Part shown: positions 1-63,372 of the stretch, one piece after another
Numbering within the stretch: position 1 is the stretch's first letter
How the letters are laid out: the number at the start of each line of letters is the position of its first letter
Source of the DNA: an uncultured Muribaculaceae bacterium
Lineage (GTDB): Bacteria > Bacillota_I > Bacilli_A > RF39 > UBA660
Length of the DNA stretch: 63,372 nt
Reading direction: 5' to 3'
Assembly (NCBI GenBank): GCA_964370545.1
Contig: CAYJJQ010000004.1
Coordinates: forward strand, 1 to 63,372
Notes under the pieces: model-generated
What the model was told of the DNA's origin: nothing
Databases searched by the model: none
Seen by the model: only the letters and a program-made list of their open reading frames with translations
Position numbers and translations under genes: made by a program

Positions 1-1
1 A

Positions 2-442
2 ATAAATATAAGTGATTTAAATATTAAGAAGGAAATTATCATTAATGATAATTTCTCTTTTCCTCTAAATAAACATAATTCAATAAAAAGAGTTAATAAT
101 ATAGATTTTATTGGTAAACTATATTATAATATAGCAAATGAAATTGTTTTAGAAGGAAAGATGACTGGAGATATTATTTTAATAGATGCAGTCGATTTAA
201 GTGATATTAACTATAAAATTGATATAAATATTGAAGAAATTATAGAAAACTTTGATAAAGTACTTGATATTAATGCAATTTTGTGGGAAAATATTGTACT
301 GGAAGTACCTATTCGTTTTACTACTAAAGAACTTAGTGATTTAGAAGGTAATGGATGGAAGGTATTAAATGAAGAAGATAGTGATAATGCTATAGATCCT
401 AGACTTGAAAAACTTCAAGAACTATTTAAAGGTGGTGAATAA
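2..442 (+). CDS. YceD/DUF177-family protein, 5'-truncated by window edge
   Basis: The frame of the 161..442 ORF stays open back to base 2. It has an acidic C-terminus and sits directly upstream of rpmF, as in the conserved yceD-rpmF pair. Confidence 0.6.
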   Translation: MNISDLNIKKEIIINDNFSFPLNKHNSIKRVNNIDFIGKLYYNIANEIVLEGKMTGDIILIDAVDLSDINYKIDINIEEIIENFDKVLDINAILWENIVLEVPIRFTTKELSDLEGNGWKVLNEEDSDNAIDPRLEKLQELFKGGE

Positions 443-444
443 TA

Positions 445-630
445 ATGGCTGTTCAACAAAGAAGAGTAAGTAAAACAAGAAAAAGACAAAGATTAACACA
501 TATGAAAAAAGATGCTCCAACTGTAACTAAATGTACTAAGTGTGGTGCTGCTTTAAAACCTCATAGAGCTTGCGTTAAATGTGGGACTTATAAAGGTAAA
601 GAAGTAATTAAAGTATCTGAAGAAAAATAA
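445..630 (+). CDS. rpmF: 50S ribosomal protein L32
   Basis: 61 aa starting MAVQQRRVSKTRKRQR, with a CxxC...CxxC zinc ribbon (CTKCG...CVKCG). Confidence 0.9.
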   Translation: MAVQQRRVSKTRKRQRLTHMKKDAPTVTKCTKCGAALKPHRACVKCGTYKGKEVIKVSEEK

Positions 631-672
631 TTGTGTAAAGTTTTGTAAACAGAGAAAAAAACTTATAAAAAA

Positions 673-699
673 GGTAAATAATATATTTACTTTTTTTTT
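673..699 (+). terminator. Rho-independent terminator after rpmF
   Basis: Hairpin gtaaata/tatttac followed by a 9-T run. Confidence 0.55.
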
Positions 700-725
700 G
701 TTTTAAGGTATTATTAATGTATGCA

Positions 726-750
726 GTGGTAGACTGTGGGGGAAAGTGGG
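726..750 (+). promoter_or_regulatory. Candidate MraZ operator: three GTGG(T/G) direct repeats with 10-bp phasing
   Basis: GTGGT at 726, GTGGG at 736 and GTGGG at 746, immediately upstream of mraZ. This matches the phased GTGG-type repeats described for MraZ autoregulation. Confidence 0.45.
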
Positions 751-757
751 TAGTCAA

Positions 758-1195
758 ATGTTGATTGGTGAATTTCGTCATAACTTAGATGAAAAAAACA
801 GACTAGTAATACCTACTAAATATCGTGAAAAGCTTGGTAAAAATTTTATAATTACTAGAGGTATTGAAAAATGCTTATATGTTTATTCGTATACTGAGTG
901 GGAGATATTAGTAAAAAAACTAGAAACTTTATCTTTTACAAAAAAAGACGCCAGAACATTTACAAGAGCTTTTTTCTCAGGAGCAAGCGATTGCGGAATT
1001 GATAAAGCTGGAAGAGTCGTAATAACTGATAACCAAACTACTTATGCTAATCTAAATAAAGAATGTGTAATAGTGGGTGTTAATAATCGTTTAGAAATTT
1101 GGGATCAAGACTTATATGATAACTTTATGGAAGAAAATAAAGATGCAATGGAAGAAATAGCAGAGCATCTATTCGAGGTAAACAATGCATTATAG
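758..1195 (+). CDS. mraZ: Transcriptional regulator MraZ
   Basis: MLIGEFRHNLDEKNRLVIP... with a duplicated SpoVT/AbrB-like module. First gene of the dcw cluster. I prefer the ATG at 758 over the GTG at 746 (GGGGGAAAG RBS upstream). Confidence 0.9.
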   Translation: MLIGEFRHNLDEKNRLVIPTKYREKLGKNFIITRGIEKCLYVYSYTEWEILVKKLETLSFTKKDARTFTRAFFSGASDCGIDKAGRVVITDNQTTYANLNKECVIVGVNNRLEIWDQDLYDNFMEENKDAMEEIAEHLFEVNNAL

Positions 1196-2096
1196 TGTTA
1201 TGTTAAATGAAACGATAGATAATCTTAATATAAAGCCTGATGGCATTTATGTAGATGGTACAGTTGGTTATGCAGGTCATAGTAAGAAAATATTAGAAAA
1301 ACTTACTACTGGTCATTTATATGGTTTTGATCAAGATATTAAAGCTATTAATCATAGCAATGAGTTACTAAGTAAAATCAATAATAACTTTACTTTAATT
1401 CATACCAATTTTGAGAATTTAGTTACCGCTCTTGAAAAAGAGGGAGTTACTAAAATAGATGGTATTATACTAGACTTAGGGTTTTCATCACCTCAAGTTG
1501 ATGATCCTACTAGAGGTTTTTCATTTATGAATGATGGACCGTTAGATATGAGAATGAGTAATGGTGGAATAAGTGCTAAAGATATAATTGATACTTATGA
1601 AGAAGAAAAATTAACTGAAATATTTTATAGATATGGGGAAGAAAAATTATCTAAGCCTATAGCTAAAAAAATTGTTGAATGTAAAAATAATATTAATACA
1701 ACACTTGAGTTAGTAGAAACAATTAAAAGTGCTGTAGGAGCTAATTATTTTTATAAAAATCATCCTGATAGAAAAATATTTCAATCAATAAGAATAGAAG
1801 TTAATCGTGAACTTAAAGTATTAGAAACAGTACTTCATGATGTAACAAAGATATTAAATAGTGAAGGAAGAATATGTGTAATATCATTTCATTCGCTAGA
1901 AGATAGAATAGTAAAGACTATATTTAAAGAATATAGTGAAATAAATGAAATGGTTAGAGGGTTACCAGTAATACCAGAAGAATATAAACCTATTCTTAAA
2001 TTGGTGTTTAAAAATCCTCTTCTACCTACCATAAAAGAGTTGGAAGAAAATACTAGAAGTAAGAGTGCAAAATTAAGAGTTGCAGAAAGGCTATAA
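1185..2096 (+). CDS. rsmH: 16S rRNA (cytosine1402-N4)-methyltransferase
   Basis: HYSVMLNE...DGTVGYAGHS...DLGFSSPQVD...SFHSLEDRIVK motifs; follows mraZ. Confidence 0.9.
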   Translation: MHYSVMLNETIDNLNIKPDGIYVDGTVGYAGHSKKILEKLTTGHLYGFDQDIKAINHSNELLSKINNNFTLIHTNFENLVTALEKEGVTKIDGIILDLGFSSPQVDDPTRGFSFMNDGPLDMRMSNGGISAKDIIDTYEEEKLTEIFYRYGEEKLSKPIAKKIVECKNNINTTLELVETIKSAVGANYFYKNHPDRKIFQSIRIEVNRELKVLETVLHDVTKILNSEGRICVISFHSLEDRIVKTIFKEYSEINEMVRGLPVIPEEYKPILKLVFKNPLLPTIKELEENTRSKSAKLRVAERL

Positions 2097-2097
2097 A

Positions 2098-2397
2098 ATG
2101 AAATCAGCTAATACTAAAAAATTAAAATTGTTAAAAGGAGAAAAGATAATGTATTTGCTTTTAATGCTTTTAATTGTTATAATACCAGTAGTAAACATAT
2201 TTATACAGGGTATGCTTTCTGAAACTAATATAAAAAGAGAAGAGCTTGAATTTAAGATTGCTAGTCAAAAGCAAGTAAACGAAAGTTTATCAATGCAAGT
2301 AAATGAACTTACTAGTCTTCAAAATATTCAAGCTGTAGCAGAAACTTATAACCTTACCCATGTAAATGGAAATATAAAAGATATTGAAAGTGAGTAA
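2098..2397 (+). CDS. ftsL: Cell division protein FtsL-like (single TM plus coiled coil)
   Basis: Small bitopic protein between rsmH and the PBP gene. The ATG at 2098 has a GAAAGG RBS. The ORF track's start at 2080 is a TTG inside rsmH. Confidence 0.6.
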   Translation: MKSANTKKLKLLKGEKIMYLLLMLLIVIIPVVNIFIQGMLSETNIKREELEFKIASQKQVNESLSMQVNELTSLQNIQAVAETYNLTHVNGNIKDIESE

Positions 2398-2400
2398 TAA

Positions 2401-4482
2401 ATGAAAAAAAGAGTAACCGTTAGCACATATAAATTATTTGCCCTAGCTGTTATTCTTTTTTTAATTGTTGCAATTACTAGGTTAGGAATTGTAGCACTTG
2501 CCAGTCAAGTTGATGGTATGAATATAGATGCTTTTGCTAAATCAAGAAATACTGTTTCTAAGACGCTTTATGCCGATAGAGGGGTAATATATGATGTTAA
2601 TGGAGAAATACTTGCTCAGACGGTTAATTCATATACAGTAATAGCTTTTTTAGAAGAATCAAGAACTGAAAGTGAAGATAATATAAGGCATGTTATAAAT
2701 AAAGAAGAGACTGCTAAAGCATTAGCGCCGATACTTGAGATGACAGAAGAAAGAATATTAGAACTTTTATTAAGAGATAAATATCAAGTTGAGCTTAAAC
2801 AAAATATTACTGAACTTACTAGAAGTAAAATAGAAGAACTTAATTTAGATGGAATAGGTTTTTCAGAAAGCTCTACTAGATATTATCAATCTGGTACTTT
2901 TGCATCTTATATAGTTGGTTATGCTAAACCTAATTCTGAGGGAATAATAACAGGTGAGCTTGGTATTGAAAGTTTTTATAATGATGAACTTAAAGGTATA
3001 GATGGTGAAACAACATATGAAAAAGATCTGTATGGTTATAAAATACCTAACTCACCAGAACATACTATCGATCCTATTTCAGGATCAGATGTATATTTAA
3101 CTATTGATAGTAGTATTCAATTAATACTTGAAAATGCTATTAATGATATATCTAAATTATCTCATGAATGGGCTATTATGACAGTTATGGATGCTAATAC
3201 AGGTGCTATAGTAGGATCTGCTACTAGTCCATCTTTTAATCCTAATGATCTTAATACTATAGATAGTTATTTAAATCCTTTAGTAAGTTATCAGTATGAG
3301 CCTGGTTCTACAATGAAAACATTCTCATTTGCAGCAGCAATAGAAGAAGGTATTTATAATGGTAGTGATACTTTTAAATCCGGATCTATTGATGTAGCAG
3401 ATGTAACTATTAGTGATTATAATGATATAGGTTGGGGTGATATATCTTATGATACTGGTTATGCTTATTCATCAAATGTAGCAACTACGCTTCTTGCATT
3501 AGACTTAGGAACTCCTACGCTAACTGATTATTATTATTCTTTAGGATTTGGTACTAAAACAGGTATAGAATTATCTGGAGAACTTGCAGGAGAAATTAAT
3601 TTTTATTACCAATCAGAGCTTGCTAATGCAGCGTTTGGTCAAGGTATTGCTGTAACGCCTATACAGCTTTTACAGGCATACACAACTATTACAAATAATG
3701 GTGTTATGATAAAACCATATATAGTTGATAAAGTAGTAGATTATAATGGTAATGTTGTGTATGAAGGTAGTAGAACTGAAATAGAAAAAGTATATTCTAA
3801 AGATACAATGGACTATATGCAAAACTTAATGTATGATGTTGTATATAATGGGACTACTAAATATTATCAAACAGATAATGTAACTATTATAGGAAAAACT
3901 GGTACTGCTCAGATAGCATCACCTAATGGTGGTTATTTAACTGGTGATAATGAAGTTATTAGAAGTTTTATGAGTGTTTTTCCAAAAGAAGAACCTAAAT
4001 ATATATTATATGTAGCAACCTCTAAATATGTAGGAGGTAATGTTAATTTAGCAGCAGCAACTACTAATGCTATAGAAGAAATAGCTAGTTATGCTAAAAT
4101 AACTGATGTAGTAGTTGATCATAAAGTGAAAGAAACAATCTATTTAGAAAATTATATTAGTGCTAATACTAATGAAACAGTAAAAAATTTAGAAAGCATT
4201 AATTTAAAACCGATAGTTATTGGAACTGGTAATTATATTATTAACCAGTACCCATATAAAGACTTAACTGTATTTGAAGGAGATAAAATATTTCTTAAAA
4301 CTAACTCAACATCCTTCACTATGCCAGATTTAACTGGCTATAGTGCCTCTGATTTAAAAACTGTAACCAGTTTTTTAAATCTAACTTATCAAGCAACAGG
4401 ATATGGTTATGTTAGTACTCAAAGTATACCAGTAGGAACTATCTTAACTGAAGATTCTTTATTAGAAGTGGAGCTTCAATAA
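2401..4482 (+). CDS. Class B penicillin-binding protein (PBP2B/FtsI-like) with C-terminal PASTA repeats
   Basis: N-terminal TM; motifs STMK, SSN and KTGTA; two PASTA-like C-terminal modules. Confidence 0.85.
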   Translation: MKKRVTVSTYKLFALAVILFLIVAITRLGIVALASQVDGMNIDAFAKSRNTVSKTLYADRGVIYDVNGEILAQTVNSYTVIAFLEESRTESEDNIRHVINKEETAKALAPILEMTEERILELLLRDKYQVELKQNITELTRSKIEELNLDGIGFSESSTRYYQSGTFASYIVGYAKPNSEGIITGELGIESFYNDELKGIDGETTYEKDLYGYKIPNSPEHTIDPISGSDVYLTIDSSIQLILENAINDISKLSHEWAIMTVMDANTGAIVGSATSPSFNPNDLNTIDSYLNPLVSYQYEPGSTMKTFSFAAAIEEGIYNGSDTFKSGSIDVADVTISDYNDIGWGDISYDTGYAYSSNVATTLLALDLGTPTLTDYYYSLGFGTKTGIELSGELAGEINFYYQSELANAAFGQGIAVTPIQLLQAYTTITNNGVMIKPYIVDKVVDYNGNVVYEGSRTEIEKVYSKDTMDYMQNLMYDVVYNGTTKYYQTDNVTIIGKTGTAQIASPNGGYLTGDNEVIRSFMSVFPKEEPKYILYVATSKYVGGNVNLAAATTNAIEEIASYAKITDVVVDHKVKETIYLENYISANTNETVKNLESINLKPIVIGTGNYIINQYPYKDLTVFEGDKIFLKTNSTSFTMPDLTGYSASDLKTVTSFLNLTYQATGYGYVSTQSIPVGTILTEDSLLEVELQ

Positions 4483-5066
4483 TGAAAAAGTTAATTATAA
4501 GTATTATTTTTTTAATACTATTCATTATAGCTACCACTTTTAAAGATGTATTTTTAAGTCTTGATACCACCATTATGAATTATATGATTGAAATTAATAG
4601 TGAAAATCTCACGACTATCTTTAGTGTTATTACCCAGTTTGGTGGTGGGGTAGTATTAATTATTTTGACTTTAATATTAGGTTTTATATATAAAAAGAAG
4701 TTTCCTTTAATAGCTTCTACTTTAGCTTTTTCTTTTTTGTTAAATGAATTATTTAAAAATGTTATAAGAAAAGCAAGACCTGAGTATGCTTTAAGTTTAG
4801 AACATGGGTTTTCATTTCCGAGTGGACATTCGATGGTAAGTATGTCATTTTATGGAATTTTGATATATTTGATTTTTCAAAGTAAACAAAAAATGGTGTA
4901 TAAAATCGTAGAAAGTAGCATACTGATATTGCTAGTTTTAAGTATAGGTTTTAGTAGGTTGTACCTAAGAGTACACTACTTTAGTGATGTGTTATATGGT
5001 TTAGTATTAGGAATGATATTTTTGAATATTTTAATAAATGTAAAAAACAACTTTTTTAAAAAATGA
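4482..5066 (+). CDS. PAP2-family phosphatase (undecaprenyl-diphosphatase-like membrane protein)
   Basis: KxxxxxxRP (KARPEY), PSGHS and SRLYLRVHYFSDV motifs; polytopic membrane protein. Confidence 0.75.
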   Translation: MKKLIISIIFLILFIIATTFKDVFLSLDTTIMNYMIEINSENLTTIFSVITQFGGGVVLIILTLILGFIYKKKFPLIASTLAFSFLLNELFKNVIRKARPEYALSLEHGFSFPSGHSMVSMSFYGILIYLIFQSKQKMVYKIVESSILILLVLSIGFSRLYLRVHYFSDVLYGLVLGMIFLNILINVKNNFFKK

Positions 5067-5122
5067 GTTGTTTTTTTTATTTTTTTGTTGTAAAATTATT
5101 ATACCTAAGATAGGAGTTAGTA

Positions 5123-7348
5123 ATGGAAGTAAATAAATTTAATGAAGGTAAATGGACTACAGAAATAAATGTAGATGATTTTATTCAAAGTAATTATATA
5201 AAATATGATGGGGATAAATCATTTTTAAGTGAAGCAACAGATAAAACTAATATATTAGTTGATAAATATGAAAGTTTATTAGTAGAAGAACTTAAAAATG
5301 GTGTTTTAGATATAGATACCGAAAATATTAGTGGAATTAATTCGTTTAAACCGGGTTATATAGATAAAGAAAACGAAATAATAGTGGGTCTTCAAACCGA
5401 TAAACCTTTAAAAAGAATTTATCAACCTTTTGGAGGAATTAGAACTGCTAAAGGTGCCATGGAAGCTTATGGTTATAGTTTTGATGAAACTAAAGAAAAT
5501 TTTTTAGAACAATATGTTAAAACTCATAATGATGGAGTATTTTCAGCATACGATGAAGATATAAGAAAAGCTAGAAAAGTAGGTCTTATTACAGGTCTTC
5601 CAGATGCTTATGGCAGAGGAAGAATTATTGGTGATTACAGAAGAGTAGCTTTATATGGTATAGATAGATTAATGGAAGAAAAATCTAAAGACTTTAAAAA
5701 ATATACTTCATATGATATGAGTGATGAATTAATCCGTTTAAGAGAAGAAATATTTGAGCAACATAAAGCATTAGCAGAAATAAAGGAAATGGCTTTAAGC
5801 TATGGTTTTGATATTTCAAAACCCGCATGTAATGCCCGTGAAGCAGTGCAGTGGACATACTTTGGATATTTAGCTGCCGTTAAAGAAAATAACGGAGCTG
5901 CTATGAGTTTAGGACGCATTGATGCTTTCTTAGATATATATATAGAAAAAGATTTAAAAGAAGGTATTATAACTGAAAAAGAAGCTCAAGAATTAATTGA
6001 TCAATTAGTAATTAAATTAAGATTAGTAAGACATTTAAGAACTCCTGAATATGATGAATTATTTACAGGAGATCCTACATGGGTAACTTGCTCTATAGGT
6101 GGTATTAATTTAAAAGGTGAGTCAATGGTTACTAAAACAGCATATAGAATGCTTCATACTTTAGTTAACTTAAAACCGTCTCCTGAACCTAATATGACTA
6201 TACTTTGGAGTGAAAAACTTCCTAGTGATTTTAAAAAATATTGTTCAGAAATATCGATATTAACTGATTCAATACAGTATGAAAATGATGATTTAATGAG
6301 ACCAGTTTATGGTCATGATTATGCTATAGCGTGCTGTGTATCAGCAATGAAACTTGGTAAAGATATGCAATTTTTTGGAGCTAGATGTAACATTGCTAAA
6401 GCATTATTATACGCTATAAATGGTGGCATAGATGAAATAACAGGCGATGAAATAATAAGTGGTTTGTATCACTCGGATTCAATAATATTAGATTATGAAA
6501 AAGTTAAAGACGCATACTTTAATGTACTTGAAAAAGTATGTGCAACATACGCTAAAGCTATGAATATCATTCATTATATGCATGATAAATATGCTTATGA
6601 AAAAGCACAAATGGCTCTTCATGATTCAGTAGTTCATAGATATATGGCTTATGGTGTAGCTGGTTTATCAGTAGTGGCAGACTCATTATCAGCTATAAAA
6701 TATGCTAAAGTAAAACCAATTAGAAATGAAGAAGGCGTAGCAATAGACTTTGAAGTAGAAGGTGATTATCCAACATTTGGAAATGATGATGATAAGGTTG
6801 ATGATATAGCATTAGAAGTGCTTGAAAAAGTATCTAGTGAACTAAAAAAACATAAATGTTATAAAGATGCAGAGCCAACGCTTTCAGTTCTTACAATTAC
6901 ATCAAATGTAGTTTATGGTAAAAAAACAGGGTCTACTCCTGATGGAAGAAAAAAAGGCGTTCCTTTTGCTCCCGGTGCTAATCCAATGCATGAACGTGAT
7001 ATAAAAGGTGCAATAGCATCATTAAATTCTGTTGCTAAAATAAATTACGAAGCTTGTTGTAAAGATGGGATTTCAAATACATTTTCAATAATGCCGGATT
7101 CACTTGGTAAAGATAGAGAAACTCAAACTCAAAATTTAGTATCTTTATTAGATGGTTACTTTAAAAAAGGTGCTCATCATTTAAATGTAAATGTTCTTAC
7201 AAGAGAAACTTTAATAGAAGCTATGAATAATCCTTCTAAATATCCACTACTTACTATTAGAGTATCAGGGTACGCAGTTAGATTTAATAGACTTACTAAA
7301 GTTCAACAAGAAGAAGTAATTAAGAGAACTTTTCATGACAAAATGTAA
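5123..7348 (+). CDS. pflB: Formate C-acetyltransferase (pyruvate formate-lyase)
   Basis: 741 aa with the glycyl-radical motif RVSGYAVRF and the active-site CC (IACCVSAM). Confidence 0.95.
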
Positions 7349-8051
7349 TGTTGCTAGTATAGATAGTATAGAAACAATGGGTATGCTTGATGGTCCTGGA
7401 ATAAGAACTATAGTGTTTTTTAACGGATGTAACTTAAGATGTAAATATTGTCATAATCCTGAAATGCAAACTATGAAAAGTACTAATACTACTTTAGAAG
7501 AATTATATGATGAAATAATGAAAAATAAAGAGTATTTTGGAGATAAGGGTGGTGTTACTTTTTCCGGAGGAGAGCCTTTATTACAATCTGATTTCTTAGT
7601 AGAGTTATCTAAAAAACTTAAAGAAGATAATATACATATAGCTCTTGATACAGCCGGGACTGTACCTTCATTTAATGAAAAACTACTTGAATATATAGAC
7701 TTAGTTATTTTAGATGTTAAAGCTTTAGAAGAAGAAACTTTTAAAGATTTAGTTAATTTTGATATTAAATATTATTACTATTTTTTAGATAAACTAAAAA
7801 AGTATAATAATAAATTATGGATTAGACAAGTAATAATACCTGATGTAAATGATAATTATGATTATATAAATAAATTACATTTATTTTTAAAAGATATACC
7901 TAATATAGAAAAAATAGAGTTCTTGCCATATCATAAGTATGGTGATGAAAAATATATTAAACTAGGAATAAATAATCCATATAAAGATAAAGAAAGTATG
8001 GACATAAATAAATGTAATGAGTTATATGAATATTTTAAGAAAATAGATTAA
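7335..8051 (+). CDS. pflA: Pyruvate formate-lyase activating enzyme (radical SAM)
   Basis: [25 protein letters not shown] radical-SAM cluster motif; overlaps the pflB stop. Confidence 0.9.
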
Positions 8052-8091
8052 TTTCTATTTTTTTTATGAATATAATTATTTAGGAGAAAAT

Positions 8092-9996
8092 ATGTTTTTA
8101 AATAACGTTCATATAAGAATTAGATTTATATTTGCAGTAATAGTAATATGTTTAATAATCGTTATAGGAAGAGTATTTTATATACAAGTATTTGCATATA
8201 ATAAACTTAATACACTAGCAGAAAGTTTATGGAGTAGAAATCTTCCAGTAGAAGCAGATAGAGGATTAATATTAGATAGAAATGGTAATATACTAGCTGA
8301 AAATATTACTACTACTTCTTTAGTAGTAGTTCCTAATCAAATAGTTTCTAAAGAAGATGCTGCTAGTAAGATAAGTGAAATATTAGATGTTCCTTATGAT
8401 GATTTACTAGCACATTTTTCTAAAAATGTATCTATTGAAAGAGTTCACCCAGAGGGTAGGCGTTTAGATTATGAAACTGCTGAGGCTATAGATAATTTAA
8501 ATCTAGATGGAATATATTTATTAAAAGAATCTCAAAGATATTATCCCTATGAAGAAGCTTTATCTCATGTACTTGGTTATGTGGGAATTGATAATCAAGG
8601 ATTATCTGGTCTAGAGCTTTATTACGATGAATATTTAACAGGTGAAAATGGTTCTATAAAATACTTTTCAGATGGAAAAGGAAATAAATTAGAACTTGCA
8701 GAAGTATATGAATCTCCTGTAAGTGGAATAACTATACAAACTACTTTAGATTTAGATTTGCAATTAGCAGTTGAAAATGAACTTGATATAATAATGGACA
8801 AATATAATCCTAAAAGTGCTATGATTATGGCTATGAATCCTAATACAGGAGAAGTATTAGCCATAGGGTCAAGACCAGGTTTTAATCCTAATACATATCA
8901 AGATTATAGTAGTGAAGTAATAAATAGAAATATGCCCATATGGGCCACCTTCGAGCCAGGTTCAACATTTAAAATTATTACATTAGCAGCCTCTCTTGAA
9001 GAACAAAAAATCAACTTATTTGAAGATAATCATTATGACACTGGTAAAATAAATGTTGAAGGATCTACACTTCACTGTTGGAAAACAGGAGGGCATGGCG
9101 AGCAAACATACTTAGAAGTTGTAGAAAATTCTTGTAATACAGGATTTGTAGTTATGGGTCAGCAATTAGGTACTAATTTATTAATGGAGTATGTTTCAGA
9201 TTTTGGTTTTGGTACTAAAACAGGTATAGATTTAAATGGTGAATCTAAAGGTATACTTTTTGATGTAGAAGATATGGGACCTTTAGAAACAGCAACCACT
9301 GCCTTTGGTCAAGGAGTTTCAGTTACTCCTGTTCAGCAAGTTAATGCGTTGTCAGCCGCTATAAATGGAGGAACGTTATACACTCCTTATATTGTTTCAT
9401 CATTTTTAGATCCCGAAACTAATTCAGCATTAAAAATAATAAATCCAACAGCAGTAAGAACAGTTATTAGTGAAGAAACTTCTCAGTTAGTAAGATACGC
9501 TCTTGAAAGTGTAGTAGCAAATGGAACAGGTAAAAATGCATATATAGAAAATTATAAAGTGGGTGGAAAAACCGGTACTGCGCAAAAAGTAGTAGATGGG
9601 GTATATTCTAAAACAGAATATATATTATCATTTATTGGCTTTATGCCAGCTGATGATCCTGAAATAGTATTATATGTAGCAGTTGATAGTCCAAGTGGTG
9701 TAGTTCAGTATGGTGGTACAGTAGCAGCTCCAGTAGCTCAAAGTGTATTTACAAGTGCAATAGATATATTAGATATAAAACCAGCAGATGATGTACTTCC
9801 TAAAGAATATACTTGGCTTGATGAAAAATATATAAAGATGCCATGTGTAACTGGCGAGAGTTTGGATGATGCTAAAAAAATATTAAATAATTTTAAATTA
9901 GAGTATTCAGGTAATGGTAATGAAGTATTTTATCAAAGTCCAGTATGTGGTTCTTATGTAAAAGAAAATAGTACTGTATTACTCCAGTTAAATTGA
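8092..9996 (+). CDS. Class B penicillin-binding protein (SpoVD/FtsI-like) with one PASTA domain
   Basis: N-terminal TM; motifs STFK, SCN and KTGTA; C-terminal PASTA. Confidence 0.85.
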   Translation: MFLNNVHIRIRFIFAVIVICLIIVIGRVFYIQVFAYNKLNTLAESLWSRNLPVEADRGLILDRNGNILAENITTTSLVVVPNQIVSKEDAASKISEILDVPYDDLLAHFSKNVSIERVHPEGRRLDYETAEAIDNLNLDGIYLLKESQRYYPYEEALSHVLGYVGIDNQGLSGLELYYDEYLTGENGSIKYFSDGKGNKLELAEVYESPVSGITIQTTLDLDLQLAVENELDIIMDKYNPKSAMIMAMNPNTGEVLAIGSRPGFNPNTYQDYSSEVINRNMPIWATFEPGSTFKIITLAASLEEQKINLFEDNHYDTGKINVEGSTLHCWKTGGHGEQTYLEVVENSCNTGFVVMGQQLGTNLLMEYVSDFGFGTKTGIDLNGESKGILFDVEDMGPLETATTAFGQGVSVTPVQQVNALSAAINGGTLYTPYIVSSFLDPETNSALKIINPTAVRTVISEETSQLVRYALESVVANGTGKNAYIENYKVGGKTGTAQKVVDGVYSKTEYILSFIGFMPADDPEIVLYVAVDSPSGVVQYGGTVAAPVAQSVFTSAIDILDIKPADDVLPKEYTWLDEKYIKMPCVTGESLDDAKKILNNFKLEYSGNGNEVFYQSPVCGSYVKENSTVLLQLN

Positions 9997-10066
9997 TGTA
10001 AAGTTTAAAAACTAGATTTATATTATATTATAATTATAGTATAATAAAAGAGAAAGAGGTGGATAT

Positions 10067-11053
10067 ATGTTAATACTTGCAAAAGCAGCAATGGCTATGA
10101 TGATGGGATTTATCTTAGCAATCATTTGTGGTATTTTATTTATACCAATGCTTAAGAAAAAGAAAATAGGACAAACAGTAAGTGCTCTTATAAATATAAG
10201 GCATCAAGAAAAAAATGGAACTCCTACAATGGGAGGAATAATATTTATAGTTCCTGTTTTATTATCTTTGATTTTATTATTTATTAATGGTAGTATGGAG
10301 TTTAGTTATAATTTAGGAATATTAATATTTGTATTTTTAGCTTATGCTGGACTAGGTTTTGTAGATGATTATTTGAAAGTTTATAAAAAAAATAATGGTG
10401 GTTTATCACTTGTTACTAAATTTTTAGTACAAATGATTATAGCTTTAATATTTTTCTTCTTATACTTACAAGGTGGAGGAAATCCTAATGTTACATTTTT
10501 AAGTTATTCAATCCCCCTTAGTTGGTTCTTTGGTATATTTATACTTATTGTGCTTGTAGGTACAAGTAATGCAATTAATATAACTGATGGTCAAGATGGA
10601 TTAGCAGGAGGACTTAGTTTAATTGCTTTCTTAGCTTATGGTATTATTGCTTGGAATTGTGGATGGCTTGAAGGTTATGAAGAAATAGCGATATTTTGTT
10701 TCGTATTAGTAGGATCATTAATGGGCTTTTTAATTTTTAATACACATCCGGCTAAAGTGTTTATGGGGGATTTAGGCTCGCTTGCACTTGGTGGTGCACT
10801 TGCAACTATTGCTATTATAACTAAGCATGAATTTTCACTAGTTTTAATTGGTGGGGTATTTGTTATAGAGACACTTACCAGTTTAATGCAGATTATATCA
10901 ATTAGAAAGTTTGGGAAAAAGATATTTAAGAAAGCTCCGCTTCATCACCATTTTGAAGAAATGGGCTGGCCAGAGCAAGATATAGTTAAATTATTTTGGA
11001 TAATTGGTTTAATACTTGCTATGCTAGCGATAACCTACGGAGTATGGTTATAA
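10067..11053 (+). CDS. mraY: Phospho-N-acetylmuramoyl-pentapeptide transferase
   Basis: Polytopic membrane protein with GTPTMGG, NAINITDGQDGLA and APLHHHFE motifs. Confidence 0.95.
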   Translation: MLILAKAAMAMMMGFILAIICGILFIPMLKKKKIGQTVSALINIRHQEKNGTPTMGGIIFIVPVLLSLILLFINGSMEFSYNLGILIFVFLAYAGLGFVDDYLKVYKKNNGGLSLVTKFLVQMIIALIFFFLYLQGGGNPNVTFLSYSIPLSWFFGIFILIVLVGTSNAINITDGQDGLAGGLSLIAFLAYGIIAWNCGWLEGYEEIAIFCFVLVGSLMGFLIFNTHPAKVFMGDLGSLALGGALATIAIITKHEFSLVLIGGVFVIETLTSLMQIISIRKFGKKIFKKAPLHHHFEEMGWPEQDIVKLFWIIGLILAMLAITYGVWL

Positions 11054-11100
11054 GATTGACACACTATTAAAGTTTATGTTAAACTTTAACTAGAGTTCTA

Positions 11101-11123
11101 AAGGACTTATAAGTCCTTTTTTT
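11101..11123 (+). terminator. Rho-independent terminator after mraY
   Basis: aaggactt/aagtcctt inverted repeat plus a T run. Confidence 0.65.
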
Positions 11124-11135
11124 ATAGGAGTTTAT

Positions 11136-12116
11136 ATGGAAAGAATTATAACAGGAATTAAACCATCAGGAGGTATTACATTAGGTAATTATATAGGTTC
11201 TATTATGCAAATGGTAAATATGCAAAATGATTATGAATCATTTATATTTATAGCAGATATGCATGCAATAACAGTTCCTCAAAATCCGGAAGCTTTAAAA
11301 GCAAATATTAAAGAGTTACTTGCTTTATATTTAGCATGTGGTATAGAACCAGAAAAAAATGTAATATTTTTACAATCAGAAAATAAATATCATGCTAATA
11401 TATCGTGGTTATTAGAGTGTACTACTCCTTATGGAGAACTTACTAGAATGACTCAGTTTAAAGACAAATCTAATAAAAATGAAAGTTTTTCAACAGGATT
11501 ACTTACATATCCAGTCTTAATGGCTGCAGATATACTTACATATGATGTTGATTTAGTACCTGTAGGAATAGATCAAAAACAACATGTAGAGCTTACTAGA
11601 AATATAGCTGAAAGATATAATAATAGATTTGGAGATACTTTTAAAGTTCCCGATGTAAAAATGACTAAAGAAGGAACTAAAATAATGGATTTAGTAGATC
11701 CTAGTAAAAAAATGAGTAAATCTGATGATAACCCTAAAGGTTTTATAGCTATGCTTGATGACTTAGAATTAGTTAGAAAAAAAATAATGAGTGCTACTAC
11801 TGATAGTGATTGTTTAGTTAAATATGATCCTGAAAATAAACCAGGGATATCTAATTTAATAAATATACTGGTTTCACTTACAAATAAAACTGTTGAAGAA
11901 GTAGAGTTAGAGTTTAATGGTAAAAACTATGGAGAGTTCAAAAAAGTTGTAGCAGATACTGTTGTTAATAGATTAGAAGTTATACAAACAAAATATAAAG
12001 AAATTATAAATAGTGATATATTAGATGAAGTTTTAGATAATGGTAAAAAGGTAACTAAAAAGATTGCAAAAGAAAAATATAAAACTATGAAAAAACTTAT
12101 GGGATTAGATAGATAG
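11136..12116 (+). CDS. trpS: Tryptophan--tRNA ligase
   Basis: Class I aaRS of 326 aa with a KMSKS motif and a HIGH-like region (GITLGNYIG). Confidence 0.95.
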   Translation: MERIITGIKPSGGITLGNYIGSIMQMVNMQNDYESFIFIADMHAITVPQNPEALKANIKELLALYLACGIEPEKNVIFLQSENKYHANISWLLECTTPYGELTRMTQFKDKSNKNESFSTGLLTYPVLMAADILTYDVDLVPVGIDQKQHVELTRNIAERYNNRFGDTFKVPDVKMTKEGTKIMDLVDPSKKMSKSDDNPKGFIAMLDDLELVRKKIMSATTDSDCLVKYDPENKPGISNLINILVSLTNKTVEEVELEFNGKNYGEFKKVVADTVVNRLEVIQTKYKEIINSDILDEVLDNGKKVTKKIAKEKYKTMKKLMGLDR

Positions 12117-12129
12117 GAGATAAAAATTT

Positions 12130-12489
12130 ATGTTATTAGAAGATTATGTAGCTGGAATATTTACATCTAATGTAATATTACTGTGGTTAGGAATAACAAT
12201 ATTCTTTATAATTGCTAATTGGAAAATATTTACAAAAGCAGGAAAGCCTGGATGGGCATCGCTTATTCCTATTTATAGCAACATAGTAATGTTTAGAATT
12301 GCTAAAATGTCTGGTTTTTGGGTACTAGTACTACTTATTCCAGTTGTAAATGTAGTAATATTATTTATAATGTATTATAATATTGCTATAAATTTTAATA
12401 GAGGATTAGGAACTGCTTTAGGGTTATACTTCTTTCCTTATATCTTTATTCCTATCTTAGCTTTTGGTTCAGCAACTTATATAGATTAA
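12130..12489 (+). CDS. Small membrane protein (DUF5684-like)
   Basis: KAGKPGWASLIPIYSNIVMFRIA motif recalled from the DUF5684 family; three TM helices. Confidence 0.5.
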   Translation: MLLEDYVAGIFTSNVILLWLGITIFFIIANWKIFTKAGKPGWASLIPIYSNIVMFRIAKMSGFWVLVLLIPVVNVVILFIMYYNIAINFNRGLGTALGLYFFPYIFIPILAFGSATYID

Positions 12490-12494
12490 ATTAA

Positions 12495-12517
12495 ATACGG
12501 ATAACCGTATTTTTTTT
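12495..12517 (+). terminator. Rho-independent terminator
   Basis: atacgg-ataa-ccgtat hairpin plus 7 T. Confidence 0.7.
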
Positions 12518-12602
12518 GTCAAAAAATAAGAAGGTTTGTCGAAAGTATTTACAAGAAAAATAAAGTGTATATACTAGAGAACTTAAGAAAAGGAAAAAGT
12601 AA

Positions 12603-13490
12603 ATGATAAAAACTGAAACAAAGATAGCAGGGCCAACAAATGATATAGTATTTAAAATATTTTTTAAGAAAAATAGAGAGATGTTAAATCTAGTAATAAA
12701 AGAAGTAATAGGTATAGATATAGAAAAGGCTAGTATAGAGTTTTTAGATACAGAAACTCAGGGAAATTTTATAGATGATAAAATAACAAGATTTGATTTA
12801 AGAGTAAAATTACCAGGAGGGAAAGTAGTATATATAGAAATGCAAAATGTTAAACAAAAAGAATTATTAAATAGAATGGATTTTTATTTAGCAAGAGTGT
12901 TAACAGAACAGATGCAAGTATCAGGGAAGTATCAGAACTTGAAAAGTGTATATGGAATATTCTTTTTAAATTATAACAGTGAAGAATTTAATAAAATGTT
13001 TACAAAATTAGAAATATGCGATAAACTTAACTTAGAGAAAACTTATGATAATAGAACAATGTATGTTATAAACTTGAAACAAGTAGAAGAAGATAAAAGA
13101 TTTGATGAAGATTTTATAAGATTATTAAAGTTCATAACACTAGAAAGTAGTAAGGAGATGAGTGATATGGCAAGGGTAAATGATAAGTTTGAAAAAGCAT
13201 ATAAGTTAGTACAAGATATAAATGCAGATCCAGAGTATAGAGACTATATCTGGCAAAAAGAAAAAGATAAATGGGATAAAGAAGCAGAACTAGACTATGC
13301 TTTAAGCGAAGGTCATGAAAAAGGCAAAGCAGAAGGTATACTGGAAGGTAAAGCAGAAGGTATACTGGAAGGCAAAGCAGAGAACACCAAAGAGTTAGTT
13401 TTAAAGATGCATCAAAATAATCTTGATTTAGAAACAATTTCTAAAATAACTCAGATGCCTATTGAAGAAATTAACTCAATAATAGAGTAA
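12603..13490 (+). CDS. Rpn/YhgA-like PD-(D/E)XK nuclease (recombination-promoting nuclease / putative transposase family)
   Basis: N-terminal pattern ...ND(I/V)FK...D(x)nV...IEMQN typical of the family. The C-terminal helical tail contains the (GKAEGILE)n repeat. Confidence 0.7.
   Translation: MIKTETKIAGPTNDIVFKIFFKKNREMLNLVIKEVIGIDIEKASIEFLDTETQGNFIDDKITRFDLRVKLPGGKVVYIEMQNVKQKELLNRMDFYLARVLTEQMQVSGKYQNLKSVYGIFFLNYNSEEFNKMFTKLEICDKLNLEKTYDNRTMYVINLKQVEEDKRFDEDFIRLLKFITLESSKEMSDMARVNDKFEKAYKLVQDINADPEYRDYIWQKEKDKWDKEAELDYALSEGHEKGKAEGILEGKAEGILEGKAENTKELVLKMHQNNLDLETISKITQMPIEEINSIIE
13323..13381 (+). repeat. 24-bp in-frame tandem repeat (about 2.5 copies) inside the Rpn-like gene
   Basis: gg(c/t)aaagcagaaggtatactggaa is repeated at 13323 and 13347, with a partial copy at 13371. 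It encodes GKAEGILE units. Confidence 0.85.
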
Positions 13491-13493
13491 TAA

Positions 13494-13530
13494 AAAAGTG
13501 TTTTATGATTAACAATAAAACACTTTTTTT
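13494..13530 (+). terminator. Rho-independent terminator
   Basis: aaaagtgtttta ... taaaacactttt 12-bp stem plus a T run. Confidence 0.75.
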
Positions 13531-13589
13531 ATGTTTATATATGCAAAATATATATTTTATGATAAAATTACATAGTTATGAGGTGAATT

Positions 13590-15179
13590 ATGCTTAAAGT
13601 AATAGATGTAAGTTTAAAATTTGGAACTAAAACTTTATTTGAAAATGTTAATTTAGATTTTGGAAATAATTGTTATGGTTTAGTAGGTGCTAATGGAGCA
13701 GGTAAATCCACTTTTATTAAATTATTAAGTGGTAAACTTGAAACTACTAAAGGGGAAATTATTACTGGTAAAGGTGAAAGAATAAGTGTTTTAGAACAGA
13801 ATCATAATTTATATGATGAGTATACTCTTATAGATACAGTTATAATGGGTAATAAAGAATTATATGATATTATGAATGAAAAAAATGAAATATATCAAAA
13901 AGAAGATTTTACCGATGCAGATGGTATAAAAGCAGGAGAACTTGAAGCTTTATTTGCAGAGATGAATGGATGGCAAGCTGAAAGTGATGCAGCAATATTA
14001 CTTTCTAATTTAGGGGTAGATATTGATACACATTATTTACATTTAAAAGAGTTACCAGATAAAGATAAAGTAAAGGTGCTGCTTGCGCAGGCTTTATTTA
14101 GAAAACCTGATATACTACTACTTGATGAGCCTACAAATGGATTAGATCTTAAAAGTAAGTTATGGTTAGAAGAATTTTTAATTAATTTTGAAAATACAGT
14201 AATAGTAGTATCTCATGATAGATATTTTCTAAATAAAGTTTGTACTCATATTGTGGATATAGACTATGGAAAAATAACTGCTTTTGTAGGAAATTATGAC
14301 TTTTGGTATGAATCTAGTGAATTAATACTTAAACAAATGAAAGATAGTAATAAGAAAAAAGAAGAGAAGATAAAAGAATTACAAACATTTATAGCTAGAT
14401 TTAGTGCTAATGCATCTAAATCTAAACAAGCTACTTCTAGAAAAAAATTACTGGATAAAATAGTACTAGATGAAATAAGACCTTCTAATCGTAAATATCC
14501 TTTTGTTAACTTTGAAGTAGAAAAAGGATTAACTGGGGAAATATTACATTTGAGTAATATTAATTATAGTATAGATGGTAAAGATATACTTAAAAATTTT
14601 TCTTTATATATAAATAAAGATGATAAAATAGCCCTTATAGGTACTAACGAACTAGCTAAAACAACTCTCCTTAAAATAATTAAAGGAGAGATAACCCCTG
14701 ATAGTGGAACTATCAAAGTAGGGGTTAATACTTCTTTTAGTTATTTTCCCAAAGATCATGATTATCTATTTGATAATAATGATGATATGGTTACATGGCT
14801 TAGGAAGTATTCATCTGATACAGATGAATCTTTCGTTAGAGGTTTTCTAGGAAGAATGTTATTTTCTGGAGATGATGCTCTTAAGAAAGTTAAAGTTTTA
14901 TCAGGAGGAGAAAAAGTTAGATGTGTACTAGCTAAAATGATGTTAGAGAAGGGTAATTTCTTATTACTTGATGAACCTACTAACCATCTTGATATTGAGG
15001 CTATAACAGCTCTTAATAATGGTTTAATTAAATATAATTCATCATTTATAATTACATCATATGATCAGCAGCTTATTAATACAACAGCTAATAGATTAAT
15101 AGAAATAAAAGATGATGGAACTTATAAAGATAAATATATGACATATGATGAATATGTTGAAAAGTATATTAATGTGTAA
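13590..15179 (+). CDS. ABC-F family ATPase (two ABC domains, no TM domain)
   Basis: Two Walker A sites (GANGAGKST; a degenerate GTNELAKTT), two LSGGE signatures and a charged interdomain linker. Confidence 0.85.
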   Translation: MLKVIDVSLKFGTKTLFENVNLDFGNNCYGLVGANGAGKSTFIKLLSGKLETTKGEIITGKGERISVLEQNHNLYDEYTLIDTVIMGNKELYDIMNEKNEIYQKEDFTDADGIKAGELEALFAEMNGWQAESDAAILLSNLGVDIDTHYLHLKELPDKDKVKVLLAQALFRKPDILLLDEPTNGLDLKSKLWLEEFLINFENTVIVVSHDRYFLNKVCTHIVDIDYGKITAFVGNYDFWYESSELILKQMKDSNKKKEEKIKELQTFIARFSANASKSKQATSRKKLLDKIVLDEIRPSNRKYPFVNFEVEKGLTGEILHLSNINYSIDGKDILKNFSLYINKDDKIALIGTNELAKTTLLKIIKGEITPDSGTIKVGVNTSFSYFPKDHDYLFDNNDDMVTWLRKYSSDTDESFVRGFLGRMLFSGDDALKKVKVLSGGEKVRCVLAKMMLEKGNFLLLDEPTNHLDIEAITALNNGLIKYNSSFIITSYDQQLINTTANRLIEIKDDGTYKDKYMTYDEYVEKYINV

Positions 15180-15190
15180 TATATATAAAT

Positions 15191-15227
15191 ATAAGCATAA
15201 CTGCTATTGACAGTATGCTTATTTTTT
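15191..15227 (+). terminator. Rho-independent terminator
   Basis: ataagcata ... tatgcttat stem plus a T run. Confidence 0.7.
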
Positions 15228-15256
15228 ATTAAAATTAGTATAGTAAGGATTATAAG

Positions 15257-16630
15257 ATGAAACTAAATAAAAAGAGTATTTTAATTAGTTTAGGAGTAAT
15301 TATATTATTAGTAGGAGGCTACTTTCTTTTTTCAGTTTATTTAAATAATAATGAATTAGTAGTAAGTAGTGATAATAACGATAATGAAATCTTTGCAGTA
15401 TTCTTAGAAACAGGATATGATACAAATGTATATAACTACTCAGAAGTTACTGAGTGGCCAGCAGATTATATTTTTAATTCGGAAAAGTCATACTGTACAT
15501 ATGGTTCAGAGTTATCTTGGGATGGTACTGGAGTAGCAGTATCTTTATCAGGTTCAGATATATGTTATGTTTATTTTAAGGTTCCGCCAGATATTTATTT
15601 AGCAAGCATGACGCTTAATGGAAGTGCTACATCAAGTATTCCTACTAAAACTGACACTATGTTTGTAGGTGTAAGCTGCGCTAATGCTACAGGTAAATGG
15701 AATTATGAAGATTGGTATTTAGAAGTAGATAATGTAACTGATAAAGTAAACTGTAGTGTTGATTTTACGAATGTAACTAATCCTCCTACAGTAGCGCAGC
15801 ATATTATAGATCTTCATAGTGGTACTGATGGAACAGAAGGTATATATTATACAAACTCATCAGAATATAGATATACAGGAATGGCACCAAATAATTACAT
15901 ATGGTTTAATGATGAACTATGGAGAATAATAGGGGTATTTGATGGAGATTCTCATGGAAGAGATGGAGAGAATTTAGTAAAGATAATAAGTGAAGATACT
16001 TATTCATATGCTTTTGATACGGCAAATGATAACTCGTGGGCTGACTCAGGAGGAGGAGCAACGCTTAATACGCTTTATAATACATATTATTATAATAGTA
16101 CAAATGGAACAAGTTATGCAGGGTGTCGTGGACACTCAAGTTCATTAACAAAGTCATGTGATTTTACAAACTCAGGATTAGATGCAGAAGCAAGAGAAAT
16201 GGTGCAAAGTGTAACGTGGTATTTGGGAGGGCACTCTATATCAGGAGTAACGGCAAGCGTAATGTATGGGTACGAAAGAGGAAGTACTGTATCAAGCGGG
16301 ACATATACCAGCACAACAGCAAATATAGGATTAATGTACGCAAGTGATTATGGATATGCAGCACCACCTAGTTGTTTAACGACAAATTTAAGTAGCTATA
16401 ATACTGCTGCATGTGGAGGTAATAATTGGCTTTTAGAAAACCAATATGAATTTACACTAACGGCCACCTCCACTACCTCGAACTTTGTGTGGAGTGTCGG
16501 CTATCACGGCGGCGTGACCAACATCAACGTTTACATCGGCTATGCCTCTCGGCCAGTCTTGTATCTGAAATCTTCTTTGGTATATTTAGGAGGAACGGGA
16601 AGCGAAGCTGATCCGTTCATAGTAGGATAA
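15257..16630 (+). CDS. DGR target protein 1 (long-N-terminus form): membrane-anchored extracellular protein with C-terminal variable region
   Basis: N-terminal TM anchor. The C-terminal segment contains VR1, which matches the TR with adenine-specific differences. Paralogous to 19070, 20346 and 21744. Confidence 0.85.
   Translation: MKLNKKSILISLGVIILLVGGYFLFSVYLNNNELVVSSDNNDNEIFAVFLETGYDTNVYNYSEVTEWPADYIFNSEKSYCTYGSELSWDGTGVAVSLSGSDICYVYFKVPPDIYLASMTLNGSATSSIPTKTDTMFVGVSCANATGKWNYEDWYLEVDNVTDKVNCSVDFTNVTNPPTVAQHIIDLHSGTDGTEGIYYTNSSEYRYTGMAPNNYIWFNDELWRIIGVFDGDSHGRDGENLVKIISEDTYSYAFDTANDNSWADSGGGATLNTLYNTYYYNSTNGTSYAGCRGHSSSLTKSCDFTNSGLDAEAREMVQSVTWYLGGHSISGVTASVMYGYERGSTVSSGTYTSTTANIGLMYASDYGYAAPPSCLTTNLSSYNTAACGGNNWLLENQYEFTLTATSTTSNFVWSVGYHGGVTNINVYIGYASRPVLYLKSSLVYLGGTGSEADPFIVG
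16459..16549 (+). other. DGR variable repeat VR1
   Basis: Gap-free alignment to TR 18571..18661 (offset 2112). By hand count there are about 17 differences at TR adenines and 2 at non-adenines. 12 of 15 AAY template codons are changed. Confidence 0.85.
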
Positions 16631-16653
16631 AAAGGAGAAGATAGAATAAAACA

Positions 16654-16679
16654 AACCGCCGGCAGGCGGTTATATTTTT
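16654..16679 (+). terminator. GC-rich terminator hairpin after target gene 1
   Basis: aaccgcc-ggca-ggcggtt followed by atattttt; the identical stem-loop follows target gene 2. Confidence 0.75.
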
Positions 16680-16754
16680 AATAAAAATATAATCATGTGC
16701 TAATATTAAACAATTGAAAAGTTTACATTATATTTATAATTCAAATAAAAAAAG

Positions 16755-16783
16755 TTGACAATATGTAAATGTGCGGGTATGAT
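16755..16783 (+). promoter_or_regulatory. Candidate sigma-70-type promoter for the DGR accessory/RT operon
   Basis: TTGACA (16755), 17-nt spacer, TATGAT (16778). Confidence 0.45.
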
Positions 16784-16875
16784 TAATATAGAGGTGATGT
16801 ATAATAAAAACAAAATTATCTATAATTGGTAATCGTGGTTCTTTTTGTCATGTATATAATGAAGATGCGTATATT

Positions 16876-17169
16876 ATGAATAATTTATTTAATTATAAAA
16901 TAATTGAGGGTAATAAGGTTGGTTTTCCTAAAACTGCTTTGTTAAAAATTACACAAAAACTTGATGAACTTAAAATATCATATGAAATTACACAAATTGG
17001 AGAAGATGTAAAAAGAAAATTATACAAACAAAATAATTATGATAAATATTATGATGAGGCCAAAGAAAAAATATCATTTGAAAACAAATTAGAATTGGCA
17101 TTAAAAAAACTTGAATTTATGAAACAAAGCGATGTTCTTAAAGTAATTGAGTTTATAAATGAGTATTAG
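16876..17169 (+). CDS. Small DGR accessory protein resembling MutS mismatch-binding domain I (MSL-like)
   Basis: The pattern G.F..vYnEDA..mnnL....i......vGFPktal.kitqkLdelkisYEitQ parallels E. coli MutS [11 protein letters not shown]...[25 protein letters not shown]. The similarity continues upstream of the ATG. Confidence 0.45.
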   Translation: MNNLFNYKIIEGNKVGFPKTALLKITQKLDELKISYEITQIGEDVKRKLYKQNNYDKYYDEAKEKISFENKLELALKKLEFMKQSDVLKVIEFINEY

Positions 17170-17512
17170 TAGTAATAAGTTTTTAATTGCTGTTAAAATG
17201 AAAAAATATATAATTAGTTCTAAAACCTTAGTTAATAATATACCTAAAAGTGATTATGTATATCGCGATGAATATAGGGGAGTATTAGTCAGAACTTTGG
17301 AGAATATATATTATGCTAATAATGATATAACCAAAACAAAATATTTATCAATAATAAAAGGAAATTTAGAAATTATTGATTTTTATTTGGAATTATTTTT
17401 AAAATTCAAGTATATTTCTGAAAAAGAGTTTGAAAAACATGCAAAGCTTTTAAGTGAAATTTATAAAATGACAGTGTCCTGGTTAAAAAAATTGGAAGAT
17501 GAAAAAAGTTAA
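17159..17512 (+). CDS. avd: Avd-like accessory variability determinant (four-helix-bundle protein)
   Basis: 117 aa, helical. The pattern ...IPKSDY.YRDEY....VRTLENIYYAN...L.IIDFYLELF.KFKYISEKEF is typical of Avd / S23-IVS four-helix-bundle proteins. Overlaps the RT start. Confidence 0.7.
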   Translation: MSISSNKFLIAVKMKKYIISSKTLVNNIPKSDYVYRDEYRGVLVRTLENIYYANNDITKTKYLSIIKGNLEIIDFYLELFLKFKYISEKEFEKHAKLLSEIYKMTVSWLKKLEDEKS

Positions 17513-18560
17513 TATATTTGATATAAATGAGATTTATGAATCTCTAAGTAAAAATATTAAGAATAAAAATTCATTATACTTATTTGAAAAGAATAAAATG
17601 ATATATTTAAATCATATTAAAGAAACTTTGAATAGTAGTTATGATGGAGGGAAATATAATATTTTTCTTTTAAAATATCCTAAAAAAAGAATAATAATGA
17701 GTCAATCAATAATAGATAAAATAATAAATCACTATGTTACAAAACATATACTGGAAGAAAAACTTAAAAAGTACTTGGATAAAAGAAATGTTGCGACAAG
17801 AAAAAACATGGGAACAAGTTATGGTATAAAATTATTTATGCAGTACATTAACAAATTAAAGTTTGAATATGATGATATATATGTACTAAAATTAGACATT
17901 AAAAATTATTTTCCAAGTATTGATCACTGTGAGTTAAAAAAATTACTTGTTGATAAACTAGATTCTTTTGAATATGGAATTATTGAAAATATAATTGATA
18001 GCACTAATCATTCTTATGTTAATGATAAAATTGTAAAAATAAATGAAAAAAACAACTTAAATTTACCATTATATGATAATGGTAAGGGTTTGCCTATTGG
18101 AAATATGACCTCCCAATTTTTAGCAATTTTTTATTTACATGAATTTCATCATTATTTAATTCATAAACAAAAACTTAAGTATTTTGTTAATTATATGGAT
18201 GATTATGTAATTATTTGTCCAGATAAAGACTATTTATCAAGATGTAAAAAGGAAATCATTAATTTTTTAAGCACTTATAAATTAGAAATTAATGAAAATA
18301 AAACACGTATCAATCACATTTCAAACGGAGTTAACTTTTTAGGATATAAGTTTATAATGAAGGATAACAATAGGTTAATAGTCAAATTAAGTAGTAAGTC
18401 AAGACAAAATATAAAATATAATTTAAAAAAAAGAAAATATGAATATAAAACAAATGAAATTGATATTAATAGTTATTTTAGCACTACAATGACATATAAA
18501 TATGGATTCAAATTTAGTAAAAGTAATAAAGTGAAAAAAATAATAAAAAAATATGGGTAA
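17499..18560 (+). CDS. DGR-type reverse transcriptase
   Basis: RT motifs KLDIKNYFPSIDH and YMDDYVII (YxDD), plus the DGR-diagnostic LPIGNMTSQ (I/LGxxxSQ) motif. Confidence 0.9.
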   Translation: MKKVNIFDINEIYESLSKNIKNKNSLYLFEKNKMIYLNHIKETLNSSYDGGKYNIFLLKYPKKRIIMSQSIIDKIINHYVTKHILEEKLKKYLDKRNVATRKNMGTSYGIKLFMQYINKLKFEYDDIYVLKLDIKNYFPSIDHCELKKLLVDKLDSFEYGIIENIIDSTNHSYVNDKIVKINEKNNLNLPLYDNGKGLPIGNMTSQFLAIFYLHEFHHYLIHKQKLKYFVNYMDDYVIICPDKDYLSRCKKEIINFLSTYKLEINENKTRINHISNGVNFLGYKFIMKDNNRLIVKLSSKSRQNIKYNLKKRKYEYKTNEIDINSYFSTTMTYKYGFKFSKSNKVKKIIKKYG

Positions 18561-18570
18561 TTTTTTATGA

Positions 18571-18661
18571 AAAAGCCAACTCCACTAACTCGAACAATGT
18601 GTGGAATGTGAACTATAACGGCAACGTGAACAACAACAACGCTAACAACGGCAATGCCTCT
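18571..18661 (+). other. DGR template repeat (TR)
   Basis: Non-coding, 10 nt after the RT stop. 15 of 29 codon-equivalents are AAC/AAT. GC-rich relative to its surroundings. Matches VR1 and VR2. Confidence 0.85.
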
Positions 18662-18800
18662 TTTTCTTTAGCTTATTGATTTTGTTTAATTAAGGGTAAG
18701 CCTTTAATTACAAGAGTTAATAAACATAAATTATCCCTGGGTTTTCCTAAATGATAATTGCAAATAAGAAAGGATTAGTCTATTTTCTAGGGGTGATGTA

Positions 18801-19067
18801 ATGAAAAATAAATATGATTTCTTAAAAACTATATATAAGAATAAATTAGTAGTTTTTAAGAAAAAGAATAATATAAAATCATTTGGTATAGATCAAATGA
18901 TTTTATATTATTTAAAGATAGAAACTAAAGAAGATTTAAAAAAAGTTAATTTTGACTTTATATTATTTGATAATTTTGATATAATTGATATGAAAATAGA
19001 AGGTAGTAATAAATATAATAATTATGTATTGATAGTATCATTATTAAAAAAATTGAAAGGAATGTAA
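18801..19067 (+). CDS. Hypothetical small protein (88 aa) between TR and target gene 2
   Basis: ORF with a GGGGTGA RBS, ending 2 nt before target gene 2. Only a weak resemblance to the N-terminal part of the 16876 ORF. Confidence 0.45.
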   Translation: MKNKYDFLKTIYKNKLVVFKKKNNIKSFGIDQMILYYLKIETKEDLKKVNFDFILFDNFDIIDMKIEGSNKYNNYVLIVSLLKKLKGM

Positions 19068-19069
19068 TT

Positions 19070-20212
19070 ATGAAAAAGAAAATTATGTATGTGTGTTTAT
19101 TTTTTGTGATTGGAACTATAGGTTTTATCTATTATTTTAAAAATAGTAATAATGAACAAAATGAGTTTTCTTCTTCTGTAAAATATGCTATCAATGTAGA
19201 TGGAGTGAGTCAAAATACTTTTCCTTCAAGTGGTAATTATGATGTTAGTGTAAATTGTGATAATGCAGTAGGAGAGTGGGATTATAAACTTGCTGGGGTA
19301 AAATTCACTAGTATTTCTGGTCCGACTGAATGTGCAGTTACTTTTACAAGTACAGCAAGTAAAACTACTATGTCAAATTATATTATAAATACTTTATATG
19401 CAGGTACTGAAGGTAGAAATGGTATATATTATACAAACTCATCAGAGTATAGATATACAGGATTAAATCCAAATAATTATATATGGTTTAATGATGAACT
19501 ATGGAGAATAATAGGAGTATTTGATAAAGATTCCCATGGAAGAGATGGAGAAAATCTAGTAAAAATAATAAGCGAAGATAGCTATACATATGCATTTGAT
19601 ACAGCAGATGATAACTCGTGGGCTGACTCTGGAGGAGGAGCAACACTTAATATTCTATATAACACATACTATTATAATAGTATAAATGGAACAAGTTATG
19701 CAGGGTGTAGGGGATATTCAAGTACAATAACAAAGTCATGTGATTTTAAAAACTCAGGATTAGATGTAGAAGCAAGAGAAATGGTGCAAAGTGTAACGTG
19801 GTATTTGGGAGCACATTCTACAACAGGAGTAACAGCAAGCGTAATGTATGGATATGAAAGAGGAAGTGTTGTATCAAGTGGAACATATACCAGCACAACA
19901 GCAAATATAGGATTAATGTATGCAAGTGATTATGGATATGCAGCACCAGCAAGCTGTTTGACAACAAATTTAAGTGGTTATAATACTGCTGCATGTGGAG
20001 GTAATAATTGGCTTTTAGAAAACCAATATGAATTTACACTAACAGCCAGCTCCACTAACTTGAACCGTGTGGGGATTGTGAGCTATAACGGCAACGTGAA
20101 CAACAACAACGTTTTCTACGGCTATGCCTCTCGGCCAGCCTTGTATCTGAAATCTTCTTCGGTATACTTAGGAGGAACGGGAAGCGAAGCTGATCCGTTC
20201 ATAGTAGGATAA
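19070..20212 (+). CDS. DGR target protein 2 (short-N-terminus form): membrane-anchored protein with C-terminal variable region
   Basis: N-terminal TM anchor. The C-terminal half is about 90% identical to target 1. Contains VR2. Confidence 0.85.
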   Translation: MKKKIMYVCLFFVIGTIGFIYYFKNSNNEQNEFSSSVKYAINVDGVSQNTFPSSGNYDVSVNCDNAVGEWDYKLAGVKFTSISGPTECAVTFTSTASKTTMSNYIINTLYAGTEGRNGIYYTNSSEYRYTGLNPNNYIWFNDELWRIIGVFDKDSHGRDGENLVKIISEDSYTYAFDTADDNSWADSGGGATLNILYNTYYYNSINGTSYAGCRGYSSTITKSCDFKNSGLDVEAREMVQSVTWYLGAHSTTGVTASVMYGYERGSVVSSGTYTSTTANIGLMYASDYGYAAPASCLTTNLSGYNTAACGGNNWLLENQYEFTLTASSTNLNRVGIVSYNGNVNNNNVFYGYASRPALYLKSSSVYLGGTGSEADPFIVG

Positions 20213-20261
20213 AAAGAGAAAGAAAGAACCAAATAAACCGCCGGCAGGCGGTTTTTATTTT
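19421..20261 (+). repeat. Direct repeat copy 2 (about 0.84 kb)
   Basis: See copy 1 (15839..16679). Confidence 0.8.
20041..20131 (+). other. DGR variable repeat VR2
   Basis: Gap-free alignment to the TR (offset 1470). About 10 differences at TR adenines and 3 at non-adenines. 7 of 15 AAY codons are changed, and a central block is identical to the TR. Confidence 0.85.
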
Positions 20262-20262
20262 T
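20236..20262 (+). terminator. GC-rich terminator hairpin after target gene 2
   Basis: aaccgcc-ggca-ggcggtt plus a T run. Confidence 0.75.
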
Positions 20263-20345
20263 GGTTAAAAATCATTATAACTTAAATAAGTATTATTGTG
20301 GGTTATCTTTATTTATGATATACTTTTATAGTAAGGATATAGGGT

Positions 20346-21725
20346 ATGGCACTAACAAAAAGAAATATTGTGTTGTGTATTATATTAATTTTGATTGTAA
20401 CACTTAGTTACACTCTTTTTAGTGTAGCAAACTCTAAAAATATATTAAAAACAGATGCAACTAATGAAAATGAACTTTTTTCAGTATTTTTGGAATCAAC
20501 AGAAGGTTCTAATGTCTATACTTATACAGAAGTTACAGAGTGGCCAACAGATTACGTCTTTAATGCAACAAAATCATACTGTACATATGGTTCAGAGTTA
20601 TCTTGGGACGGAGTCGGAGTTTTTGTATCACTAACAGGTTCTGATGAGTGTTTTGTTTATTTTAAATATCCACCAGATATTTACTTATCAAGTTTAACTT
20701 TAGATGGTGTGCCAGTTTCTTCTATACCTGCTAAGTCAGATAATTTAAGAGTAGATACAACATGTACTAATGCTGATGTTAAATGGGACTATAATGAATG
20801 GTCATATAGTATTGAAAACGTAACAAATAAAGTGAGTTGTTCTATTAGTTTTGTTACAATCAATAATACACCTAATCTTTCAGATTATATTATTGATTTA
20901 CATAATGGTGTTAATGGAACTGATAGTATATATTTTACAAATAATTCAGAATATAGATATACAGGATTAAATCCTAATAATTTTATTTGGTTTAATAATG
21001 AATTATGGCGTATTATAGGTGTGTTTGATGATAATTCTCATGGGCAAACTGGAGAAAACTTAGTTAAGATAGTCAACGAAAAATCTTTTACATATGTACT
21101 TGATACAGGAAATGATAATTCATGGGCCGATTCAGGGGGAGGAGCAACTTTAAAAACTCTTTATAATACATACTATTATAACAGTACAAATGGTACATCT
21201 TATACAGGTTGTTCTGCTGATAGAACAACTGCAAAAAGAAGTTGTGATTTTACATATTACGGTTTAGGTCCAAAAGAAAGAGAATTAACTGCTGAAACTA
21301 CTTGGTATTTAGGAGCTATCAATACTAGTGGGAGTGTTACTGCATTAGGTGCTTATAATATGGAACGCAGCAGCACTGTTACCAGCGGTACATATTCTAC
21401 TACAAATGCGTATATTGGACTAGCATATTTAAGCGATATGGGTTACGCGTCAGAATACTCATGTTGGACTAGCAGTGTTGATCTATTTGGCTATCAACAT
21501 AATAATTATTGCGCCAATAATTGGTTTTTAGAAAAAAATGATAAAACAATAACTTTTTCTGGCGAGTATGGCACTACAACAGAAATAGTTGGTTATGATA
21601 GTTCGATGGATTATTATTCTGCAAATAATGGTTGGTATAACACATACCCAACCTTGCACTTAACTGCTGATGCTAAATACATTGATGGTAATGGTACTTT
21701 AATAGATCCATATATTATTAATTAA
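20346..21725 (+). CDS. Non-diversified paralog of DGR target 1 (long-N-terminus form)
   Basis: Shares the N-terminal domain with 15257 (ELFSVFLE..NVYTYTEVTEWP.DY.FN..KSYCTYGSELSWDG) and the central YRYTG..PNN.IWFN.ELWRIIGVFD core. Its C-terminus has no TR match. Confidence 0.8.
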   Translation: MALTKRNIVLCIILILIVTLSYTLFSVANSKNILKTDATNENELFSVFLESTEGSNVYTYTEVTEWPTDYVFNATKSYCTYGSELSWDGVGVFVSLTGSDECFVYFKYPPDIYLSSLTLDGVPVSSIPAKSDNLRVDTTCTNADVKWDYNEWSYSIENVTNKVSCSISFVTINNTPNLSDYIIDLHNGVNGTDSIYFTNNSEYRYTGLNPNNFIWFNNELWRIIGVFDDNSHGQTGENLVKIVNEKSFTYVLDTGNDNSWADSGGGATLKTLYNTYYYNSTNGTSYTGCSADRTTAKRSCDFTYYGLGPKERELTAETTWYLGAINTSGSVTALGAYNMERSSTVTSGTYSTTNAYIGLAYLSDMGYASEYSCWTSSVDLFGYQHNNYCANNWFLEKNDKTITFSGEYGTTTEIVGYDSSMDYYSANNGWYNTYPTLHLTADAKYIDGNGTLIDPYIIN

Positions 21726-21743
21726 AAAGAAAGGAAAACAAAT

Positions 21744-22880
21744 ATGAAAAAAAAATATACAATTTCTATATGTAGTGCAATAATTCTTATATTTGTTTTT
21801 ATAGTTACATATATAAATAATAGCAGTGATTCAGAAGAATTAATAAATTATGCAATATTAGTTGATGGCATAAGTCAAAATAGTTTTCCTCTTTCTGGAA
21901 ACTATGATGTAACAGTTACTTGTGATAATGCAACAGCATCGTGGGATCATAAAATTAGAGGAATAAAATTCGCTGAAATAAATGGCCCATCTGAATGTAA
22001 TGTGAACTTTACTACCAAAACATCAGCATCTACGACTATGTCAAATTATGTTATTAATACATTATATGCAAATACGGCAGGTAGAAATGGAATTTATAGA
22101 ACAAATAATGCTGAATATAGATATACAGGATTAGCTCCAAATAACTATATTTACTATAATGATGAATTGTGGAGAATAATAGGAGTTTTTAATTCAAATT
22201 CTCATGGAAATGCTAATCAAAATTTAGTTAAAATCATTAATGAAAAATATTTTTTTAGCAGCTATGGTTCTTTTTTAAACTCAGACGGTTCATCTACACC
22301 TCGCAATGCTTGGGAACTGACTGATGGCGAGGAGGCCTATATAAATATGTACCTAAATACATTATATTATAATTCAAGAGATTGGAATCATGCGAATGCT
22401 TTTTTTCAAGTAAACGGATTAGATTTAGAGGCTAGAAACATGATTCAATCATCAACATGGTATCTAGGAGGAAGAACTTCTGCAAGTTATAACGCCTCAG
22501 AATTTTACAGTTATGAAAGAAGCTCTAATGTATCATCTATTTCTAAGGTTAGTTCTATAGATAATATAGGATTAATGTATGTAAGTGACTTTGCATATGC
22601 TGCTCAATATTCATGCTGGAATTCAGGATATGATTTAAGTGCATATAGTAATACTACGTGTGCTGCTGCTAATTGGTTATCATCATCGTTTCAAGAAATG
22701 ATGATTACTCCTGATATATCTGATACAACACAAATCTTTTATATTAACGAAATTGGTTCAATAGGAGCAGCAAATGCTACTATTGGATGGACTTATAGAC
22801 CTACATTATATTTAAAAGAATCAGTATATTATATTTCGGGAACAGGTACTCAAACTGATCCATTTATAATAGGGTATTAA
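21744..22880 (+). CDS. Non-diversified paralog of DGR target 2 (short-N-terminus form)
   Basis: Shares the N-terminal domain with 19070 (YAI.VDG.SQN.FP.SGNYDV.V.CDNA...WD.K..G.KF..I.GP.EC.V.FT). The C-terminus ends ...GWTYRPTLYLKES but is AT-rich with no TR match. Confidence 0.8.
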   Translation: MKKKYTISICSAIILIFVFIVTYINNSSDSEELINYAILVDGISQNSFPLSGNYDVTVTCDNATASWDHKIRGIKFAEINGPSECNVNFTTKTSASTTMSNYVINTLYANTAGRNGIYRTNNAEYRYTGLAPNNYIYYNDELWRIIGVFNSNSHGNANQNLVKIINEKYFFSSYGSFLNSDGSSTPRNAWELTDGEEAYINMYLNTLYYNSRDWNHANAFFQVNGLDLEARNMIQSSTWYLGGRTSASYNASEFYSYERSSNVSSISKVSSIDNIGLMYVSDFAYAAQYSCWNSGYDLSAYSNTTCAAANWLSSSFQEMMITPDISDTTQIFYINEIGSIGAANATIGWTYRPTLYLKESVYYISGTGTQTDPFIIGY

Positions 22881-22917
22881 TAAATATAAAATGTAAATAA
22901 TATAAAAGGAGTATAAT

Positions 22918-23427
22918 ATGTTTATAATGTGTATAACAATCTTTTTTGCTAGATTACTAGATGTTTCTATTGGGACAGTAAGAACTATTTTAATGGTTAG
23001 AGGAAAAAGAAAAATAACTGCATTACTTGCTTTTGTAGAAGTAATTATATGGTTTCTAATAGCAAGAGAGGCACTTAATAATGCAGCGGATAGTATATGG
23101 GTTACAATAAGTTATGCTGGAGGTTTTGCAGTAGGTACATATGTAGGATCATTTATTACTGATAAATTTGTAAATGCTTTTATAGGAGTGCAAGTAACTA
23201 CTTATAAAGATAATGATAATTTAATAAATGATTTAAGAAAAGAAGGTTATGGAGTATCAGTTGTTAATCTTAAAAAAGAAATGCAAGAAGAGAAGAAAGA
23301 TATGCTATTTATAGAGCTTAAGAGTAAAGGTTTAAGTGAACTTATAAAAATAATTAAAGATAATGATAAACATGCTTTTATAGTAGTTAATGAAAGAAAG
23401 TATGTAAGAAATGGTGTATTTAAGTAG
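22918..23427 (+). CDS. UPF0316-family membrane protein (DUF2179 C-terminal domain)
   Basis: The N-terminal ARLLDVSIGTVRTILMVRGKR pattern and overall size and topology are typical of UPF0316/YebE-like proteins. Confidence 0.6.
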   Translation: MFIMCITIFFARLLDVSIGTVRTILMVRGKRKITALLAFVEVIIWFLIAREALNNAADSIWVTISYAGGFAVGTYVGSFITDKFVNAFIGVQVTTYKDNDNLINDLRKEGYGVSVVNLKKEMQEEKKDMLFIELKSKGLSELIKIIKDNDKHAFIVVNERKYVRNGVFK

Positions 23428-23453
23428 CGAATCTAAATATGTAAGATGTATAC

Positions 23454-23482
23454 TTGACAAAATGTAACACGTATGCTATAAT
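23454..23482 (+). promoter_or_regulatory. Near-consensus promoter
   Basis: TTGACA, 17-nt spacer, TGcTATAAT (extended -10). Confidence 0.65.
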
Positions 23483-23508
23483 GTATGTGTATTTAGGGGG
23501 TACACAAT

Positions 23509-23928
23509 ATGAAAGGTTATGTATTAGATTATATTGATGAAAATGAATTTAGAAAATTAGAAAGAGCTTTAAAGAAGTATAATATGCTTGCTTTTAAGAA
23601 ACTTAATTTTGAATATTACCCATCTTTAAGAGCTGGTAAAGCTATTGGAGAACTTATTTCTAAGAATAAAGAAAAGGGTAGTGAAACATATGAATTAAAA
23701 CTTCCAAGTGATAAAACATTTGCTCAAATACATGGTGATGTAACACTTGTATATACAGTATTTAAAAAAGATAAAACTGTTATACTTGATACTATAACAC
23801 CTGAGCATATATTACTTGAAGGTCATAGATCAGAACTTACTACTTATAAAGGTATTATGATAAGTAAAGCTAATGCTTCAAAAGATATGTTTAAAATTGA
23901 TTTACTCAATATGTTACAAGATAAATAA
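23509..23928 (+). CDS. Hypothetical protein (139 aa)
   Basis: ORF with a GGGGG RBS behind a consensus promoter. The central LVYTVFKKDKTVILDTITPEH stretch is faintly RelE/ParE-like, but I cannot support that call. Confidence 0.5.
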   Translation: MKGYVLDYIDENEFRKLERALKKYNMLAFKKLNFEYYPSLRAGKAIGELISKNKEKGSETYELKLPSDKTFAQIHGDVTLVYTVFKKDKTVILDTITPEHILLEGHRSELTTYKGIMISKANASKDMFKIDLLNMLQDK

Positions 23929-23946
23929 TAATATTTTGTATAAATA

Positions 23947-23980
23947 AAACTTAGAAAGCTAATTCTTTCTAAGTTTTTTT
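23947..23980 (+). terminator. Terminator hairpin overlapping the 3' end of the convergent carboxypeptidase gene
   Basis: aaacttagaaag ... ctttctaagttt stem plus a T run. Confidence 0.55.
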
Positions 23981-25146
23981 ATGATTATTAATATAGTTAT
24001 TAGAGATATTACTCCTAATACTATATGTACAGAATATGTTTTTAAATTACCTATAAGTGATATATCTAGTGAGTTATTATATGTAACATTAAATGAGTTA
24101 ATTACTTTATCATTATAGACAACTTCTATCGTTCCGAGGTCATTAATATCATCTGTTGGATCGATGATATTAATTCCGTGGTAGTTATATGTAACTGAGT
24201 TTGGGTTTTCTTCTTTATGCATTAAATATTTAAATGTAGTAGGGGCTAATATATTGTACTGATTAACAGTACTATTAGTAGTATCTAAGAAGTATAATAT
24301 TTCATTTTCTTCATAAATAGTTTTATATTCATAGTTTTCATCTACATACTCATATATATTAACTGCATCTATTAGTTGATAAGCTTTACCAGTTAAATGG
24401 TTAGCTCCTAGTGTTATAAGTAAATAGGGTATATCAGTATTTCTAGATATACTAGCAAAACATAATCCTGCTTCACTTACATAACCTGTTTTACCACCTG
24501 CTATTAAACTAGTATCTATATTATGATAACTTCCTAATAATGTATAAGTTGGAGAAAAGGTTATATTTTTATCACTGGTTAAATAAGTTTTACTAGTAAA
24601 TAATTTATAAAATGTATCATTTTCTAAAGCATATAATAATAACTGACTTATATCATAAGCACTAGAATAATGATTTTCATCATATAGTCCAGTAGTGTTA
24701 GTAAAATTAGTATTCTTAAGTTCTAACTTTACTACTAAATCATTCATAAGTTTAATAAACTCATTAGTACTTCCTGATATGCCTCTAGCAAGCGTATTAG
24801 CAGCATCTGCGCCACTTTCTAGCATTAAACCATATAATAAGTCATTATAAGTAACAGACTGTCCTAGTTTAAAATTAGCAACAGAAGCATTAGCTGCTTC
24901 TAAACCTTCTAAATCTTCACTGGTAACTGTTATTCTTTCATTCAAATTATCTATATTTTCAATTGCTACTATAGCAGTAACAATTTTAGTTAAACTTGCT
25001 ATATAGTCTTTTTCATAAGCATTATTATCCATTATTATAGTATTATCTTCTAAATTATATAAAATATAGCTTTCAGAATTAATATCTAAAGCATATACAT
25101 TTATAAAAGAAAATATTAAAAATAAAGCAAAAGTCAGTTTTTTCAT
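23959..25146 (-). CDS. D-alanyl-D-alanine carboxypeptidase (S11 family, low-MW PBP)
   Basis: Signal peptide, SLTK (SxxK), KTGY (KTG) and a C-terminal TM anchor. Confidence 0.8.
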   Translation of the reverse strand: MKKLTFALFLIFSFINVYALDINSESYILYNLEDNTIIMDNNAYEKDYIASLTKIVTAIVAIENIDNLNERITVTSEDLEGLEAANASVANFKLGQSVTYNDLLYGLMLESGADAANTLARGISGSTNEFIKLMNDLVVKLELKNTNFTNTTGLYDENHYSSAYDISQLLLYALENDTFYKLFTSKTYLTSDKNITFSPTYTLLGSYHNIDTSLIAGGKTGYVSEAGLCFASISRNTDIPYLLITLGANHLTGKAYQLIDAVNIYEYVDENYEYKTIYEENEILYFLDTTNSTVNQYNILAPTTFKYLMHKEENPNSVTYNYHGINIIDPTDDINDLGTIEVVYNDKVINSFNVTYNNSLDISLIGNLKTYSVHIVLGVISLITILIIIKKLRKN

Positions 25147-25239
25147 ATCTTACCTCTATAAAAATTATAGCATTATAGCAAAATAAAGTAAATTATTATT
25201 GCATGTAACCAAAAAATATGCTAAAATTAAAAAGCAAGT

Positions 25240-25316
25240 GGACCTCTAGCTCAGTTGGTTAGAGCATCCGGCTCATAACCGGGCGGTCGTAGGTTCAAGT
25301 CCTACGAGGTCCACCA
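25240..25316 (+). tRNA. tRNA with CAU anticodon (elongator Met or lysidine-dependent Ile2)
   Basis: Cloverleaf with acceptor ggacctc/gaggtcc, anticodon loop cuCAUaa, T-arm gtagg-ttcaagt-cctac and an encoded CCA. Met and Ile2 cannot be told apart by eye. Confidence 0.9.
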
Positions 25317-25319
25317 TAT

Positions 25320-25404
25320 GCAGGTATGGCGAAATTGGTAGACGCGCTAGACTTAGGATCTAGTGGATTACTCCATGGGGGTTCAAGTCCCTCTACCTGC
25401 ACCA
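25320..25404 (+). tRNA. tRNA-Leu (UAG anticodon), long variable arm
   Basis: Acceptor gcaggta/tacctgc, anticodon loop cuUAGga, long extra arm and an encoded CCA. Confidence 0.9.
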
Positions 25405-25420
25405 AAATTGCATGAAATAG

Positions 25421-25441
25421 CTTCCGAAAGGAAGTTTTTTT
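25421..25441 (+). terminator. Terminator after the tRNA pair
   Basis: cttcc-gaaa-ggaag plus 7 T. Confidence 0.8.
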
Positions 25442-25560
25442 ATTGATATAAATATCTTGCTTAATAAAATTAAGTAAGATTTAAGCAAGATAAAATATAG
25501 TATTTATTGACAAATACACCCTTTAAAGGTATTATATATACCAATTAATAGGGGATAATT

Positions 25561-26694
25561 ATGAAAGAAAATTATATTTTAAAAAAAGTAGGAAATTTAC
25601 TTTTAAAATTCAATAAAAGAGTTTTATTATTTAAGTCTGGTACTAAGATTAATTTAATTAAGGATAAAGATAATAATATTCAAAGCGTTACATATATAGG
25701 ATATGATAAGAACTTTTTACAAAGTTATTTAGCTATACCTGATGTAAGTTATGTATTTGTAAAAGAAGAACTAATGGAATATGTTACTAGTTTAGGGATT
25801 AAAAATGTAAGAAATATTGATGATGCTATGTTAATGAAAGATCTTCTTAAAAGTGGTTCGTCTATTTTAATATTTCCAGAGATAAACCTTAATTTAAGTG
25901 ATAATAAGTATATAAATACTTTAAATAAAAATTTTATTAAAAGTATTGTATATAATGCAATAAATAATAATGCATCTATTGCATCAATTTTTAAAGTAGG
26001 AGAAGATACATATATTACAAATAAAGTTTATATGCTTGATTTAATATATAATATAATAAACAAAGCGTTTAAAGATGTAATAAAAGATAAATGTAAAGAT
26101 TCTAAAGAATTTGATTTTATAAAAAAGAATTATGCTTTAGAAGATGAAAATAATATAGATTCTAGTATAGTTGATTTATTTATTTACTATTATTTCCATA
26201 ATGATAGATTTGTAAGTGATGATTTAAATAATTTTCTAGGTTATTTAGTAAATGAACTAGAAGAAGATGTAATATCTACACTATGCGAATCTATATATAT
26301 CTGTTATAAAAAAGAAAAAGAAAATAAATGTAAGTATAGTTATTTAAAATATAATTGTGATGATATAACATTTAGAGAAAATTTTTTATATAAACTTAAG
26401 TATGTTCCTAAAAGTTATGATGATGCAGTACATCATGCAACGAATTTATTTTCTGACTTTAAAGATAGTGATGCAATATGGTTGCTGTTATCATTTATTT
26501 TAAATAATTTAACTGAAGTAAATTATTTAACTTATTTCCATGATTTAGATCTTAAACTTAAATCATGTGAAATATATGTTAAAAATAATATAAAACTTGA
26601 TTATAGTTCTAAAAAATTATATTCACTTTATAAAAGTGCTGAACTAAGTGATTTAAAAGATAAGTGGGAAGAAGAGAAAAAATATATAAGATAA
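25561..26694 (+). CDS. Hypothetical protein (377 aa)
   Basis: Long ORF with a GGGGATAA RBS; no family recognised. Confidence 0.55.
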   Translation: MKENYILKKVGNLLLKFNKRVLLFKSGTKINLIKDKDNNIQSVTYIGYDKNFLQSYLAIPDVSYVFVKEELMEYVTSLGIKNVRNIDDAMLMKDLLKSGSSILIFPEINLNLSDNKYINTLNKNFIKSIVYNAINNNASIASIFKVGEDTYITNKVYMLDLIYNIINKAFKDVIKDKCKDSKEFDFIKKNYALEDENNIDSSIVDLFIYYYFHNDRFVSDDLNNFLGYLVNELEEDVISTLCESIYICYKKEKENKCKYSYLKYNCDDITFRENFLYKLKYVPKSYDDAVHHATNLFSDFKDSDAIWLLLSFILNNLTEVNYLTYFHDLDLKLKSCEIYVKNNIKLDYSSKKLYSLYKSAELSDLKDKWEEEKKYIR

Positions 26695-26733
26695 TTCTTG
26701 CTTAATATAAAAATTATATGATATAATTAAATT

Positions 26734-26907
26734 GTCTAAAGATGGTAAATCCCAATAAACCGACTAATATAGATAATCGGGGAATTAATTATATAGTAGG
26801 CATTGAATACTGACCCATTAAGTGTGTTAGGATCCGAAGCTATATATGTATTCTACCACCTCGCGTGAGCGGGCTTTATCTAGGGACCCATCTTTAGGCT
26901 TTTTTTA
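26734..26907 (+). ncRNA. Candidate 6S RNA (rod-like structured RNA upstream of tcdA)
   Basis: Promoter TTGCTT-18-TATAAT (26698..26727). A 12+4-bp closing helix (gtctaaagatgg..tccc / ggga.ccatctttaggc) is extended by ataaa/tttat. There is an internal helix atatag/ctatat, large asymmetric internal loops and a terminal U tract. As I recall, B. subtilis 6S-1 (bsrA) lies next to yrvM/tcdA. Confidence 0.45.
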
Positions 26908-26918
26908 TAGGAGAAATT

Positions 26919-27587
26919 ATGTTTGAAAGAATTGAAAAATTAATAGGAATTACTAACTTAAATAAAATAAAATCTAAAAATATCTTAATAGTAGGTATTG
27001 GTGGAGTAGGTGGAGTAGCACTTGAATGTCTTGTAAGAAGTGGAGTAGAAAATATAACTATTATAGATTTTGATACTTTTGAAGAAAGTAATTTAAATAG
27101 ACAAATATTATCTAATAATTCTAATATAGGTAATAAAAAAACATTAGAAGCTGTAAAAAGATATAAAGATATAAATAATAATTTAAATATAAAATCATTA
27201 GATTTATTTATAGATAAATCTAATATAAATACTTTAGAAAAATACGATTATATAATAGATGCTTGTGATAGTATGGAAGCTAAAGTAGAACTTATTAAAT
27301 ATTCTATTACTAATAATATAAATATAATTAGTTCTATGGGTATGGGTAATAGATTAGATCCTTCTAAAGTATATATTACTAAGTTATCTAAAACAGAAAA
27401 TGATCCTTTATCTAAAAGGTTAAGAAACCTTCTTAGAAAAGAAAACATAACTTTAAATATTCCAGTAGTAGCAAGTAAGGAAGTGCCACTTAAAAGTCAG
27501 TTAATTACCTCTATGATAAGTGTTCCACTAGCAGCAGGTAATTTACTTGCATACTATGTAATAAATGACATAATAAAAGACAACTAG
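26919..27587 (+). CDS. tcdA: tRNA threonylcarbamoyladenosine dehydratase (ThiF/MoeB-family E1-like)
   Basis: ILIVGIGGVGGVALECLVRSG...IDFD....SNLNRQ nucleotide-binding motif, at a TcdA-like size. Confidence 0.75.
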   Translation: MFERIEKLIGITNLNKIKSKNILIVGIGGVGGVALECLVRSGVENITIIDFDTFEESNLNRQILSNNSNIGNKKTLEAVKRYKDINNNLNIKSLDLFIDKSNINTLEKYDYIIDACDSMEAKVELIKYSITNNINIISSMGMGNRLDPSKVYITKLSKTENDPLSKRLRNLLRKENITLNIPVVASKEVPLKSQLITSMISVPLAAGNLLAYYVINDIIKDN

Positions 27588-27602
27588 TAATAGTTGTCCT
27601 TT

Positions 27603-28493
27603 TTATTTTAAATATTTATATCTATCATTAATAGGTACTTTTTGTCTTATTAATTCTATTTCTTCTTTATATTCCTTTTCCGTAGAACTTATATAATTAA
27701 ATCCTAAATTATTTTCAATATAATGAAAATCATTATCTTGAGGATTATAAATTATTTTAGGAAGAGTTTTAACATCAAATCCCATAATCATATAATTATA
27801 AAATGTTTCATATATATCTCTTTTGTTAGTGGTTATTGTTTTAGAAGCAGTAGTTTCTATTTTATCAAGTCCTATAATCATTATTAGAACATCAACTGCT
27901 ATGGACATAATCATATTTCCCCATAAACGAGTATTAAAGTTATAAGACGTATTATCAAATCCTGGTTTAAATTCTAACTTCTCTAAAGGTAAACTAGAAG
28001 TATTTTTGTTTAAAAGTTTAAATAAATTAAGTAGCATCTCAACTTTATTATTTGATGCAATTACTAAAGATAAAAATCTTTGATTTATATTATATTTTGT
28101 TTCCTGAACACTGTTATAAAAATTCATGGCATCTATACTAAAATCGTTAGATACTTCTATAAGAGCAGTAGTATTCATTAATTTACTATAATCACTAATA
28201 TTAAGTGCTGTATGATCGTGAAATCTAATTAATTTAAGTCTTTTTAACAATTCTTCAGGTTTATAATACATTCTTTGAGGAGGAAGTATATCATTAATTA
28301 ACATTCTAAGAAGTAAAGCTATTTCAATATTAGGTTGAGCAGATTTATCTTCAAAACCTCCATAAAAAACATTTCCATAATTATTAAAAAATAATGGAGT
28401 AAAATTTTTTTCAAATGTAACTGGCATAGTGTCTGCTAACATATTATAAGATTTAGATCCCTTACTAACAGCATCGTTATACTTATATATCAT
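27603..28493 (-). CDS. Hypothetical protein (296 aa)
   Basis: Long ORF; no family recognised. Confidence 0.5.
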   Translation of the reverse strand: MIYKYNDAVSKGSKSYNMLADTMPVTFEKNFTPLFFNNYGNVFYGGFEDKSAQPNIEIALLLRMLINDILPPQRMYYKPEELLKRLKLIRFHDHTALNISDYSKLMNTTALIEVSNDFSIDAMNFYNSVQETKYNINQRFLSLVIASNNKVEMLLNLFKLLNKNTSSLPLEKLEFKPGFDNTSYNFNTRLWGNMIMSIAVDVLIMIIGLDKIETTASKTITTNKRDIYETFYNYMIMGFDVKTLPKIIYNPQDNDFHYIENNLGFNYISSTEKEYKEEIELIRQKVPINDRYKYLK

Positions 28494-28556
28494 AACCCTT
28501 ATCCCCCTAATAGAATTATATTGTACCTTATTTGCTATAATTTGTCAAAGAAAAAA

Positions 28557-29171
28557 TTAGGAATTCCTAATTTTCTTTGTTCTTATAAATTCATCATTAA
28601 AATCATATACGTTAAATGTTAGTGAATTTACCGGTTCATAAAAATCATCATTATAGATATTTAAATCACTAATATTAGTATTTTCTTGATTACCTTTTAT
28701 AGTCAAATTTAATTTATTTATTTTAGTATCAGTTTCTAGTAATCTAATTTTAGAATCAGCAATAATACCTTCTTTAAATACATGACTTGATTGAATAGTA
28801 TTAATATGATTAATCATTAAATGAATATACTGAATAATTATAATAGATGTAGAAAGAGCTACATTTTCTATATTGCCTATTAATGGCCCTAAAAAGAAAG
28901 ATAAATAACCAGCTAAATATTGTTTCCATATATATTTATTATATTGTATATCAATAAGTATATTATATTCTTCTATATTACATAATTCCATTAGCTTTTC
29001 ATATTCTATTTTTAAGTAATCATTAAATTGATTAATAGTAATCATTTTTTCAATCTTCTTAAATTCTTCACTTTTAGATTCATCTAAAGGAATATTAGCA
29101 AACTCTTTTTTTAACATATCTAATATTTTTATTTTTTCTTCTATATTATTTTTCTTTTTTTTATAACTCAT
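28557..29171 (-). CDS. Hypothetical membrane protein (204 aa)
   Basis: ORF with a GGAGG RBS and central hydrophobic helices; no family recognised. Confidence 0.5.
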   Translation of the reverse strand: MSYKKKKNNIEEKIKILDMLKKEFANIPLDESKSEEFKKIEKMITINQFNDYLKIEYEKLMELCNIEEYNILIDIQYNKYIWKQYLAGYLSFFLGPLIGNIENVALSTSIIIIQYIHLMINHINTIQSSHVFKEGIIADSKIRLLETDTKINKLNLTIKGNQENTNISDLNIYNDDFYEPVNSLTFNVYDFNDEFIRTKKIRNS

Positions 29172-29199
29172 AAATCCTCCCTAATTTAATTATAACACA

Positions 29200-30177
29200 T
29201 TAACTTTTAGTAATTAAAAACTTTATTAACTCTTCTGGATTCTTATCTTCATAGACAATATCATATATAATATTTATAAGAGGTACTTTTATCTTATTGT
29301 CTTTAAGTAAGTTTTTAAATGTTTCTAAAGCATAATAACCTTCAACAGTATTATCTTCTAAAAAATTATTACTAGTTTTTTTGTCTTTATGTTTACCAAT
29401 GGTGTATCCAAAACTATAATTTCTACTTTTTGTAGAAGTACAGGTTAATATTAAATCTCCGATACCTGCAAAAGATAATATAGTTTTTTTACTTCCTCCC
29501 AAATAATAGATAGTATTTTTTATATCATGAACACTTTCGTTAATTAAAAAAGCAGTAGTACTATTTGAGTAACCAAGTCCATTAATGATTCCAACAGCTA
29601 TTGCAATAACGTTCTTAATAGACCCACATATTTGTGTTCCAATAATATCTTTGTTATCTCTTAATTTAAGAGAATCATTTTCTAATGCTTTTTTAACAAC
29701 TTCAACATTTGATTTTGATCTAGATGCAAGAGCTAAAGCAACTGGTTCATTATTTATTATGTCTATTGCAAAAGTAGGACCAGATAAAACACTAACGTTT
29801 TTAGTTTTTAAATGATTAGAAAGGATATTTGATAAGAAATCTTTAGATTTATCATCAAGACCTTTAGTAGCTATACATATAGGTATCTCTTTTTTATAAA
29901 AAGGTTGCATGTTTAGTATAGTGTTTTTAAAATAATTAGATGCAACACCAATAATAATTAAATTAGTATTTTCTAAAGATTCTTCTAAACTTGTAGTTAT
30001 AGAAATGTTACTATCAAATTTATAATCTATGATAGATTTTAAACTCTTAGTATTATTATATTCTTCTTTTAATTTACTATCATGAGTCCACATAATGATT
30101 TTATTACTATTTTTTTTAGATAGGGCATGAGCAAGAGCTAAGCTGTATACTCCAGTACCAATAACTGTTATTTTCAT
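29200..30177 (-). CDS. gpsA: NAD(P)H-dependent glycerol-3-phosphate dehydrogenase
   Basis: N-terminal ITVIGTGVYSLALA Rossmann motif and conserved NVIAIAVGI...GLGYS.N; typical size. Confidence 0.85.
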   Translation of the reverse strand: MKITVIGTGVYSLALAHALSKKNSNKIIMWTHDSKLKEEYNNTKSLKSIIDYKFDSNISITTSLEESLENTNLIIIGVASNYFKNTILNMQPFYKKEIPICIATKGLDDKSKDFLSNILSNHLKTKNVSVLSGPTFAIDIINNEPVALALASRSKSNVEVVKKALENDSLKLRDNKDIIGTQICGSIKNVIAIAVGIINGLGYSNSTTAFLINESVHDIKNTIYYLGGSKKTILSFAGIGDLILTCTSTKSRNYSFGYTIGKHKDKKTSNNFLEDNTVEGYYALETFKNLLKDNKIKVPLINIIYDIVYEDKNPEELIKFLITKS

Positions 30178-31376
30178 TTTTTACCATCCTTCATATCTTT
30201 ATGTAATTTATTTAAACTATTTTCTACATTATTATTTTTAGGTACATAATATTTCCTATTAATTAATTTTTCGGGCATATAATTTTGTTTTACATAACTA
30301 TTAGGATAATCATGTGGATATAAGTATGTAGTTGTACTAATTTTAATATTCTCTGGTATATCACCAGTAAAACCTTTTTTAACATCATTGATTGCATTAG
30401 CAATTGCTAAATAAGCACTATTACTTTTAGGAGATATAGCCATTTCAAGTACTATTTGTCCTAAAATAATTCTGGCTTCTGGAAGACCTATTCTTTCACA
30501 GTGATTAATAGCACTATCAAGCCTTGCTCCTATACCTGGATTAGCAAGTCCTATATCTTCATAGGCTATTACTCCAAGTCTTCTATAAATAGAATCTAAG
30601 TCCTCCAGTTCAATTAATCTAGCAAGATAATGAACTGCGGCATCGGGATCCGAGCCCCTAATAGATTTTTGAAGAGCACTTAGTAAATCATAATGTCCAG
30701 TTTCATTGGCATCTCCAATAAGCGCTGGCTTACTATTTATTGTTTTAATAATTTCTATATTTATTACTCCGTCTTTGGAAGCATAGTAAGCTACCTCAAT
30801 TAAATTAAGAGCGAATCTTAAATCACCATTTGATAAATTAGCGATATGTTCTAAAGATTTATTATCAATTTTAAAATTATCATATACATTTTTTACTTTT
30901 TCTAACCCTTTAATAATATCTTCTTTTTTTAAAGGTTTAATTTCAAATATTTGACATCTGCTTCTTATAGCTGGATTAATTTTGAAATAAGGATTAGATG
31001 TAGTAAGGCCAATTAATATTATTAATCCGCTTTCAATGTAGGGTAGAAGCAAATCTTGTTTGTCTTTATTCATTCTATGAATTTCATCGATAACTAAAAT
31101 AAGTTCACCGCTCATTCGCGCTTCGTTTATTGCATAATCAAAATCATCTTTTTTATGAGTTGTTGCATTAAGAAACTTATAGGGCTTTTTTGACTCTTTT
31201 ACAAGAGCATAAGCAATGCTTGTTTTCCCAGTTCCTGGTTTACCAAAAAAGATGGTGGAAAATAGTTTTTTATTTTTAATTAAATTTGTTAATATTTTGT
31301 TTTCACCAATTAAGTGATCCTGACCTAGAATGTCTTTTAATTTTTCAGGTCTTAATTTATCTGCTAATATTTCCAT
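30174..31376 (-). CDS. rarA: Replication-associated recombination protein A (AAA+ ATPase)
   Basis: LADKLRP..L.DI.GQDHL, Walker A GKPGTGKTS, Walker B VIDEIHR and the MgsA C-terminal domain (HYDLLSALQKSIRGSDPDAA). Confidence 0.9.
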   Translation of the reverse strand: MEILADKLRPEKLKDILGQDHLIGENKILTNLIKNKKLFSTIFFGKPGTGKTSIAYALVKESKKPYKFLNATTHKKDDFDYAINEARMSGELILVIDEIHRMNKDKQDLLLPYIESGLIILIGLTTSNPYFKINPAIRSRCQIFEIKPLKKEDIIKGLEKVKNVYDNFKIDNKSLEHIANLSNGDLRFALNLIEVAYYASKDGVINIEIIKTINSKPALIGDANETGHYDLLSALQKSIRGSDPDAAVHYLARLIELEDLDSIYRRLGVIAYEDIGLANPGIGARLDSAINHCERIGLPEARIILGQIVLEMAISPKSNSAYLAIANAINDVKKGFTGDIPENIKISTTTYLYPHDYPNSYVKQNYMPEKLINRKYYVPKNNNVENSLNKLHKDMKDGKK

Positions 31377-31455
31377 ATGATTCCTTCAAAAATATTGTAT
31401 CAAATTTCATAGGAAAAATCTATAAAACTATTTTTATAAATAAACTGTATTTTAA

Positions 31456-31485
31456 TTGACTAATAGTAAATTAAAATGTTATAGT
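31456..31485 (+). promoter_or_regulatory. Promoter of small-peptide mRNA, copy A
   Basis: TTGACT, 18-nt spacer, TGtTATAGT (extended -10). Predicted TSS near 31492. Confidence 0.55.
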
Positions 31486-31491
31486 TAATTT

Positions 31492-31725
31492 GGAAGACTT
31501 AGATTAAGTGCTTGCCTTCAACATCAGGGGGACCTCGAGGGGAGGCTGATATTATGAAAAGAAATGATATATTAATATTGTTTTTAATTATAATAATTAT
31601 ATTACTAATAGCCTCTTTATACAAAGCTATATAATATAAAAACAGCACTTAATTCGTATTTGAATTAAGTGCTAACACAAAAGTGGCAAGTGCTTAGCTT
31701 GAATTCTAAGTACTTCCTTTTTATT
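31492..31725 (+). other. Candidate type I toxin mRNA, copy A (structured, about 230 nt)
   Basis: 5' ggaag-acttag-ttaagtgcttgcc pairs with 3' ggcaagtgcttag...ctaagt-cttcc. gccttc can pair with the SD ggaggc. Ends in a U tract. Paralogous to 51672..51913 (-). Confidence 0.55.
31554..31634 (+). CDS. 26-aa hydrophobic peptide MKRNDILILFLIIIIILLIASLYKAI (candidate type I toxin)
   Basis: GGAGG SD 8 nt upstream. Charged N-terminus plus a single TM helix. The length and sequence are conserved in copy B. Confidence 0.6.
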   Translation: MKRNDILILFLIIIIILLIASLYKAI

Positions 31726-31744
31726 TTATGTAAGTATTTCTTAC
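31636..31744 (-). ncRNA. Candidate antisense sRNA (antitoxin), copy A
   Basis: Minus-strand promoter TTGACA-17-TGaTAAGAT (31751..31779). Minus-strand terminator: 12-bp hairpin 31644..31673 followed by GUUUUUAU. Overlaps the 3' ~90 nt of the peptide mRNA. Confidence 0.5.
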
Positions 31745-31859
31745 AAATTCATCTTATCAAAAACTTTACTTTTTGTCAAATTCAACTTTTGGATTTACTT
31801 ATGTATCATTAACTATACCAAACTAAAAAAATGATGTATAATTATACTATGAGGGCATT

Positions 31860-32744
31860 ATGAAAAAAGAAATATTTAACTTAGATAAAAATATAGAAGA
31901 TTACTTATCATATTTAAAGTATGAAAAAAAATTGTCAAGTAATACTTATGAATCATATAAAGATAATCTAAAAAAGTTTAATATGAATTTTCCAAATCAA
32001 AATATACTTAAATTAAAAGTAGATGATATTAAAGATTATTTATATGGTATTCAGCTAAGTGCTAAAACTAAAGCGCATTATATAACTGTGATTAATTCAT
32101 TTTATAATTTTTGTATAACAGAAGGTAAAATAGATAAATCGCCTGTAGCAGGAATTAAAATGCCTAAAATAGAAAAGAAATTACCTAACTATTTAAGTAT
32201 TGATGAAACAAATAAATTGCTTGATATAAAATTAATTAAACCCATAGATTATCGTAATAAAGCAATGCTTGAAGTATTATATGGAACAGGTATTAGAATT
32301 ACAGAATTGTGTACTCTTACATTATCTCAAATAGATCCAGTATCTTGCAGTATTAAAATAATGGGGAAGGGAAAAAAAGAAAGAATAGTTCCGCTTAATA
32401 GTTTTGCGCTAAATTATTTAAATGTGTATATTAAAGAATATAGATCATATATTCTTAAAACCAAGAGTAGTGAATATGTATTTATAAATAATTTAGGAGG
32501 GCCTATATCTAGGCAAGGATTTTTTAAAATTATAAAACAGTTATGTCAAAAAAGTGGTATAGACAAGGATGTATCACCACATACTTTAAGACATTCTTTT
32601 GCTACCCATCTTTTAAATAATGGAGCTGATTTAAGAGTAATTCAAGAAATACTTGGTCATGAAAATTTAGTAACTACTGAAATATATGCTCACTTACAAA
32701 ACAAAAAAATAGCAGATGATTATTCTAATCATCCGCATGCATAG
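31860..32744 (+). CDS. xerD: Tyrosine recombinase, XerD-like
   Basis: SAM-like N-terminal domain, R...HTLRHSFATHLL..GADLRVIQEILGH......IYAH catalytic motifs, 294 aa. Confidence 0.8.
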   Translation: MKKEIFNLDKNIEDYLSYLKYEKKLSSNTYESYKDNLKKFNMNFPNQNILKLKVDDIKDYLYGIQLSAKTKAHYITVINSFYNFCITEGKIDKSPVAGIKMPKIEKKLPNYLSIDETNKLLDIKLIKPIDYRNKAMLEVLYGTGIRITELCTLTLSQIDPVSCSIKIMGKGKKERIVPLNSFALNYLNVYIKEYRSYILKTKSSEYVFINNLGGPISRQGFFKIIKQLCQKSGIDKDVSPHTLRHSFATHLLNNGADLRVIQEILGHENLVTTEIYAHLQNKKIADDYSNHPHA

Positions 32745-32758
32745 TTAATTCTTTTTAA

Positions 32759-32854
32759 TTAACAATTTCTCGCAGTCGAGTTATTTTTACAAGAACTACT
32801 ATTTGAATTATTATTTTTCATTTGATTTCTTGCTTTTGATTTAGCTTTATTCAT
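32759..32854 (-). CDS. Possible 31-aa basic, Asn/Ser-rich peptide MNKAKSKARNQMKNNNSNSSSCKNNSTARNC
   Basis: Strong GAGGAGGT RBS 7 nt upstream of the ATG, in an otherwise empty intergenic gap. Below the ORF-track length cutoff. Confidence 0.35.
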   Translation of the reverse strand: MNKAKSKARNQMKNNNSNSSSCKNNSTARNC

Positions 32855-33006
32855 GTTTATACCTCCTCATTAGTAGTATGAGTGTATTATATTTAATAAT
32901 GACTGACATTATTTGGTACTATTTAAAAATATTTAGAAATAAATGTTTTTTTTAAGTAGAAACTTATATTATTTTTTGATATACTAAATATAATAGGAAG
33001 TATTAT

Positions 33007-33477
33007 ATGGAAGATAGTAATTTAAAATTTATAAATAGCTTAAAAGAAAAATATGAACCAAAAAATTATAATTTAATCGAAATGTTACATGAAGTTCAAA
33101 AAGAGTATGGTTATATTCCTTTAAACATGCAAGAATTTATTAGTAATTATTTAAAGGTAGAATTAGCAGAAATATATGGAGTTATTACATTTTATTCAAG
33201 GTTTACTTTAAAACCAAAAGCAAAATATAGTTTATGTGTATGTATGGGTACAGCGTGTTATGTAAAAGGTGCAGATAAATTACTTAGTTATCTTGAAAAT
33301 TTACTAAATATTAAACTAGGGGAAATAACTGATGACCAGTTATTTGGCATCGTAGATGCGAGGTGTGTAGGTGCTTGTAGTTTAGCTCCTATATTTATGG
33401 TTAATGATAAAGTTTATGGAAAAGCAGATGAAAAGTTAATAAAGGAAGTTATTTCTAGTATTAGAAAAGAGAGTTAA
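33007..33477 (+). CDS. NuoE-like [2Fe-2S] subunit of bifurcating [FeFe]-hydrogenase (HydC-type)
   Basis: CMGTACYVKG...CVGACSLAP cluster motifs; first gene of the three-gene hydrogenase operon. Confidence 0.85.
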   Translation: MEDSNLKFINSLKEKYEPKNYNLIEMLHEVQKEYGYIPLNMQEFISNYLKVELAEIYGVITFYSRFTLKPKAKYSLCVCMGTACYVKGADKLLSYLENLLNIKLGEITDDQLFGIVDARCVGACSLAPIFMVNDKVYGKADEKLIKEVISSIRKES

Positions 33478-33478
33478 A

Positions 33479-35305
33479 ATGGAAGTAAAAGACTTAATTG
33501 ATATAAAAAATAAATATATTGAATTTAAGAAAAAAAACTTAGGAACTGAAGTTGATATTTTAGTATGTTTAAGTGATAATAGTTTATTAGTGGAATTTGA
33601 TGAAATAATAGAATTATTTACTAAAGAGTTAGCTAGATTAAATATAACTAATGCTAGAGTAATTAAAACTGATCTATTTAAAGATAACTTAGAAGGTATA
33701 AGTGTTTTATTCAAGCAACATAATAGTTATTATGAAAATATAACTAAAGAAAATATAAGTAATATTATAGAATCTCAGCTATCTAAAAATATTATTATAG
33801 AATCTAAATCTTTAGAACAAGGAGAATTAGAAAAATTAAATGATTTACCATTTTATAGTAAACAAAAGAAAATAGTATTAGGTTTAAATGGTATAATAGA
33901 TCCATATAAAATAGAAGAATATATAGCTTATGATGGATATCACGCACTATCTAAAGTTCTTACAAGTATGACTTCTAAAGAAGTTATTGATGTAATAACT
34001 AACTCTAATTTAAAAGGTAGAGGAGGAGCAGGTTTTAAAACTGGTATTAAGTGGCAAACTGCATTTGATGAAATTAGTGATGCTAAGTATGTAATATGTA
34101 ATGCTGATGAAGGCGATCCAGGAGCATTTATGGATAGAAATATCTTAGAAGGTAACCCTCACTCTGTTATAGAAGGTCTTATTATAGCAGCATACGCAGT
34201 AGGAGCTAGTAAAGGTTATGTTTATATAAGAGCAGAATATCCTTTAGCAGTTAAAATAATTAAAGAAGCTATCAAAATAGCTTATGAAAATAATATATTA
34301 GGTAAAAATATTTTAGGAACAGATTTTAATTTTGATTTAGAAGTAAGATTAGGAGCTGGAGCTTTTGTATGTGGAGAAGAAACTGCATTAATAAACTCAA
34401 TAGAAGGTAAAAGAGGGGTTCCTAGATTAAAACCTCCTTATCCGGCAGTAAAGGGTTTATGGGGGAAACCAACAGTAATAAATAATGTGGAAACTTTAGC
34501 AAATGTTGCAAAGATTATTTTAAATGGAAGTAATTGGTATAAAGAAATAGGAACTACTTTTTCTGCAGGTACAAAAGTATTTGCTTTAGGTGGTAATGTT
34601 TATAATGCTGGTCTTGTTGAAGTTCCTATAGGAACAACTATAAGAGAAATAATATTTGATATAGGTGGTGGAATACCTGGAGGTAAAAAATTTAAAGCTG
34701 CTCAAACAGGAGGTCCATCTGGTGGATGTATACCAGATATACATTTAGATACAAAAATAGATTATGATACTTTAAGTCAATTAGGTTCTATGATGGGGTC
34801 AGGAGGTTTTATAGTAATTGATTATACTAAGTGTATTGTATCTATTGCTAAGTTTTATATTGATTTTTCAGTAAGTGAAAGCTGTGGTAAATGTACACCT
34901 TGTAGAATAGGTAATAAAAGAATATTTGAATATTTAGAAAAAATATGTAACTTTAGTGCTACAAAAGAGGATTTGGAAAATCTTAAGTATTTGGCAGAAA
35001 CTGTTACTAAAACAAGTTTATGTGGCTTAGGTCAAAGTGCTCCGAATCCTGTAATAAGTACAATTAAATATTTTGGAAGTGAATATATAGATCATATAGA
35101 AAATAATATATGTCCAGCAGGAGAGTGTTCTTCATCTAAAGTTAGTATAGATGAAAAATTATGTAAGGCATGTGGATTATGTCAGAAAGTGTGTCCTAAG
35201 AATGCTATAACAGGAGAAAAAGATCAAATAAGAGTAGTTGATGATAGTAAGTGCATTAAATGTAAGGCTTGCATTAAAGCCTGTCCATTTAAGGCTATTA
35301 GTTAG
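33479..35305 (+). CDS. NuoF-like NAD(H)/FMN-binding subunit (HydB-type)
   Basis: GRGGAGFKTGIKW FMN site, SCGKCTPCR cluster and two C-terminal ferredoxin-type CxxCxxCxxxCP motifs. Confidence 0.9.
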   Translation: MEVKDLIDIKNKYIEFKKKNLGTEVDILVCLSDNSLLVEFDEIIELFTKELARLNITNARVIKTDLFKDNLEGISVLFKQHNSYYENITKENISNIIESQLSKNIIIESKSLEQGELEKLNDLPFYSKQKKIVLGLNGIIDPYKIEEYIAYDGYHALSKVLTSMTSKEVIDVITNSNLKGRGGAGFKTGIKWQTAFDEISDAKYVICNADEGDPGAFMDRNILEGNPHSVIEGLIIAAYAVGASKGYVYIRAEYPLAVKIIKEAIKIAYENNILGKNILGTDFNFDLEVRLGAGAFVCGEETALINSIEGKRGVPRLKPPYPAVKGLWGKPTVINNVETLANVAKIILNGSNWYKEIGTTFSAGTKVFALGGNVYNAGLVEVPIGTTIREIIFDIGGGIPGGKKFKAAQTGGPSGGCIPDIHLDTKIDYDTLSQLGSMMGSGGFIVIDYTKCIVSIAKFYIDFSVSESCGKCTPCRIGNKRIFEYLEKICNFSATKEDLENLKYLAETVTKTSLCGLGQSAPNPVISTIKYFGSEYIDHIENNICPAGECSSSKVSIDEKLCKACGLCQKVCPKNAITGEKDQIRVVDDSKCIKCKACIKACPFKAIS

Positions 35306-35313
35306 GAGTATAT

Positions 35314-37062
35314 ATGATTAATATTAAATTTGATAATAAACAGTATTTAGTTGATGAAAACATATCAGTTTTAGAAGCTGCTAAACTTAATAATATTTAT
35401 ATTCCTAGTTTGTGTTTTTTTAAAAACGTAAATAATACATCTGATTGTAGATTATGTATTGTTAAAATAAATGGTAGTGATAAATTAGTGCCTGCTTGCT
35501 CTATTAAAGTAATTAAAGATATGGAAATAACAACTGAAGATGATGATATAGTTTCTAGAAGAAAAGAATTACTTAAATTAATAGTATCTAATCATCACTT
35601 TGAATGTAATGTATGTCCAAGAGAAGGTAAGTGTGAACTTAAAAATTTGATTAATAAATTGGAAATAGAACTTCCTGGTTTTAAGGGTATAAAAAAAACA
35701 TATGATAAAGATACTAATTGTGTATCCATAGTTAGAGATTCAAATAAATGTGTACTTTGTAAAAGATGCATAGCAACTTGTAAAAATATTCAAAATATAG
35801 ATGCGATAAGTGTTATTGAAAGAGGGTTTGATTCAATAATTTCTACATCATATAATCAATCTTTTAAAGATGTAAACTGTACTTACTGTGGGCAGTGTAT
35901 TATTAACTGCCCTACAGGAGCATTAACTGAAAAAACAAATTATATTGAAATAATGACTAAATTAAAAGATCCAGATACACTTGTTTATGTACAAACAGCG
36001 CCATCTATAAGAGCGGCTTTAGGAGAAGAATTTGGGTTAGAAATTGGAACTAATGTAGTTGGCAAAATGGTGGCAGCTTTAAAATTATTAGGATTTAATA
36101 AAGTCTTTGATACAAATGTTGGTGCTGATTTCACTATTATGGAAGAAGCTTATGAATTAATAAATCGTATTCAAAATAATGGTAAATTACCAATGATTAC
36201 ATCTTGTTCCCCAGCGTGGGTTAGATTTATTGAAATGAATTACCCAGAACTACTTCCTCATATTTCAACTTGTAAATCACCTCACCAAATGTTAGGCGCA
36301 GTAATAAAAACTTACTATGCCGAAAAAATGAATATTGATCCTAAAAAAATATATATTGTGTCTATTATGCCATGTATTTCTAAAAAATTTGAAATAACTA
36401 GAGATGGTAATAGTTTTAATAATCATTATGATGTAGACGCAGTTATCACTACAAGAGAACTTGCTAAATTAATTAAATTACATGATATAGATTTTAATAA
36501 ATTAGAAGATGAAGAGTTTGATAATCCTTTAGGAGAAGCAACTGGAGCAGGTGCTATTTTTGGAGTAACTGGTGGAGTTATGGAAGCTGCACTTCGTACT
36601 GCAAAAGATTTATTAGGAGAAAAAGATTATAATATTGATTTTGTTGAAGTAAGAGGGGAAGCAGGTATTAAAAAAGCAACAGTTAATTTTAATGAAAAAG
36701 ATTATAGTGTAGTAGTTGCATCTTCTTTAGGAAATGCTAGAAAAATATTAGAAGATATTAAAGAAGGTAAATCGTCATATAACTTTATCGAAATTATGGC
36801 CTGTCCGGGCGGCTGCGTAATGGGTGGAGGGCAGCCGATTGTTTCATCAGATTTAAAACTTAAGTATGATGTAAAAGCTCTTAGAACAAAAGTGTTATAT
36901 GATATAGATGAAAAATCTGAATATAGAAAGAGTCATGAAAATCCTATTTTACAAAATATATATTTAGAATATTTGGGTAAACCTGGAGGTAAAAAAGCTC
37001 ATCAGCTTTTACATACAGTTCATGGTCCTAGAAATAAATATAATTTAGAGCAATTTAATTGA
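35314..37062 (+). CDS. [FeFe]-hydrogenase catalytic subunit (HydA)
   Basis: H-cluster motifs TSCSPAWV, MPCISKK and EIMACPGGCVMGGGQP; N-terminal 2Fe-2S and 4Fe-4S ferredoxin domains. Confidence 0.9.
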   Translation: MINIKFDNKQYLVDENISVLEAAKLNNIYIPSLCFFKNVNNTSDCRLCIVKINGSDKLVPACSIKVIKDMEITTEDDDIVSRRKELLKLIVSNHHFECNVCPREGKCELKNLINKLEIELPGFKGIKKTYDKDTNCVSIVRDSNKCVLCKRCIATCKNIQNIDAISVIERGFDSIISTSYNQSFKDVNCTYCGQCIINCPTGALTEKTNYIEIMTKLKDPDTLVYVQTAPSIRAALGEEFGLEIGTNVVGKMVAALKLLGFNKVFDTNVGADFTIMEEAYELINRIQNNGKLPMITSCSPAWVRFIEMNYPELLPHISTCKSPHQMLGAVIKTYYAEKMNIDPKKIYIVSIMPCISKKFEITRDGNSFNNHYDVDAVITTRELAKLIKLHDIDFNKLEDEEFDNPLGEATGAGAIFGVTGGVMEAALRTAKDLLGEKDYNIDFVEVRGEAGIKKATVNFNEKDYSVVVASSLGNARKILEDIKEGKSSYNFIEIMACPGGCVMGGGQPIVSSDLKLKYDVKALRTKVLYDIDEKSEYRKSHENPILQNIYLEYLGKPGGKKAHQLLHTVHGPRNKYNLEQFN

Positions 37063-37106
37063 CAAAATGTATAATGAGTTGTAAACTTATTTTAGTGATG
37101 TAATGT

Positions 37107-38327
37107 ATGAGAAAAAGATTTAAAATACCGCTATCTTTCATATCGTTTTTAATTATAGGAGTAGGAATATTTATTGGACTTTATTATTTATATATGCAAT
37201 ATATAAATAATAGCGAAATAGTAGTAGAAAATATGCTTTCTATAAATTATGAAGATAGTCAAAAAATTAGTGAAAATAACTACGATGATGTTAAATTTAC
37301 AGTAACTAATAGTGGTTCTGAAATTGAATATTATTATATAGCCTTTAATGGAATAGAAACCACTAAAGATTTTTCTTATGTATTAGAGTCAGATGATGAT
37401 ACTTATGAAGGAATAGTAAAAAATGGAACAATAGTTGAGAAAATATCTATTAATCCAGGAGATACTAAAAAGTATGTTTTAAATATAGAGTATGAAAAAA
37501 AATATGTTCTTAATGGAATAATAGAAGTAAAAAATATATATAATAATAAAGTTAATTTTAATGACTTATTAATAGAAAATAACCCTCCTAAAGAAGAGCC
37601 TTTAACTACTATAGGTAAAGAGGTAAGTAATACTGATGAGGGCTTAATTAAAGAATATACGGAAGATGGAACTACTTATTATTTTAGAGGTAATGTAACT
37701 AATAATTATGTGAGTTTTGCAGATTATACATGGAGAGTTGTTAGAATAAATGAAGATAATAGTGTTAAGTTAGTGCTTGATAATAATATAGATGTAATAT
37801 CAAGTTATTATATAAGCGGAGAATCGTATTCATATAGTGAAAGTAAAATTAGCTTAGAATTAGATTCTTGGTTTCAAAATAATTTAAATACATATTCAGA
37901 TATAATTACTAATTATAACTTTTGTGAAGATAATACACTAGTTAATTCACAGCTTAATACTTATGCTGCTTATAATAGAGCAGTAGATAGCAAAGTAGCT
38001 ACTTATAGCTGTTTAGGACAAACGCATAATCTTAAAATAGGACTTTTAACTATAGATGAAGTCCTATATGCAGGTGCATCATATAATTCTGGTGCTAGTG
38101 AGTATTACTTAAATAATGCTGATTTATCTGAAGAGTTTTATTTAATGAGTCCTGCTTCAATAAGTGGAAATAGTTATTATCCATTTGTAGTAAGTAAAGA
38201 TGGAGTTATAAAAACAAGTGTTATAGGAACATCTTTTAAAGGTATTAGACCAGTTATAAATGTAATAGGTAATGTAGTAATTACAGGTGAAGGTACTAAG
38301 GATAACCCTTATGTAATAAACATGTAA
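37107..38327 (+). CDS. Membrane-anchored extracellular protein, distant paralog of the DGR target family
   Basis: N-terminal TM. YYFRGNVTNNYVSFADYTWRVVRINEDNSVKLV parallels YRYTG..PNNYIWFNDELWRIIGVFD...LVKII. The C-terminal FKGIRPVINV...TGEGTKDNPYVI parallels YASRPVLYLK...GGTGSEADPFIV. Confidence 0.65.
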   Translation: MRKRFKIPLSFISFLIIGVGIFIGLYYLYMQYINNSEIVVENMLSINYEDSQKISENNYDDVKFTVTNSGSEIEYYYIAFNGIETTKDFSYVLESDDDTYEGIVKNGTIVEKISINPGDTKKYVLNIEYEKKYVLNGIIEVKNIYNNKVNFNDLLIENNPPKEEPLTTIGKEVSNTDEGLIKEYTEDGTTYYFRGNVTNNYVSFADYTWRVVRINEDNSVKLVLDNNIDVISSYYISGESYSYSESKISLELDSWFQNNLNTYSDIITNYNFCEDNTLVNSQLNTYAAYNRAVDSKVATYSCLGQTHNLKIGLLTIDEVLYAGASYNSGASEYYLNNADLSEEFYLMSPASISGNSYYPFVVSKDGVIKTSVIGTSFKGIRPVINVIGNVVITGEGTKDNPYVINM

Positions 38328-38389
38328 AGTAATATTTTTATGATAAAAATATTACTAGTTTATGATAAAATAAAGTCATAGGAGATAAT

Positions 38390-38863
38390 ATGTCTATAGT
38401 TGATAGTATAATAGCATTTTTAAATACTTTAACAATTATTGATTTTTTGTTCTTTTTTGCTGTTATATTATTACTTGTTTTAATAGTATCTCTTGTATAT
38501 TTTATTAAAGTAAATGAAGATGTATTAATGCCTTCGAGACCTAAAAGTGAACTTGAAATTATCAATGAAGCACTATTAAGCGAAACTAAAAAAGCTGAAT
38601 CAAGTTTTAATTCTTTTGAAAAAGAACAAGAAGATAAAGCAATAATAAGTTATGAAGAATTAGTTAAGAAAAATAAAAATTATGATCTTAATTATACTCA
38701 AGAAATAGACGTAGACGGAATAATGGTTAAAAAAGTTGATTTAGAAAATCTAACTCATGAAACTACAAATGATATACCAATGACTACTGTAAGAGTTATT
38801 AGTTATAAGAAAGAAGAAGAATTTTTACAGACACTTAAAAATTTGCAAAATTTACTTAACTAG
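38390..38863 (+). CDS. Hypothetical single-pass membrane protein (157 aa)
   Basis: ORF with an AGGAGA RBS and an N-terminal TM helix. Confidence 0.5.
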   Translation: MSIVDSIIAFLNTLTIIDFLFFFAVILLLVLIVSLVYFIKVNEDVLMPSRPKSELEIINEALLSETKKAESSFNSFEKEQEDKAIISYEELVKKNKNYDLNYTQEIDVDGIMVKKVDLENLTHETTNDIPMTTVRVISYKKEEEFLQTLKNLQNLLN

Positions 38864-38872
38864 GGGGAAATA

Positions 38873-40105
38873 ATGTTATTTTATATAAAAACTTTAGGTT
38901 GTAAAGTTAATACTTATGAATCAAATTATATTAAAGAAACTCTTATTAATAAGGGTTTCTTTGAAACTGATATAATATCTAAAGCTGATGTATTAATACT
39001 TAATACATGTTCAGTAACTAATACTGCTGATAATAAAAGTTTAAAAACTGCTAAATCTTTAAGAAAAGAAAATAATAAAGCTATATTAATAATATGTGGA
39101 TGCAGTACTCAAAATAGTCATGATGAGTTTACTAAAGCAGGAGCTAATATTATTATAGGAACTCATAATAAAAGTAAAATATATGAATTTATTATGGCAT
39201 ATAAAGAAGATACATATATAAATATATGTAATAATTCTAATATAGAATTTGAAGATATGGAACTTAGTTCTTTTGAACAAGTAAGAGCATACATTAAAAT
39301 TCAAGATGGCTGTAATAATTATTGTTCATATTGTATCATCCCTTATGTAAGGGGTAATATAAGATTTAAAGATTATAATAAAGTAATAAAAGAAGCTACT
39401 AAACTAGCTTCTAAAGGATTTAAAGAAATAGTTCTTACAGGTATTCATACTGGTAGTTATCCTAATTTAGTGAATTTAATAAACGATATAAGTAATATAA
39501 AAGGTATATGTAATATTAGGTTGTCCTCAATAGAAATAACAGAACTTACAGAAGATTTTTTCAATCTTCTTAAAAATAATAAAGTATTTTGTAATAGTCT
39601 TCATATACCTCTGCAAGCGGGAAGTAATATTGTTCTTAAGAAAATGAATAGAAAATATAATAAAGAGTATTTTGAAAATATAATAAACAAAATAAGAAGT
39701 ATTAGAAAAGATATTTATATATCTACTGATGTTATAGTAGGACATCCTTATGAAACAGAAGAATTATTTTTAGAAAGTTTAGAGTTTTGTAAAAAATTAA
39801 ACTTTGCTAAAATACATGTATTTCCTTATTCTAAAAGAAGAGGTACTGCAGCATACAATATGGAAAATCATGTGAGTGACGTAGATAAGAAATTAAGAAG
39901 TAAAGAGTTAATAAAGCTTAATAATACATTAGAAAAATCTTATAAAAATAAATTTATTGGTAAATCATTTGATGTACTTATAGAATCTAAAAAAGATAAT
40001 TACTATATAGGTCATACAAGTAATTTTATAAAAGTAAAAATAAATGGTAATTATAATGTTAATGATATTGTAAATATTACGATAAATAAAGAAAATATTT
40101 TATAA
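38873..40105 (+). CDS. mtaB: MiaB-like tRNA methylthiotransferase (MtaB-type radical SAM enzyme)
   Basis: N-terminal UPF0004 domain (TLGCKVNTYES), radical SAM CNNYCSYC and a C-terminal TRAM-like region. Confidence 0.8.
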   Translation: MLFYIKTLGCKVNTYESNYIKETLINKGFFETDIISKADVLILNTCSVTNTADNKSLKTAKSLRKENNKAILIICGCSTQNSHDEFTKAGANIIIGTHNKSKIYEFIMAYKEDTYINICNNSNIEFEDMELSSFEQVRAYIKIQDGCNNYCSYCIIPYVRGNIRFKDYNKVIKEATKLASKGFKEIVLTGIHTGSYPNLVNLINDISNIKGICNIRLSSIEITELTEDFFNLLKNNKVFCNSLHIPLQAGSNIVLKKMNRKYNKEYFENIINKIRSIRKDIYISTDVIVGHPYETEELFLESLEFCKKLNFAKIHVFPYSKRRGTAAYNMENHVSDVDKKLRSKELIKLNNTLEKSYKNKFIGKSFDVLIESKKDNYYIGHTSNFIKVKINGNYNVNDIVNITINKENIL

Positions 40106-40132
40106 ATATGGTATAGTATAGTAGAGGTTAAT

Positions 40133-40756
40133 ATGAAAAAAGAATATGATAGTGAAACTCTTAGAAGTAATCTTAGTAGTAATTCACTTAAAAATAAAAG
40201 AGTGAGAAAAACAAAAAGTAAATATAAAAAAGAAAGAGTAGCAATATTAATTGCTACAGGTGTCTTTTTAGCAGCATCGTTTGGAAAAGGTGTGCACGAT
40301 GTAATTAAACTAGTAGATCATGGATCTGACTTAAAAGATGCATATGAAGATATGCAAGAAATGGTAATTGATAATAAGCATATAGCATCTTATGATGCCA
40401 TGCATTCAGGTGCTCCGTCTGTATACTTTGATTTTGAAGATATAGCTAAAGAAATAGTAGCTAAACTTGAAGAAGAAGGAAGACTAACTAAAATTGACTT
40501 ACTATGGGAAATCTATAAAAGTGATCAGTTTATAGATGGGTATTCATATGAACATGAAGGTCTTACAAATATGGATGTAATGACTAAAGAAGTATTTAAA
40601 TTAGTAAATAATGAAACTATTCCTAAATATGAATCATTTAAAGCTGTAGTAGAAAGTTTATATGAAGAATATGGTTATGCGAATGATAAAGAAGAGTTTA
40701 GTAAATTTGCAGAAAAGTTTATTATAGATGAGCATAACGCTAAGAAAGGATTATAA
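40133..40756 (+). CDS. Hypothetical membrane-anchored protein (207 aa)
   Basis: Basic N-terminus plus one TM; no family recognised. Confidence 0.5.
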   Translation: MKKEYDSETLRSNLSSNSLKNKRVRKTKSKYKKERVAILIATGVFLAASFGKGVHDVIKLVDHGSDLKDAYEDMQEMVIDNKHIASYDAMHSGAPSVYFDFEDIAKEIVAKLEEEGRLTKIDLLWEIYKSDQFIDGYSYEHEGLTNMDVMTKEVFKLVNNETIPKYESFKAVVESLYEEYGYANDKEEFSKFAEKFIIDEHNAKKGL

Positions 40757-40974
40757 TGGAAACTATTGAAGTAGAAAAAGTAATCTTAGATGATAATAAA
40801 GAATATTTTATTGTAGATAAAATACATACTTATGTATATTTTGCAAAGGTTGATAACCCAGATGAAATATGTATAAGAAAAGAAGTAAGTGATTACTATG
40901 TAGGGTTAGATGATGAAATAGATTTAAACATAGCACTTAATTTATTTAAAGAAAAGCACAAAAAAAGCGAGTAA
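40756..40974 (+). CDS. Small acidic protein, DUF1292-like
   Basis: 72 aa; the pattern ..ILDDNKEYFIVDKI......YFAKVDNPDE resembles the UPF0473/DUF1292 family. Confidence 0.45.
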   Translation: METIEVEKVILDDNKEYFIVDKIHTYVYFAKVDNPDEICIRKEVSDYYVGLDDEIDLNIALNLFKEKHKKSE

Positions 40975-40986
40975 ATCGCTTTTTTT
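40964..40986. terminator. Bidirectional terminator
   Basis: aaagcga-gtaaa-tcgcttt hairpin flanked by an A run and a T run, between convergent genes. Confidence 0.65.
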
Positions 40987-40992
40987 AATTAA

Positions 40993-41367
40993 TTATCTTA
41001 CTTTTCCGTTTGTAATAACACTGTTTTCTATTATAGAATAACTTTCTTGTAATCTATCAACTAAAAGATGACGATTATTTTGGAAAGTATAATCCATAGA
41101 AGATATTGCTGTAGAGATTTTTTCTTCATCAGTTAATTCATCATTACTTAATGAAATTAAACAATCAGCTGACATTGTAGCTAATATTTTTAAATAAGCA
41201 TCAGCAGTCTCATTACAAATAAACCAATTTTTATAAGATGGTCTTACAAATCCAAAAAAAAGTAATTGATCTTGATTTATATTAAACCAATTAGTTAATT
41301 CTTTAGAACTAGTAATTAAACTTTCATATGGTGCAAATATTGGATCTAAAATTAAATTTGTTTCCAT
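40993..41367 (-). CDS. Hypothetical protein (124 aa)
   Basis: ORF with a GGGGGAAAA RBS; no family recognised. Confidence 0.5.
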   Translation of the reverse strand: METNLILDPIFAPYESLITSSKELTNWFNINQDQLLFFGFVRPSYKNWFICNETADAYLKILATMSADCLISLSNDELTDEEKISTAISSMDYTFQNNRHLLVDRLQESYSIIENSVITNGKVR

Positions 41368-41493
41368 AGTTATTTTTCCCCCTAACTGTTATAATTGTAA
41401 CATAATGACTACAAAAAGTCAATATTTTATTTCATAACTTAATAACTTTAAAAATGCTTTTTTTTATGCTTAATAAATGCTATAATTTTCTAT

Positions 41494-43677
41494 ATGGAGA
41501 CTCATGTGGAAAATATAACAGGAAAAATAACTAAAATAATATATCAAAATGAAGAAAATAACTACACAGTAGCACTTTTTAAACCAACAGAAGAATTTAA
41601 AGATATTAAATCACTAAGAATAGTGGGTTATTTTTATGATATTAAATTATATGTTCAAGTAAGTATTACTGGTGAATTTACATTTAATGAAAAATATTCA
41701 TCTAGTCAGTTTGATGTAAATAGTTATGAATATATACTGCCTACAACTAAAGAAAAAATAATAGATTTTCTAGGAAGTTCGTTTATTACTGGTTGCGGTA
41801 AAAAAACAGCTGAAAAACTATATGAGTTATATAAAGAAGATACTTTAAATGCTATTAAAGATATAACTAATATACTTAAAGTAGATGGAATTAATGAAAA
41901 GAAGGCTAATCAAATACATTCATCTATGATTAAATATGATGGTCAAAAAGATTTGATTGAAAAACTTACTAAAACAGGATTTCTTATTGAAGATATATCT
42001 AAAATAATTAATAAGTATAAAGATAAAACAGAACATATTATTGAATCTGATTTTTATGCACTAAAAGAAATAATAGATTTTAATAAATTAGATAATATAT
42101 ATTTAAAAACTAAATGTAAAGATGATAAGAATAGATTATACCATTTAATACTAGAGGTAATGAAATATATTTCTTTTAGTGAAGGTCATATATATTATTC
42201 TAATAATATAATAATAAAATATTTAGAAAGTTTATATAATATATCGCTTAATATTGAATCTTATGAAGAAATTATTAATATTTTACTTGAGGATAATGAA
42301 ATAATAATAGAGTCTGATAAAATATATTTAAAAGAATATTATGAAGCAGAAGAAACAATTGCTTATAAACTTAAATCATTATTATCTAATGAAATACCTA
42401 AAATAGAAGATTTTGATAATAAAATAAATAACTTAGAAAGTATGCTTAATATTACCTATGATGATGTACAAAAAAAAGCTATTAAGACAGCTCTTAACAG
42501 TAATGTATCAATTATATCAGGAGGACCTGGAACAGGTAAAACAACTATCTTAAATGCAATAATAAAGTTATATGTATCAGAAAATAAATTAAGACCAATA
42601 GATGTCATTAGTAATATTGCTCTAGTAGCTCCTACAGGTAGAGCTTCTAAAAAGATGTCTAGCGCTACTACTTATAGTGCATATACTATTCATAGATATT
42701 TAAAATGGTTTAAAGAAAATGATACATTTACATACAATGAATATAATCAAACATGTCAAAAGTTAGTAGTTATAGATGAAGCTTCAATGATTGATTTAAA
42801 GTTATTCTCAGCACTCTTATCAGCTCTTAAAGATGATGCGCAAATTATATTAGTGGGAGATGAATTTCAGCTCCCAAGTGTAGGAGCAGGACAAGTTCTT
42901 AATAATTTAATTAAAAGTGAATTATTTAATTTTATAAACTTAACAAAAATATATAGACAAAGTGATAATTCATTTATACCTTATTTAGCAAAACAAATAA
43001 AAGATGTAGAACTTGATGAAGAAATACTTTCTAAAAAAGATGATTATAATTTTATTATGTGTGATAACACAAATTTAAGAAATATGATTAAAATGGTTAC
43101 TTTAAATGCTAAAGAAAAAGCAATAAATGAAGATAACATGCAAATATTAGTACCTATGTATAAAGGTGATAATGGTATAGATTCCTTAAATCTATTACTA
43201 AGGGATATTTATAATCCTAGAGATTATGAGAAAAAAGAAATATTATTTAATGATATTACTTATAGGGAAAAAGATAAAGTAATACAGCTATCTAATGATC
43301 CTGATAATAATATATTTAATGGTGATATAGGTTATATATCAAATATAGATAACTCTGTTAAAGGAAATATTACTATTGATTTCGAAGATACTATAGTGCA
43401 TATAGATAAAAAAAGTTTAAAAAATATTAAACATGCTTATGCAATATCAATTCATAAAAGTCAAGGTAGTGAATTTGATCATGTAATTATACCTATAGTA
43501 AAAGATTACTTTGTAATGATGTATAATAAATTACTTTATACAGGTGTATCTAGAGCAAAAAAATCTTTAATACTACTTGGAGATCCCCAAATTTTTTCTA
43601 AAGGTGTTAGAAATAATAAAGCAGATACAAGAAACTCTAGTTTAACTGAAAAACTTATTAGTATAATATGTAATTAA
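41494..43677 (+). CDS. recD2: ATP-dependent RecD-like DNA helicase (RecD2)
   Basis: 727 aa with Walker A GGPGTGKTT, Walker B VIDEASM, LVGDEFQLPSVGAG, and C-terminal SIHKSQGSEF and YTGVSRAK motifs. Confidence 0.9.
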   Translation: METHVENITGKITKIIYQNEENNYTVALFKPTEEFKDIKSLRIVGYFYDIKLYVQVSITGEFTFNEKYSSSQFDVNSYEYILPTTKEKIIDFLGSSFITGCGKKTAEKLYELYKEDTLNAIKDITNILKVDGINEKKANQIHSSMIKYDGQKDLIEKLTKTGFLIEDISKIINKYKDKTEHIIESDFYALKEIIDFNKLDNIYLKTKCKDDKNRLYHLILEVMKYISFSEGHIYYSNNIIIKYLESLYNISLNIESYEEIINILLEDNEIIIESDKIYLKEYYEAEETIAYKLKSLLSNEIPKIEDFDNKINNLESMLNITYDDVQKKAIKTALNSNVSIISGGPGTGKTTILNAIIKLYVSENKLRPIDVISNIALVAPTGRASKKMSSATTYSAYTIHRYLKWFKENDTFTYNEYNQTCQKLVVIDEASMIDLKLFSALLSALKDDAQIILVGDEFQLPSVGAGQVLNNLIKSELFNFINLTKIYRQSDNSFIPYLAKQIKDVELDEEILSKKDDYNFIMCDNTNLRNMIKMVTLNAKEKAINEDNMQILVPMYKGDNGIDSLNLLLRDIYNPRDYEKKEILFNDITYREKDKVIQLSNDPDNNIFNGDIGYISNIDNSVKGNITIDFEDTIVHIDKKSLKNIKHAYAISIHKSQGSEFDHVIIPIVKDYFVMMYNKLLYTGVSRAKKSLILLGDPQIFSKGVRNNKADTRNSSLTEKLISIICN

Positions 43678-43705
43678 TATTCCATAATATTACTGAGGTG
43701 TTAAA

Positions 43706-43873
43706 ATGAAAAAAAGTACTCTTGTTTATAGTGGTATGGCAGCAGCAGCCGCTGCTGGTACAGCCATGTATCTAATGAAAAATAAGAAAGCTAGAGATAA
43801 AGCAGCAGCATACTTAGAAATGGCTGTATCGGATGCATCTGATTTCATAGCAGATAAAACAAATATGAAATAA
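43706..43873 (+). CDS. Small (55 aa) YtxH-like / Ala-rich membrane-associated protein
   Basis: GAGGTG RBS. MKKSTLVYSGMAAAAAAGTAMYLMKNKKARDKAAAYLE.... Followed by a strong terminator. Below the ORF-track cutoff. Confidence 0.55.
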   Translation: MKKSTLVYSGMAAAAAAGTAMYLMKNKKARDKAAAYLEMAVSDASDFIADKTNMK

Positions 43874-43898
43874 CAAAGCAAAATGCTTTGTTTTTTTT
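43874..43898 (+). terminator. Rho-independent terminator
   Basis: caaagca-aaa-tgctttg plus 8 T. Confidence 0.8.
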
Positions 43899-43934
43899 AT
43901 GATATTTGATAAAATGAAATAAAGTGAGGTAAAA

Positions 43935-44945
43935 ATGTCTAAAACTATTAAAAGTATAGTTACTGAAGAATTTAATGTAGTGAAAACAAATTTAAATAAC
44001 TTTAAAGGTAACTATGAACAATTTTATGATAATAAAAAGGAAAAAATTAGTGATATAAGTTTACCAGTAAAAATATTAATTAAGTACTTAGAATCATGTA
44101 AGAATAATAAAATATCTTCTACTGCTGATGAAATACTTGATATGAGGTTATCAGAAGAGTTTAAAGATTATGATGATGAAGAACTTATGATGATGGGACC
44201 ATTTAAACCATTAGAAGAAGAATTAATACTATTTATGAATTCAGGTATTCAAAAATACTTTGAAGATCATGGAAGTTTACTTACTAAAGAATTTGAATAT
44301 TTTCAAAGATTAGAAAAAAAACATAAATTTAAAGAAAGTACTAAATATGCTAAATTAGTAAATCATTTCATATTAGTATCTTTTGAAAATGCTACTAATG
44401 ATATACTTTCTATAACAAATGGGGAACTTGAAGAAACTTTAGTTAAATATTTTGAATATACTAAAATAAATCTTACTAAAGAAGATTTTGCAATATTTTT
44501 AAAAGATTTATATTTTAAAAATATTAGCAAAGCATTAGAAGAAATAGAAAAGTTACTTTCATTAAATGAATTTTCAGAACTTGAAAAATCATTATTTATT
44601 AAATTAATTAAAAAATTCATAGGTAATAAATTTCCAGTTTCTTCAGACAATTCTTTAGAAGATATTATAAAAAAATATAATACTGAAGATATTTTATCAA
44701 TTAATCCAAGTTTACTTAAACATAATATACTAGAAGTTATCTTAGAAACTAGAATTAATGCTTTAGAAGCAGAATTGACTTCTTTAGAAGTAAAACTAAG
44801 TGAACTAAGCCATAGATCATCATATGGTCATAAACAAGATATTCAAGAAGAAATAAAAGAGTGCAATATAGAAAAAGGTATGCTAAAAAAATATTTAAAT
44901 AGTCATACAGAATTAAAGCAAGTAGATGGAAGAAAACGTATTTAA
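43935..44945 (+). CDS. Hypothetical helical protein (336 aa)
   Basis: Long ORF with a GAGGTAAAA RBS that overlaps the xerC-like start; no family recognised. Confidence 0.5.
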   Translation: MSKTIKSIVTEEFNVVKTNLNNFKGNYEQFYDNKKEKISDISLPVKILIKYLESCKNNKISSTADEILDMRLSEEFKDYDDEELMMMGPFKPLEEELILFMNSGIQKYFEDHGSLLTKEFEYFQRLEKKHKFKESTKYAKLVNHFILVSFENATNDILSITNGELEETLVKYFEYTKINLTKEDFAIFLKDLYFKNISKALEEIEKLLSLNEFSELEKSLFIKLIKKFIGNKFPVSSDNSLEDIIKKYNTEDILSINPSLLKHNILEVILETRINALEAELTSLEVKLSELSHRSSYGHKQDIQEEIKECNIEKGMLKKYLNSHTELKQVDGRKRI

Positions 44946-45813
44946 ATATTTAACATATTTAGATAAAGAATTAAACTATTCAAGTGAGACTATTAAAAAT
45001 TATGAAATAGATTTAATTTACTTTAATAAATATTTAAATGAAAATAATTATAACTATTTAAAACTAACTAAAGATAATATTAGAAATTACTTAAAATACC
45101 TTGATAGTTTTAAACTAAGTAATAAAACTATCGCCAGAAAATTAAGTTCTCTTAGAAGCTACTATGATTATTTACTTGTAAATAATTATATAACTTCAAA
45201 TATATTTAGTGCTATAAGCAATCCTAAAGTGGAAAAGAAACTACCTAAAGTACTTAATTATGAAGAAATAGAAACTTTATTTGATAGTATAGATACTAAT
45301 ACTATTTATGGGGTTCGTAATAGGTTAATATTAGAATTAATTTATTCTAGTGGATTTAGATTAAGTGAAGTAATAAGTATTAAATTAAAAGATATAAATA
45401 AAGGTGACCTATCTATAAAAATAATGGGTAAAGGTTCTAAAGAAAGAGTAGTATACTATGGAGCATATGTAGCTAAGTATTTAGAATTATATTTAAATAA
45501 CTCTAGAAGCATACTATTAAATAATAAAACTAGTGAATATTTACTAATAAATAAATTTGGTAATCCATTGGGTAAATCTATGATAGAAAAAATAGTTAAA
45601 AATAGTGCTAAAGAAGTTTGCTTAAAACACAACATTAGCCCGCATACTTTAAGGCATTCATTTGCTACTCATCTACTTAATAGTGGTGCAGATATAAAAA
45701 CAGTACAAAACTTATTAGGACATGAAAGTTTAGGTACTACCCAAATATATACTCATGTATCAAATGATAGAATAAAAGAAGTTTATTTAAAGACTCATCC
45801 GAGAGAAAAATAA
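44926..45813 (+). CDS. xerC: Tyrosine recombinase, XerC-like
   Basis: R...HTLRHSFATHLLNSGADIKTVQNLLGHESLGTTQIYTH catalytic motifs, 295 aa. Confidence 0.8.
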   Translation: MEENVFKYLTYLDKELNYSSETIKNYEIDLIYFNKYLNENNYNYLKLTKDNIRNYLKYLDSFKLSNKTIARKLSSLRSYYDYLLVNNYITSNIFSAISNPKVEKKLPKVLNYEEIETLFDSIDTNTIYGVRNRLILELIYSSGFRLSEVISIKLKDINKGDLSIKIMGKGSKERVVYYGAYVAKYLELYLNNSRSILLNNKTSEYLLINKFGNPLGKSMIEKIVKNSAKEVCLKHNISPHTLRHSFATHLLNSGADIKTVQNLLGHESLGTTQIYTHVSNDRIKEVYLKTHPREK

Positions 45814-45829
45814 TAAAAAGGAGTTTGTA

Positions 45830-46537
45830 ATGTATAAAATAAATAATAAAAATATTCAAAAATCACTTTATTTTCCATTAGCTTTTTGTTTGGTGTCAAT
45901 ATTCTTTATAGCACTTTTTTCATATGTGTTTTTCTTAGGTCCAATAAAAAAACAATCAATGGATAGTACTACAGAAGCCAAAGATATTATTGTTTATCAA
46001 ATTGGAGATGATGTTTTTGATAGAGATGAATTAACTTATCAAGCTGAATATATTTATGAAGTGGATGGTGAAGAATATATTTGCAACAGATTATTTATTA
46101 CCTCTTCAAGACCGGATTTAGGTAATAAAACTGTTCATTATGTATCTTCTAATCCTGGCGACTGCATCCCCGATGAAGATGCATCTTTATCTGTTTATAG
46201 TATATTTTTATTACTTTTATTATTTATTTTTATAGGTAGCCTTATTTCAGTTGTTTCATATTTTAAAATTTTAAGAAAAAGAAAATATTTAGCTAAACAT
46301 GGTGATTTATTTAAGAATGTAGAATATAGAATTGAAAATTCCAATTATACTGTGCGAGGAAAAAGGGTAAAAAAATTTATTATAAGTGTAAAACTGCCAA
46401 ATGGTAATTTAATTAATCTTGAAAGCTATCCTCGATTTAAAGATTTACTTTATGATGATGATGGTAAAGTTGATTTATTAATTGATCCAAATGATTTAGA
46501 AAATTATTATATTGACTTAAACATAGAAAAAATATAA
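45830..46537 (+). CDS. Hypothetical two-TM membrane protein (235 aa)
   Basis: Two hydrophobic helices flanking a soluble domain; family not recognised with confidence. Confidence 0.5.
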   Translation: MYKINNKNIQKSLYFPLAFCLVSIFFIALFSYVFFLGPIKKQSMDSTTEAKDIIVYQIGDDVFDRDELTYQAEYIYEVDGEEYICNRLFITSSRPDLGNKTVHYVSSNPGDCIPDEDASLSVYSIFLLLLLFIFIGSLISVVSYFKILRKRKYLAKHGDLFKNVEYRIENSNYTVRGKRVKKFIISVKLPNGNLINLESYPRFKDLLYDDDGKVDLLIDPNDLENYYIDLNIEKI

Positions 46538-46546
46538 GAGGATAAT

Positions 46547-47725
46547 ATGATTTATGATGTAATTGTAGTGGGAGCAGGAGCTGCTGGATTAATGTTTTCT
46601 AATTTTATAGATAAAGATTTTAAAACATTAATCGTGGAGAAAAATGATAAACCAGGAAGAAAGTTAATGATTACTGGTGGGGGTAGATGTAATTTAACTA
46701 ATAATAAAGAAGTAAAAGAATTTTTAGAAAATGTTGAATATAACCATAAATATTTATATTCAGCTTTAACTAGATTTGGACCTAAAGATATAATGAATTA
46801 TATTAATATTCCTTTAAAAGAAGAAAAAGATAATCAAATATTTCCCAAATCAGATAAAGCAGGAGATGTTCTTAATTATTTACTTAATAATAAAAAATGT
46901 AATATTAATTCTAGTGAAACAGTAAGTGATATTACAAAGATAGATGATGTTTTTAATGTAGTTACTACTAAAGGGGAATATAAATCTCATAAAATAGTTA
47001 TAGCAACAGGAGGTTGTTCTTATCCTCATTTAGGAAGTAGCGGAGATCACTTAAAATTTGCTGAAAATTTTAATCAGGAAGTAACTCCTGTATTTCCAGC
47101 GGAAACTTCAATTTTAGTAAATAATTTAGATTATTTAGCAGGAACAGCATTTGATAAAGTAGAAATAAAATTAAATAAAAAAATATATACAGGTAACCTT
47201 ATATTCACCCATACTGGGCTGAGCGGAACATCTATTATGAAAATAAGTGAGCATGTATATTTAAATAATATAAAAGAAATTATTATTGATTATGTTCCGA
47301 AGGTTGATGTTTTAAAATATTTAGAAGATAATAAAGATAAAAATATAACAAATGTGTTAAATAAATTATTTACTAAAAAATTTAGTAGTTATTTATTAAC
47401 TAAAGTAAATATTAATCAAGAGTTAAATATAAAAAGTATTAATAAAAAAGATATACTTAATTTAGTAAATATAATTAAAGAAGATAAAATAAATATTTCT
47501 GGAGTTACAGATATAGCAAAAGCTTATGTAACAGGAGGAGGTATTAGTTTAAAGCAAATTGATATTAAAACTTTTGAATCTAAAACAGTAAAAAATATGT
47601 ATTATATAGGAGAAGCTTTAGATATACATGGTCCAATAGGCGGTTATAACTTAACTCTTGCTTTTTCAACAGCGTATAATTGTGCGAAAGCAATAAATGA
47701 AACCAAAGATTATTTTTGCAATTAA
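46547..47725 (+). CDS. NAD(P)/FAD-dependent oxidoreductase (HI0933/BaiN-like flavoprotein)
   Basis: YDVIVVGAGAAGLM dinucleotide motif, ITGGGRCNLTN, and a C-terminal GE.LD..G..GGYN motif. Confidence 0.75.
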   Translation: MIYDVIVVGAGAAGLMFSNFIDKDFKTLIVEKNDKPGRKLMITGGGRCNLTNNKEVKEFLENVEYNHKYLYSALTRFGPKDIMNYINIPLKEEKDNQIFPKSDKAGDVLNYLLNNKKCNINSSETVSDITKIDDVFNVVTTKGEYKSHKIVIATGGCSYPHLGSSGDHLKFAENFNQEVTPVFPAETSILVNNLDYLAGTAFDKVEIKLNKKIYTGNLIFTHTGLSGTSIMKISEHVYLNNIKEIIIDYVPKVDVLKYLEDNKDKNITNVLNKLFTKKFSSYLLTKVNINQELNIKSINKKDILNLVNIIKEDKINISGVTDIAKAYVTGGGISLKQIDIKTFESKTVKNMYYIGEALDIHGPIGGYNLTLAFSTAYNCAKAINETKDYFCN

Positions 47726-47762
47726 TCTTTTTTTAGGTTATAATATGTTTAGGTGATAAAAA

Positions 47763-48875
47763 ATGAAGTTTGTAGCGGCAAAGTGTCCTAACTGTGGGGC
47801 AAAATTAAAATTAGATAAGGAACTAAAAAAATCAACGTGTGAATTTTGTAGATATGATATTCTTGTAGATGAAGCAATTGCAAAATATAAGTTAGAATTA
47901 ACTGGTGAAGTTGAAGTAAAAAACTTACCTAAAGTTGATAATTTACTAAAACTTGCTAATAGAGCATATGAAAATGGTGATTATGATGAAGCATATGCAG
48001 CATATATTAAAGTTTTAGAAATTGATTCTGACATACCAGTAGCAGCTCTAAGAAAAGGTCTTACAAAAGCAATGACTACTAATTATATGAACTTTGATAT
48101 TAACTCGATTATTTCGGGATTTAATACTTTTTCTAAATTAGAAAAAGATCCTACTAAACTAGAAGTTGGAATAATGGAAACTATACTTGCAATTTCTGTG
48201 TTAACTAAATTTGCAATTAATTTTAAAAGAGAAAATACAACTTACTTAAATGATTTAAAAGAATTTATTCATAACCTTGATCAATGTTTAACAGCATATG
48301 AAAAATTATTTAATCATATAGAAAAAGCAGAATTGAAAAAAACTGTACTTGAAAACTGTATTACAATAATTAATATAATTTTAAAATCTAATATATATTT
48401 AAATGATATGGGTAAGAAAAATGCATATTTTATGCCAACAGGGCCTAAAAAAGAATATAAAGAAAAAAAGAAACAATATCAGTTAGAACTTGATACTTTA
48501 AAAGAATCAAAGGCAGAAGGAAAAACTGAAAAAATAAAAAAAGAAAAAGTTAAGAATCCAGGATTTTTTAGCGGTATTGGAAGTTTGTTTGCAGGTAGTG
48601 CTATAGCAGTAGTTTCAGAAAAAGAAACTAAAACAAAAAAACCAACTAAAGTTATGAAAATATTAACTAAAATAGTGGATATCTTCTTTATACTTTCATT
48701 TATTGCATTCTTAGTAGAAGGTTTAATAGTTCCTGCTATACTAATGGCTATACTTATAATTTTATCTTTAAATAAAGTTAAAGATAAAATTGCAATGAGT
48801 AGTCCAAAATTATATAAATTTTTATGGTTAGTAAAATTAATACTATTTATTATAGCTGCAGGGTTAATGGAATAA
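47763..48875 (+). CDS. Zinc-ribbon / TPR-like membrane protein (370 aa)
   Basis: N-terminal CPNCG...CEFC ribbon, a TPR-like segment (AYENGDYDEAYAAYIKVLEID) and C-terminal TM helices. Confidence 0.55.
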   Translation: MKFVAAKCPNCGAKLKLDKELKKSTCEFCRYDILVDEAIAKYKLELTGEVEVKNLPKVDNLLKLANRAYENGDYDEAYAAYIKVLEIDSDIPVAALRKGLTKAMTTNYMNFDINSIISGFNTFSKLEKDPTKLEVGIMETILAISVLTKFAINFKRENTTYLNDLKEFIHNLDQCLTAYEKLFNHIEKAELKKTVLENCITIINIILKSNIYLNDMGKKNAYFMPTGPKKEYKEKKKQYQLELDTLKESKAEGKTEKIKKEKVKNPGFFSGIGSLFAGSAIAVVSEKETKTKKPTKVMKILTKIVDIFFILSFIAFLVEGLIVPAILMAILIILSLNKVKDKIAMSSPKLYKFLWLVKLILFIIAAGLME

Positions 48876-48882
48876 ATTAAAT

Positions 48883-48905
48883 GACACAAAAGTGTCTTTT
48901 TTTTT
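48883..48905 (+). terminator. Rho-independent terminator
   Basis: gacac-aaaa-gtgtc plus 9 T. Confidence 0.75.
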
Positions 48906-48963
48906 ACTCTTTTATAGACATTATATTTTATGCTTGTTATAATAAAAAAGTATAGGAGGAAAT

Positions 48964-51588
48964 ATGGAAAAGTATGTTTATGCCTTTAAAGAAGGTAAAA
49001 AAGAAATGAAAGAAATACTTGGTGGTAAAGGTGCTAATTTAGCTGAAATGACTTCAATTGGCCTTCCAGTACCTCAAGGGTTCACAGTTTCAACAGAAGC
49101 ATGTAATAAATATTATGCAGATGGAGAAACATTAAGTGATGAAGTGATAAAGCAAATATATTCAAAGTTAGAAGAACTTGAAGGTATATCTGGTAAAAAG
49201 TTTGGTGATTTACACGATCCTTTATTAGTATCAGTTAGATCTGGTGCTAGAGCAAGTATGCCAGGAATGATGGATACAGTTCTTAACTTAGGACTTAATG
49301 ATGAAGTAGCAGAATCTTACGGTAAAAAAATTAATAATGAAAGATTTGTATATGATTCATATCGTAGATTTATTCAAATGTTTTCAGATGTAGTAATGGG
49401 TTTCCCTAAATCATCTTTCGAAAGACTATTTGATAAAATTAAAGAAGAAAAAAATATTAAATATGATACTGATTTAACAGCAGATGATTTAAAAGATGTA
49501 GTAGCAGTATTTAAAGGAGAATATTTAAAACACGCAGGTAAAGAATTTCCTAGTGATCCAAAAGAACAATTAATTGAATCAATTAAAGCTGTATTTAGAT
49601 CATGGAACAATGAGCGTGCCAATACTTATCGTAGACTTAATGATATTCCAGCATCATGGGGAACAGCAGTTAATATTCAAGAAATGGTTTATGGAAACAG
49701 TGGGGATAATTCTGGTACTGGTGTTGCTTTTACAAGAAATCCAGCAACAGGAGATAAACATTTATATGGTGAATACTTGATTAATGCACAAGGTGAAGAT
49801 GTAGTAGCAGGTATTAGAACTCCTAATGATATAGATACACTTAAAGATGTAATGCCAGATTGCTATGATGAATTTGTAAAAATATGTGATATACTTGAAA
49901 ATCATTACAAAGACATGCAAGATATGGAATTTACTATAGAAAATGGTAAACTTTATATGCTGCAAACTAGAAATGGAAAAAGAACTGCAGAAGCAGCACT
50001 TAAAATAGCAGTGGATATGGTAAATGAAGGCATGATCACAAAAGAGGAAGCTATTTTAAAAGTAGAACCTAAACAACTTGATCATTTGCTTCATCCAATG
50101 TTTGATACAGATGCTCTTAGTAAAGCAAAGGTAATTGCTAAAGGATTAGCAGCATCACCAGGAGCAGCTACAGGTAAAATCTATTTTACTGCTGAAGATG
50201 CAATGCATGCTAGTGAAACAACAAAAGAAAATGTACTTCTTGTTAGACTTGAAACATCACCTGAAGATATTGAAGGTATGGTAGTTGCAAAAGGAGTGCT
50301 TACAATTAGAGGTGGTATGACATCACATGCAGCAGTTGTTGCTCGTGGTATGGGTACTTGTTGTGTATCTGGTTGTGGTGAACTTAAAATAGATGAAGAA
50401 GCTAAAACTGTTACAACTAAAGATGGTACTGTATATAAAGAAGGTGATTATATGTCACTTGATGGATCAACTGGTAATGTATACGGAGAAAATATTAAAA
50501 CAGTAGAACCTACTATTAGTGGAAATTTTGAAACATTTATGAAATGGGCTGATGAAATCAGAGTACTTAAAGTAAGAGCTAATGCAGATAATAAAAAAGA
50601 TGCACAAACTGCTAGAAAATTTGGTGCAGAAGGTATTGGTTTATGTCGTACTGAGCACATGTTCTTCGATGAAAAAAGAATATTTGAATTTAGAAAAATG
50701 ATTACAGCTGAAACAAAAGAAGCTAGAGAAGAAGCTCTTAATAATATTTTACCTTATCAAAGAGCAGACTTTGAAGAACTATTTGAAGAAATGGAAGGGT
50801 ATGGAGTTACTATTCGTTATCTAGATCCACCACTTCATGAATTCTTGCCTCATGCTGATGAAGATATTAAAACTTTGGCAGATGCTCTTAATATATCTTT
50901 TGATAAATTAAAAGAAAGAGTAGAAAGCTTAAAAGAATTTAATCCTATGATGGGACACCGTGGTTGTAGATTAAGTATTAGTTATCCTGAAATAGCTGTT
51001 ATGCAAACAAGAGCAGTTATTGAAGCAGCTATTAATGTAACTAAGAAGGGTAAAACCGTTGAACCGGAAATAATGATTCCTTTAGTAGGAGATGTTAAAG
51101 AACTTTCTTATATAAAAGAAATAGTTATTAAAACTATTAATGAAGTATTTGAAAAAGAAAAAATGGAAATTAAGTATTTAATAGGTACAATGATTGAAGT
51201 TCCAAGAGCTACAGTTACTGCTGATAAAATTGCAAAAGAAGCAGAGTTTTTCTCATTTGGAACAAATGACTTAACACAAATGACTTATGGTTTTTCTAGA
51301 GATGATGCTTCTAAATTCTTAGAAGATTATTATAGCAAGCAAGTATTTGAATTTGATCCATTTGCTAAAATAGATACTGAAGGCGTTGGAGCATTAATGA
51401 AAATTGCTGTTCAAAAAGGAAAAGAAGAAAGAAAAGATATTAAGCTTGGGATATGTGGAGAACACGGTGGGGAAACTTCATCAGTGTATTTCTGTCACAC
51501 ACTAGGACTTAATTATGTATCTTGTTCACCTTTTAGAGTTCCAATTGCTAGACTTGCAGCAGCACAAGCCGTAATTATTAATAATTAA
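48964..51588 (+). CDS. ppdK: Pyruvate, phosphate dikinase
   Basis: 874 aa with the phosphohistidine motif GGMTSHAAVVARG and the PEP-utilising C-terminal domain (GICGEHGG). Confidence 0.95.
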   Translation: MEKYVYAFKEGKKEMKEILGGKGANLAEMTSIGLPVPQGFTVSTEACNKYYADGETLSDEVIKQIYSKLEELEGISGKKFGDLHDPLLVSVRSGARASMPGMMDTVLNLGLNDEVAESYGKKINNERFVYDSYRRFIQMFSDVVMGFPKSSFERLFDKIKEEKNIKYDTDLTADDLKDVVAVFKGEYLKHAGKEFPSDPKEQLIESIKAVFRSWNNERANTYRRLNDIPASWGTAVNIQEMVYGNSGDNSGTGVAFTRNPATGDKHLYGEYLINAQGEDVVAGIRTPNDIDTLKDVMPDCYDEFVKICDILENHYKDMQDMEFTIENGKLYMLQTRNGKRTAEAALKIAVDMVNEGMITKEEAILKVEPKQLDHLLHPMFDTDALSKAKVIAKGLAASPGAATGKIYFTAEDAMHASETTKENVLLVRLETSPEDIEGMVVAKGVLTIRGGMTSHAAVVARGMGTCCVSGCGELKIDEEAKTVTTKDGTVYKEGDYMSLDGSTGNVYGENIKTVEPTISGNFETFMKWADEIRVLKVRANADNKKDAQTARKFGAEGIGLCRTEHMFFDEKRIFEFRKMITAETKEAREEALNNILPYQRADFEELFEEMEGYGVTIRYLDPPLHEFLPHADEDIKTLADALNISFDKLKERVESLKEFNPMMGHRGCRLSISYPEIAVMQTRAVIEAAINVTKKGKTVEPEIMIPLVGDVKELSYIKEIVIKTINEVFEKEKMEIKYLIGTMIEVPRATVTADKIAKEAEFFSFGTNDLTQMTYGFSRDDASKFLEDYYSKQVFEFDPFAKIDTEGVGALMKIAVQKGKEERKDIKLGICGEHGGETSSVYFCHTLGLNYVSCSPFRVPIARLAAAQAVIINN

Positions 51589-51614
51589 AACTCGATTTTG
51601 ATACTTAAATATTA

Positions 51615-51643
51615 TTGAAATTAACAATTTCTTATGTTAAGAT
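51615..51643 (+). promoter_or_regulatory. Promoter of candidate antisense sRNA, copy B
   Basis: TTGAAA, 17-nt spacer, TGtTAAGAT. The same -10 and downstream GAAT.TGTAAG are found at the copy A antisense promoter. Confidence 0.55.
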
Positions 51644-51649
51644 GAATAT

Positions 51650-51766
51650 GTAAGTAAGAAATTACATACAATAAAAAAAGGAAGCGTTTAAAGAGGGTTT
51701 TAAGCGCCTACCTTTCGTTTTGGGTGGCACCTAATTCAGATCTATTAGAATTAAGTGCCTTTTTTT
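51650..51766 (+). ncRNA. Candidate antisense sRNA (antitoxin), copy B
   Basis: Starts behind the 51615 promoter. Ends at hairpin ggcacctaattc...gaattaagtgcc (51726..51759) plus 7 U. Overlaps the 3' ~90 nt of the minus-strand peptide mRNA. Confidence 0.5.
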
Positions 51767-51913
51767 ATGCTAGCTTATAAATAGAGGCCAGCGATAAAAT
51801 AAGTAATATGATTAAAAATAATATTAAAATATCTTTTCTATTCATAATATTTAAGCCTCCCTTCGAGGTCCCCCTGAAGTGGTGAAGGCAGACACTTAAC
51901 TTTAAAAACTTCC
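51672..51913 (-). other. Candidate type I toxin mRNA, copy B (structured, about 240 nt)
   Basis: 5' ggaag...ttaagtgtctgcc pairs with 3' ggtaggcgcttaa...cttcc, with compensatory changes relative to copy A. TATAAT -10 at 51922..51927 (-). U tract at the 3' end. Confidence 0.55.
51765..51845 (-). CDS. 26-aa hydrophobic peptide MNRKDILILFLIILLILSLASIYKLA (candidate type I toxin)
   Basis: GGAGG SD 10 nt upstream. Same length as copy A, and about 70% identical to it by eye. Confidence 0.6.
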   Translation of the reverse strand: MNRKDILILFLIILLILSLASIYKLA

Positions 51914-52067
51914 AGTTAGTTATTATAAATGGTTATTACTAAAAATACTGTCGAATTATATTTAAAAATTAATTATTTATAAACTGTATATAATTATGTA
52001 ATATTATAGCAAATGAATTGACAGAACCTTTATAATTTTGATATTCTAAAATTAGAAAGGATGTAGA

Positions 52068-52508
52068 GTGATGAGAATAATTAAATTTGCAGCAATAGCT
52101 GTGTGCGCTGGCTTATTATTAACAGGATGTGGAGCAGAAGAAGCTGACGATAATACAAAAGCATTATCTTGTACTTTAAGCGCAGAATTTTTATCTGAAG
52201 AAAATTCTGTTGAAATCATGTTTGAAGAAGACAAAATAGTAAGCTCAGAAATGTCTTTTGGTTCAAATACAGGTTTTGGTCAAAGTTATGCAGATTCAGT
52301 TTGTGATGCGTATGAATTATATGAAGGCTTAACATGTAATGCTACAGTTGAAAATCCAGATATGGATGATGTATATTCAACATATAATATTACTGTAGAC
52401 AATGAAACATCTACTAAAGCATTTTTACTTTCTAAAGAAAGTATTGATGCAACAACATATGAAGAATTTAAAACAGCACTTGAAAGTTTAGACTACGTTT
52501 GTAAATAA
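52068..52508 (+). CDS. Lipoprotein (146 aa)
   Basis: Signal peptide with lipobox LLLTGC; acidic mature part with paired cysteines. Confidence 0.7.
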   Translation: MMRIIKFAAIAVCAGLLLTGCGAEEADDNTKALSCTLSAEFLSEENSVEIMFEEDKIVSSEMSFGSNTGFGQSYADSVCDAYELYEGLTCNATVENPDMDDVYSTYNITVDNETSTKAFLLSKESIDATTYEEFKTALESLDYVCK

Positions 52509-52596
52509 AACAAATAAGTAAAAAGAGATATAAAACATATCTCTTTTTCTTTTATCTAAGAATAATTTATGCTATAATTCTTGTGAGGTGTTTTCT

Positions 52597-52989
52597 ATGA
52601 CAAGAAGTGAATTAAGAAAAAAAATAATGATTATTTTATATCAAATAAATATTTATAAAGAAAAAAATATTGATTTTGATATCAATAATGTTATAAAAGA
52701 AAATGTAGAAATAGATAATGAGTTTGTAAAAACTGTAGTAAATGGTGTTATAGAAAAACATGATGAGCTTAATGAAGTTGCTAATAAATATATGACAGAA
52801 TGGTCTATTGATAGAATTGATAAAACTGGAGCTGAAATTATGAGAATGGCTATTTATGAACTTAAATATACTGATACTCCTGAAATAGTTGTTATTAATG
52901 AAGCTGTTGAATTATCTAAAGAGTATTCTGATGAATCTGTTAGAAAAATAATAAATGCAACATTAGATAAATTAATTAGAGAAAGTTAA
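52597..52989 (+). CDS. nusB: Transcription antitermination factor NusB
   Basis: MTRSELRKKIM...EW..DRI......I.R.A.YEL.Y..D.P..V.INEAVEL.K. I prefer the ATG at 52597 (GAGGTG RBS) over the GTG at 52588. Confidence 0.85.
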   Translation: MTRSELRKKIMIILYQINIYKEKNIDFDINNVIKENVEIDNEFVKTVVNGVIEKHDELNEVANKYMTEWSIDRIDKTGAEIMRMAIYELKYTDTPEIVVINEAVELSKEYSDESVRKIINATLDKLIRES

Positions 52990-52990
52990 T

Positions 52991-54256
52991 ATGGAAAAAG
53001 ATTACATTACAGTTACCAGCTTAAATAACTATATAAAAACTGTCTTAGAAAGAGATGGTTTTTTGTCTAGAATATTACTTAAAGGGGAAATATCCAATTT
53101 AAAAAAACATACAACTGGTCATTGGTATTTCACATTAAAAGATGAAGGTTCTAGAATTAATGCTGTAATGTTTGCTATGGACGCTAAAAAGGTATTGTTT
53201 GATCCTGAAGATGGAATGAATATTCTTTTAGAAGGTAGAGTATCATCTTATCCAACTACAGGTGCTTATCAAATCTATGTAAATAAAATGGAATTAGATG
53301 GAATAGGTAACTTACATATTGAATTTGAAAAACTTAAGAAAAAATTAGCAGCTGAAGGTTTATTTAGTAGTGAATATAAAAAAACAATACCAAAATATCC
53401 AGAAACTGTTGGGGTAATAACAGCACCTACAGGTGCCGCTATTAAAGATATAGTTTCTACAATAAATAGAAGGTTTCCTAGCACTAAGGTAATTTTATTT
53501 CCAGCATTAGTGCAAGGAAAAGAAGCAGCTGATTCCATTGTATCTCAAATTAAAATAGCAGATACTTATGATTTAGATGTTCTTATAGTAGGTAGGGGCG
53601 GTGGCTCTATAGAAGATTTATGGAGTTTTAATGAGGAAATAGTAGCCAGAGCCATCTTTGATGCTAAAGTACCAATTATATCAGCTGTAGGTCATGAAAT
53701 TGATATTACAATAGCTGACTATGTAGCAGATTTAAGAGCACCAACACCAACTGGAGCAGCAGAAATGGCAGTTCCTACACTAACTGATACTCTTAATATA
53801 ATTGATCAGTATAAAATAAGACTTAATAAGAATATAAAAAATACAGTAAATACAAATTATATAAAACTTCGAACATTAAAAGATTCCTATATACTTAAAA
53901 ATCCAATGAGTATTTATGAAATAAAAACTCAGAAATTAGATAATTTAATAGATAGTTTAGAAAAAAATACAAATGTATTATTAGATACTAAGAAGAGTAA
54001 TTTAGATCAACTTAAAGAATCATACATTTTAAGAAATCCAGATAAATTACTTGATGAATCAAAACAAAAAATAAATTTAATACTTGCAAGTTTAAAAAAT
54101 TTAAATCCACTTGATATCTTAGAAAAAGGATATTCTGTAGTTAAGACAAATGATAAAGTAATAAACGATGCTAGTAAAGTTAAAGTTAATGATATAATAA
54201 ATATAAGACTTAAAAAAGGGCATATAAACGCCACAGTAAAGGAGATAGTAAAATGA
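52991..54256 (+). CDS. xseA: Exodeoxyribonuclease VII large subunit
   Basis: N-terminal OB fold (V.GEISN...H.SGHWYFTLKD), GVITAPTGAAIKD, RGGGS.EDLW.FN; followed by xseB. Confidence 0.9.
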   Translation: MEKDYITVTSLNNYIKTVLERDGFLSRILLKGEISNLKKHTTGHWYFTLKDEGSRINAVMFAMDAKKVLFDPEDGMNILLEGRVSSYPTTGAYQIYVNKMELDGIGNLHIEFEKLKKKLAAEGLFSSEYKKTIPKYPETVGVITAPTGAAIKDIVSTINRRFPSTKVILFPALVQGKEAADSIVSQIKIADTYDLDVLIVGRGGGSIEDLWSFNEEIVARAIFDAKVPIISAVGHEIDITIADYVADLRAPTPTGAAEMAVPTLTDTLNIIDQYKIRLNKNIKNTVNTNYIKLRTLKDSYILKNPMSIYEIKTQKLDNLIDSLEKNTNVLLDTKKSNLDQLKESYILRNPDKLLDESKQKINLILASLKNLNPLDILEKGYSVVKTNDKVINDASKVKVNDIINIRLKKGHINATVKEIVK

Positions 54257-54471
54257 AAAAAGAAAAAACATTTGAAGAAGCACTAAAAGAATTAGAAGTT
54301 ATAGTTAAAGAATTAGAAGCAGGGGATGTACCTTTAGATAACGCAATAGAAAAGTATAGTGAAGCGATGAAACTTGCTAAATTAGCTTCAGGCAAAATAG
54401 AAGCCGCTACAGAAAAAGTTAATAAAATATTAGCATCTAATGGAGAACTTAAAGATTTAGAGGTGAAATAA
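54253..54471 (+). CDS. xseB: Exodeoxyribonuclease VII small subunit
   Basis: 72 aa; FEEALKELE.IV..LE.G...L......Y.E...L pattern; overlaps the xseA stop. Confidence 0.85.
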   Translation: MKKEKTFEEALKELEVIVKELEAGDVPLDNAIEKYSEAMKLAKLASGKIEAATEKVNKILASNGELKDLEVK

Positions 54472-55877
54472 TGGAAGTTAAAGATATTACAAATAGAGAT
54501 GTCGATTTTGCTTTATGGTATACGGATGTATGTAAAAAAGCTGATTTAGTAGATTATTCTTCTGTTAAAGGTTCAATGATTATAAGACCTTATGGTTATG
54601 CATTATGGGAAGAAATGGTTAAAGCATTAGATAAAATGTTTAAAGATACAGGTCATGAAAATATACAAATGCCTATGTTTATACCAGAATCTTTACTTAA
54701 TATAGAAAAAGACCACGTAGCAGGATTTGCACCAGAGGTGGCCTGGGTTACCCAGGGAGGTTCTGAAGCACTTGAAGAAAGAATGTGTATTAGACCTACT
54801 AGTGAAGTATTGTTTTGTGAACACTACAAGAAGATAATTAATTCTTATAGAGATTTGCCTAAACTTTATAATCAGTGGTGTACTATAGTTAGATGGGAAA
54901 AATCTACTAGACCATTTTTACGTAGTAGAGAAATATTATGGCAAGAAGGTCATACTATGCATGCAAGTGAACAAGAAGCAAGATGCGAAACTCTGCAAAT
55001 GTTAGATATATATACTGATTTTCAAAAAAATTATTTAGCATTACCTGTTATTACAGGAAAGAAAACTGAAAAAGAAAAATTTGCAGGAGCAGAAGTAACT
55101 TATACACTTGAAGCAATGATGCAATCTGGTGTTGCACTTCAAAATGGTACAACTCATTACTTTGGGCAAAAATTTTCTAAAATATTTGATATTAAATTTT
55201 TAAATAAAGAAAATAAAGAAGAAAATCCATATCAAACTAGTTGGGGAGTATCTACTAGAATGATTGGTTCAGTAATAATGACCCATGGTGATGATAGAGG
55301 ATTAGTGCTGCCTCCAGTAATAGCGCCATTTAAAGTATGTATAATACCTATTGGTGAAGTAGAAGATAAATTAGTTACTCTAGAAAAGGAACTTAAAAAT
55401 GCTGGTATAACATTTAAAACTGATAATACAAATAAATCTCCAGGATTTAAATTTGCAGAAGCAGAGGTAAAAGGTTATCCTTTAAGAATAGAACTTGGAG
55501 CTAGAGATTTAAATGAAGGATTTGTAACAATTGTTAGAAGAGATACTTTAGAAAAAATTAAAGTACCTTTTGAATCTTTAGTAGAAGAAATTAAAAATAC
55601 ATTACCAGTTATGCAAAAAGAAATGTTTGAAGCTGCAGAAAAAAGAGTTAGCTCAATGTTGCATGAAGCTGCAAACTACAAAGAATTTAAAGAAATTGCT
55701 TCAACTAAACCAGGCTTTATAAAAATAAATTGGTGTGGTGATACTGAGTGTGAAGAAAAAATCAAAGAAGATACTACTCTTAAATCTAGATGTATAACAG
55801 AAGAAGAGCCTAATGGAAAATGCGCTGTTTGTGGAAAAGATGCTAGTGTTAAAATATGGTTTGGAAAACAATATTAA
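54471..55877 (+). CDS. proS: Proline--tRNA ligase (archaeal/eukaryote-like type lacking the INS editing domain)
   Basis: 468 aa; class II motifs, WYTD... start and a C-terminal Cys-containing domain ending WFGKQY. Confidence 0.9.
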   Translation: MEVKDITNRDVDFALWYTDVCKKADLVDYSSVKGSMIIRPYGYALWEEMVKALDKMFKDTGHENIQMPMFIPESLLNIEKDHVAGFAPEVAWVTQGGSEALEERMCIRPTSEVLFCEHYKKIINSYRDLPKLYNQWCTIVRWEKSTRPFLRSREILWQEGHTMHASEQEARCETLQMLDIYTDFQKNYLALPVITGKKTEKEKFAGAEVTYTLEAMMQSGVALQNGTTHYFGQKFSKIFDIKFLNKENKEENPYQTSWGVSTRMIGSVIMTHGDDRGLVLPPVIAPFKVCIIPIGEVEDKLVTLEKELKNAGITFKTDNTNKSPGFKFAEAEVKGYPLRIELGARDLNEGFVTIVRRDTLEKIKVPFESLVEEIKNTLPVMQKEMFEAAEKRVSSMLHEAANYKEFKEIASTKPGFIKINWCGDTECEEKIKEDTTLKSRCITEEEPNGKCAVCGKDASVKIWFGKQY

Positions 55878-55924
55878 TTTATTGTTTTTTTATTGTGTGT
55901 TATACTATTATTAGGAGAAAGAAT

Positions 55925-56416
55925 ATGAAACTTGAGAATTTGAGTTTAAAAGAAATATCAATAGAAGATTATATTAAAGAAAGAGAAATAATTAGAGATG
56001 GTATGGAATCACCAGATTGGTTAGGTGGTTTTGATAAAGAAGAATTATCAGAAATAATTGATAACGAAGGAATCTTATGGGCGTGGTATCATGATAAAGA
56101 TTTTGTATGTTCGGCACTTACGTTTCCTACTACAGCGCATGCTATAAAAAAATTTTGTTTAGATGGATATAAAGAAGGAGAAGTAATTACATATGCTACA
56201 TCTTTTGTAAAAAAAATATATAGAGGTAATAATTTACTTGTTCAAATGCTAAATTATTTAAATAATTATTATAAAGAACAATATAAATTGGCAGTTGGAA
56301 CAGTTCATCCTGATAATATTTGGTCTAGTCAAAATTTAGACGAATTAAAATTTACTAATAAAGGAGAATTAAATCTAACTAGAGGTAAAAGAATTTTATA
56401 CATAAAAGAATTATAA
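55925..56416 (+). CDS. GNAT-family N-acetyltransferase-like protein
   Basis: V.KKIYRGNNLLVQMLNYL (R/QxxGxG/A-like region) and a C-terminal ...HPDN..S...L..L.F. The ATG at 55925 has an AGGAGAAAG RBS. The 5' part of the track ORF overlaps proS. Confidence 0.55.
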   Translation: MKLENLSLKEISIEDYIKEREIIRDGMESPDWLGGFDKEELSEIIDNEGILWAWYHDKDFVCSALTFPTTAHAIKKFCLDGYKEGEVITYATSFVKKIYRGNNLLVQMLNYLNNYYKEQYKLAVGTVHPDNIWSSQNLDELKFTNKGELNLTRGKRILYIKEL

Positions 56417-56424
56417 TAAACTAG

Positions 56425-56457
56425 CAATATTTGGGTATTACCAAATATTGTTTTTTT
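56425..56457 (+). terminator. Rho-independent terminator
   Basis: caatatttgg-gtatta-ccaaatattg plus 7 T. Confidence 0.8.
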
Positions 56458-56500
56458 ATTTTTTAAATATTTATCCATAATATTATTAGATAGGAGTATT

Positions 56501-57469
56501 ATGAAAAAAATTGTAATTTATTTAACGTTATTATTAATGCCACTTAATGTACTTGCTTACTCAGATGAAGTAATACTTGGTGGGCATACTTTAGGAATCG
56601 ATGTTAAAACTGATGGAGTTTTAATAGTAGGTTTTTATAAAGTAAATGGAAGCTATAATAAAGGTAGTGTAGAACTCAAAGAAGGTGATTATATATATAA
56701 GATAAATGGTATAGATATAAACACTATAGAAGAGCTTACTAATACTATAGAAAATAATATATCTAATGGTAAAGTAACTATTAACTTTAGAAGAGGCGAT
56801 AAAGAATATACTACAGTATTAACTTTAGTAGAATCATCTGGTATATATAAAACAGGATTATATGTAAAAGATAGTATTACAGGTATAGGAACCCTTACTT
56901 ACATAGACCCTACAACAATGATTTACGGGGCTCTAGGACACGAAATTATAGAATCTAATACAAATAGTGTAGTAGAAATAAAAACTGGTACAATCTTTGA
57001 AAATCAGATTACATCTATTACCAAAAGTAATCCAGGTTCTCCAGGAAGTAAAAATGCAAGTTTTATGTATAGTAACACATTTGGCACAATTAGAGAGAAT
57101 ACTAAATATGGAATATATGGTGAATATAATTTAGATGTAAGTAATTATGAACTTATTAAAGTAGCAAGTAATGATGAAGTAAAAATAGGGCCTGCTACAA
57201 TATATACAGTAATAAATGAAGATGCAATTATTGAATATGCTATTAATATTACAGCTATTAATGAAACTAGTGATATTAAGAATATAGTATTTGAAATAAC
57301 TGATGAAAATTTAATTGATAAAACAGGTGGCGTAGTTCAAGGAATGAGTGGGTCTCCAATAGTTCAAAATAATAAAATTGTTGGTGCTGTTACCCACGTT
57401 ATAGTAGATAATCCAGTAACAGGATATGGATTATTTATTACAACAATGCTAGAAGAAGGAGAAAATTAA
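56501..57469 (+). CDS. spoIVB: SpoIVB-like S55 serine peptidase with PDZ domain
   Basis: Signal peptide, PDZ-like segment (GDYIYKINGIDINTIEEL) and catalytic-region motifs GALGHEI and VQGMSGSPIVQNNKIVGAVTHV. Confidence 0.8.
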   Translation: MKKIVIYLTLLLMPLNVLAYSDEVILGGHTLGIDVKTDGVLIVGFYKVNGSYNKGSVELKEGDYIYKINGIDINTIEELTNTIENNISNGKVTINFRRGDKEYTTVLTLVESSGIYKTGLYVKDSITGIGTLTYIDPTTMIYGALGHEIIESNTNSVVEIKTGTIFENQITSITKSNPGSPGSKNASFMYSNTFGTIRENTKYGIYGEYNLDVSNYELIKVASNDEVKIGPATIYTVINEDAIIEYAINITAINETSDIKNIVFEITDENLIDKTGGVVQGMSGSPIVQNNKIVGAVTHVIVDNPVTGYGLFITTMLEEGEN

Positions 57470-57539
57470 TTTTCTTCTTTTTTTTATATTCATAATTTGA
57501 TATAATAAGTTATATAGTTAGAATAAATAGGGAGATCTT

Positions 57540-58328
57540 ATGACAAAAGAAAAGTTTTATGAAAACAGAAAATTATTTTTAGTATTAATATCAATAACTT
57601 TAATAGCATTTATTATACTTTTATTTTATTTTTATAATACTAGAGAGATATATTATCAAATTACATTTGATACAAATGGAGGTAATATAATTGCTCCAAG
57701 GGCAGTAAAAAAAGAAGGATTGATTACACTTCCCCCGGATCCTACAAAAGAAGGATATGAATTTATTGGTTGGTTTAGTGATGATGTAAGAATAGATGAA
57801 TATGTGAAGATTACTGAAGACATTACTTTAATTGCTAACTGGAGAACTATGGATGATCCAGAAGACCTTCCAAATACAGAAGACAAAGAATACATAGAAC
57901 CTACTGCTATGACAAATTGTGATATACATAATACAGATAGCATTAGCTATACATATAACGAATCTTTAAATAAATGTGTAGCTACTACTGAATCTAATTT
58001 AGGAGTTTATGCATGTGAAGCTAATACCGATTATAAAAATAAATATGTAAATATTAATGGTAATGTTTGCTATAAGATAGCTATAGGTGATTATAATAAA
58101 GACAATTGTACTAATAATTTTGGTAATACAAAATGGGATGATAATTTAGGAATATGTTATGATTATAATCCATCATCAAGTAATTACTTAGGGGTAGTAG
58201 GTTGCCCTGAAAATACAACCTTAGTAGCAGGTTCTTGTCAACCAGTAAAAGATCCTGGACCACTATGTCCTGATACTCATCCAAACATTGAAGATAATAC
58301 TTGTTTTAAAAACATAACAGAAGAATAG
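57540..58328 (+). CDS. Membrane-anchored protein with Listeria-Bacteroides (InlB B-type) repeat and Cys-rich C-terminal domain
   Basis: YQITFDTNGGN...P..P.KEGYEFIGWF repeat signature; N-terminal TM; 12 or more cysteines in the C-terminal half. Confidence 0.65.
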   Translation: MTKEKFYENRKLFLVLISITLIAFIILLFYFYNTREIYYQITFDTNGGNIIAPRAVKKEGLITLPPDPTKEGYEFIGWFSDDVRIDEYVKITEDITLIANWRTMDDPEDLPNTEDKEYIEPTAMTNCDIHNTDSISYTYNESLNKCVATTESNLGVYACEANTDYKNKYVNINGNVCYKIAIGDYNKDNCTNNFGNTKWDDNLGICYDYNPSSSNYLGVVGCPENTTLVAGSCQPVKDPGPLCPDTHPNIEDNTCFKNITEE

Positions 58329-58370
58329 TCAATCTATTCTTTTTATTATATAATAACTTTAAGAGGAATT

Positions 58371-58703
58371 ATGTATTTATATTTTAAAGAAGTGTTAATT
58401 AATTTAGATATATATGAGGAAAGCATATTTAATGCTTATATTTGCAATGCTAGATTTTTACATGATAATACATTTCCAAGTTCATTTATATTAAAAAACA
58501 ATAGTTATTTAATTATAGTTCCGTATATAACAGATGAATCTAGTTTACTTAAAAACATTCATGAATATTTACATTTATATGATTATATTAATGATAATGG
58601 TTTAGTATATAGTGATGACTATTATGAAGCAAGAGCGTCATTATATGAAAAGAAATATTTAATTAAAAAAATGGTGTCGATAATATTGAAACAAAAAAAA
58701 TAA
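58371..58703 (+). CDS. Hypothetical protein (110 aa)
   Basis: ORF only; the HEYLHLYD segment is HExxH-like, but I cannot support a peptidase call. Confidence 0.4.
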   Translation: MYLYFKEVLINLDIYEESIFNAYICNARFLHDNTFPSSFILKNNSYLIIVPYITDESSLLKNIHEYLHLYDYINDNGLVYSDDYYEARASLYEKKYLIKKMVSIILKQKK

Positions 58704-58759
58704 AATGATATACTAAATTTAGTTAAACAATCCATGTTTAAAGAAAGGAAAGATGCGAA

Positions 58760-59632
58760 ATGAAGAAACTTATGGAAAACAAAAAAAATATGATTATTGC
58801 TTTAGTAGTTGTGGTTTTATTAGTAGTAATAATTGTAAATCTATTTTCTGGAACAGATGCTTTATCTAATGATTACATTCAAGTAGATGGAGTATATGTA
58901 AATGAAAGTTATGAAAGTGAGGATGACTTAAAACAAGTAGTAGTATTTTTAACAGTTAATGCTAAAGAAAATATTGAATTATCATCTAAAACTTTTAGCC
59001 TTATGGTAAATGATACTAATGAATATGATGCTTACATTGAAACTGATACACCTAATAAGACTGGTTATTACCATGCTGAATTTATTGAAGATATAGCAGC
59101 TGAAAAAGAATTTAAAATTGCATTAGTATTTGATGTAACTGAAAAAGATTTAGAAGAAGGTAATGTAATTACTTTAGATGACTTTGATGATTATGGAAAA
59201 GGTATTGAAATTAAGAGCGAAGATATTAAGAAACTTGATAGTTTAGAAGATATTAGTAAAGACATTGATGAAGAAGAATATAATACATTAATGGAAGCAG
59301 AAGAAAATGCGCTTAATGCACTTGATAGTGATAAAGAAAATGAGTATGTTGATATGGTAGATAATACTAGATATACATATAATACATTCTTAGGAACAAC
59401 TGCTATTACATATCATATTGATTTTACTAGCAAAACTGAATTTGAAGTAACATCAGTATTATCTGGTACATCAATTTCTAATGATGGTACTTATGAAATT
59501 ACAGAAGGTTATGTAGTATTAACTTACTATACATCACCTGATAAACCACTTTTAGCAAAATATGAAGTTACAGATGATGGCTTAGAAATTACTAATCCAT
59601 TTGATAGTAATGGATCAGATGAAATATTTTAA
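58760..59632 (+). CDS. Hypothetical acidic membrane-anchored protein (290 aa)
   Basis: AGGAAAG RBS, N-terminal TM and an acidic extracellular part. Confidence 0.55.
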   Translation: MKKLMENKKNMIIALVVVVLLVVIIVNLFSGTDALSNDYIQVDGVYVNESYESEDDLKQVVVFLTVNAKENIELSSKTFSLMVNDTNEYDAYIETDTPNKTGYYHAEFIEDIAAEKEFKIALVFDVTEKDLEEGNVITLDDFDDYGKGIEIKSEDIKKLDSLEDISKDIDEEEYNTLMEAEENALNALDSDKENEYVDMVDNTRYTYNTFLGTTAITYHIDFTSKTEFEVTSVLSGTSISNDGTYEITEGYVVLTYYTSPDKPLLAKYEVTDDGLEITNPFDSNGSDEIF

Positions 59633-59635
59633 TTA

Positions 59636-59659
59636 AGAGTTTAAAAAAACTCTTTTTTT
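59636..59659 (+). terminator. Rho-independent terminator
   Basis: agagtt-taaaaa-aactct plus a T run. Confidence 0.6.
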
Positions 59660-59734
59660 ACTTTAAAAATATTTCATTTGCTTATTTAATATATATATGT
59701 TATTATTAACTGCACTTATGTGTTTAGGAGTTAT

Positions 59735-61471
59735 ATGGAAAACTTATTTAAAAACTTAAATTTATCTACAAATGTTATTGATGCAATCGATCATTTGGGA
59801 TACACACAGCCTAGTAAAATACAAGAATTATTAATACCTGTTATCTTATCTGGAACTGATACTTTCGGGCAAGCTCAAACAGGAACAGGAAAAACACTTG
59901 CTTTTGCAGCAAGTATTTTAACAAACATAAAAAAAGATAAAACTGGTGTGAAAGCGCTTGTTTTATGTCCGACTAGAGAGTTAGCACTACAAATAGCAGC
60001 AGAAATAAGCACTTTAGACAATAATCGTGAGTTTAATATCATCTCAGTATATGGTGGATCTGATATTAAAAGACAAATAAATATGCTTAGAAATAATCCT
60101 GATATTGTAATAGGGACTCCTGGTAGAGTAAAAGATTTACTAAAAAGAAAAAAATTAAATCTAACTAAACTTGATTATTTTGTACTTGATGAAGCTGATG
60201 AAATGCTTAATATGGGATTTATTAAAGATATTAAAGAAATATTTAGTAAAACAAGTAGAGATAGACAAGTAATAATGTTATCTGCAACTATGGCTAAAGA
60301 TATTAAGGAATTAATAAGTAGTTATTTAAGATCTGATTATAAACACATAAAAGTTGAATCAACTAGTAAAACAGCAGATTTAATTAATCAAAATTATTAT
60401 GTAGTAAATAGTAAGCAAAAAAATGAAGTATTATATAGAATTATTGATGTAAGAACTTTAGAAAAAGTTTTAATATTTTGTAAAACTAAAAATGATTGTG
60501 ATGAATTAACTGAGAAGTTACAAGAAAAAGGATATAATGCTGATTTAATACATGGAGATGTTACGCAAGGTTTAAGAATTAAAACTTTAGCAAGATATAA
60601 AAATGGAGAATTTAATATCTTAGTTGCTACTGATGTTGCAGCAAGAGGAATACATGTAGATAATATAGATTTAGTAGTTAATTATCATTTACCATTTGAT
60701 AAAGAAAGTTATATACATCGTATTGGAAGAACGGGAAGAGCTAATGGTAAAGGGGAAGCAACAAGTTTAGTTACACATAAAGAAGGAGAATTTATGAAAA
60801 GATTAGAAAAATATACTAATGCTAAAATAGAAGAAAAAAGTATACCTACAAAAGAAGAAATAGTTAATGCTAAATATGAGGAAGTTATTAAAAAAGCAGA
60901 AGGATTAAAAGATGAAGATTTAAGTAAAGAACTTACTTATGTTAGAGATTTAAATAAAGCTGATTTAATTAATTTTGCAGCTGCTTTACTTAAACATAAC
61001 ATTAATAGTGGTATTAAAGCAGATTTAACAAAAGATATTTCTGTTAAAGAAAGAAGTGTTAGAACTATTGCAGATGATAAAACTAGATTATTTTTAAATA
61101 TTGGTAAAAAAGATGGTTTAAGAAAAAGTAGTTTATTAGAATTATTAGTTACTAAAGCAAATATTATAGAAGATAGTGTATCTAATATAGAAATACTTGA
61201 AAACTTTACATTTATAGATGTAAATAAAACTGATGGAGAGACTATTGTTAATACACTTCCAGGAAACAATTTCAATGAAAGAGAAATCAATGTAGAATTT
61301 TCTAATAAAAAAAGTACTAAAGGTAATAGAGGAAACTTTAATAGAAATAATTCAAGAGGAAATAGCTCTGATAGAAATCGTGGAAGAAATGGCGATAGAG
61401 ATAGAAGAAGTAGTGGAAGATCAGATAATAGAAGAAGAGACAACAATAGAGAAGATAGAAAAAGAAACTAA
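59735..61471 (+). CDS. DEAD-box ATP-dependent RNA helicase (CshA/DeaD-like) with DbpA-type RNA-binding domain and Arg/Asn/Asp-rich tail
   Basis: Q motif, AQTGTGKT, DEAD, SAT and HRIGRTGRA. The C-terminal ~50 aa are low-complexity (RGNFNRNNSRGNSSDRNRGRNGDRDRR...). The ATG at 59735 has an AGGAG RBS. Confidence 0.9.
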   Translation: MENLFKNLNLSTNVIDAIDHLGYTQPSKIQELLIPVILSGTDTFGQAQTGTGKTLAFAASILTNIKKDKTGVKALVLCPTRELALQIAAEISTLDNNREFNIISVYGGSDIKRQINMLRNNPDIVIGTPGRVKDLLKRKKLNLTKLDYFVLDEADEMLNMGFIKDIKEIFSKTSRDRQVIMLSATMAKDIKELISSYLRSDYKHIKVESTSKTADLINQNYYVVNSKQKNEVLYRIIDVRTLEKVLIFCKTKNDCDELTEKLQEKGYNADLIHGDVTQGLRIKTLARYKNGEFNILVATDVAARGIHVDNIDLVVNYHLPFDKESYIHRIGRTGRANGKGEATSLVTHKEGEFMKRLEKYTNAKIEEKSIPTKEEIVNAKYEEVIKKAEGLKDEDLSKELTYVRDLNKADLINFAAALLKHNINSGIKADLTKDISVKERSVRTIADDKTRLFLNIGKKDGLRKSSLLELLVTKANIIEDSVSNIEILENFTFIDVNKTDGETIVNTLPGNNFNEREINVEFSNKKSTKGNRGNFNRNNSRGNSSDRNRGRNGDRDRRSSGRSDNRRRDNNREDRKRN

Positions 61472-61528
61472 TATATTTATTGAAATAAGTACTTAATTGT
61501 TATATAATTACTTTAAAGGTAGGTTCTT

Positions 61529-62299
61529 ATGAAAGACATTAAATATTTAAAAGAAAATGGCGTTAATGTAGAAGATGCTGTTAAATTATTTGGAGATATT
61601 GAAATATATAATGAAACCATGAAAGATTTTCTTGATGGTATAAATATAAAAAAAGAAAGATTAGAAAATTCTAAAACTACAGTAGATTTAAAAAACTATG
61701 GTGTTTTTGCTCACTCTATTAAAAGTGATGCTAGATATCTAGGATTCACAACAGTAGCAGAAGTGGCTCTTGCTCATGAAATGGCAGGCAAAGAAAATAA
61801 TCAAAAATTTATTGATGATAATTATAATAATTTACTTGAAATGGTAAATAGCATGATTGATATTGCTAAAACTTATTTAGAAGGTAGTACTGAAGAAGAA
61901 ATAGAAGTTTTAGGAGATATATCTAATCTTAAACCAATTATTTTAGTAGTAGATGATAGTACTTTAATTACAGAACTTATAAGAAAAACTTTAGAAAATA
62001 CATATGATTTAGTAATTGAAAATTCTGGTATTAATGCTAAGAATATATTAATTAATAAAACTCATAATGTAAAAGCATTATTACTTGATTTAAATATGCC
62101 AGATATATCTGGATTTGAAATACTTGATTATTTAAAAGAAAATAATTTATTTAGCTCTATAAATGTATCAATTATAACAGGTGATGAAAGTCAAGAAACT
62201 ATTGCAAAAGCATTTACTTATCCAATAGTAGATATGCTAGCTAAACCTTTTAGCGTAGATAAACTAAATGATGTAGTAATAAAAACTTTAAACAGATAA
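61529..62299 (+). CDS. Hpt-domain / receiver-domain hybrid response regulator (no output domain)
   Basis: N-terminal Hpt signature HSIKSDARYLG. C-terminal REC with VVDDS, LLDLNMPDISG and KP. Confidence 0.75.
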   Translation: MKDIKYLKENGVNVEDAVKLFGDIEIYNETMKDFLDGINIKKERLENSKTTVDLKNYGVFAHSIKSDARYLGFTTVAEVALAHEMAGKENNQKFIDDNYNNLLEMVNSMIDIAKTYLEGSTEEEIEVLGDISNLKPIILVVDDSTLITELIRKTLENTYDLVIENSGINAKNILINKTHNVKALLLDLNMPDISGFEILDYLKENNLFSSINVSIITGDESQETIAKAFTYPIVDMLAKPFSVDKLNDVVIKTLNR

Positions 62300-62356
62300 T
62301 TAATTAAGCCAACGTTAGTTGGTTTTTTTATCAGAAAAAAACCAACAACTGTTGGT

Positions 62357-63372
62357 CTATATATTTTCAAAATCTATTATTATATCTCTTTTTCCTAAGA
62401 AAGCATTTTTAAGTGTGTCAGTTTCATATTTTAAATCTTCTTCTACATCTATAACTCTCATTACTTCATCTATACTAGTAACACCTTCAAGTACTTTAGT
62501 AAGTCCATCTTCAAGAAGTGATACCATATCAGCATTCTTATATACTATACTTTTTAAATCATTATTAGATATACCAGATAATATAGCATCTTTAATTTCT
62601 TTATTAATTACAAGAACTTCTTGAAGAGATATTCTTCCTCTATAACCATTCATACAATCATCACAACCAGCAGGCATATATACAGCATCTTGATCTATAT
62701 TAAGAACTTCTTTAAATAATACTTTTTCAAATGGGGTAGTAGGTCTTTGGGTTCTACACTTAGGACATAACTTTTTAGTTAATCTTTGAGATATAATACC
62801 TGATATAGCACTTCCAAGTAAATACCTTTCTATATCCATATCTAGTAGTCTTTCAATAGTGTTAAGTGAATTATTAGTATGAATAGTAGAAAGTACTAAA
62901 TGACCCGTTATAGAAGCTCTAACAGCTATTCTAGCTGTTTCATCATCTCTTATTTCTCCAATCATAATTATATCAGGATCTTGTCTTAATATACTTCTTA
63001 AAGTAGAAGCAAAATCTAAACCAATTTCACTCATTACTTGTACTTGATTAATACCATCTATTTTCATCTCTACAGGATCTTCTACTGTTATTATATTTCT
63101 AGTAGTAGTATTAAGTTCTTGAAGCATAGAATATAAAGTAGTAGTTTTACCAGTACCAGTAGCTCCCGATATTAATATAATTCCATTTGGAATAGCTATT
63201 AATTTTTTTATCTTTTCTAAATTCTTTGGTATAAAACCAAGTTTGTCTATACCAGATGAACTCATTTTGTAATCAAGTATTCTTATAACAATTTTCTCAC
63301 CATCAGTAATAGGTAAACTTGATACTCTTAAATCAAGTTCTAAATTATCGCCTAAAGATTTTATAGATCCAT
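62357..63372 (-). CDS. Type II secretion / type IV pilus assembly ATPase (GspE/PilB family), N-terminus outside the window
   Basis: The frame is open from 63265 to the window edge (…DLRVSSLPITDGEKIVIRILD). Walker A GATGTGKTT, Walker B DPDIIMIGEIRD, His box GHLVLSTIHTN and tetracysteine CPKC...CDDC. Confidence 0.85.
   Translation of the reverse strand, partial: GSIKSLGDNLELDLRVSSLPITDGEKIVIRILDYKMSSSGIDKLGFIPKNLEKIKKLIAIPNGIILISGATGTGKTTTLYSMLQELNTTTRNIITVEDPVEMKIDGINQVQVMSEIGLDFASTLRSILRQDPDIIMIGEIRDDETARIAVRASITGHLVLSTIHTNNSLNTIERLLDMDIERYLLGSAISGIISQRLTKKLCPKCRTQRPTTPFEKVLFKEVLNIDQDAVYMPAGCDDCMNGYRGRISLQEVLVINKEIKDAILSGISNNDLKSIVYKNADMVSLLEDGLTKVLEGVTSIDEVMRVIDVEEDLKYETDTLKNAFLGKRDIIIDFENI

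Follow-up and report, generated by a model that had tools for sequence, protein, structure and literature searches.

An intergenic module of about 320 bp, present twice in the window (the whole 63-kb stretch of DNA that was analysed, 63,372 nt), probably represents, in each of its two copies, an autonomous type I toxin-antitoxin candidate built like the bsrG/SR4 system of Bacillus subtilis. An earlier note on this DNA had proposed a type I architecture for one locus; in silico this reading was supported, with each element found in both copies, and the locus still ranks as a candidate. Judged from sequence, the module is a well-supported candidate type I toxin-antitoxin of a known kind with no detectable relatives.

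Two copies at unrelated intergenic sites

Copy A lies on the plus strand between rarA and xerD, with its sense RNA oriented toward xerD. Copy B, to which the earlier note had only alluded, was located at ~51615-51990 on the minus strand, where it converges on the 3′ end of the PPDK gene. The copies are 78% identical overall (22% diverged), and neither has a partner gene or a conserved neighbour, the two intergenic sites being unrelated. The DNA of the window is 27% GC. Six relatives have a xerD-rarA spacer of just 67-102 nt, and in two relatives the spacer after PPDK is 55-107 nt, with the module absent in each case. Because the spacers of relatives are short and module-free at both orthologous sites, each copy is an insertion between genes that is specific to this lineage. 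Neither copy A nor copy B is flanked by terminal repeats or by genes of mobile elements or phages, and the setting is chromosomal and intergenic, without prophage context.

A conserved 26-codon ORF

The sense strand of each copy carries a short ORF as follows:

31554..31634, plus strand: copy A 26-codon ORF, MKRNDILILFLIIIIILLIASLYKAI, putative toxin (SD and coding-type substitutions)
51765..51845, minus strand: copy B 26-codon ORF, MNRKDILILFLIILLILSLASIYKLA

The hydrophobic mini-ORF preceded by a Shine-Dalgarno sequence (SD), as described previously for copy A, was found in both copies. The peptide begins with a short charged head (MKRND or MNRKD), followed by a 17-residue Ile/Leu/Phe core, and carries Tyr-Lys near the C-terminus, where the last four residues include a single Lys. 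Start, stop, and length are identical in the two copies, and the 22 substitutions that separate the ORFs are distributed 7/3/12 over the three codon positions without any indel, while the UTRs carry 2- and 4-nt indels. Exchanges between Ile and Leu arise via 2-nt changes, and only 0.3% of simulated random mutation sets left the reading frame open and its core just as hydrophobic. By its substitution pattern, the ORF evolves like coding sequence. When both strands of the window were scanned for small hydrophobic ORFs preceded by an SD, three were detected: copy A, copy B, and one TTG ORF within a gene.

Three other readings of the locus were rejected: (i) a TTG-extended ORF of 40 aa, whose upstream frame is lost in copy B because 2+2 nt indels shift it; (ii) a minus-strand ORF of 49 aa at 31499-31648, which is not conserved in copy B; and (iii) a leader peptide or attenuator for xerD, as no gene follows copy B in its own orientation.

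Sense promoter and fold of the predicted toxin mRNA

The sense transcription units were predicted to comprise the following:

31456..31485, plus strand: copy A sense promoter, TTGACT-18-TGtTATAGT (TTGACT at 31456-31461; TGtTATAGT at 31477-31485), 10/12 hexamer matches and an extended -10 TG
31492..31722, plus strand: copy A predicted toxin mRNA, ~231 nt with both ends predicted, MFE -72.7 kcal/mol
31492..31518, plus strand: 5′ arm of the long-range helix (bsrG P1 equivalent), helices 1-3, 23 pairs
31685..31722, plus strand: 3′ arm of the long-range helix with local sense terminator hairpin (-13.2 kcal/mol) and U-run
31688-31715, plus strand: sense terminator hairpin, followed by CCTTTTTATT
51922..51927, minus strand: copy B sense -10, TATAAT, at the position homologous to the copy A -10, with no good -35
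51983-51955, minus strand: copy B alternative full promoter
51674..51913, minus strand: copy B predicted toxin mRNA, ~240 nt, MFE -78.5 kcal/mol, z = -6.7

A promoter scan bore out the sense promoter, of sigma-A type, that had been read earlier at copy A, with a start near 31492; the predicted start is the GGAAG at 31492, exactly where the 5′-3′ helix begins. Promoter-like hexamers alone were not enriched (6 vs 4.8 ± 2.1 in shuffles of this 27% GC DNA), and from the sequence the weight of these hexamers is in their position and their conservation in the second copy rather than in their count. The copy B sense promoter is weak or ambiguous by the same scan. Terminator-like sites at locus A numbered 2 vs 0.1 ± 0.4 in shuffles.

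The copy A sense RNA was found to fold at -72.7 kcal/mol, compared with -40.7 ± 4.1 kcal/mol for shuffled sequences (z = -7.7), and for neither copy was any of 200 shuffles as stable. Positions 1-27 of the copy A mRNA pair with 31685-31717, directly before the U-run, and copy B is closed in the same way; the 5′-3′ closure suggested earlier was in this manner upheld in both copies by folding and by compensatory changes. Within helices 1-3, all 23 pairs are standard in both copies, with three compensatory and five compatible single changes. Because the same bases form both, the long helix and the local sense terminator are mutually exclusive. Across the consensus fold as a whole, both copies keep all 62 pairs (100%) standard; the differences amount to four compensatory and eight compatible single changes, and no pair is broken. 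Slid controls reached 36-51% paired. The covariation shuffle control did as well as the real alignment in 28 of 500 runs, and no better outcome is possible with two rows; covariation support is thin because the alignment consists of just two sequences, both paralogues. The most conserved stretch is an untranslated core of 24 nt (37/38 identical), with the ORF at 73% identity.

Predicted sequestration of the Shine-Dalgarno sequence

The SD and the segments predicted to pair with it are:

31540..31545, plus strand: SD GGGAGG, 8 nt upstream of the ATG
51856-51861, minus strand: copy B SD GGGAGG, upstream of the copy B ORF
31514..31519, plus strand: anti-SD 1, GCCUUC, invariant in copy B
31533..31536, plus strand: anti-SD 2, CCUC, within the 24-nt core, seen in the centroid structure and in 5′-trimmed forms
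31611..31616, plus strand: anti-SD 3, GCCUCU, inside the ORF at conserved Ala-Ser codons, helix 5

A strong GGGAGG with correct spacing to the start codon is present in both copies. The earlier note had placed a single anti-SD, gccttc, at 31513-31518. Its pairing with the SD stood and its coordinates did not, the segment lying one base further on, which was the sole correction needed among the elements listed for locus A, all of which were present. Sequestration of the SD likewise held in both copies, with three alternative anti-SD segments instead of one. Anti-SD 1 is predicted to pair with GGGAGGC in the nascent, 3′-trimmed, and antisense-bound states of the mRNA, while the seven pairs of helix 5, between anti-SD 3 and the SD region, are kept in both copies.

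Across RNA states, the predicted probability that the SD is unpaired ranged from 0.02 to 0.40. It was at most 0.03 in the nascent mRNA and highest, at 0.19-0.40, in the long-helix state, where about 4 bp remain on the SD. With the 3′ region blocked, the thermodynamic prediction dropped to 0.14 in copy A (0.30 unblocked) and to 0.02 in copy B (0.40 unblocked), and 3′ trimming of the mRNA was predicted to make occlusion tighter, not looser. The AUG was ~0-1% unpaired in every predicted state, and no state exposed the SD and AUG well. Between states, SD accessibility is predicted to change only modestly, and by thermodynamic models of AU-rich RNA. Like the weak copy B sense promoter, the thin covariation and the missing basic tail of the peptide, these points weigh against the type I reading.

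A predicted convergent antisense RNA

On the opposite strand, the following elements were identified:

31751..31779, minus strand: copy A antisense promoter, TTGACA-17-TGaTAAGAT, 10/12 matches and TG
51615..51643, plus strand: copy B antisense promoter, TTGAAA-17-TGtTAAGAT, 9/12 matches and TG, at the homologous position
31643..31674, both strands: post-stop hairpin, -16.6 kcal/mol, antisense terminator on minus and likely first-contact loop on plus
31637..31744, minus strand: copy A predicted antisense RNA, ~108 nt, ends predicted from promoter and terminator
51650..51766, plus strand: copy B predicted antisense RNA, ~117 nt, terminator hairpin ~51726-51759 followed by a U7 run

The antisense promoter noticed earlier at copy A was recovered by the promoter scan together with a homologous promoter in copy B, and its -10 block, TTCATCTTA[T/A]CA, is conserved there. 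The post-stop hairpin (helix 7, one compensatory change) is placed 10 nt past the stop codon; it had been described as a terminator for the antisense strand only, and we confirmed a hairpin of 13 bp with a T-run solely on the minus strand. Copy A and copy B both retain the antisense promoter as well as the strand-specific terminator. An antisense RNA of about 110 nt over the last ~90 nt of the mRNA had been anticipated; the prediction for copy A is ~108 nt with an overlap of ~86 nt, and a convergent RNA is predicted for both copies. The predicted antisense RNA is complementary to the final ~86-90 nt of the mRNA, in the 3′ UTR, and the overlap ends 2-8 nt short of the ORF.

Cofolding of cognate sense and antisense RNAs yielded a gain of -73.4 kcal/mol for copy A and -91.0 kcal/mol for copy B, all of it through pairing within the 3′ overlap, and a gain of 0 for non-cognate combinations. 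Based on these models, the two copies seem to have diverged enough not to cross-regulate. No complementarity of the mRNA 5′ region to the antisense RNA was found to be conserved between the copies. Additional pairing of the antisense RNA with the 5′ arm via the near-palindrome AAGUGCUU was rejected, as it is present in copy A only.

Proposed mechanism

We propose a sequence of events that would link these elements. During transcription, the SD would be captured at once by the upstream GCCUUC. As the 3′ arm emerges, the long helix would pull the 5′ arm away and leave ~4 bp on the SD, and this long-helix form may be the state of the mRNA most likely to be translated. The antisense terminator loop would then touch the post-stop loop, zip along the 3′ arm, and displace the 5′ arm, which once freed would re-close a helix of at least 6 bp on the SD; the long sense/antisense duplex would probably also be cut by RNase III. 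If the antisense RNA were lost, the peptide would be made, enter the membrane, and arrest growth as a putative toxin.

A bolder version of this proposal is offered only tentatively: the module might be an orphan type I family in which (i) the antitoxin acts mainly by remote strand displacement, (ii) the toxin is a minimal 26-residue peptide with N-terminal charges, among the shortest Gram-positive type I toxins, and (iii) the whole is mobile into intergenic promoter regions, so far in one uncultured Bacilli lineage.

Searches for relatives

No homologue of the module was found in any collection searched, as far as sequence comparison could detect one. The module RNAs had no relevant match in Rfam at E up to 10, a comparison that the earlier note had also had in mind. 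Neither peptide matched Pfam or NCBIfam at E up to 10, apart from one unrelated, sub-threshold NCBIfam model, and PADLOC gave no match to the module; these empty results agree with the earlier impression that the peptide is unlike any known toxin. A hit to a known family of non-toxin small membrane proteins had been named as evidence against a toxin, and none was obtained above the curated threshold.

Nucleotide searches of larger collections returned (i) just seven chance matches to the exact 19-nt UTR core in a genome set of 185,579 species, all in high-GC MAGs; (ii) four chance matches to a 17-nt core in IMG/VR, on high-GC contigs; and (iii) no match to the 24-nt core in JGI metagenomes. 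Patterns for the ORF 5′ end and the post-stop hairpin were absent from IMG/VR, and plasmid and phage collections yielded no blastn match to the mRNA. A locus search with the peptide profile gave 420 pattern matches in IMG/VR and 600 in metagenomes, none of which was confirmed. At the protein level, tblastn of the peptides against phages and plasmids found nothing, although its low-complexity filter may mask matches; a word-indexed protein search with the TTG-extended ORF also found none, and when 1.8 billion representative proteins were searched exhaustively with HMMER, the two-row peptide profile gave zero matches. Neither an nhmmer profile nor a descriptor of an SD plus small hydrophobic ORF detected anything in ~146 kb of DNA from relatives. 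An exact look-up of the XerD of the window returned no record.

Alternative explanations

It is unlikely that the peptide is instead a harmless small membrane protein, regulating or stabilising a membrane complex, with a cis-antisense RNA and the structure of its mRNA adjusting its expression and no toxin-antitoxin behaviour. The coding signal and the antisense unit fit this explanation equally well, the basic C-terminal tail often seen in type I toxins (PMC8309996) is missing, and the best small membrane protein model, NCBIfam NF033853, gave a weak match; however, that match (E = 0.48, 10.1 bits vs a cut-off of 33) is far under threshold, the lack of a partner gene, the unrelated sites, and the absence from relatives are how a selfish or accessory module behaves, and triple SD occlusion, 5′-3′ closure, and a dedicated antisense RNA would together be an unusually heavy brake.

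We give little credence to a structured non-coding RNA pair, whether an sRNA with its antisense or a cis-regulatory element, in which the ORF is incidental. Such an explanation would suit the very strong RNA structure and the better conservation of the untranslated core (37/38) than of the ORF (73%). It sits poorly with the third-position bias of the substitutions (7/3/12), with an ORF whose ends and length are unchanged despite indels in both UTRs, with a hydrophobic core kept via multi-nucleotide Ile/Leu exchanges (equalled in 0.3% of simulations), and with a correctly spaced GGGAGG in both copies; moreover, no Rfam family matched and the sense RNA has no consistent gene downstream (xerD in copy A, the PPDK 3′ end in copy B).

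Because all pairs, both ORFs, the antisense promoter, and both terminators have been kept despite 22% divergence, purifying selection rather than decay is indicated. Very improbable, against this background, is an inert and unexpressed remnant, such as a holin-like fragment duplicated from a decayed mobile element or prophage, which would account for two lineage-specific insertions and for the weak matches of both peptides to the phage family phrog_15860 (no known function; E = 0.06 and 0.09), but not for that preservation, for flanks free of mobile-element genes, terminal repeats, and phage genes, or for the lack of matches in phage, plasmid, and viral collections.

Significance

Homology-based annotation misses type I toxins because there is almost no sequence similarity among them (PMC8309996), and none of the gene callers or family libraries tried revealed this module. 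If the type I toxin-antitoxin reading is true, uncultured, spore-forming, low-GC Bacilli would contribute a new family of toxin and antitoxin. The module would also be a second, independent case of the SR4-type dual mechanism, in which a remote antisense RNA closes the SD, and would suggest a convergent or ancient design rather than a peculiarity of B. subtilis. The two copies would further provide a naturally orthogonal pair of very compact (~320 bp) RNA-controlled kill switches, and such switches are being repurposed as post-transcriptional devices (PMC12721322). Even if the module were confirmed, the field's understanding of type I systems would be unchanged.

Comparison with known type I systems

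Type I toxin-antitoxin systems encode a hydrophobic peptide of 20-60 aa on an mRNA of 150-400 nt (PMC8594479), and the module has a 26-aa peptide, whose hydrophobic core spans 17 residues, on an mRNA predicted to be ~231-240 nt long. In the txpA/RatA, bsrE/SR5, bsrH/as-bsrH, and yonT/SR6 systems of B. subtilis, the antisense RNA lies at the 3′ side of the toxin mRNA with partial overlap (PMC8594479). The module shares this convergent layout with them and with CD-RCd of Clostridioides difficile, all from Gram-positive hosts, and a consensus SD 7-8 nt before the ATG is common to the module and to the B. subtilis and C. difficile systems. In those families, however, the overlap usually enters the ORF (PMC8594479), whereas the predicted overlap of the module stops 2-8 nt past the stop codon. 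The CD-RCd toxins, 34-53 aa long, are hydrophobic at the N-terminus, end in a Lys-rich tail, and are prophage-encoded or CRISPR-adjacent (PMC7699646); the module peptide has the opposite charge layout and no phage genes nearby, and it falls outside the CD-RCd group. Most Gram-positive type I toxins typically have a positively charged C-terminal tail (PMC8309996, PMC7699646), which the module peptide lacks.

Gram-positive families in which the ORF lies outside the 3′ overlap are fst/RNAII (par, pAD1, Enterococcus) and sprA1/SprA1AS (Staphylococcus aureus) (PMC8594479). Like them, the module combines a small hydrophobic peptide, a sequestered SD, and an ORF-free 3′ overlap. It differs from them in that their inhibitory interaction lies outside the overlap, at the mRNA 5′ region (PMC8594479, PMC3834814). 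The interaction of fst/RNAII uses 5′ direct repeats together with complementary 3′ ends, whereas the module RNAs are predicted to pair in the 3′ overlap only, with separate hairpins as sense and antisense terminators, and no Fst-family HMM matched the module peptides.

With hok/Sok (plasmid R1) and aapA1/IsoA1 (Helicobacter pylori), the module shares two predicted features: pairing between the distant 5′ and 3′ ends of the full-length mRNA, and a succession of at least two anti-SD segments that could act during transcription (PMC3834814, PMC6733600). Their hosts are Gram-negative. Antisense RNA pairs with the hok and aapA1 mRNAs at the 5′/translation-initiation region, and these mRNAs become active on 3′ trimming, whereas in the module the antisense RNA is predicted to pair at the 3′ end, and trimming there to tighten SD occlusion. 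IbsC of the ibs/Sib system of E. coli is a very short, almost purely Ile/Leu peptide, and its likeness to the module peptide is compositional only; no Ibs HMM matched the module peptides. Although IbsC is a listed exception without C-terminal positive charges (PMC8309996), Sib spans the whole ibs ORF (PMC8594479), unlike the module antisense RNA, and host and RNA layout differ as well.

From bsrG/SR4 the module differs in showing no sequence similarity in peptide or RNAs, as judged by Rfam, Pfam, and NCBIfam models, and in its chromosomal, intergenic setting. BsrG is ~38 aa long, compared with 26 aa here, and has a C-terminal Lys tail in place of N-terminal charges. The module RNAs are also shorter (~230 and ~110 nt vs 296 and 183 nt), there are three redundant anti-SD segments, and the 3′ arm of the long helix doubles as the sense terminator hairpin, for which bsrG/SR4 has a separate SL4. 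The earlier note had likened the locus to TxpA/RatA-, BsrG/SR4- and Fst-type systems. The Fst comparison fits poorly because the module lacks both a shared bidirectional terminator and an interaction through 5′ direct repeats, while the likeness to bsrG/SR4 was retained for the P1 helix, the SD helix, and the post-stop loop. The probed structure of bsrG has P1 joining nt 1-35 to nt 232-262, an SD in a 4-bp helix that is lengthened to 8 bp on SR4 binding, and a post-stop loop, L3, with which the SR4 terminator loop makes first contact (PMC3834814). Similarly, the module has (i) convergent genes whose predicted RNAs overlap at their 3′ ends; (ii) an mRNA closed, by computation, by a long helix from the 5′ end to a near-3′ segment; (iii) an SD predicted to lie in a short (~4 bp) helix of the free mRNA; (iv) a stem-loop at the stop codon facing the antitoxin terminator loop; (v) a predicted lengthening of the SD helix on remote downstream antitoxin binding; and (vi) a putative small single-helix membrane peptide in a Firmicutes/Bacilli host. 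By analogy of layout, the closest known match to the module is bsrG/SR4 specifically.

Organization of the module and its two copies

The 483-nt gap between rarA and xerD was found to hold a module (copy A) that is probably a functional type I toxin-antitoxin system of the bsrG/SR4 design, and it is treated here as a candidate. All of the elements previously described from sequence were located in this gap, including (i) the plus-strand promoter, Shine-Dalgarno (SD) sequence, and 26-codon ORF; and (ii) the antisense promoter and the hairpin predicted to be a terminator on the antisense strand only. The anti-SD gccttc was also present, its position being 31514-31519 rather than the 31513-31518 of the earlier note. 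The features of copy A are as follows:

30174-31376 (-), rarA
31456-31485 (+), sense promoter, TTGACT-18-TGtTATAGT
31492 (+), predicted start of the sense RNA, GGAAG
31514-31519 (+), anti-SD 1, GCCUUC
31533-36 (+), anti-SD 2, CCUC
31540-31545 (+), SD, GGGAGG, with the ATG 8 nt further on
31554-31634 (+), 26-codon ORF, peptide MKRNDILILFLIIIIILLIASLYKAI
31611-16 (+), anti-SD 3, GCCUCU, within the ORF at conserved Ala-Ser codons
31643-31674, 13-bp post-stop hairpin, with a T-run on the minus strand only
31688-31715 (+), second hairpin, followed by CCTTTTTATT
31779-31751 (-), antisense promoter, TTGACA-17-TGaTAAGAT, directed back into the locus
31860-32744 (+), xerD

Terminator-like sites at copy A numbered 2 (0.1 expected), while promoter-like hexamers were not enriched in this DNA of 26.8% GC (6 found, 4.8 +/- 2.1 expected); thus, the promoters draw weight only from their placement and conservation. 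A TTG-started, 40-aa version of the toxin frame at 31512-31634 (+) was considered and rejected as noncoding, since it occurs at copy A only and is out of frame in the paralogue. It was absent from the gene calls of the collections searched; the TTG at 31512 could nonetheless mislead an annotation pipeline into a wrong peptide size.

The repeat search and a reading of the strand placed a paralogous module (copy B) at ~51615-51990 on the minus strand, flanked by the 3' end of the pyruvate phosphate dikinase (PPDK) gene and a lipoprotein gene. The earlier observation held as a whole at the original locus and again in copy B. The ~320-nt alignment of the copies (78% identity) begins shortly before the sense -10 and extends as far as the antisense -10. 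The copy B ORF (51765-51845, minus strand) encodes MNRKDILILFLIILLILSLASIYKLA. A nucleotide profile search detected no third copy in the window. When the whole window was scanned on both strands for an SD and a start codon 4-11 nt apart, opening a frame of 15-60 codons with a hydrophobic 15-mer, three ORFs were returned: those of copies A and B and one in-gene TTG ORF.

Family searches and distribution

As the earlier note had anticipated, the peptide had no known toxin match: Pfam and PADLOC gave none, and NCBIfam gave a single subthreshold match (NF033853, E = 0.48). Rfam returned only noise at the locus at E up to 10; its only matches in the window at the gathering threshold were two adjacent tRNA genes at 25240-25313 and 25320-25401 (+). 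In PHROGs both peptides gave weak hits to phrog_15860, a 38-position phage protein profile of unknown function, through their N-terminal 20-23 residues (E = 0.063 and 0.087; not significant, the two queries not being independent), and this is the sole hint of any relative. A small, non-toxic membrane protein controlled by the antisense RNA is the next reading to consider, and we regard it as unlikely.

Homologues beyond this contig were found in none of the collections searched, where scans demand exact pattern matches; because peptides of such length are also seldom called as genes, this absence is weaker than it appears. The contig is assigned to an uncultured Firmicutes/Bacilli member of low GC on three grounds: the closest PPDK homologues (77-80% identity) were in 'Bacilli bacterium' or 'Firmicutes bacterium' MAGs, sporulation genes occur in the neighborhoods of these homologues, and the window itself encodes a SpoVD/PBP2X-type penicillin-binding protein. 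The closest RarA reached just 73-74% identity. The xerD-rarA spacing was 67-102 nt in six relatives, and both spacer ends are recognizable in the window with the module between them; similarly, PPDK and the next gene were 55-107 nt apart in two relatives. It follows that each copy is a lineage-specific insertion into intergenic DNA.

The ORF as coding sequence

The two ORFs were 73% identical and differed at 22 of 81 positions (7, 3, and 12 by codon position). Indels of 2 and 4 nt occurred in both UTRs and none in the ORF, and the reading frame 5' of the ATG was not kept between copies. Six codons carried synonymous differences, and five of the replacements were Ile/Leu exchanges, two through two-nucleotide changes. 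When 22 random substitutions were placed onto copy A (n = 20,000), the frame stayed open in 21.7% of simulations, and core hydrophobicity at the copy B level was also kept in only 0.33%. This pattern argues that the 26-codon ORF is a coding sequence; that the module is a pair of noncoding RNAs with an incidental ORF is accordingly improbable.

RNA folding and predicted SD accessibility

The 231-nt sense RNA of copy A folded at -72.7 kcal/mol, and its dinucleotide-shuffled versions gave -40.7 +/- 4.1 (z = -7.7). The sense RNA of copy B, which closes in the same way, folded at -78.5 kcal/mol (z = -6.7). The consensus fold had 62 pairs in 7 helices, and all 124 alignment cells were standard pairs (four pairs with two-sided changes, eight with one-sided compatible changes, none broken), compared with 36-51% paired when partners were slid 1-3 columns. 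Three of the four compensatory changes fell within a 23-pair helix between nt 1-27 and the ~33 nt before the U-run. The covariation is supportive of a conserved RNA structure and not conclusive, because only two related sequences contribute and 28/500 is the best the shuffle control could give. That the module is an inert remnant is very unlikely.

All three anti-SD segments were identical in the two copies, and the 24-nt core TCAGGGGGACCTCGA[G/A]GGGAGGCT (37/38 identical) was more conserved than the ORF, perhaps because the anti-SD pairings overlap and are mutually exclusive. The predicted probability of an unpaired SD was at most 0.03 in nascent transcripts of every length, in which GCCUUC held the SD, and 0.19-0.40 in the full-length mRNA closed by the long helix, with ~4 bp left on the SD. 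With the 3' region blocked by antisense RNA or trimmed, it was 0.14 (copy A) and 0.02 (copy B), with at least 6 bp. In 5'-trimmed mRNA the SD was still predicted to pair via anti-SD 2 and 3, and the AUG was paired in every state, inside AU-rich helices.

Predicted antisense RNA

In copy B the antisense promoter (TTGAAA-17-TGtTAAGAT) lies at the homologous position, and the U7 run after the 12-bp hairpin of this copy occurs on the antisense strand alone. The antisense RNAs are predicted at ~108 nt for copy A (31744 to ~31637) and ~117 nt for copy B; they would cover the final ~86-90 nt of the mRNA and stop 2-8 nt past the stop codon without entering the ORF. Cofolding gained -73.4 and -91.0 kcal/mol for cognate pairs and 0.0 for non-cognate pairs; the loops of the hairpins are not the same in the two copies.

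Other features of the window and its relatives

A diversity-generating retroelement occupies 15257-22880, with the following parts:

15257-16630, ORF with a variable repeat (VR) at its 3' end (16459-16549)
17159-17512, 117-aa ORF upstream of the reverse transcriptase
17499-18560, reverse transcriptase ORF (NCBIfam group-II-intron-type, E = 6e-25, under the family cut-off)
18571-18661, adenine-rich template repeat after the reverse transcriptase
19070-20212, ORF with a VR at its 3' end (20041-20131)
20346-21725 and 21744-22880, two more paralogous genes with the same upstream repeats

VR mismatches fell at template adenines in 17/19 and 10/13 cases.

Just past the xerD 3' end is a 31-aa Asn/Ser/Lys-rich, Cys-containing ORF, MNKAKSKARNQMKNNNSNSSSCKNNSTARNC (32759-32854, minus strand). 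ORFs of 34-44 aa are called at this position in DNA of relatives (L009 4907-5020, L010 4911-5015, L017 8930-9049, L018 7169-7297, and L019 6092-6226), the two that were translated (L009 and L010) resembling it in composition. It had no NCBIfam match and is a small conserved protein of unknown function. On one relative's contig (L021 651-3254), a C39-peptidase ABC transporter precedes a 51-aa peptide (MDKLTNSNLYKINGG...) with an apparent double-glycine leader, which looks like a bacteriocin export locus unrelated to the toxin-antitoxin module.

Comparison with known type I systems

The main interest of the candidate toxin-antitoxin module lies in its being an orphan family and a possible second case of the SR4-type remote SD-closing mechanism. 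Antisense RNAs overlapping the 3' end belong to Gram-positive families according to the T1TAdb layout summary, in which the ORF lies outside the overlap only in Fst/RNAII and SprA1/SprA1as, whose functional interaction lies elsewhere (PMC8594479). The overlap predicted here likewise excludes the ORF; however, a search for a second interaction of the Fst/SprA1 kind conserved in both copies found none. Toxins of C. difficile combine a hydrophobic N-terminus with a tail rich in Lys (PMC7699646), the opposite of the present peptide layout.

In the experimental structure of bsrG mRNA determined by Jahn and Brantl, nt 1-35 and nt 232-262 form the long helix P1, the SD is within a 4-bp helix, and the stop codon is in a stem-loop whose loop L3 is the first to contact the SR4 terminator loop, the two RNAs pairing at their 3' ends (PMC3834814). 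Once SR4 has bound, the SD helix lengthens to 8 bp and translation is inhibited; the binding also promotes RNase III-dependent decay (PMC3834814). In prediction, the module would show every one of these features. It differs from bsrG/SR4 in having no sequence similarity to either RNA, a shorter peptide with N-terminal charges, shorter RNAs, a long-helix 3' arm that also serves as the sense terminator, and redundant anti-SD elements.

Follow-up and report, generated by a model that had tools for sequence, protein, structure and literature searches.

We found that two loci of the window, the whole stretch of 63,372 nt that was analysed, probably represent a chromosomal type I toxin-antitoxin-like module of a previously undescribed family, judged from sequence. 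The best reading is that the family is new and its kind already known, with the arrangement of bsrG/SR4, in which the antisense RNA overlaps the 3' end of the mRNA. The first-pass annotation had proposed that the peptide/antisense module of locus A has a second functional copy in locus B. This proposal was supported by alignment, joint folding, substitution-placement, chimeric-arm and codon-position analyses, and by scans for promoters and terminators.

Organization and conservation of the two loci

The elements previously listed for locus B were all present at the positions given for them, and locus A (about 31456-31779, plus strand) has the same whole architecture. In the following list of features, the promoters, the transcript ends and the antisense RNA are predicted from consensus sequences.

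Locus B
51922..51927, minus strand: -10 box (TATAAT) of the predicted peptide mRNA promoter, aligned with the -10 box TATAGT of locus A
51674..51913, minus strand: predicted peptide mRNA of about 240 nt, from GGAAG to the U-run past the terminator
51885..51913, minus strand: 5' arm of the terminal duplex (H0, 51913-51900; H1, 51899-51885)
51889-51884, minus strand: anti-Shine-Dalgarno (anti-SD) sequence GCCUUC, within the 5' arm region
51855..51876, minus strand: conserved 5' UTR core CAGGGGGACCUCGAAGGGAGGC, including the Shine-Dalgarno (SD) sequence GGAGG (51860-51856)
51765..51845, minus strand: ORF of 26 codons and a stop, encoding MNRKDILILFLIILLILSLASIYKLA
51680..51714, minus strand: 3' arm of the terminal duplex (partner of H1, 51714-51700; partner of H0, 51693-51680)
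51615..51643, plus strand: predicted antisense RNA promoter, TTGAAA (51615-51620), 17-nt spacer and extended -10 box TGtTAAGAT (51635-51643)
51650..51766, plus strand: predicted antisense (antitoxin) RNA of about 117 nt
51726..51766, plus strand: antisense intrinsic terminator (hairpin 51726-51759, then T7 at 51760-51766)

Locus A
31456..31485, plus strand: predicted peptide mRNA promoter, TTGACT, 18-nt spacer and TGtTATAGT
31492..31727, plus strand: predicted peptide mRNA
31554-31634, plus strand: ORF encoding MKRNDILILFLIIIIILLIASLYKAI
31492-31515 paired with 31686-31717, plus strand: terminal duplex
31688-31715, plus strand: mRNA terminator hairpin
31636..31779, minus strand: predicted antisense RNA gene (RNA from about 31744 to 31636)
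31779-31774, minus strand: TTGACA of the predicted antisense promoter, followed by a 17-nt spacer and TGaTAAGAT ending at 31751
31674-31643, minus strand: antisense terminator hairpin, then a T-run, found by the terminator scan

In both loci, a 26-codon ORF follows an SD sequence, the promoter-like sites are convergent and carry extended -10 boxes that align between A and B, and the two hairpins of terminator type have their U-runs on opposite strands. In the peptide promoter of locus B, the -10 box is good and no -35 box can be recognised; GGAAG starts 7-9 nt downstream of the -10 box in both loci, and the predicted 5' end of the locus B mRNA is at about 51913. As had been claimed, the antisense promoter is conserved (TTGAAA-17-TGtTAAGAT in B and TTGACA-17-TGaTAAGAT in A), with equal spacing and an extended -10 box in each locus. 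The bases of the 3' arm of the locus B duplex also build the intrinsic terminator hairpin of the mRNA, which is followed by a U-run at 51679-51673. The antisense terminator, read on the mRNA strand, is the post-stop hairpin described by the first-pass annotation; in that direction it follows seven A residues and makes no terminator. On folding, the predicted antisense RNA of locus B was divided into a 5' hairpin, the complement of the mRNA terminator, a single-stranded linker and the terminator hairpin. Locus B has no downstream gene on its own strand and converges on ppdK.

The alignment of A and B was 80% identical over about 390 nt. Identity was highest (80-87%) in the 5' UTR and the N-terminal part of the coding region, and was at background (about 40-50%) outside about 31455-31780 and 51960-51612. 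The UTR core, CAGGGGGACCTCGA(A/G)GGGAGGC, had been called near-identical in the two loci; it occurs exactly twice in the window (51876-51855, minus strand, and 31525-31546, plus strand) and in none of 100 shuffles, and 21 of its 22 positions are identical, the sole difference being one loop base.

The 26-aa ORF reported for locus B bears the marks of translation. Differences between the two ORFs number 12, 7 and 3 at the third, first and second codon positions, respectively (dN/dS about 0.23), six codons carry purely synonymous changes, and the amino acid changes are mostly I/L or K/N. This frame alone is kept open, the remaining frames being full of stops. Because about 56% of the synonymous sites differ (pS 0.56, near saturation) when the 5' UTR is about 87% identical, and because identity is at background outside the module, we attribute the similarity to selection and not to recent duplication. 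The peptide has a charged N-terminus, then a core of about 17 hydrophobic residues without a break (I6-I22), and Y-K near the C-terminus; it contains no proline. As expected of a type I toxin, it is small (<60 aa) and hydrophobic, with a predicted transmembrane segment. An invariant GCCUCU in the coding region of locus B (51788-51783) is a further possible partner of the SD sequence.

Structure of the RNAs and antisense pairing

The predicted mRNAs are strongly structured, with fold z-scores of -5.4 and -5.6 in the two loci (the value for locus B, -5.6, is for a slightly shorter version). The locus B mRNA has a minimum free energy (MFE) of -78.5 kcal/mol, and its 5' and 3' ends are closed in both the MFE and the centroid structure. 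The joint alignment and fold of A and B that the first-pass annotation had called for kept the helices, with 62 pairs, of which none was broken, 4 were compensatory and 9 had one-sided changes; pairing was 100%, compared with 36-51% when the partners were slid. When the MFE structure of locus A was placed on B, 10 pairs were broken, against 22.7±2.8 under random placement of the substitutions (0/5000); the reverse test, with the B structure on A, gave 34/5000. With two sequences only, the covariation evidence for the 5'-3' helix is real but modest; the shuffle control has a floor of 35/500 (1/16).

In that helix, the first-pass annotation had described one double change from U-A to C-G together with switches between G-C and G-U. 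Both were found, and the one-sided changes were four, not two. The helix is also longer than described. It comprises about 24-28 bp from the predicted 5' end GGAAG, which is about 12-14 nt further 5' than first reported, and the added stretch on the GGAAG side pairs with the 3' arm of the terminator plus CC. The helix and the mRNA terminator hairpin are mutually exclusive, and the closed 5'-3' form is favoured over the terminator-hairpin form by 9.5-12.4 kcal/mol (12.4 in locus B). The energy of the 5'/3' duplex is -31 to -33 kcal/mol, compared with -12±3 for shuffles (0/2000 for each locus; in locus B, -33.3 against -12.0±3.1, 0/2000), and cognate arms are better than chimeric A/B arms by 8-10 kcal/mol. 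The duplex is strand-specific. Because it contains seven G·U and no A·C pairs and the opposite strand is 8-15 kcal/mol weaker, we conclude that selection is on the sense RNA and not on the DNA. The antisense terminator hairpin of locus B shows one compensatory change, A-U to G-C, relative to locus A.

The GCCTTC/GGAGGC pairing noted earlier was seen in folds of the nascent or antisense-bound RNA (51889-51884 with 51860-51855). In these models, the probability that the SD sequence is unpaired is at most 0.04; in the full-length RNA on its own it is 0.19 (A) and 0.40 (B). Binding of the antisense RNA raises the unpaired probability of the mRNA 5' end from 0.00 to 0.38-0.95. As in type I systems, the mRNA is thus structured in the models, with a sequestered ribosome-binding site. 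The modelled SD pairing of locus A differs little between states (4 bp free and 6 bp antisense-bound), and for this reason, together with the GCCUCU in the coding region, which conformer is translatable is uncertain.

Each locus is also predicted to have a further type I feature, an antisense RNA gene that is complementary to the mRNA and has a separate promoter and terminator. About 90 nt of the mRNA 3' UTR, as far as the stop codon, would pair perfectly with the antisense RNA; the overlap covers the mRNA terminator, the linker and the post-stop hairpin, and does not enter the ORF. The cognate duplexes have energies of -149 to -164 kcal/mol (-164 in locus B), compared with -58 to -62 for the non-cognate A/B combinations, and the models therefore predict that cross-talk between the two antisense RNAs is weak. 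Pairing in trans with the 5' UTR, in the style of Fst or SprA1, was not supported, as the best duplex was no better than 14-33% of those of shuffled antisense RNAs.

Homologue searches and alternative explanations

The peptide gave no match in Pfam or NCBIfam (both at E<=10) or with PADLOC, and a permissive Rfam search with both loci returned nothing better than E = 0.76 and no antitoxin family. In PHROGs, both peptides weakly matched phrog_15860, a 38-aa profile of unknown function (E 0.06-0.09), which we treat as a lead only. With the 40-aa TTG-extended ORF as the query, which includes 14 non-peptide residues, neither a word-indexed search of 5.8 billion proteins nor an exhaustive phmmer search of 1.84 billion representatives (E<=0.001) gave a candidate. 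Searches of plasmids and phages with blastn and tblastn gave nothing relevant. The UTR core was scanned for in 185,579 species-representative genomes as an exact pattern, which we judged too strict; the seven matches were all due to chance in high-GC genomes. A peptide pattern (SD sequence, M-[KN]-x-[KN]-[DE], five hydrophobic residues and Y-K-x-x-stop) matched a single metagenome contig, and this was a false positive that reads through in frame into a long signal-anchored protein. Five scans of viral contigs (core, hairpin and three peptide patterns) gave no genuine relative, the matches being high-GC chance matches, one long ORF, and out-of-frame matches of 9-11 codons inside a phage gene.

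The first-pass annotation had also suggested looking for further copies in related genomes, and here no homologue was found. No module was seen, by nhmmer or a small-ORF filter, in five related MAG loci that together cover about 107 kb and include the gaps of 56-281 nt downstream of ppdK. A synteny look-up found no record of the proteins of the window itself; the closest PpdK is 80% identical. The window contains two copies of the module only.

The coding and RNA evidence would fit equally well a benign membrane micro-protein of regulatory or structural function, such as a modulator of a transporter or of sporulation, whose level is tuned by the antisense RNA. Charged residues do not cluster at the C-terminus of the peptide as they usually do in type I toxins (PMC6563280), the peptide matches no toxin family, and both loci are in a core chromosomal context, neither prophage nor plasmid. 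Such a non-toxic role is nevertheless unlikely in view of the extreme structuring of the mRNA with redundant partners that sequester the SD sequence, the dedicated antisense RNA with a near-consensus extended -10 box, and the paralogous duplication. Type I toxins have been sought by this combination of three features (PMC2887945, PMC8594479), which is unusual for benign micro-proteins.

We consider it very unlikely that the loci are a non-coding convergent sRNA pair or the relics of a MITE-like mobile repeat, with a terminal inverted repeat at the DNA level and a fortuitous ORF. Two inverted intergenic copies 20 kb apart, complementary termini of about 25 bp around about 170 bp, and a peptide with no known homologue would suit a repeat of this type, but the codon-position bias, the synonymous changes and the single open frame indicate translation. 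Moreover, the G·U asymmetry of the termini rules out an inverted repeat maintained in the DNA, conservation runs past the supposed termini into the antisense promoter, and a mobile repeat is at odds with a count of only two copies in 63 kb and with their absence from about 107 kb of related genomes.

A recent duplication without a selected function, in which similarity reflects descent and structure reflects AT-rich sequence with two terminators, was already disfavoured and is the least probable of these explanations. With n=2, relatedness alone does inflate measures of pair conservation; however, near-saturated synonymous sites beside a UTR core identical at 21 of 22 positions, identity that is strongly non-uniform along the module, substitutions that avoid or compensate paired positions far beyond random placement, and the low fold z-scores all speak against it. 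A leader peptide or attenuator was ruled out because locus B, converging on ppdK, has no downstream gene on its strand.

Related systems and proposed mode of action

In all Gram-positive type I families of T1TAdb, the antisense RNA is on the 3' side and partly overlaps the mRNA (PMC8594479), and loci A and B match this layout, with a predicted antisense RNA that overlaps the 3' part of the mRNA. The closest likeness in arrangement is to bsrG/SR4, and bsrE/SR5, bsrH/as-bsrH, txpA/RatA and yonT/SR6 share with them convergent RNAs, 3'-end overlap and a small hydrophobic toxin. In bsrG/SR4, the antitoxin acts at the 3' end, where it promotes decay and also extends sequestration of the distant SD sequence from 4 to 8 bp (PMC3834814); our models show a similar toggle, from 4-0 bp to 6 bp through GCCUUC:GGAGGC. 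The Bacillus subtilis systems differ in several respects. Neither their peptides nor their RNAs have sequence or profile similarity to those of loci A and B, and their toxins have 28-60 aa as compared with 26 aa here. The peptides of loci A and B have no charged C-terminal tail, which Gram-positive type I toxins typically have (PMC6563280), and are shorter than any of those toxins. Their overlap includes the ORF (T1TAdb, PMC8594479), whereas here it is confined to the 3' UTR; remodelling here would act by displacing the 5'-3' terminal duplex; and the present loci are in the core chromosome, not in a prophage.

The par system (Fst/RNA II of Enterococcus faecalis pAD1; Fst/Ldr family) also has convergent promoters, an mRNA of about 230 nt and a small membrane-associated peptide. 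In par, the very 5' end of the toxin mRNA (in the 'upstream helix') and its SD sequence are both sequestered by helices formed within the molecule (PMC7472228). A similar sequestration of the 5' end is modelled here, H0 and H1 together leaving it with an unpaired probability of 0.00, and we regard this as a functional analogy, not homology. The par RNAs share one bidirectional terminator and pair through direct repeats at the 5' region of the mRNA. In contrast, loci A and B have two separate terminators and no significant antisense complementarity to the 5' region, and their peptides have neither a match to the Fst models of Pfam and NCBIfam nor the PXXXG motif.

Like the mRNAs modelled here, the full-length toxin mRNAs of hok/sok and aapA1/IsoA1 are locked by a long-distance 5'-3' interaction, and a succession of metastable structures blocks their co-transcriptional translation (PMC9841398, PMC6733600, PMC5416894). 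These systems are Gram-negative, and their closed 5'-3' form is inert until it is activated by 3' trimming. Their antisense RNA is wholly within the mRNA and targets the 5' UTR or the translation-initiation region (PMC8594479). Here, by contrast, the target of the antisense RNA would be the 3' strand of the duplex that closes the mRNA, and in the models the SD sequence is more open in the closed form. A Hok-type Pfam match is absent, and the antisense gene is 3' of the ORF, unlike those of Hok/Sok and AapA/IsoA.

The Clostridioides difficile modules, among them CD2517.1/RCd8, CD2907.1/RCd9 and CD0956.2/RCd10, resemble loci A and B in having convergent overlapping genes in a low-GC spore-forming Firmicute. 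They too exist as multiple paralogous chromosomal copies and have no homology to other families (PMC6563280). Their toxins are longer (34-59 aa), have lysine-rich C-termini, and are mostly encoded in prophages or beside CRISPR arrays; whole-collection protein searches with the 40-aa query, 14 residues of which lie outside the peptide, gave no similarity to toxins of the CD0956.2/CD2517.1 type.

For a type I module, we propose the following mode of action from the folding models. The sequence elements, the energetics and the conservation of coding and structure between the two copies are established in silico; the transcripts, toxicity, the involvement of an RNase and the identity of the translated conformer are what we infer. 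A highly structured mRNA of about 240 nt would encode a 26-aa single-pass membrane peptide, and a convergent promoter 3' of the gene would drive an antisense RNA of about 110-117 nt, whose own terminator adjoins the stop codon. During synthesis of the mRNA, the 5' anti-SD GCCUUC would close the SD sequence, as in the folding models, so that co-transcriptional translation would be prevented. The terminated transcript would then refold, its first 25-29 nt or so pairing with its last 35 nt or so in place of the terminator hairpin. This refolding would bury both ends of the mRNA, which should stabilise it, and would draw GCCUU(C) partly or wholly off the SD sequence. On binding to the 3' UTR, the antisense RNA would displace the 5' end of the mRNA, exposing it to 5' exonuclease, and would make a long RNA duplex, a typical substrate of RNase III. 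The freed GCCUUC could re-close the SD sequence, and decay and translational block would act together.

A more specific reading, suggested by the models and rather doubtful, is that the cyclised mRNA, paired end to end, is the translation-competent and nuclease-protected state, the opposite of hok and aapA1, with an antitoxin that acts indirectly. The antitoxin would capture the 3' UTR, an 'anti-anti-SD', and so free the 5' anti-SD, shutting the ribosome-binding site and uncapping the 5' end for decay. If this is true, the module would be a three-state switch (nascent-closed, cyclised-open and antitoxin-closed) made by one 25-nt 5' segment with two alternative partners.

If confirmed, the module would represent a new type I family in a spore-forming lineage of Firmicutes that is low in GC (about 27%) and has been little sampled, and few Gram-positive candidates would have a peptide as short as its 26 aa. 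Annotation based on proteins does not see such modules; gene callers had not called a related ORF in any of the collections. The interest lies mainly in the mechanism. The 5' segment of about 25 nt can pair with the SD sequence or with the 3' UTR, and the 3' UTR in turn has three possible partners, namely the 5' end of the mRNA, the antisense RNA and, in the terminator, itself. The module is thus a compact and testable case in which a ribosome-binding site could be controlled by an antisense RNA binding about 150 nt from it, at the 3' end.

The two copies of the module and their peptide

All the elements that the first-pass annotation had listed at locus B, a peptide/antisense module between ppdK and a lipoprotein gene, were found when the minus strand of 51400-52150 was read and its ORFs were listed. 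The UTR core CAGGGGGACCTCGARGGGAGGC has exactly two matches in the window and none in 100 shuffles. The second copy lies in locus A (about 31456-31779, +), the paralogous module, which has two terminator-type hairpins, as in locus B.

Features of the two loci
51927-51922 (-): peptide promoter of B, perfect -10 box TATAAT, aligned with that of A
51876-51855 (-): G-rich 5' UTR core of B (sequence reading)
51845-51765 (-): ORF of B, 26 codons, product MNRKDILILFLIILLILSLASIYKLA (ORF listing)
51759-51726 (-): post-stop hairpin of B; the A7 before it on the mRNA strand is T7 at 51760-51766 on the plus strand
51615-51643 (+): antisense promoter-like site of B, TTGAAA at 51615, 17-nt spacer, TGtTAAGAT ending at 51643 (promoter scan)
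31480-31485 (+): peptide promoter of A, -10 box TATAGT, aligned with that of B
31554-31634 (+): ORF of A, product MKRNDILILFLIIIIILLIASLYKAI
31779-31751 (-): antisense promoter of A, TTGACA-17-TGaTAAGAT

The loci align with 80% identity over about 390 nt, and the identity is strongly non-uniform: 80-87% from the mRNA 5' end to two-thirds of the ORF, 50-70% in the 3' UTR and antisense promoter, and background (about 40-50%) outside the promoters. The ORFs differ at 12, 7 and 3 sites in codon positions 3, 1 and 2, respectively; six codons differ purely synonymously, the amino acid replacements are mostly I/L or K/N, and the remaining two frames are full of stops. The Nei-Gojobori method gave pS 0.56, pN 0.21 and dN/dS of about 0.23. 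Judged from the sequences, and in a sample as small as 26 codons, this is the pattern of a translated, hydrophobicity-constrained peptide, and we regard its coding status as well supported. As synonymous divergence is near saturation, the duplication is old; thus, the identity of the UTR core (21/22) and of the whole 5' UTR (about 87%) reflects selection at the nucleotide level.

GGAAG follows the peptide -10 box by 7-9 nt in both loci. Because the boxes align and GGAAG is common to both, folding started at GGAAG and ended at the terminator U-run. No -35 box was found at the locus B peptide promoter (51922-51983, -), and a second promoter-like site, TTTATA-17-TATAAT, lies at 51983-51955 (-), about 30 nt upstream of the -10 box. 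The start of the B mRNA is thus placed with less certainty than the start of the A mRNA. The two loci may be expressed at unequal levels.

The predicted closing duplex of the mRNA

In the MFE and centroid structures, both mRNAs are closed by a two-part terminal duplex: H0 (GGAAG + 7 bp), which pairs with the terminator 3' arm plus CC, and H1 (12-15 bp), the 5'-3' helix described previously. That helix is therefore present in both copies, but it is longer than was reported, as H0 adds to H1. The duplex energy is -31.2 kcal/mol (A) and -33.3 kcal/mol (B), vs -12±3 kcal/mol for dinucleotide-shuffled 5' arms, of which 0/2000 reach the real value; chimeric arms (A5'-B3', B5'-A3') lose 8-10 kcal/mol relative to cognate arms. 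Since the 3' arms are the bases of the mRNA intrinsic terminator, only one of the two structures can form at a time; the closed form is predicted to be more stable than the terminator-hairpin form by 9.5 (A) and 12.4 (B) kcal/mol.

A joint fold of A and B (RNAalifold) contains 62 pairs, none broken in either copy, including four with compensatory double changes and nine with one-sided changes. Pairing is 100%, vs 36-51% after shifting the partners by 1-3 columns. For two sequences, the shuffle control of this fold has a floor of 1/16, and the structure derives from the same two sequences. In a one-sided test free of that bias, the structure was predicted from A alone and mapped onto B: the real B substitutions break 10 pairs, vs 22.7±2.8 when randomly placed (0/5000). 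The reverse test (B structure onto A) gave 34/5000. The compensatory pairs and the placement of substitutions, in these two sequences, thus bear out, to a modest degree, the covariation claimed for the helix.

The pairs could also have been kept by selection on a DNA inverted repeat, but this is disfavoured by the seven G·U and no A·C in the terminal duplex and by the opposite strand, which is 8-15 kcal/mol weaker; this asymmetry points to selection on the sense RNA. We consider a strand-specific mRNA structure, including an extended 5'-3' closing duplex in competition with the terminator, to be well supported by the folding models.

The predicted antisense gene and a proposed switch

Just past the mRNA terminator, both copies carry a promoter close to consensus, with an extended -10 box and directed back at the ORF; its conservation, as first annotated, was confirmed (TTGAAA-17-TGtTAAGAT in B vs TTGACA-17-TGaTAAGAT in A). 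On that strand, the post-stop hairpin with its T-run is the first strong terminator; the predicted antisense RNAs have lengths of about 109 nt (A) and about 117 nt (B). Each would comprise a small 5' hairpin outside the mRNA overlap, the complement of the mRNA terminator, a single-stranded linker and the terminator hairpin. Each would pair without a mismatch along about 90 nt of the cognate 3' UTR (-149 kcal/mol in A, -164 in B) and much more weakly with the non-cognate one (-58 to -62 kcal/mol). As their additional complementarity to the mRNA 5' region is not significant (shuffles equal the best in 14-33%), an Fst- or SprA1-type contact beyond the overlap is not supported. We regard the predicted antisense gene as credible in both copies.

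Modelled probability of being unpaired, for the Shine-Dalgarno sequence GGAGG (SD) and for the first 5 nt
Nascent mRNA, 60-190 nt: SD <=0.08 (<=0.04 in 9/10 lengths); first 5 nt 0.38-0.94
Free full-length mRNA: SD 0.19 (A), 0.40 (B); first 5 nt 0.00
3' UTR-occupied mRNA: SD 0.01-0.02; first 5 nt 0.38 (A), 0.95 (B)

Antisense binding was mimicked by constraining the 3' UTR to be unpaired. In the nascent models, the SD is sequestered by the invariant helix GCCUUC:GGAGGC. In the free mRNA, the 5' end is paired throughout and the terminal duplex draws GCCUU(C) off the SD, in part in A and completely in B; in the occupied mRNA, the helix forms again and the 5' end is single-stranded. The modelled effect on the SD is small in locus A. 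The antisense RNA mimics the mRNA 5' end and would thus compete with it for the 3' UTR. Its binding would form a long duplex, a typical RNase III substrate, expose the mRNA 5' end and close the ribosome-binding site. From these models we tentatively propose a three-state switch (nascent, free and antisense-bound). A third, possible anti-SD inside the ORF is GCCUCU (51783-51788, -; 31611-31616, +), which is complementary to GGAGGC and pairs with the SD in the RNAalifold consensus; its Ala20-Ser21 codons, GCC TCT, are identical in A and B despite the near-saturated synonymous divergence elsewhere.

Relation to known systems, distribution and surroundings

The proposed antisense-bound state has a parallel in bsrG/SR4, in which SD sequestration grows from 4 to 8 bp when the antitoxin binds the 3' end, and decay is promoted as well (PMC3834814). 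A partly overlapping asRNA on the 3' side is described for all Gram-positive type I families (T1TAdb, PMC8594479), and both loci share this predicted layout. The sequestered 5' end is reminiscent of the 'upstream helix' of Fst (PMC7472228), and the 5'-3' interaction of those in hok and aapA1. The peptide has no charged C-terminal tail, a feature that is typical of Gram-positive type I toxins according to reviews (PMC6563280).

Membership in any described type I family was not supported by profile, Rfam or protein searches. Pfam and PADLOC gave no match at E<=10 for the peptides, and the sole NCBIfam match, to a generic small-membrane-protein subfamily, is far below threshold (E 0.48, 10 bits vs a 33-bit cut-off). 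Rfam gave nothing better than E 0.76, with no antitoxin family among the matches. No word-sharing protein was found for the ORF among 5.8 billion protein clusters, and exhaustive phmmer against 1.84 billion representatives gave no match. Both peptides weakly match phrog_15860, a 38-residue phage family of unknown function (E 0.06-0.09, about 14 bits, with the alignment starting at residue 1), and this match could be composition-driven.

The search for further copies in related genomes yielded none: the module is absent from about 107 kb around ppdK in five related MAGs, and scanning genomes, metagenomes and viral contigs with DNA patterns yielded chance matches only. The family, with two copies within the window, therefore appears to be lineage-restricted, or diverged past the scan patterns. 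The nearest PpdK is 80% identical, and related MAGs carry sporulation genes.

In related genomes, an xerD-like gene lies close upstream of ppdK. The window has two XerC/XerD-type tyrosine recombinase paralogues (31860-32744 and 44926-45813), which share a 148-nt repeat with 73% identity (family D5). The two modules are inverted, with inward-facing ORFs, and flank a 20-kb segment with both recombinase genes. Two adjacent tRNA genes at 25240-25401 (+) are the only Rfam gathering-threshold matches in the window. A diversity-generating retroelement occupies 15257-22880 (core 17159-18661); its variable repeats differ mainly at A positions and form the 3'-terminal parts of target genes that are paralogous, with two more paralogues at 20346-21725 and 21744-22880.

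Elements of the retroelement
17159-17512: bAvd-like accessory gene
17499-18560: reverse transcriptase
18571-18661: A-rich template repeat, 91 nt, directly after the reverse transcriptase
16459-16549: variable repeat, in ORF 15257-16630
20041-20131: variable repeat, in ORF 19070-20212

Locus B as a second copy of a functional module is supported by the coding pattern, the strand-specific structure and the credible predicted antisense gene, and our preferred description of it is a candidate new family of type I toxin-antitoxin-like modules with a putative toxin peptide. The proposed RNA switch is attractive and testable. Downstream of the ppdK stop codon (51588), the scan detected no terminator-like site ahead of the antisense terminator (51726-51766, +), so ppdK read-through may cross the module; if so, it would add to the antisense (antitoxin) transcript and tie the supply of antitoxin to a glycolytic gene that is highly expressed.
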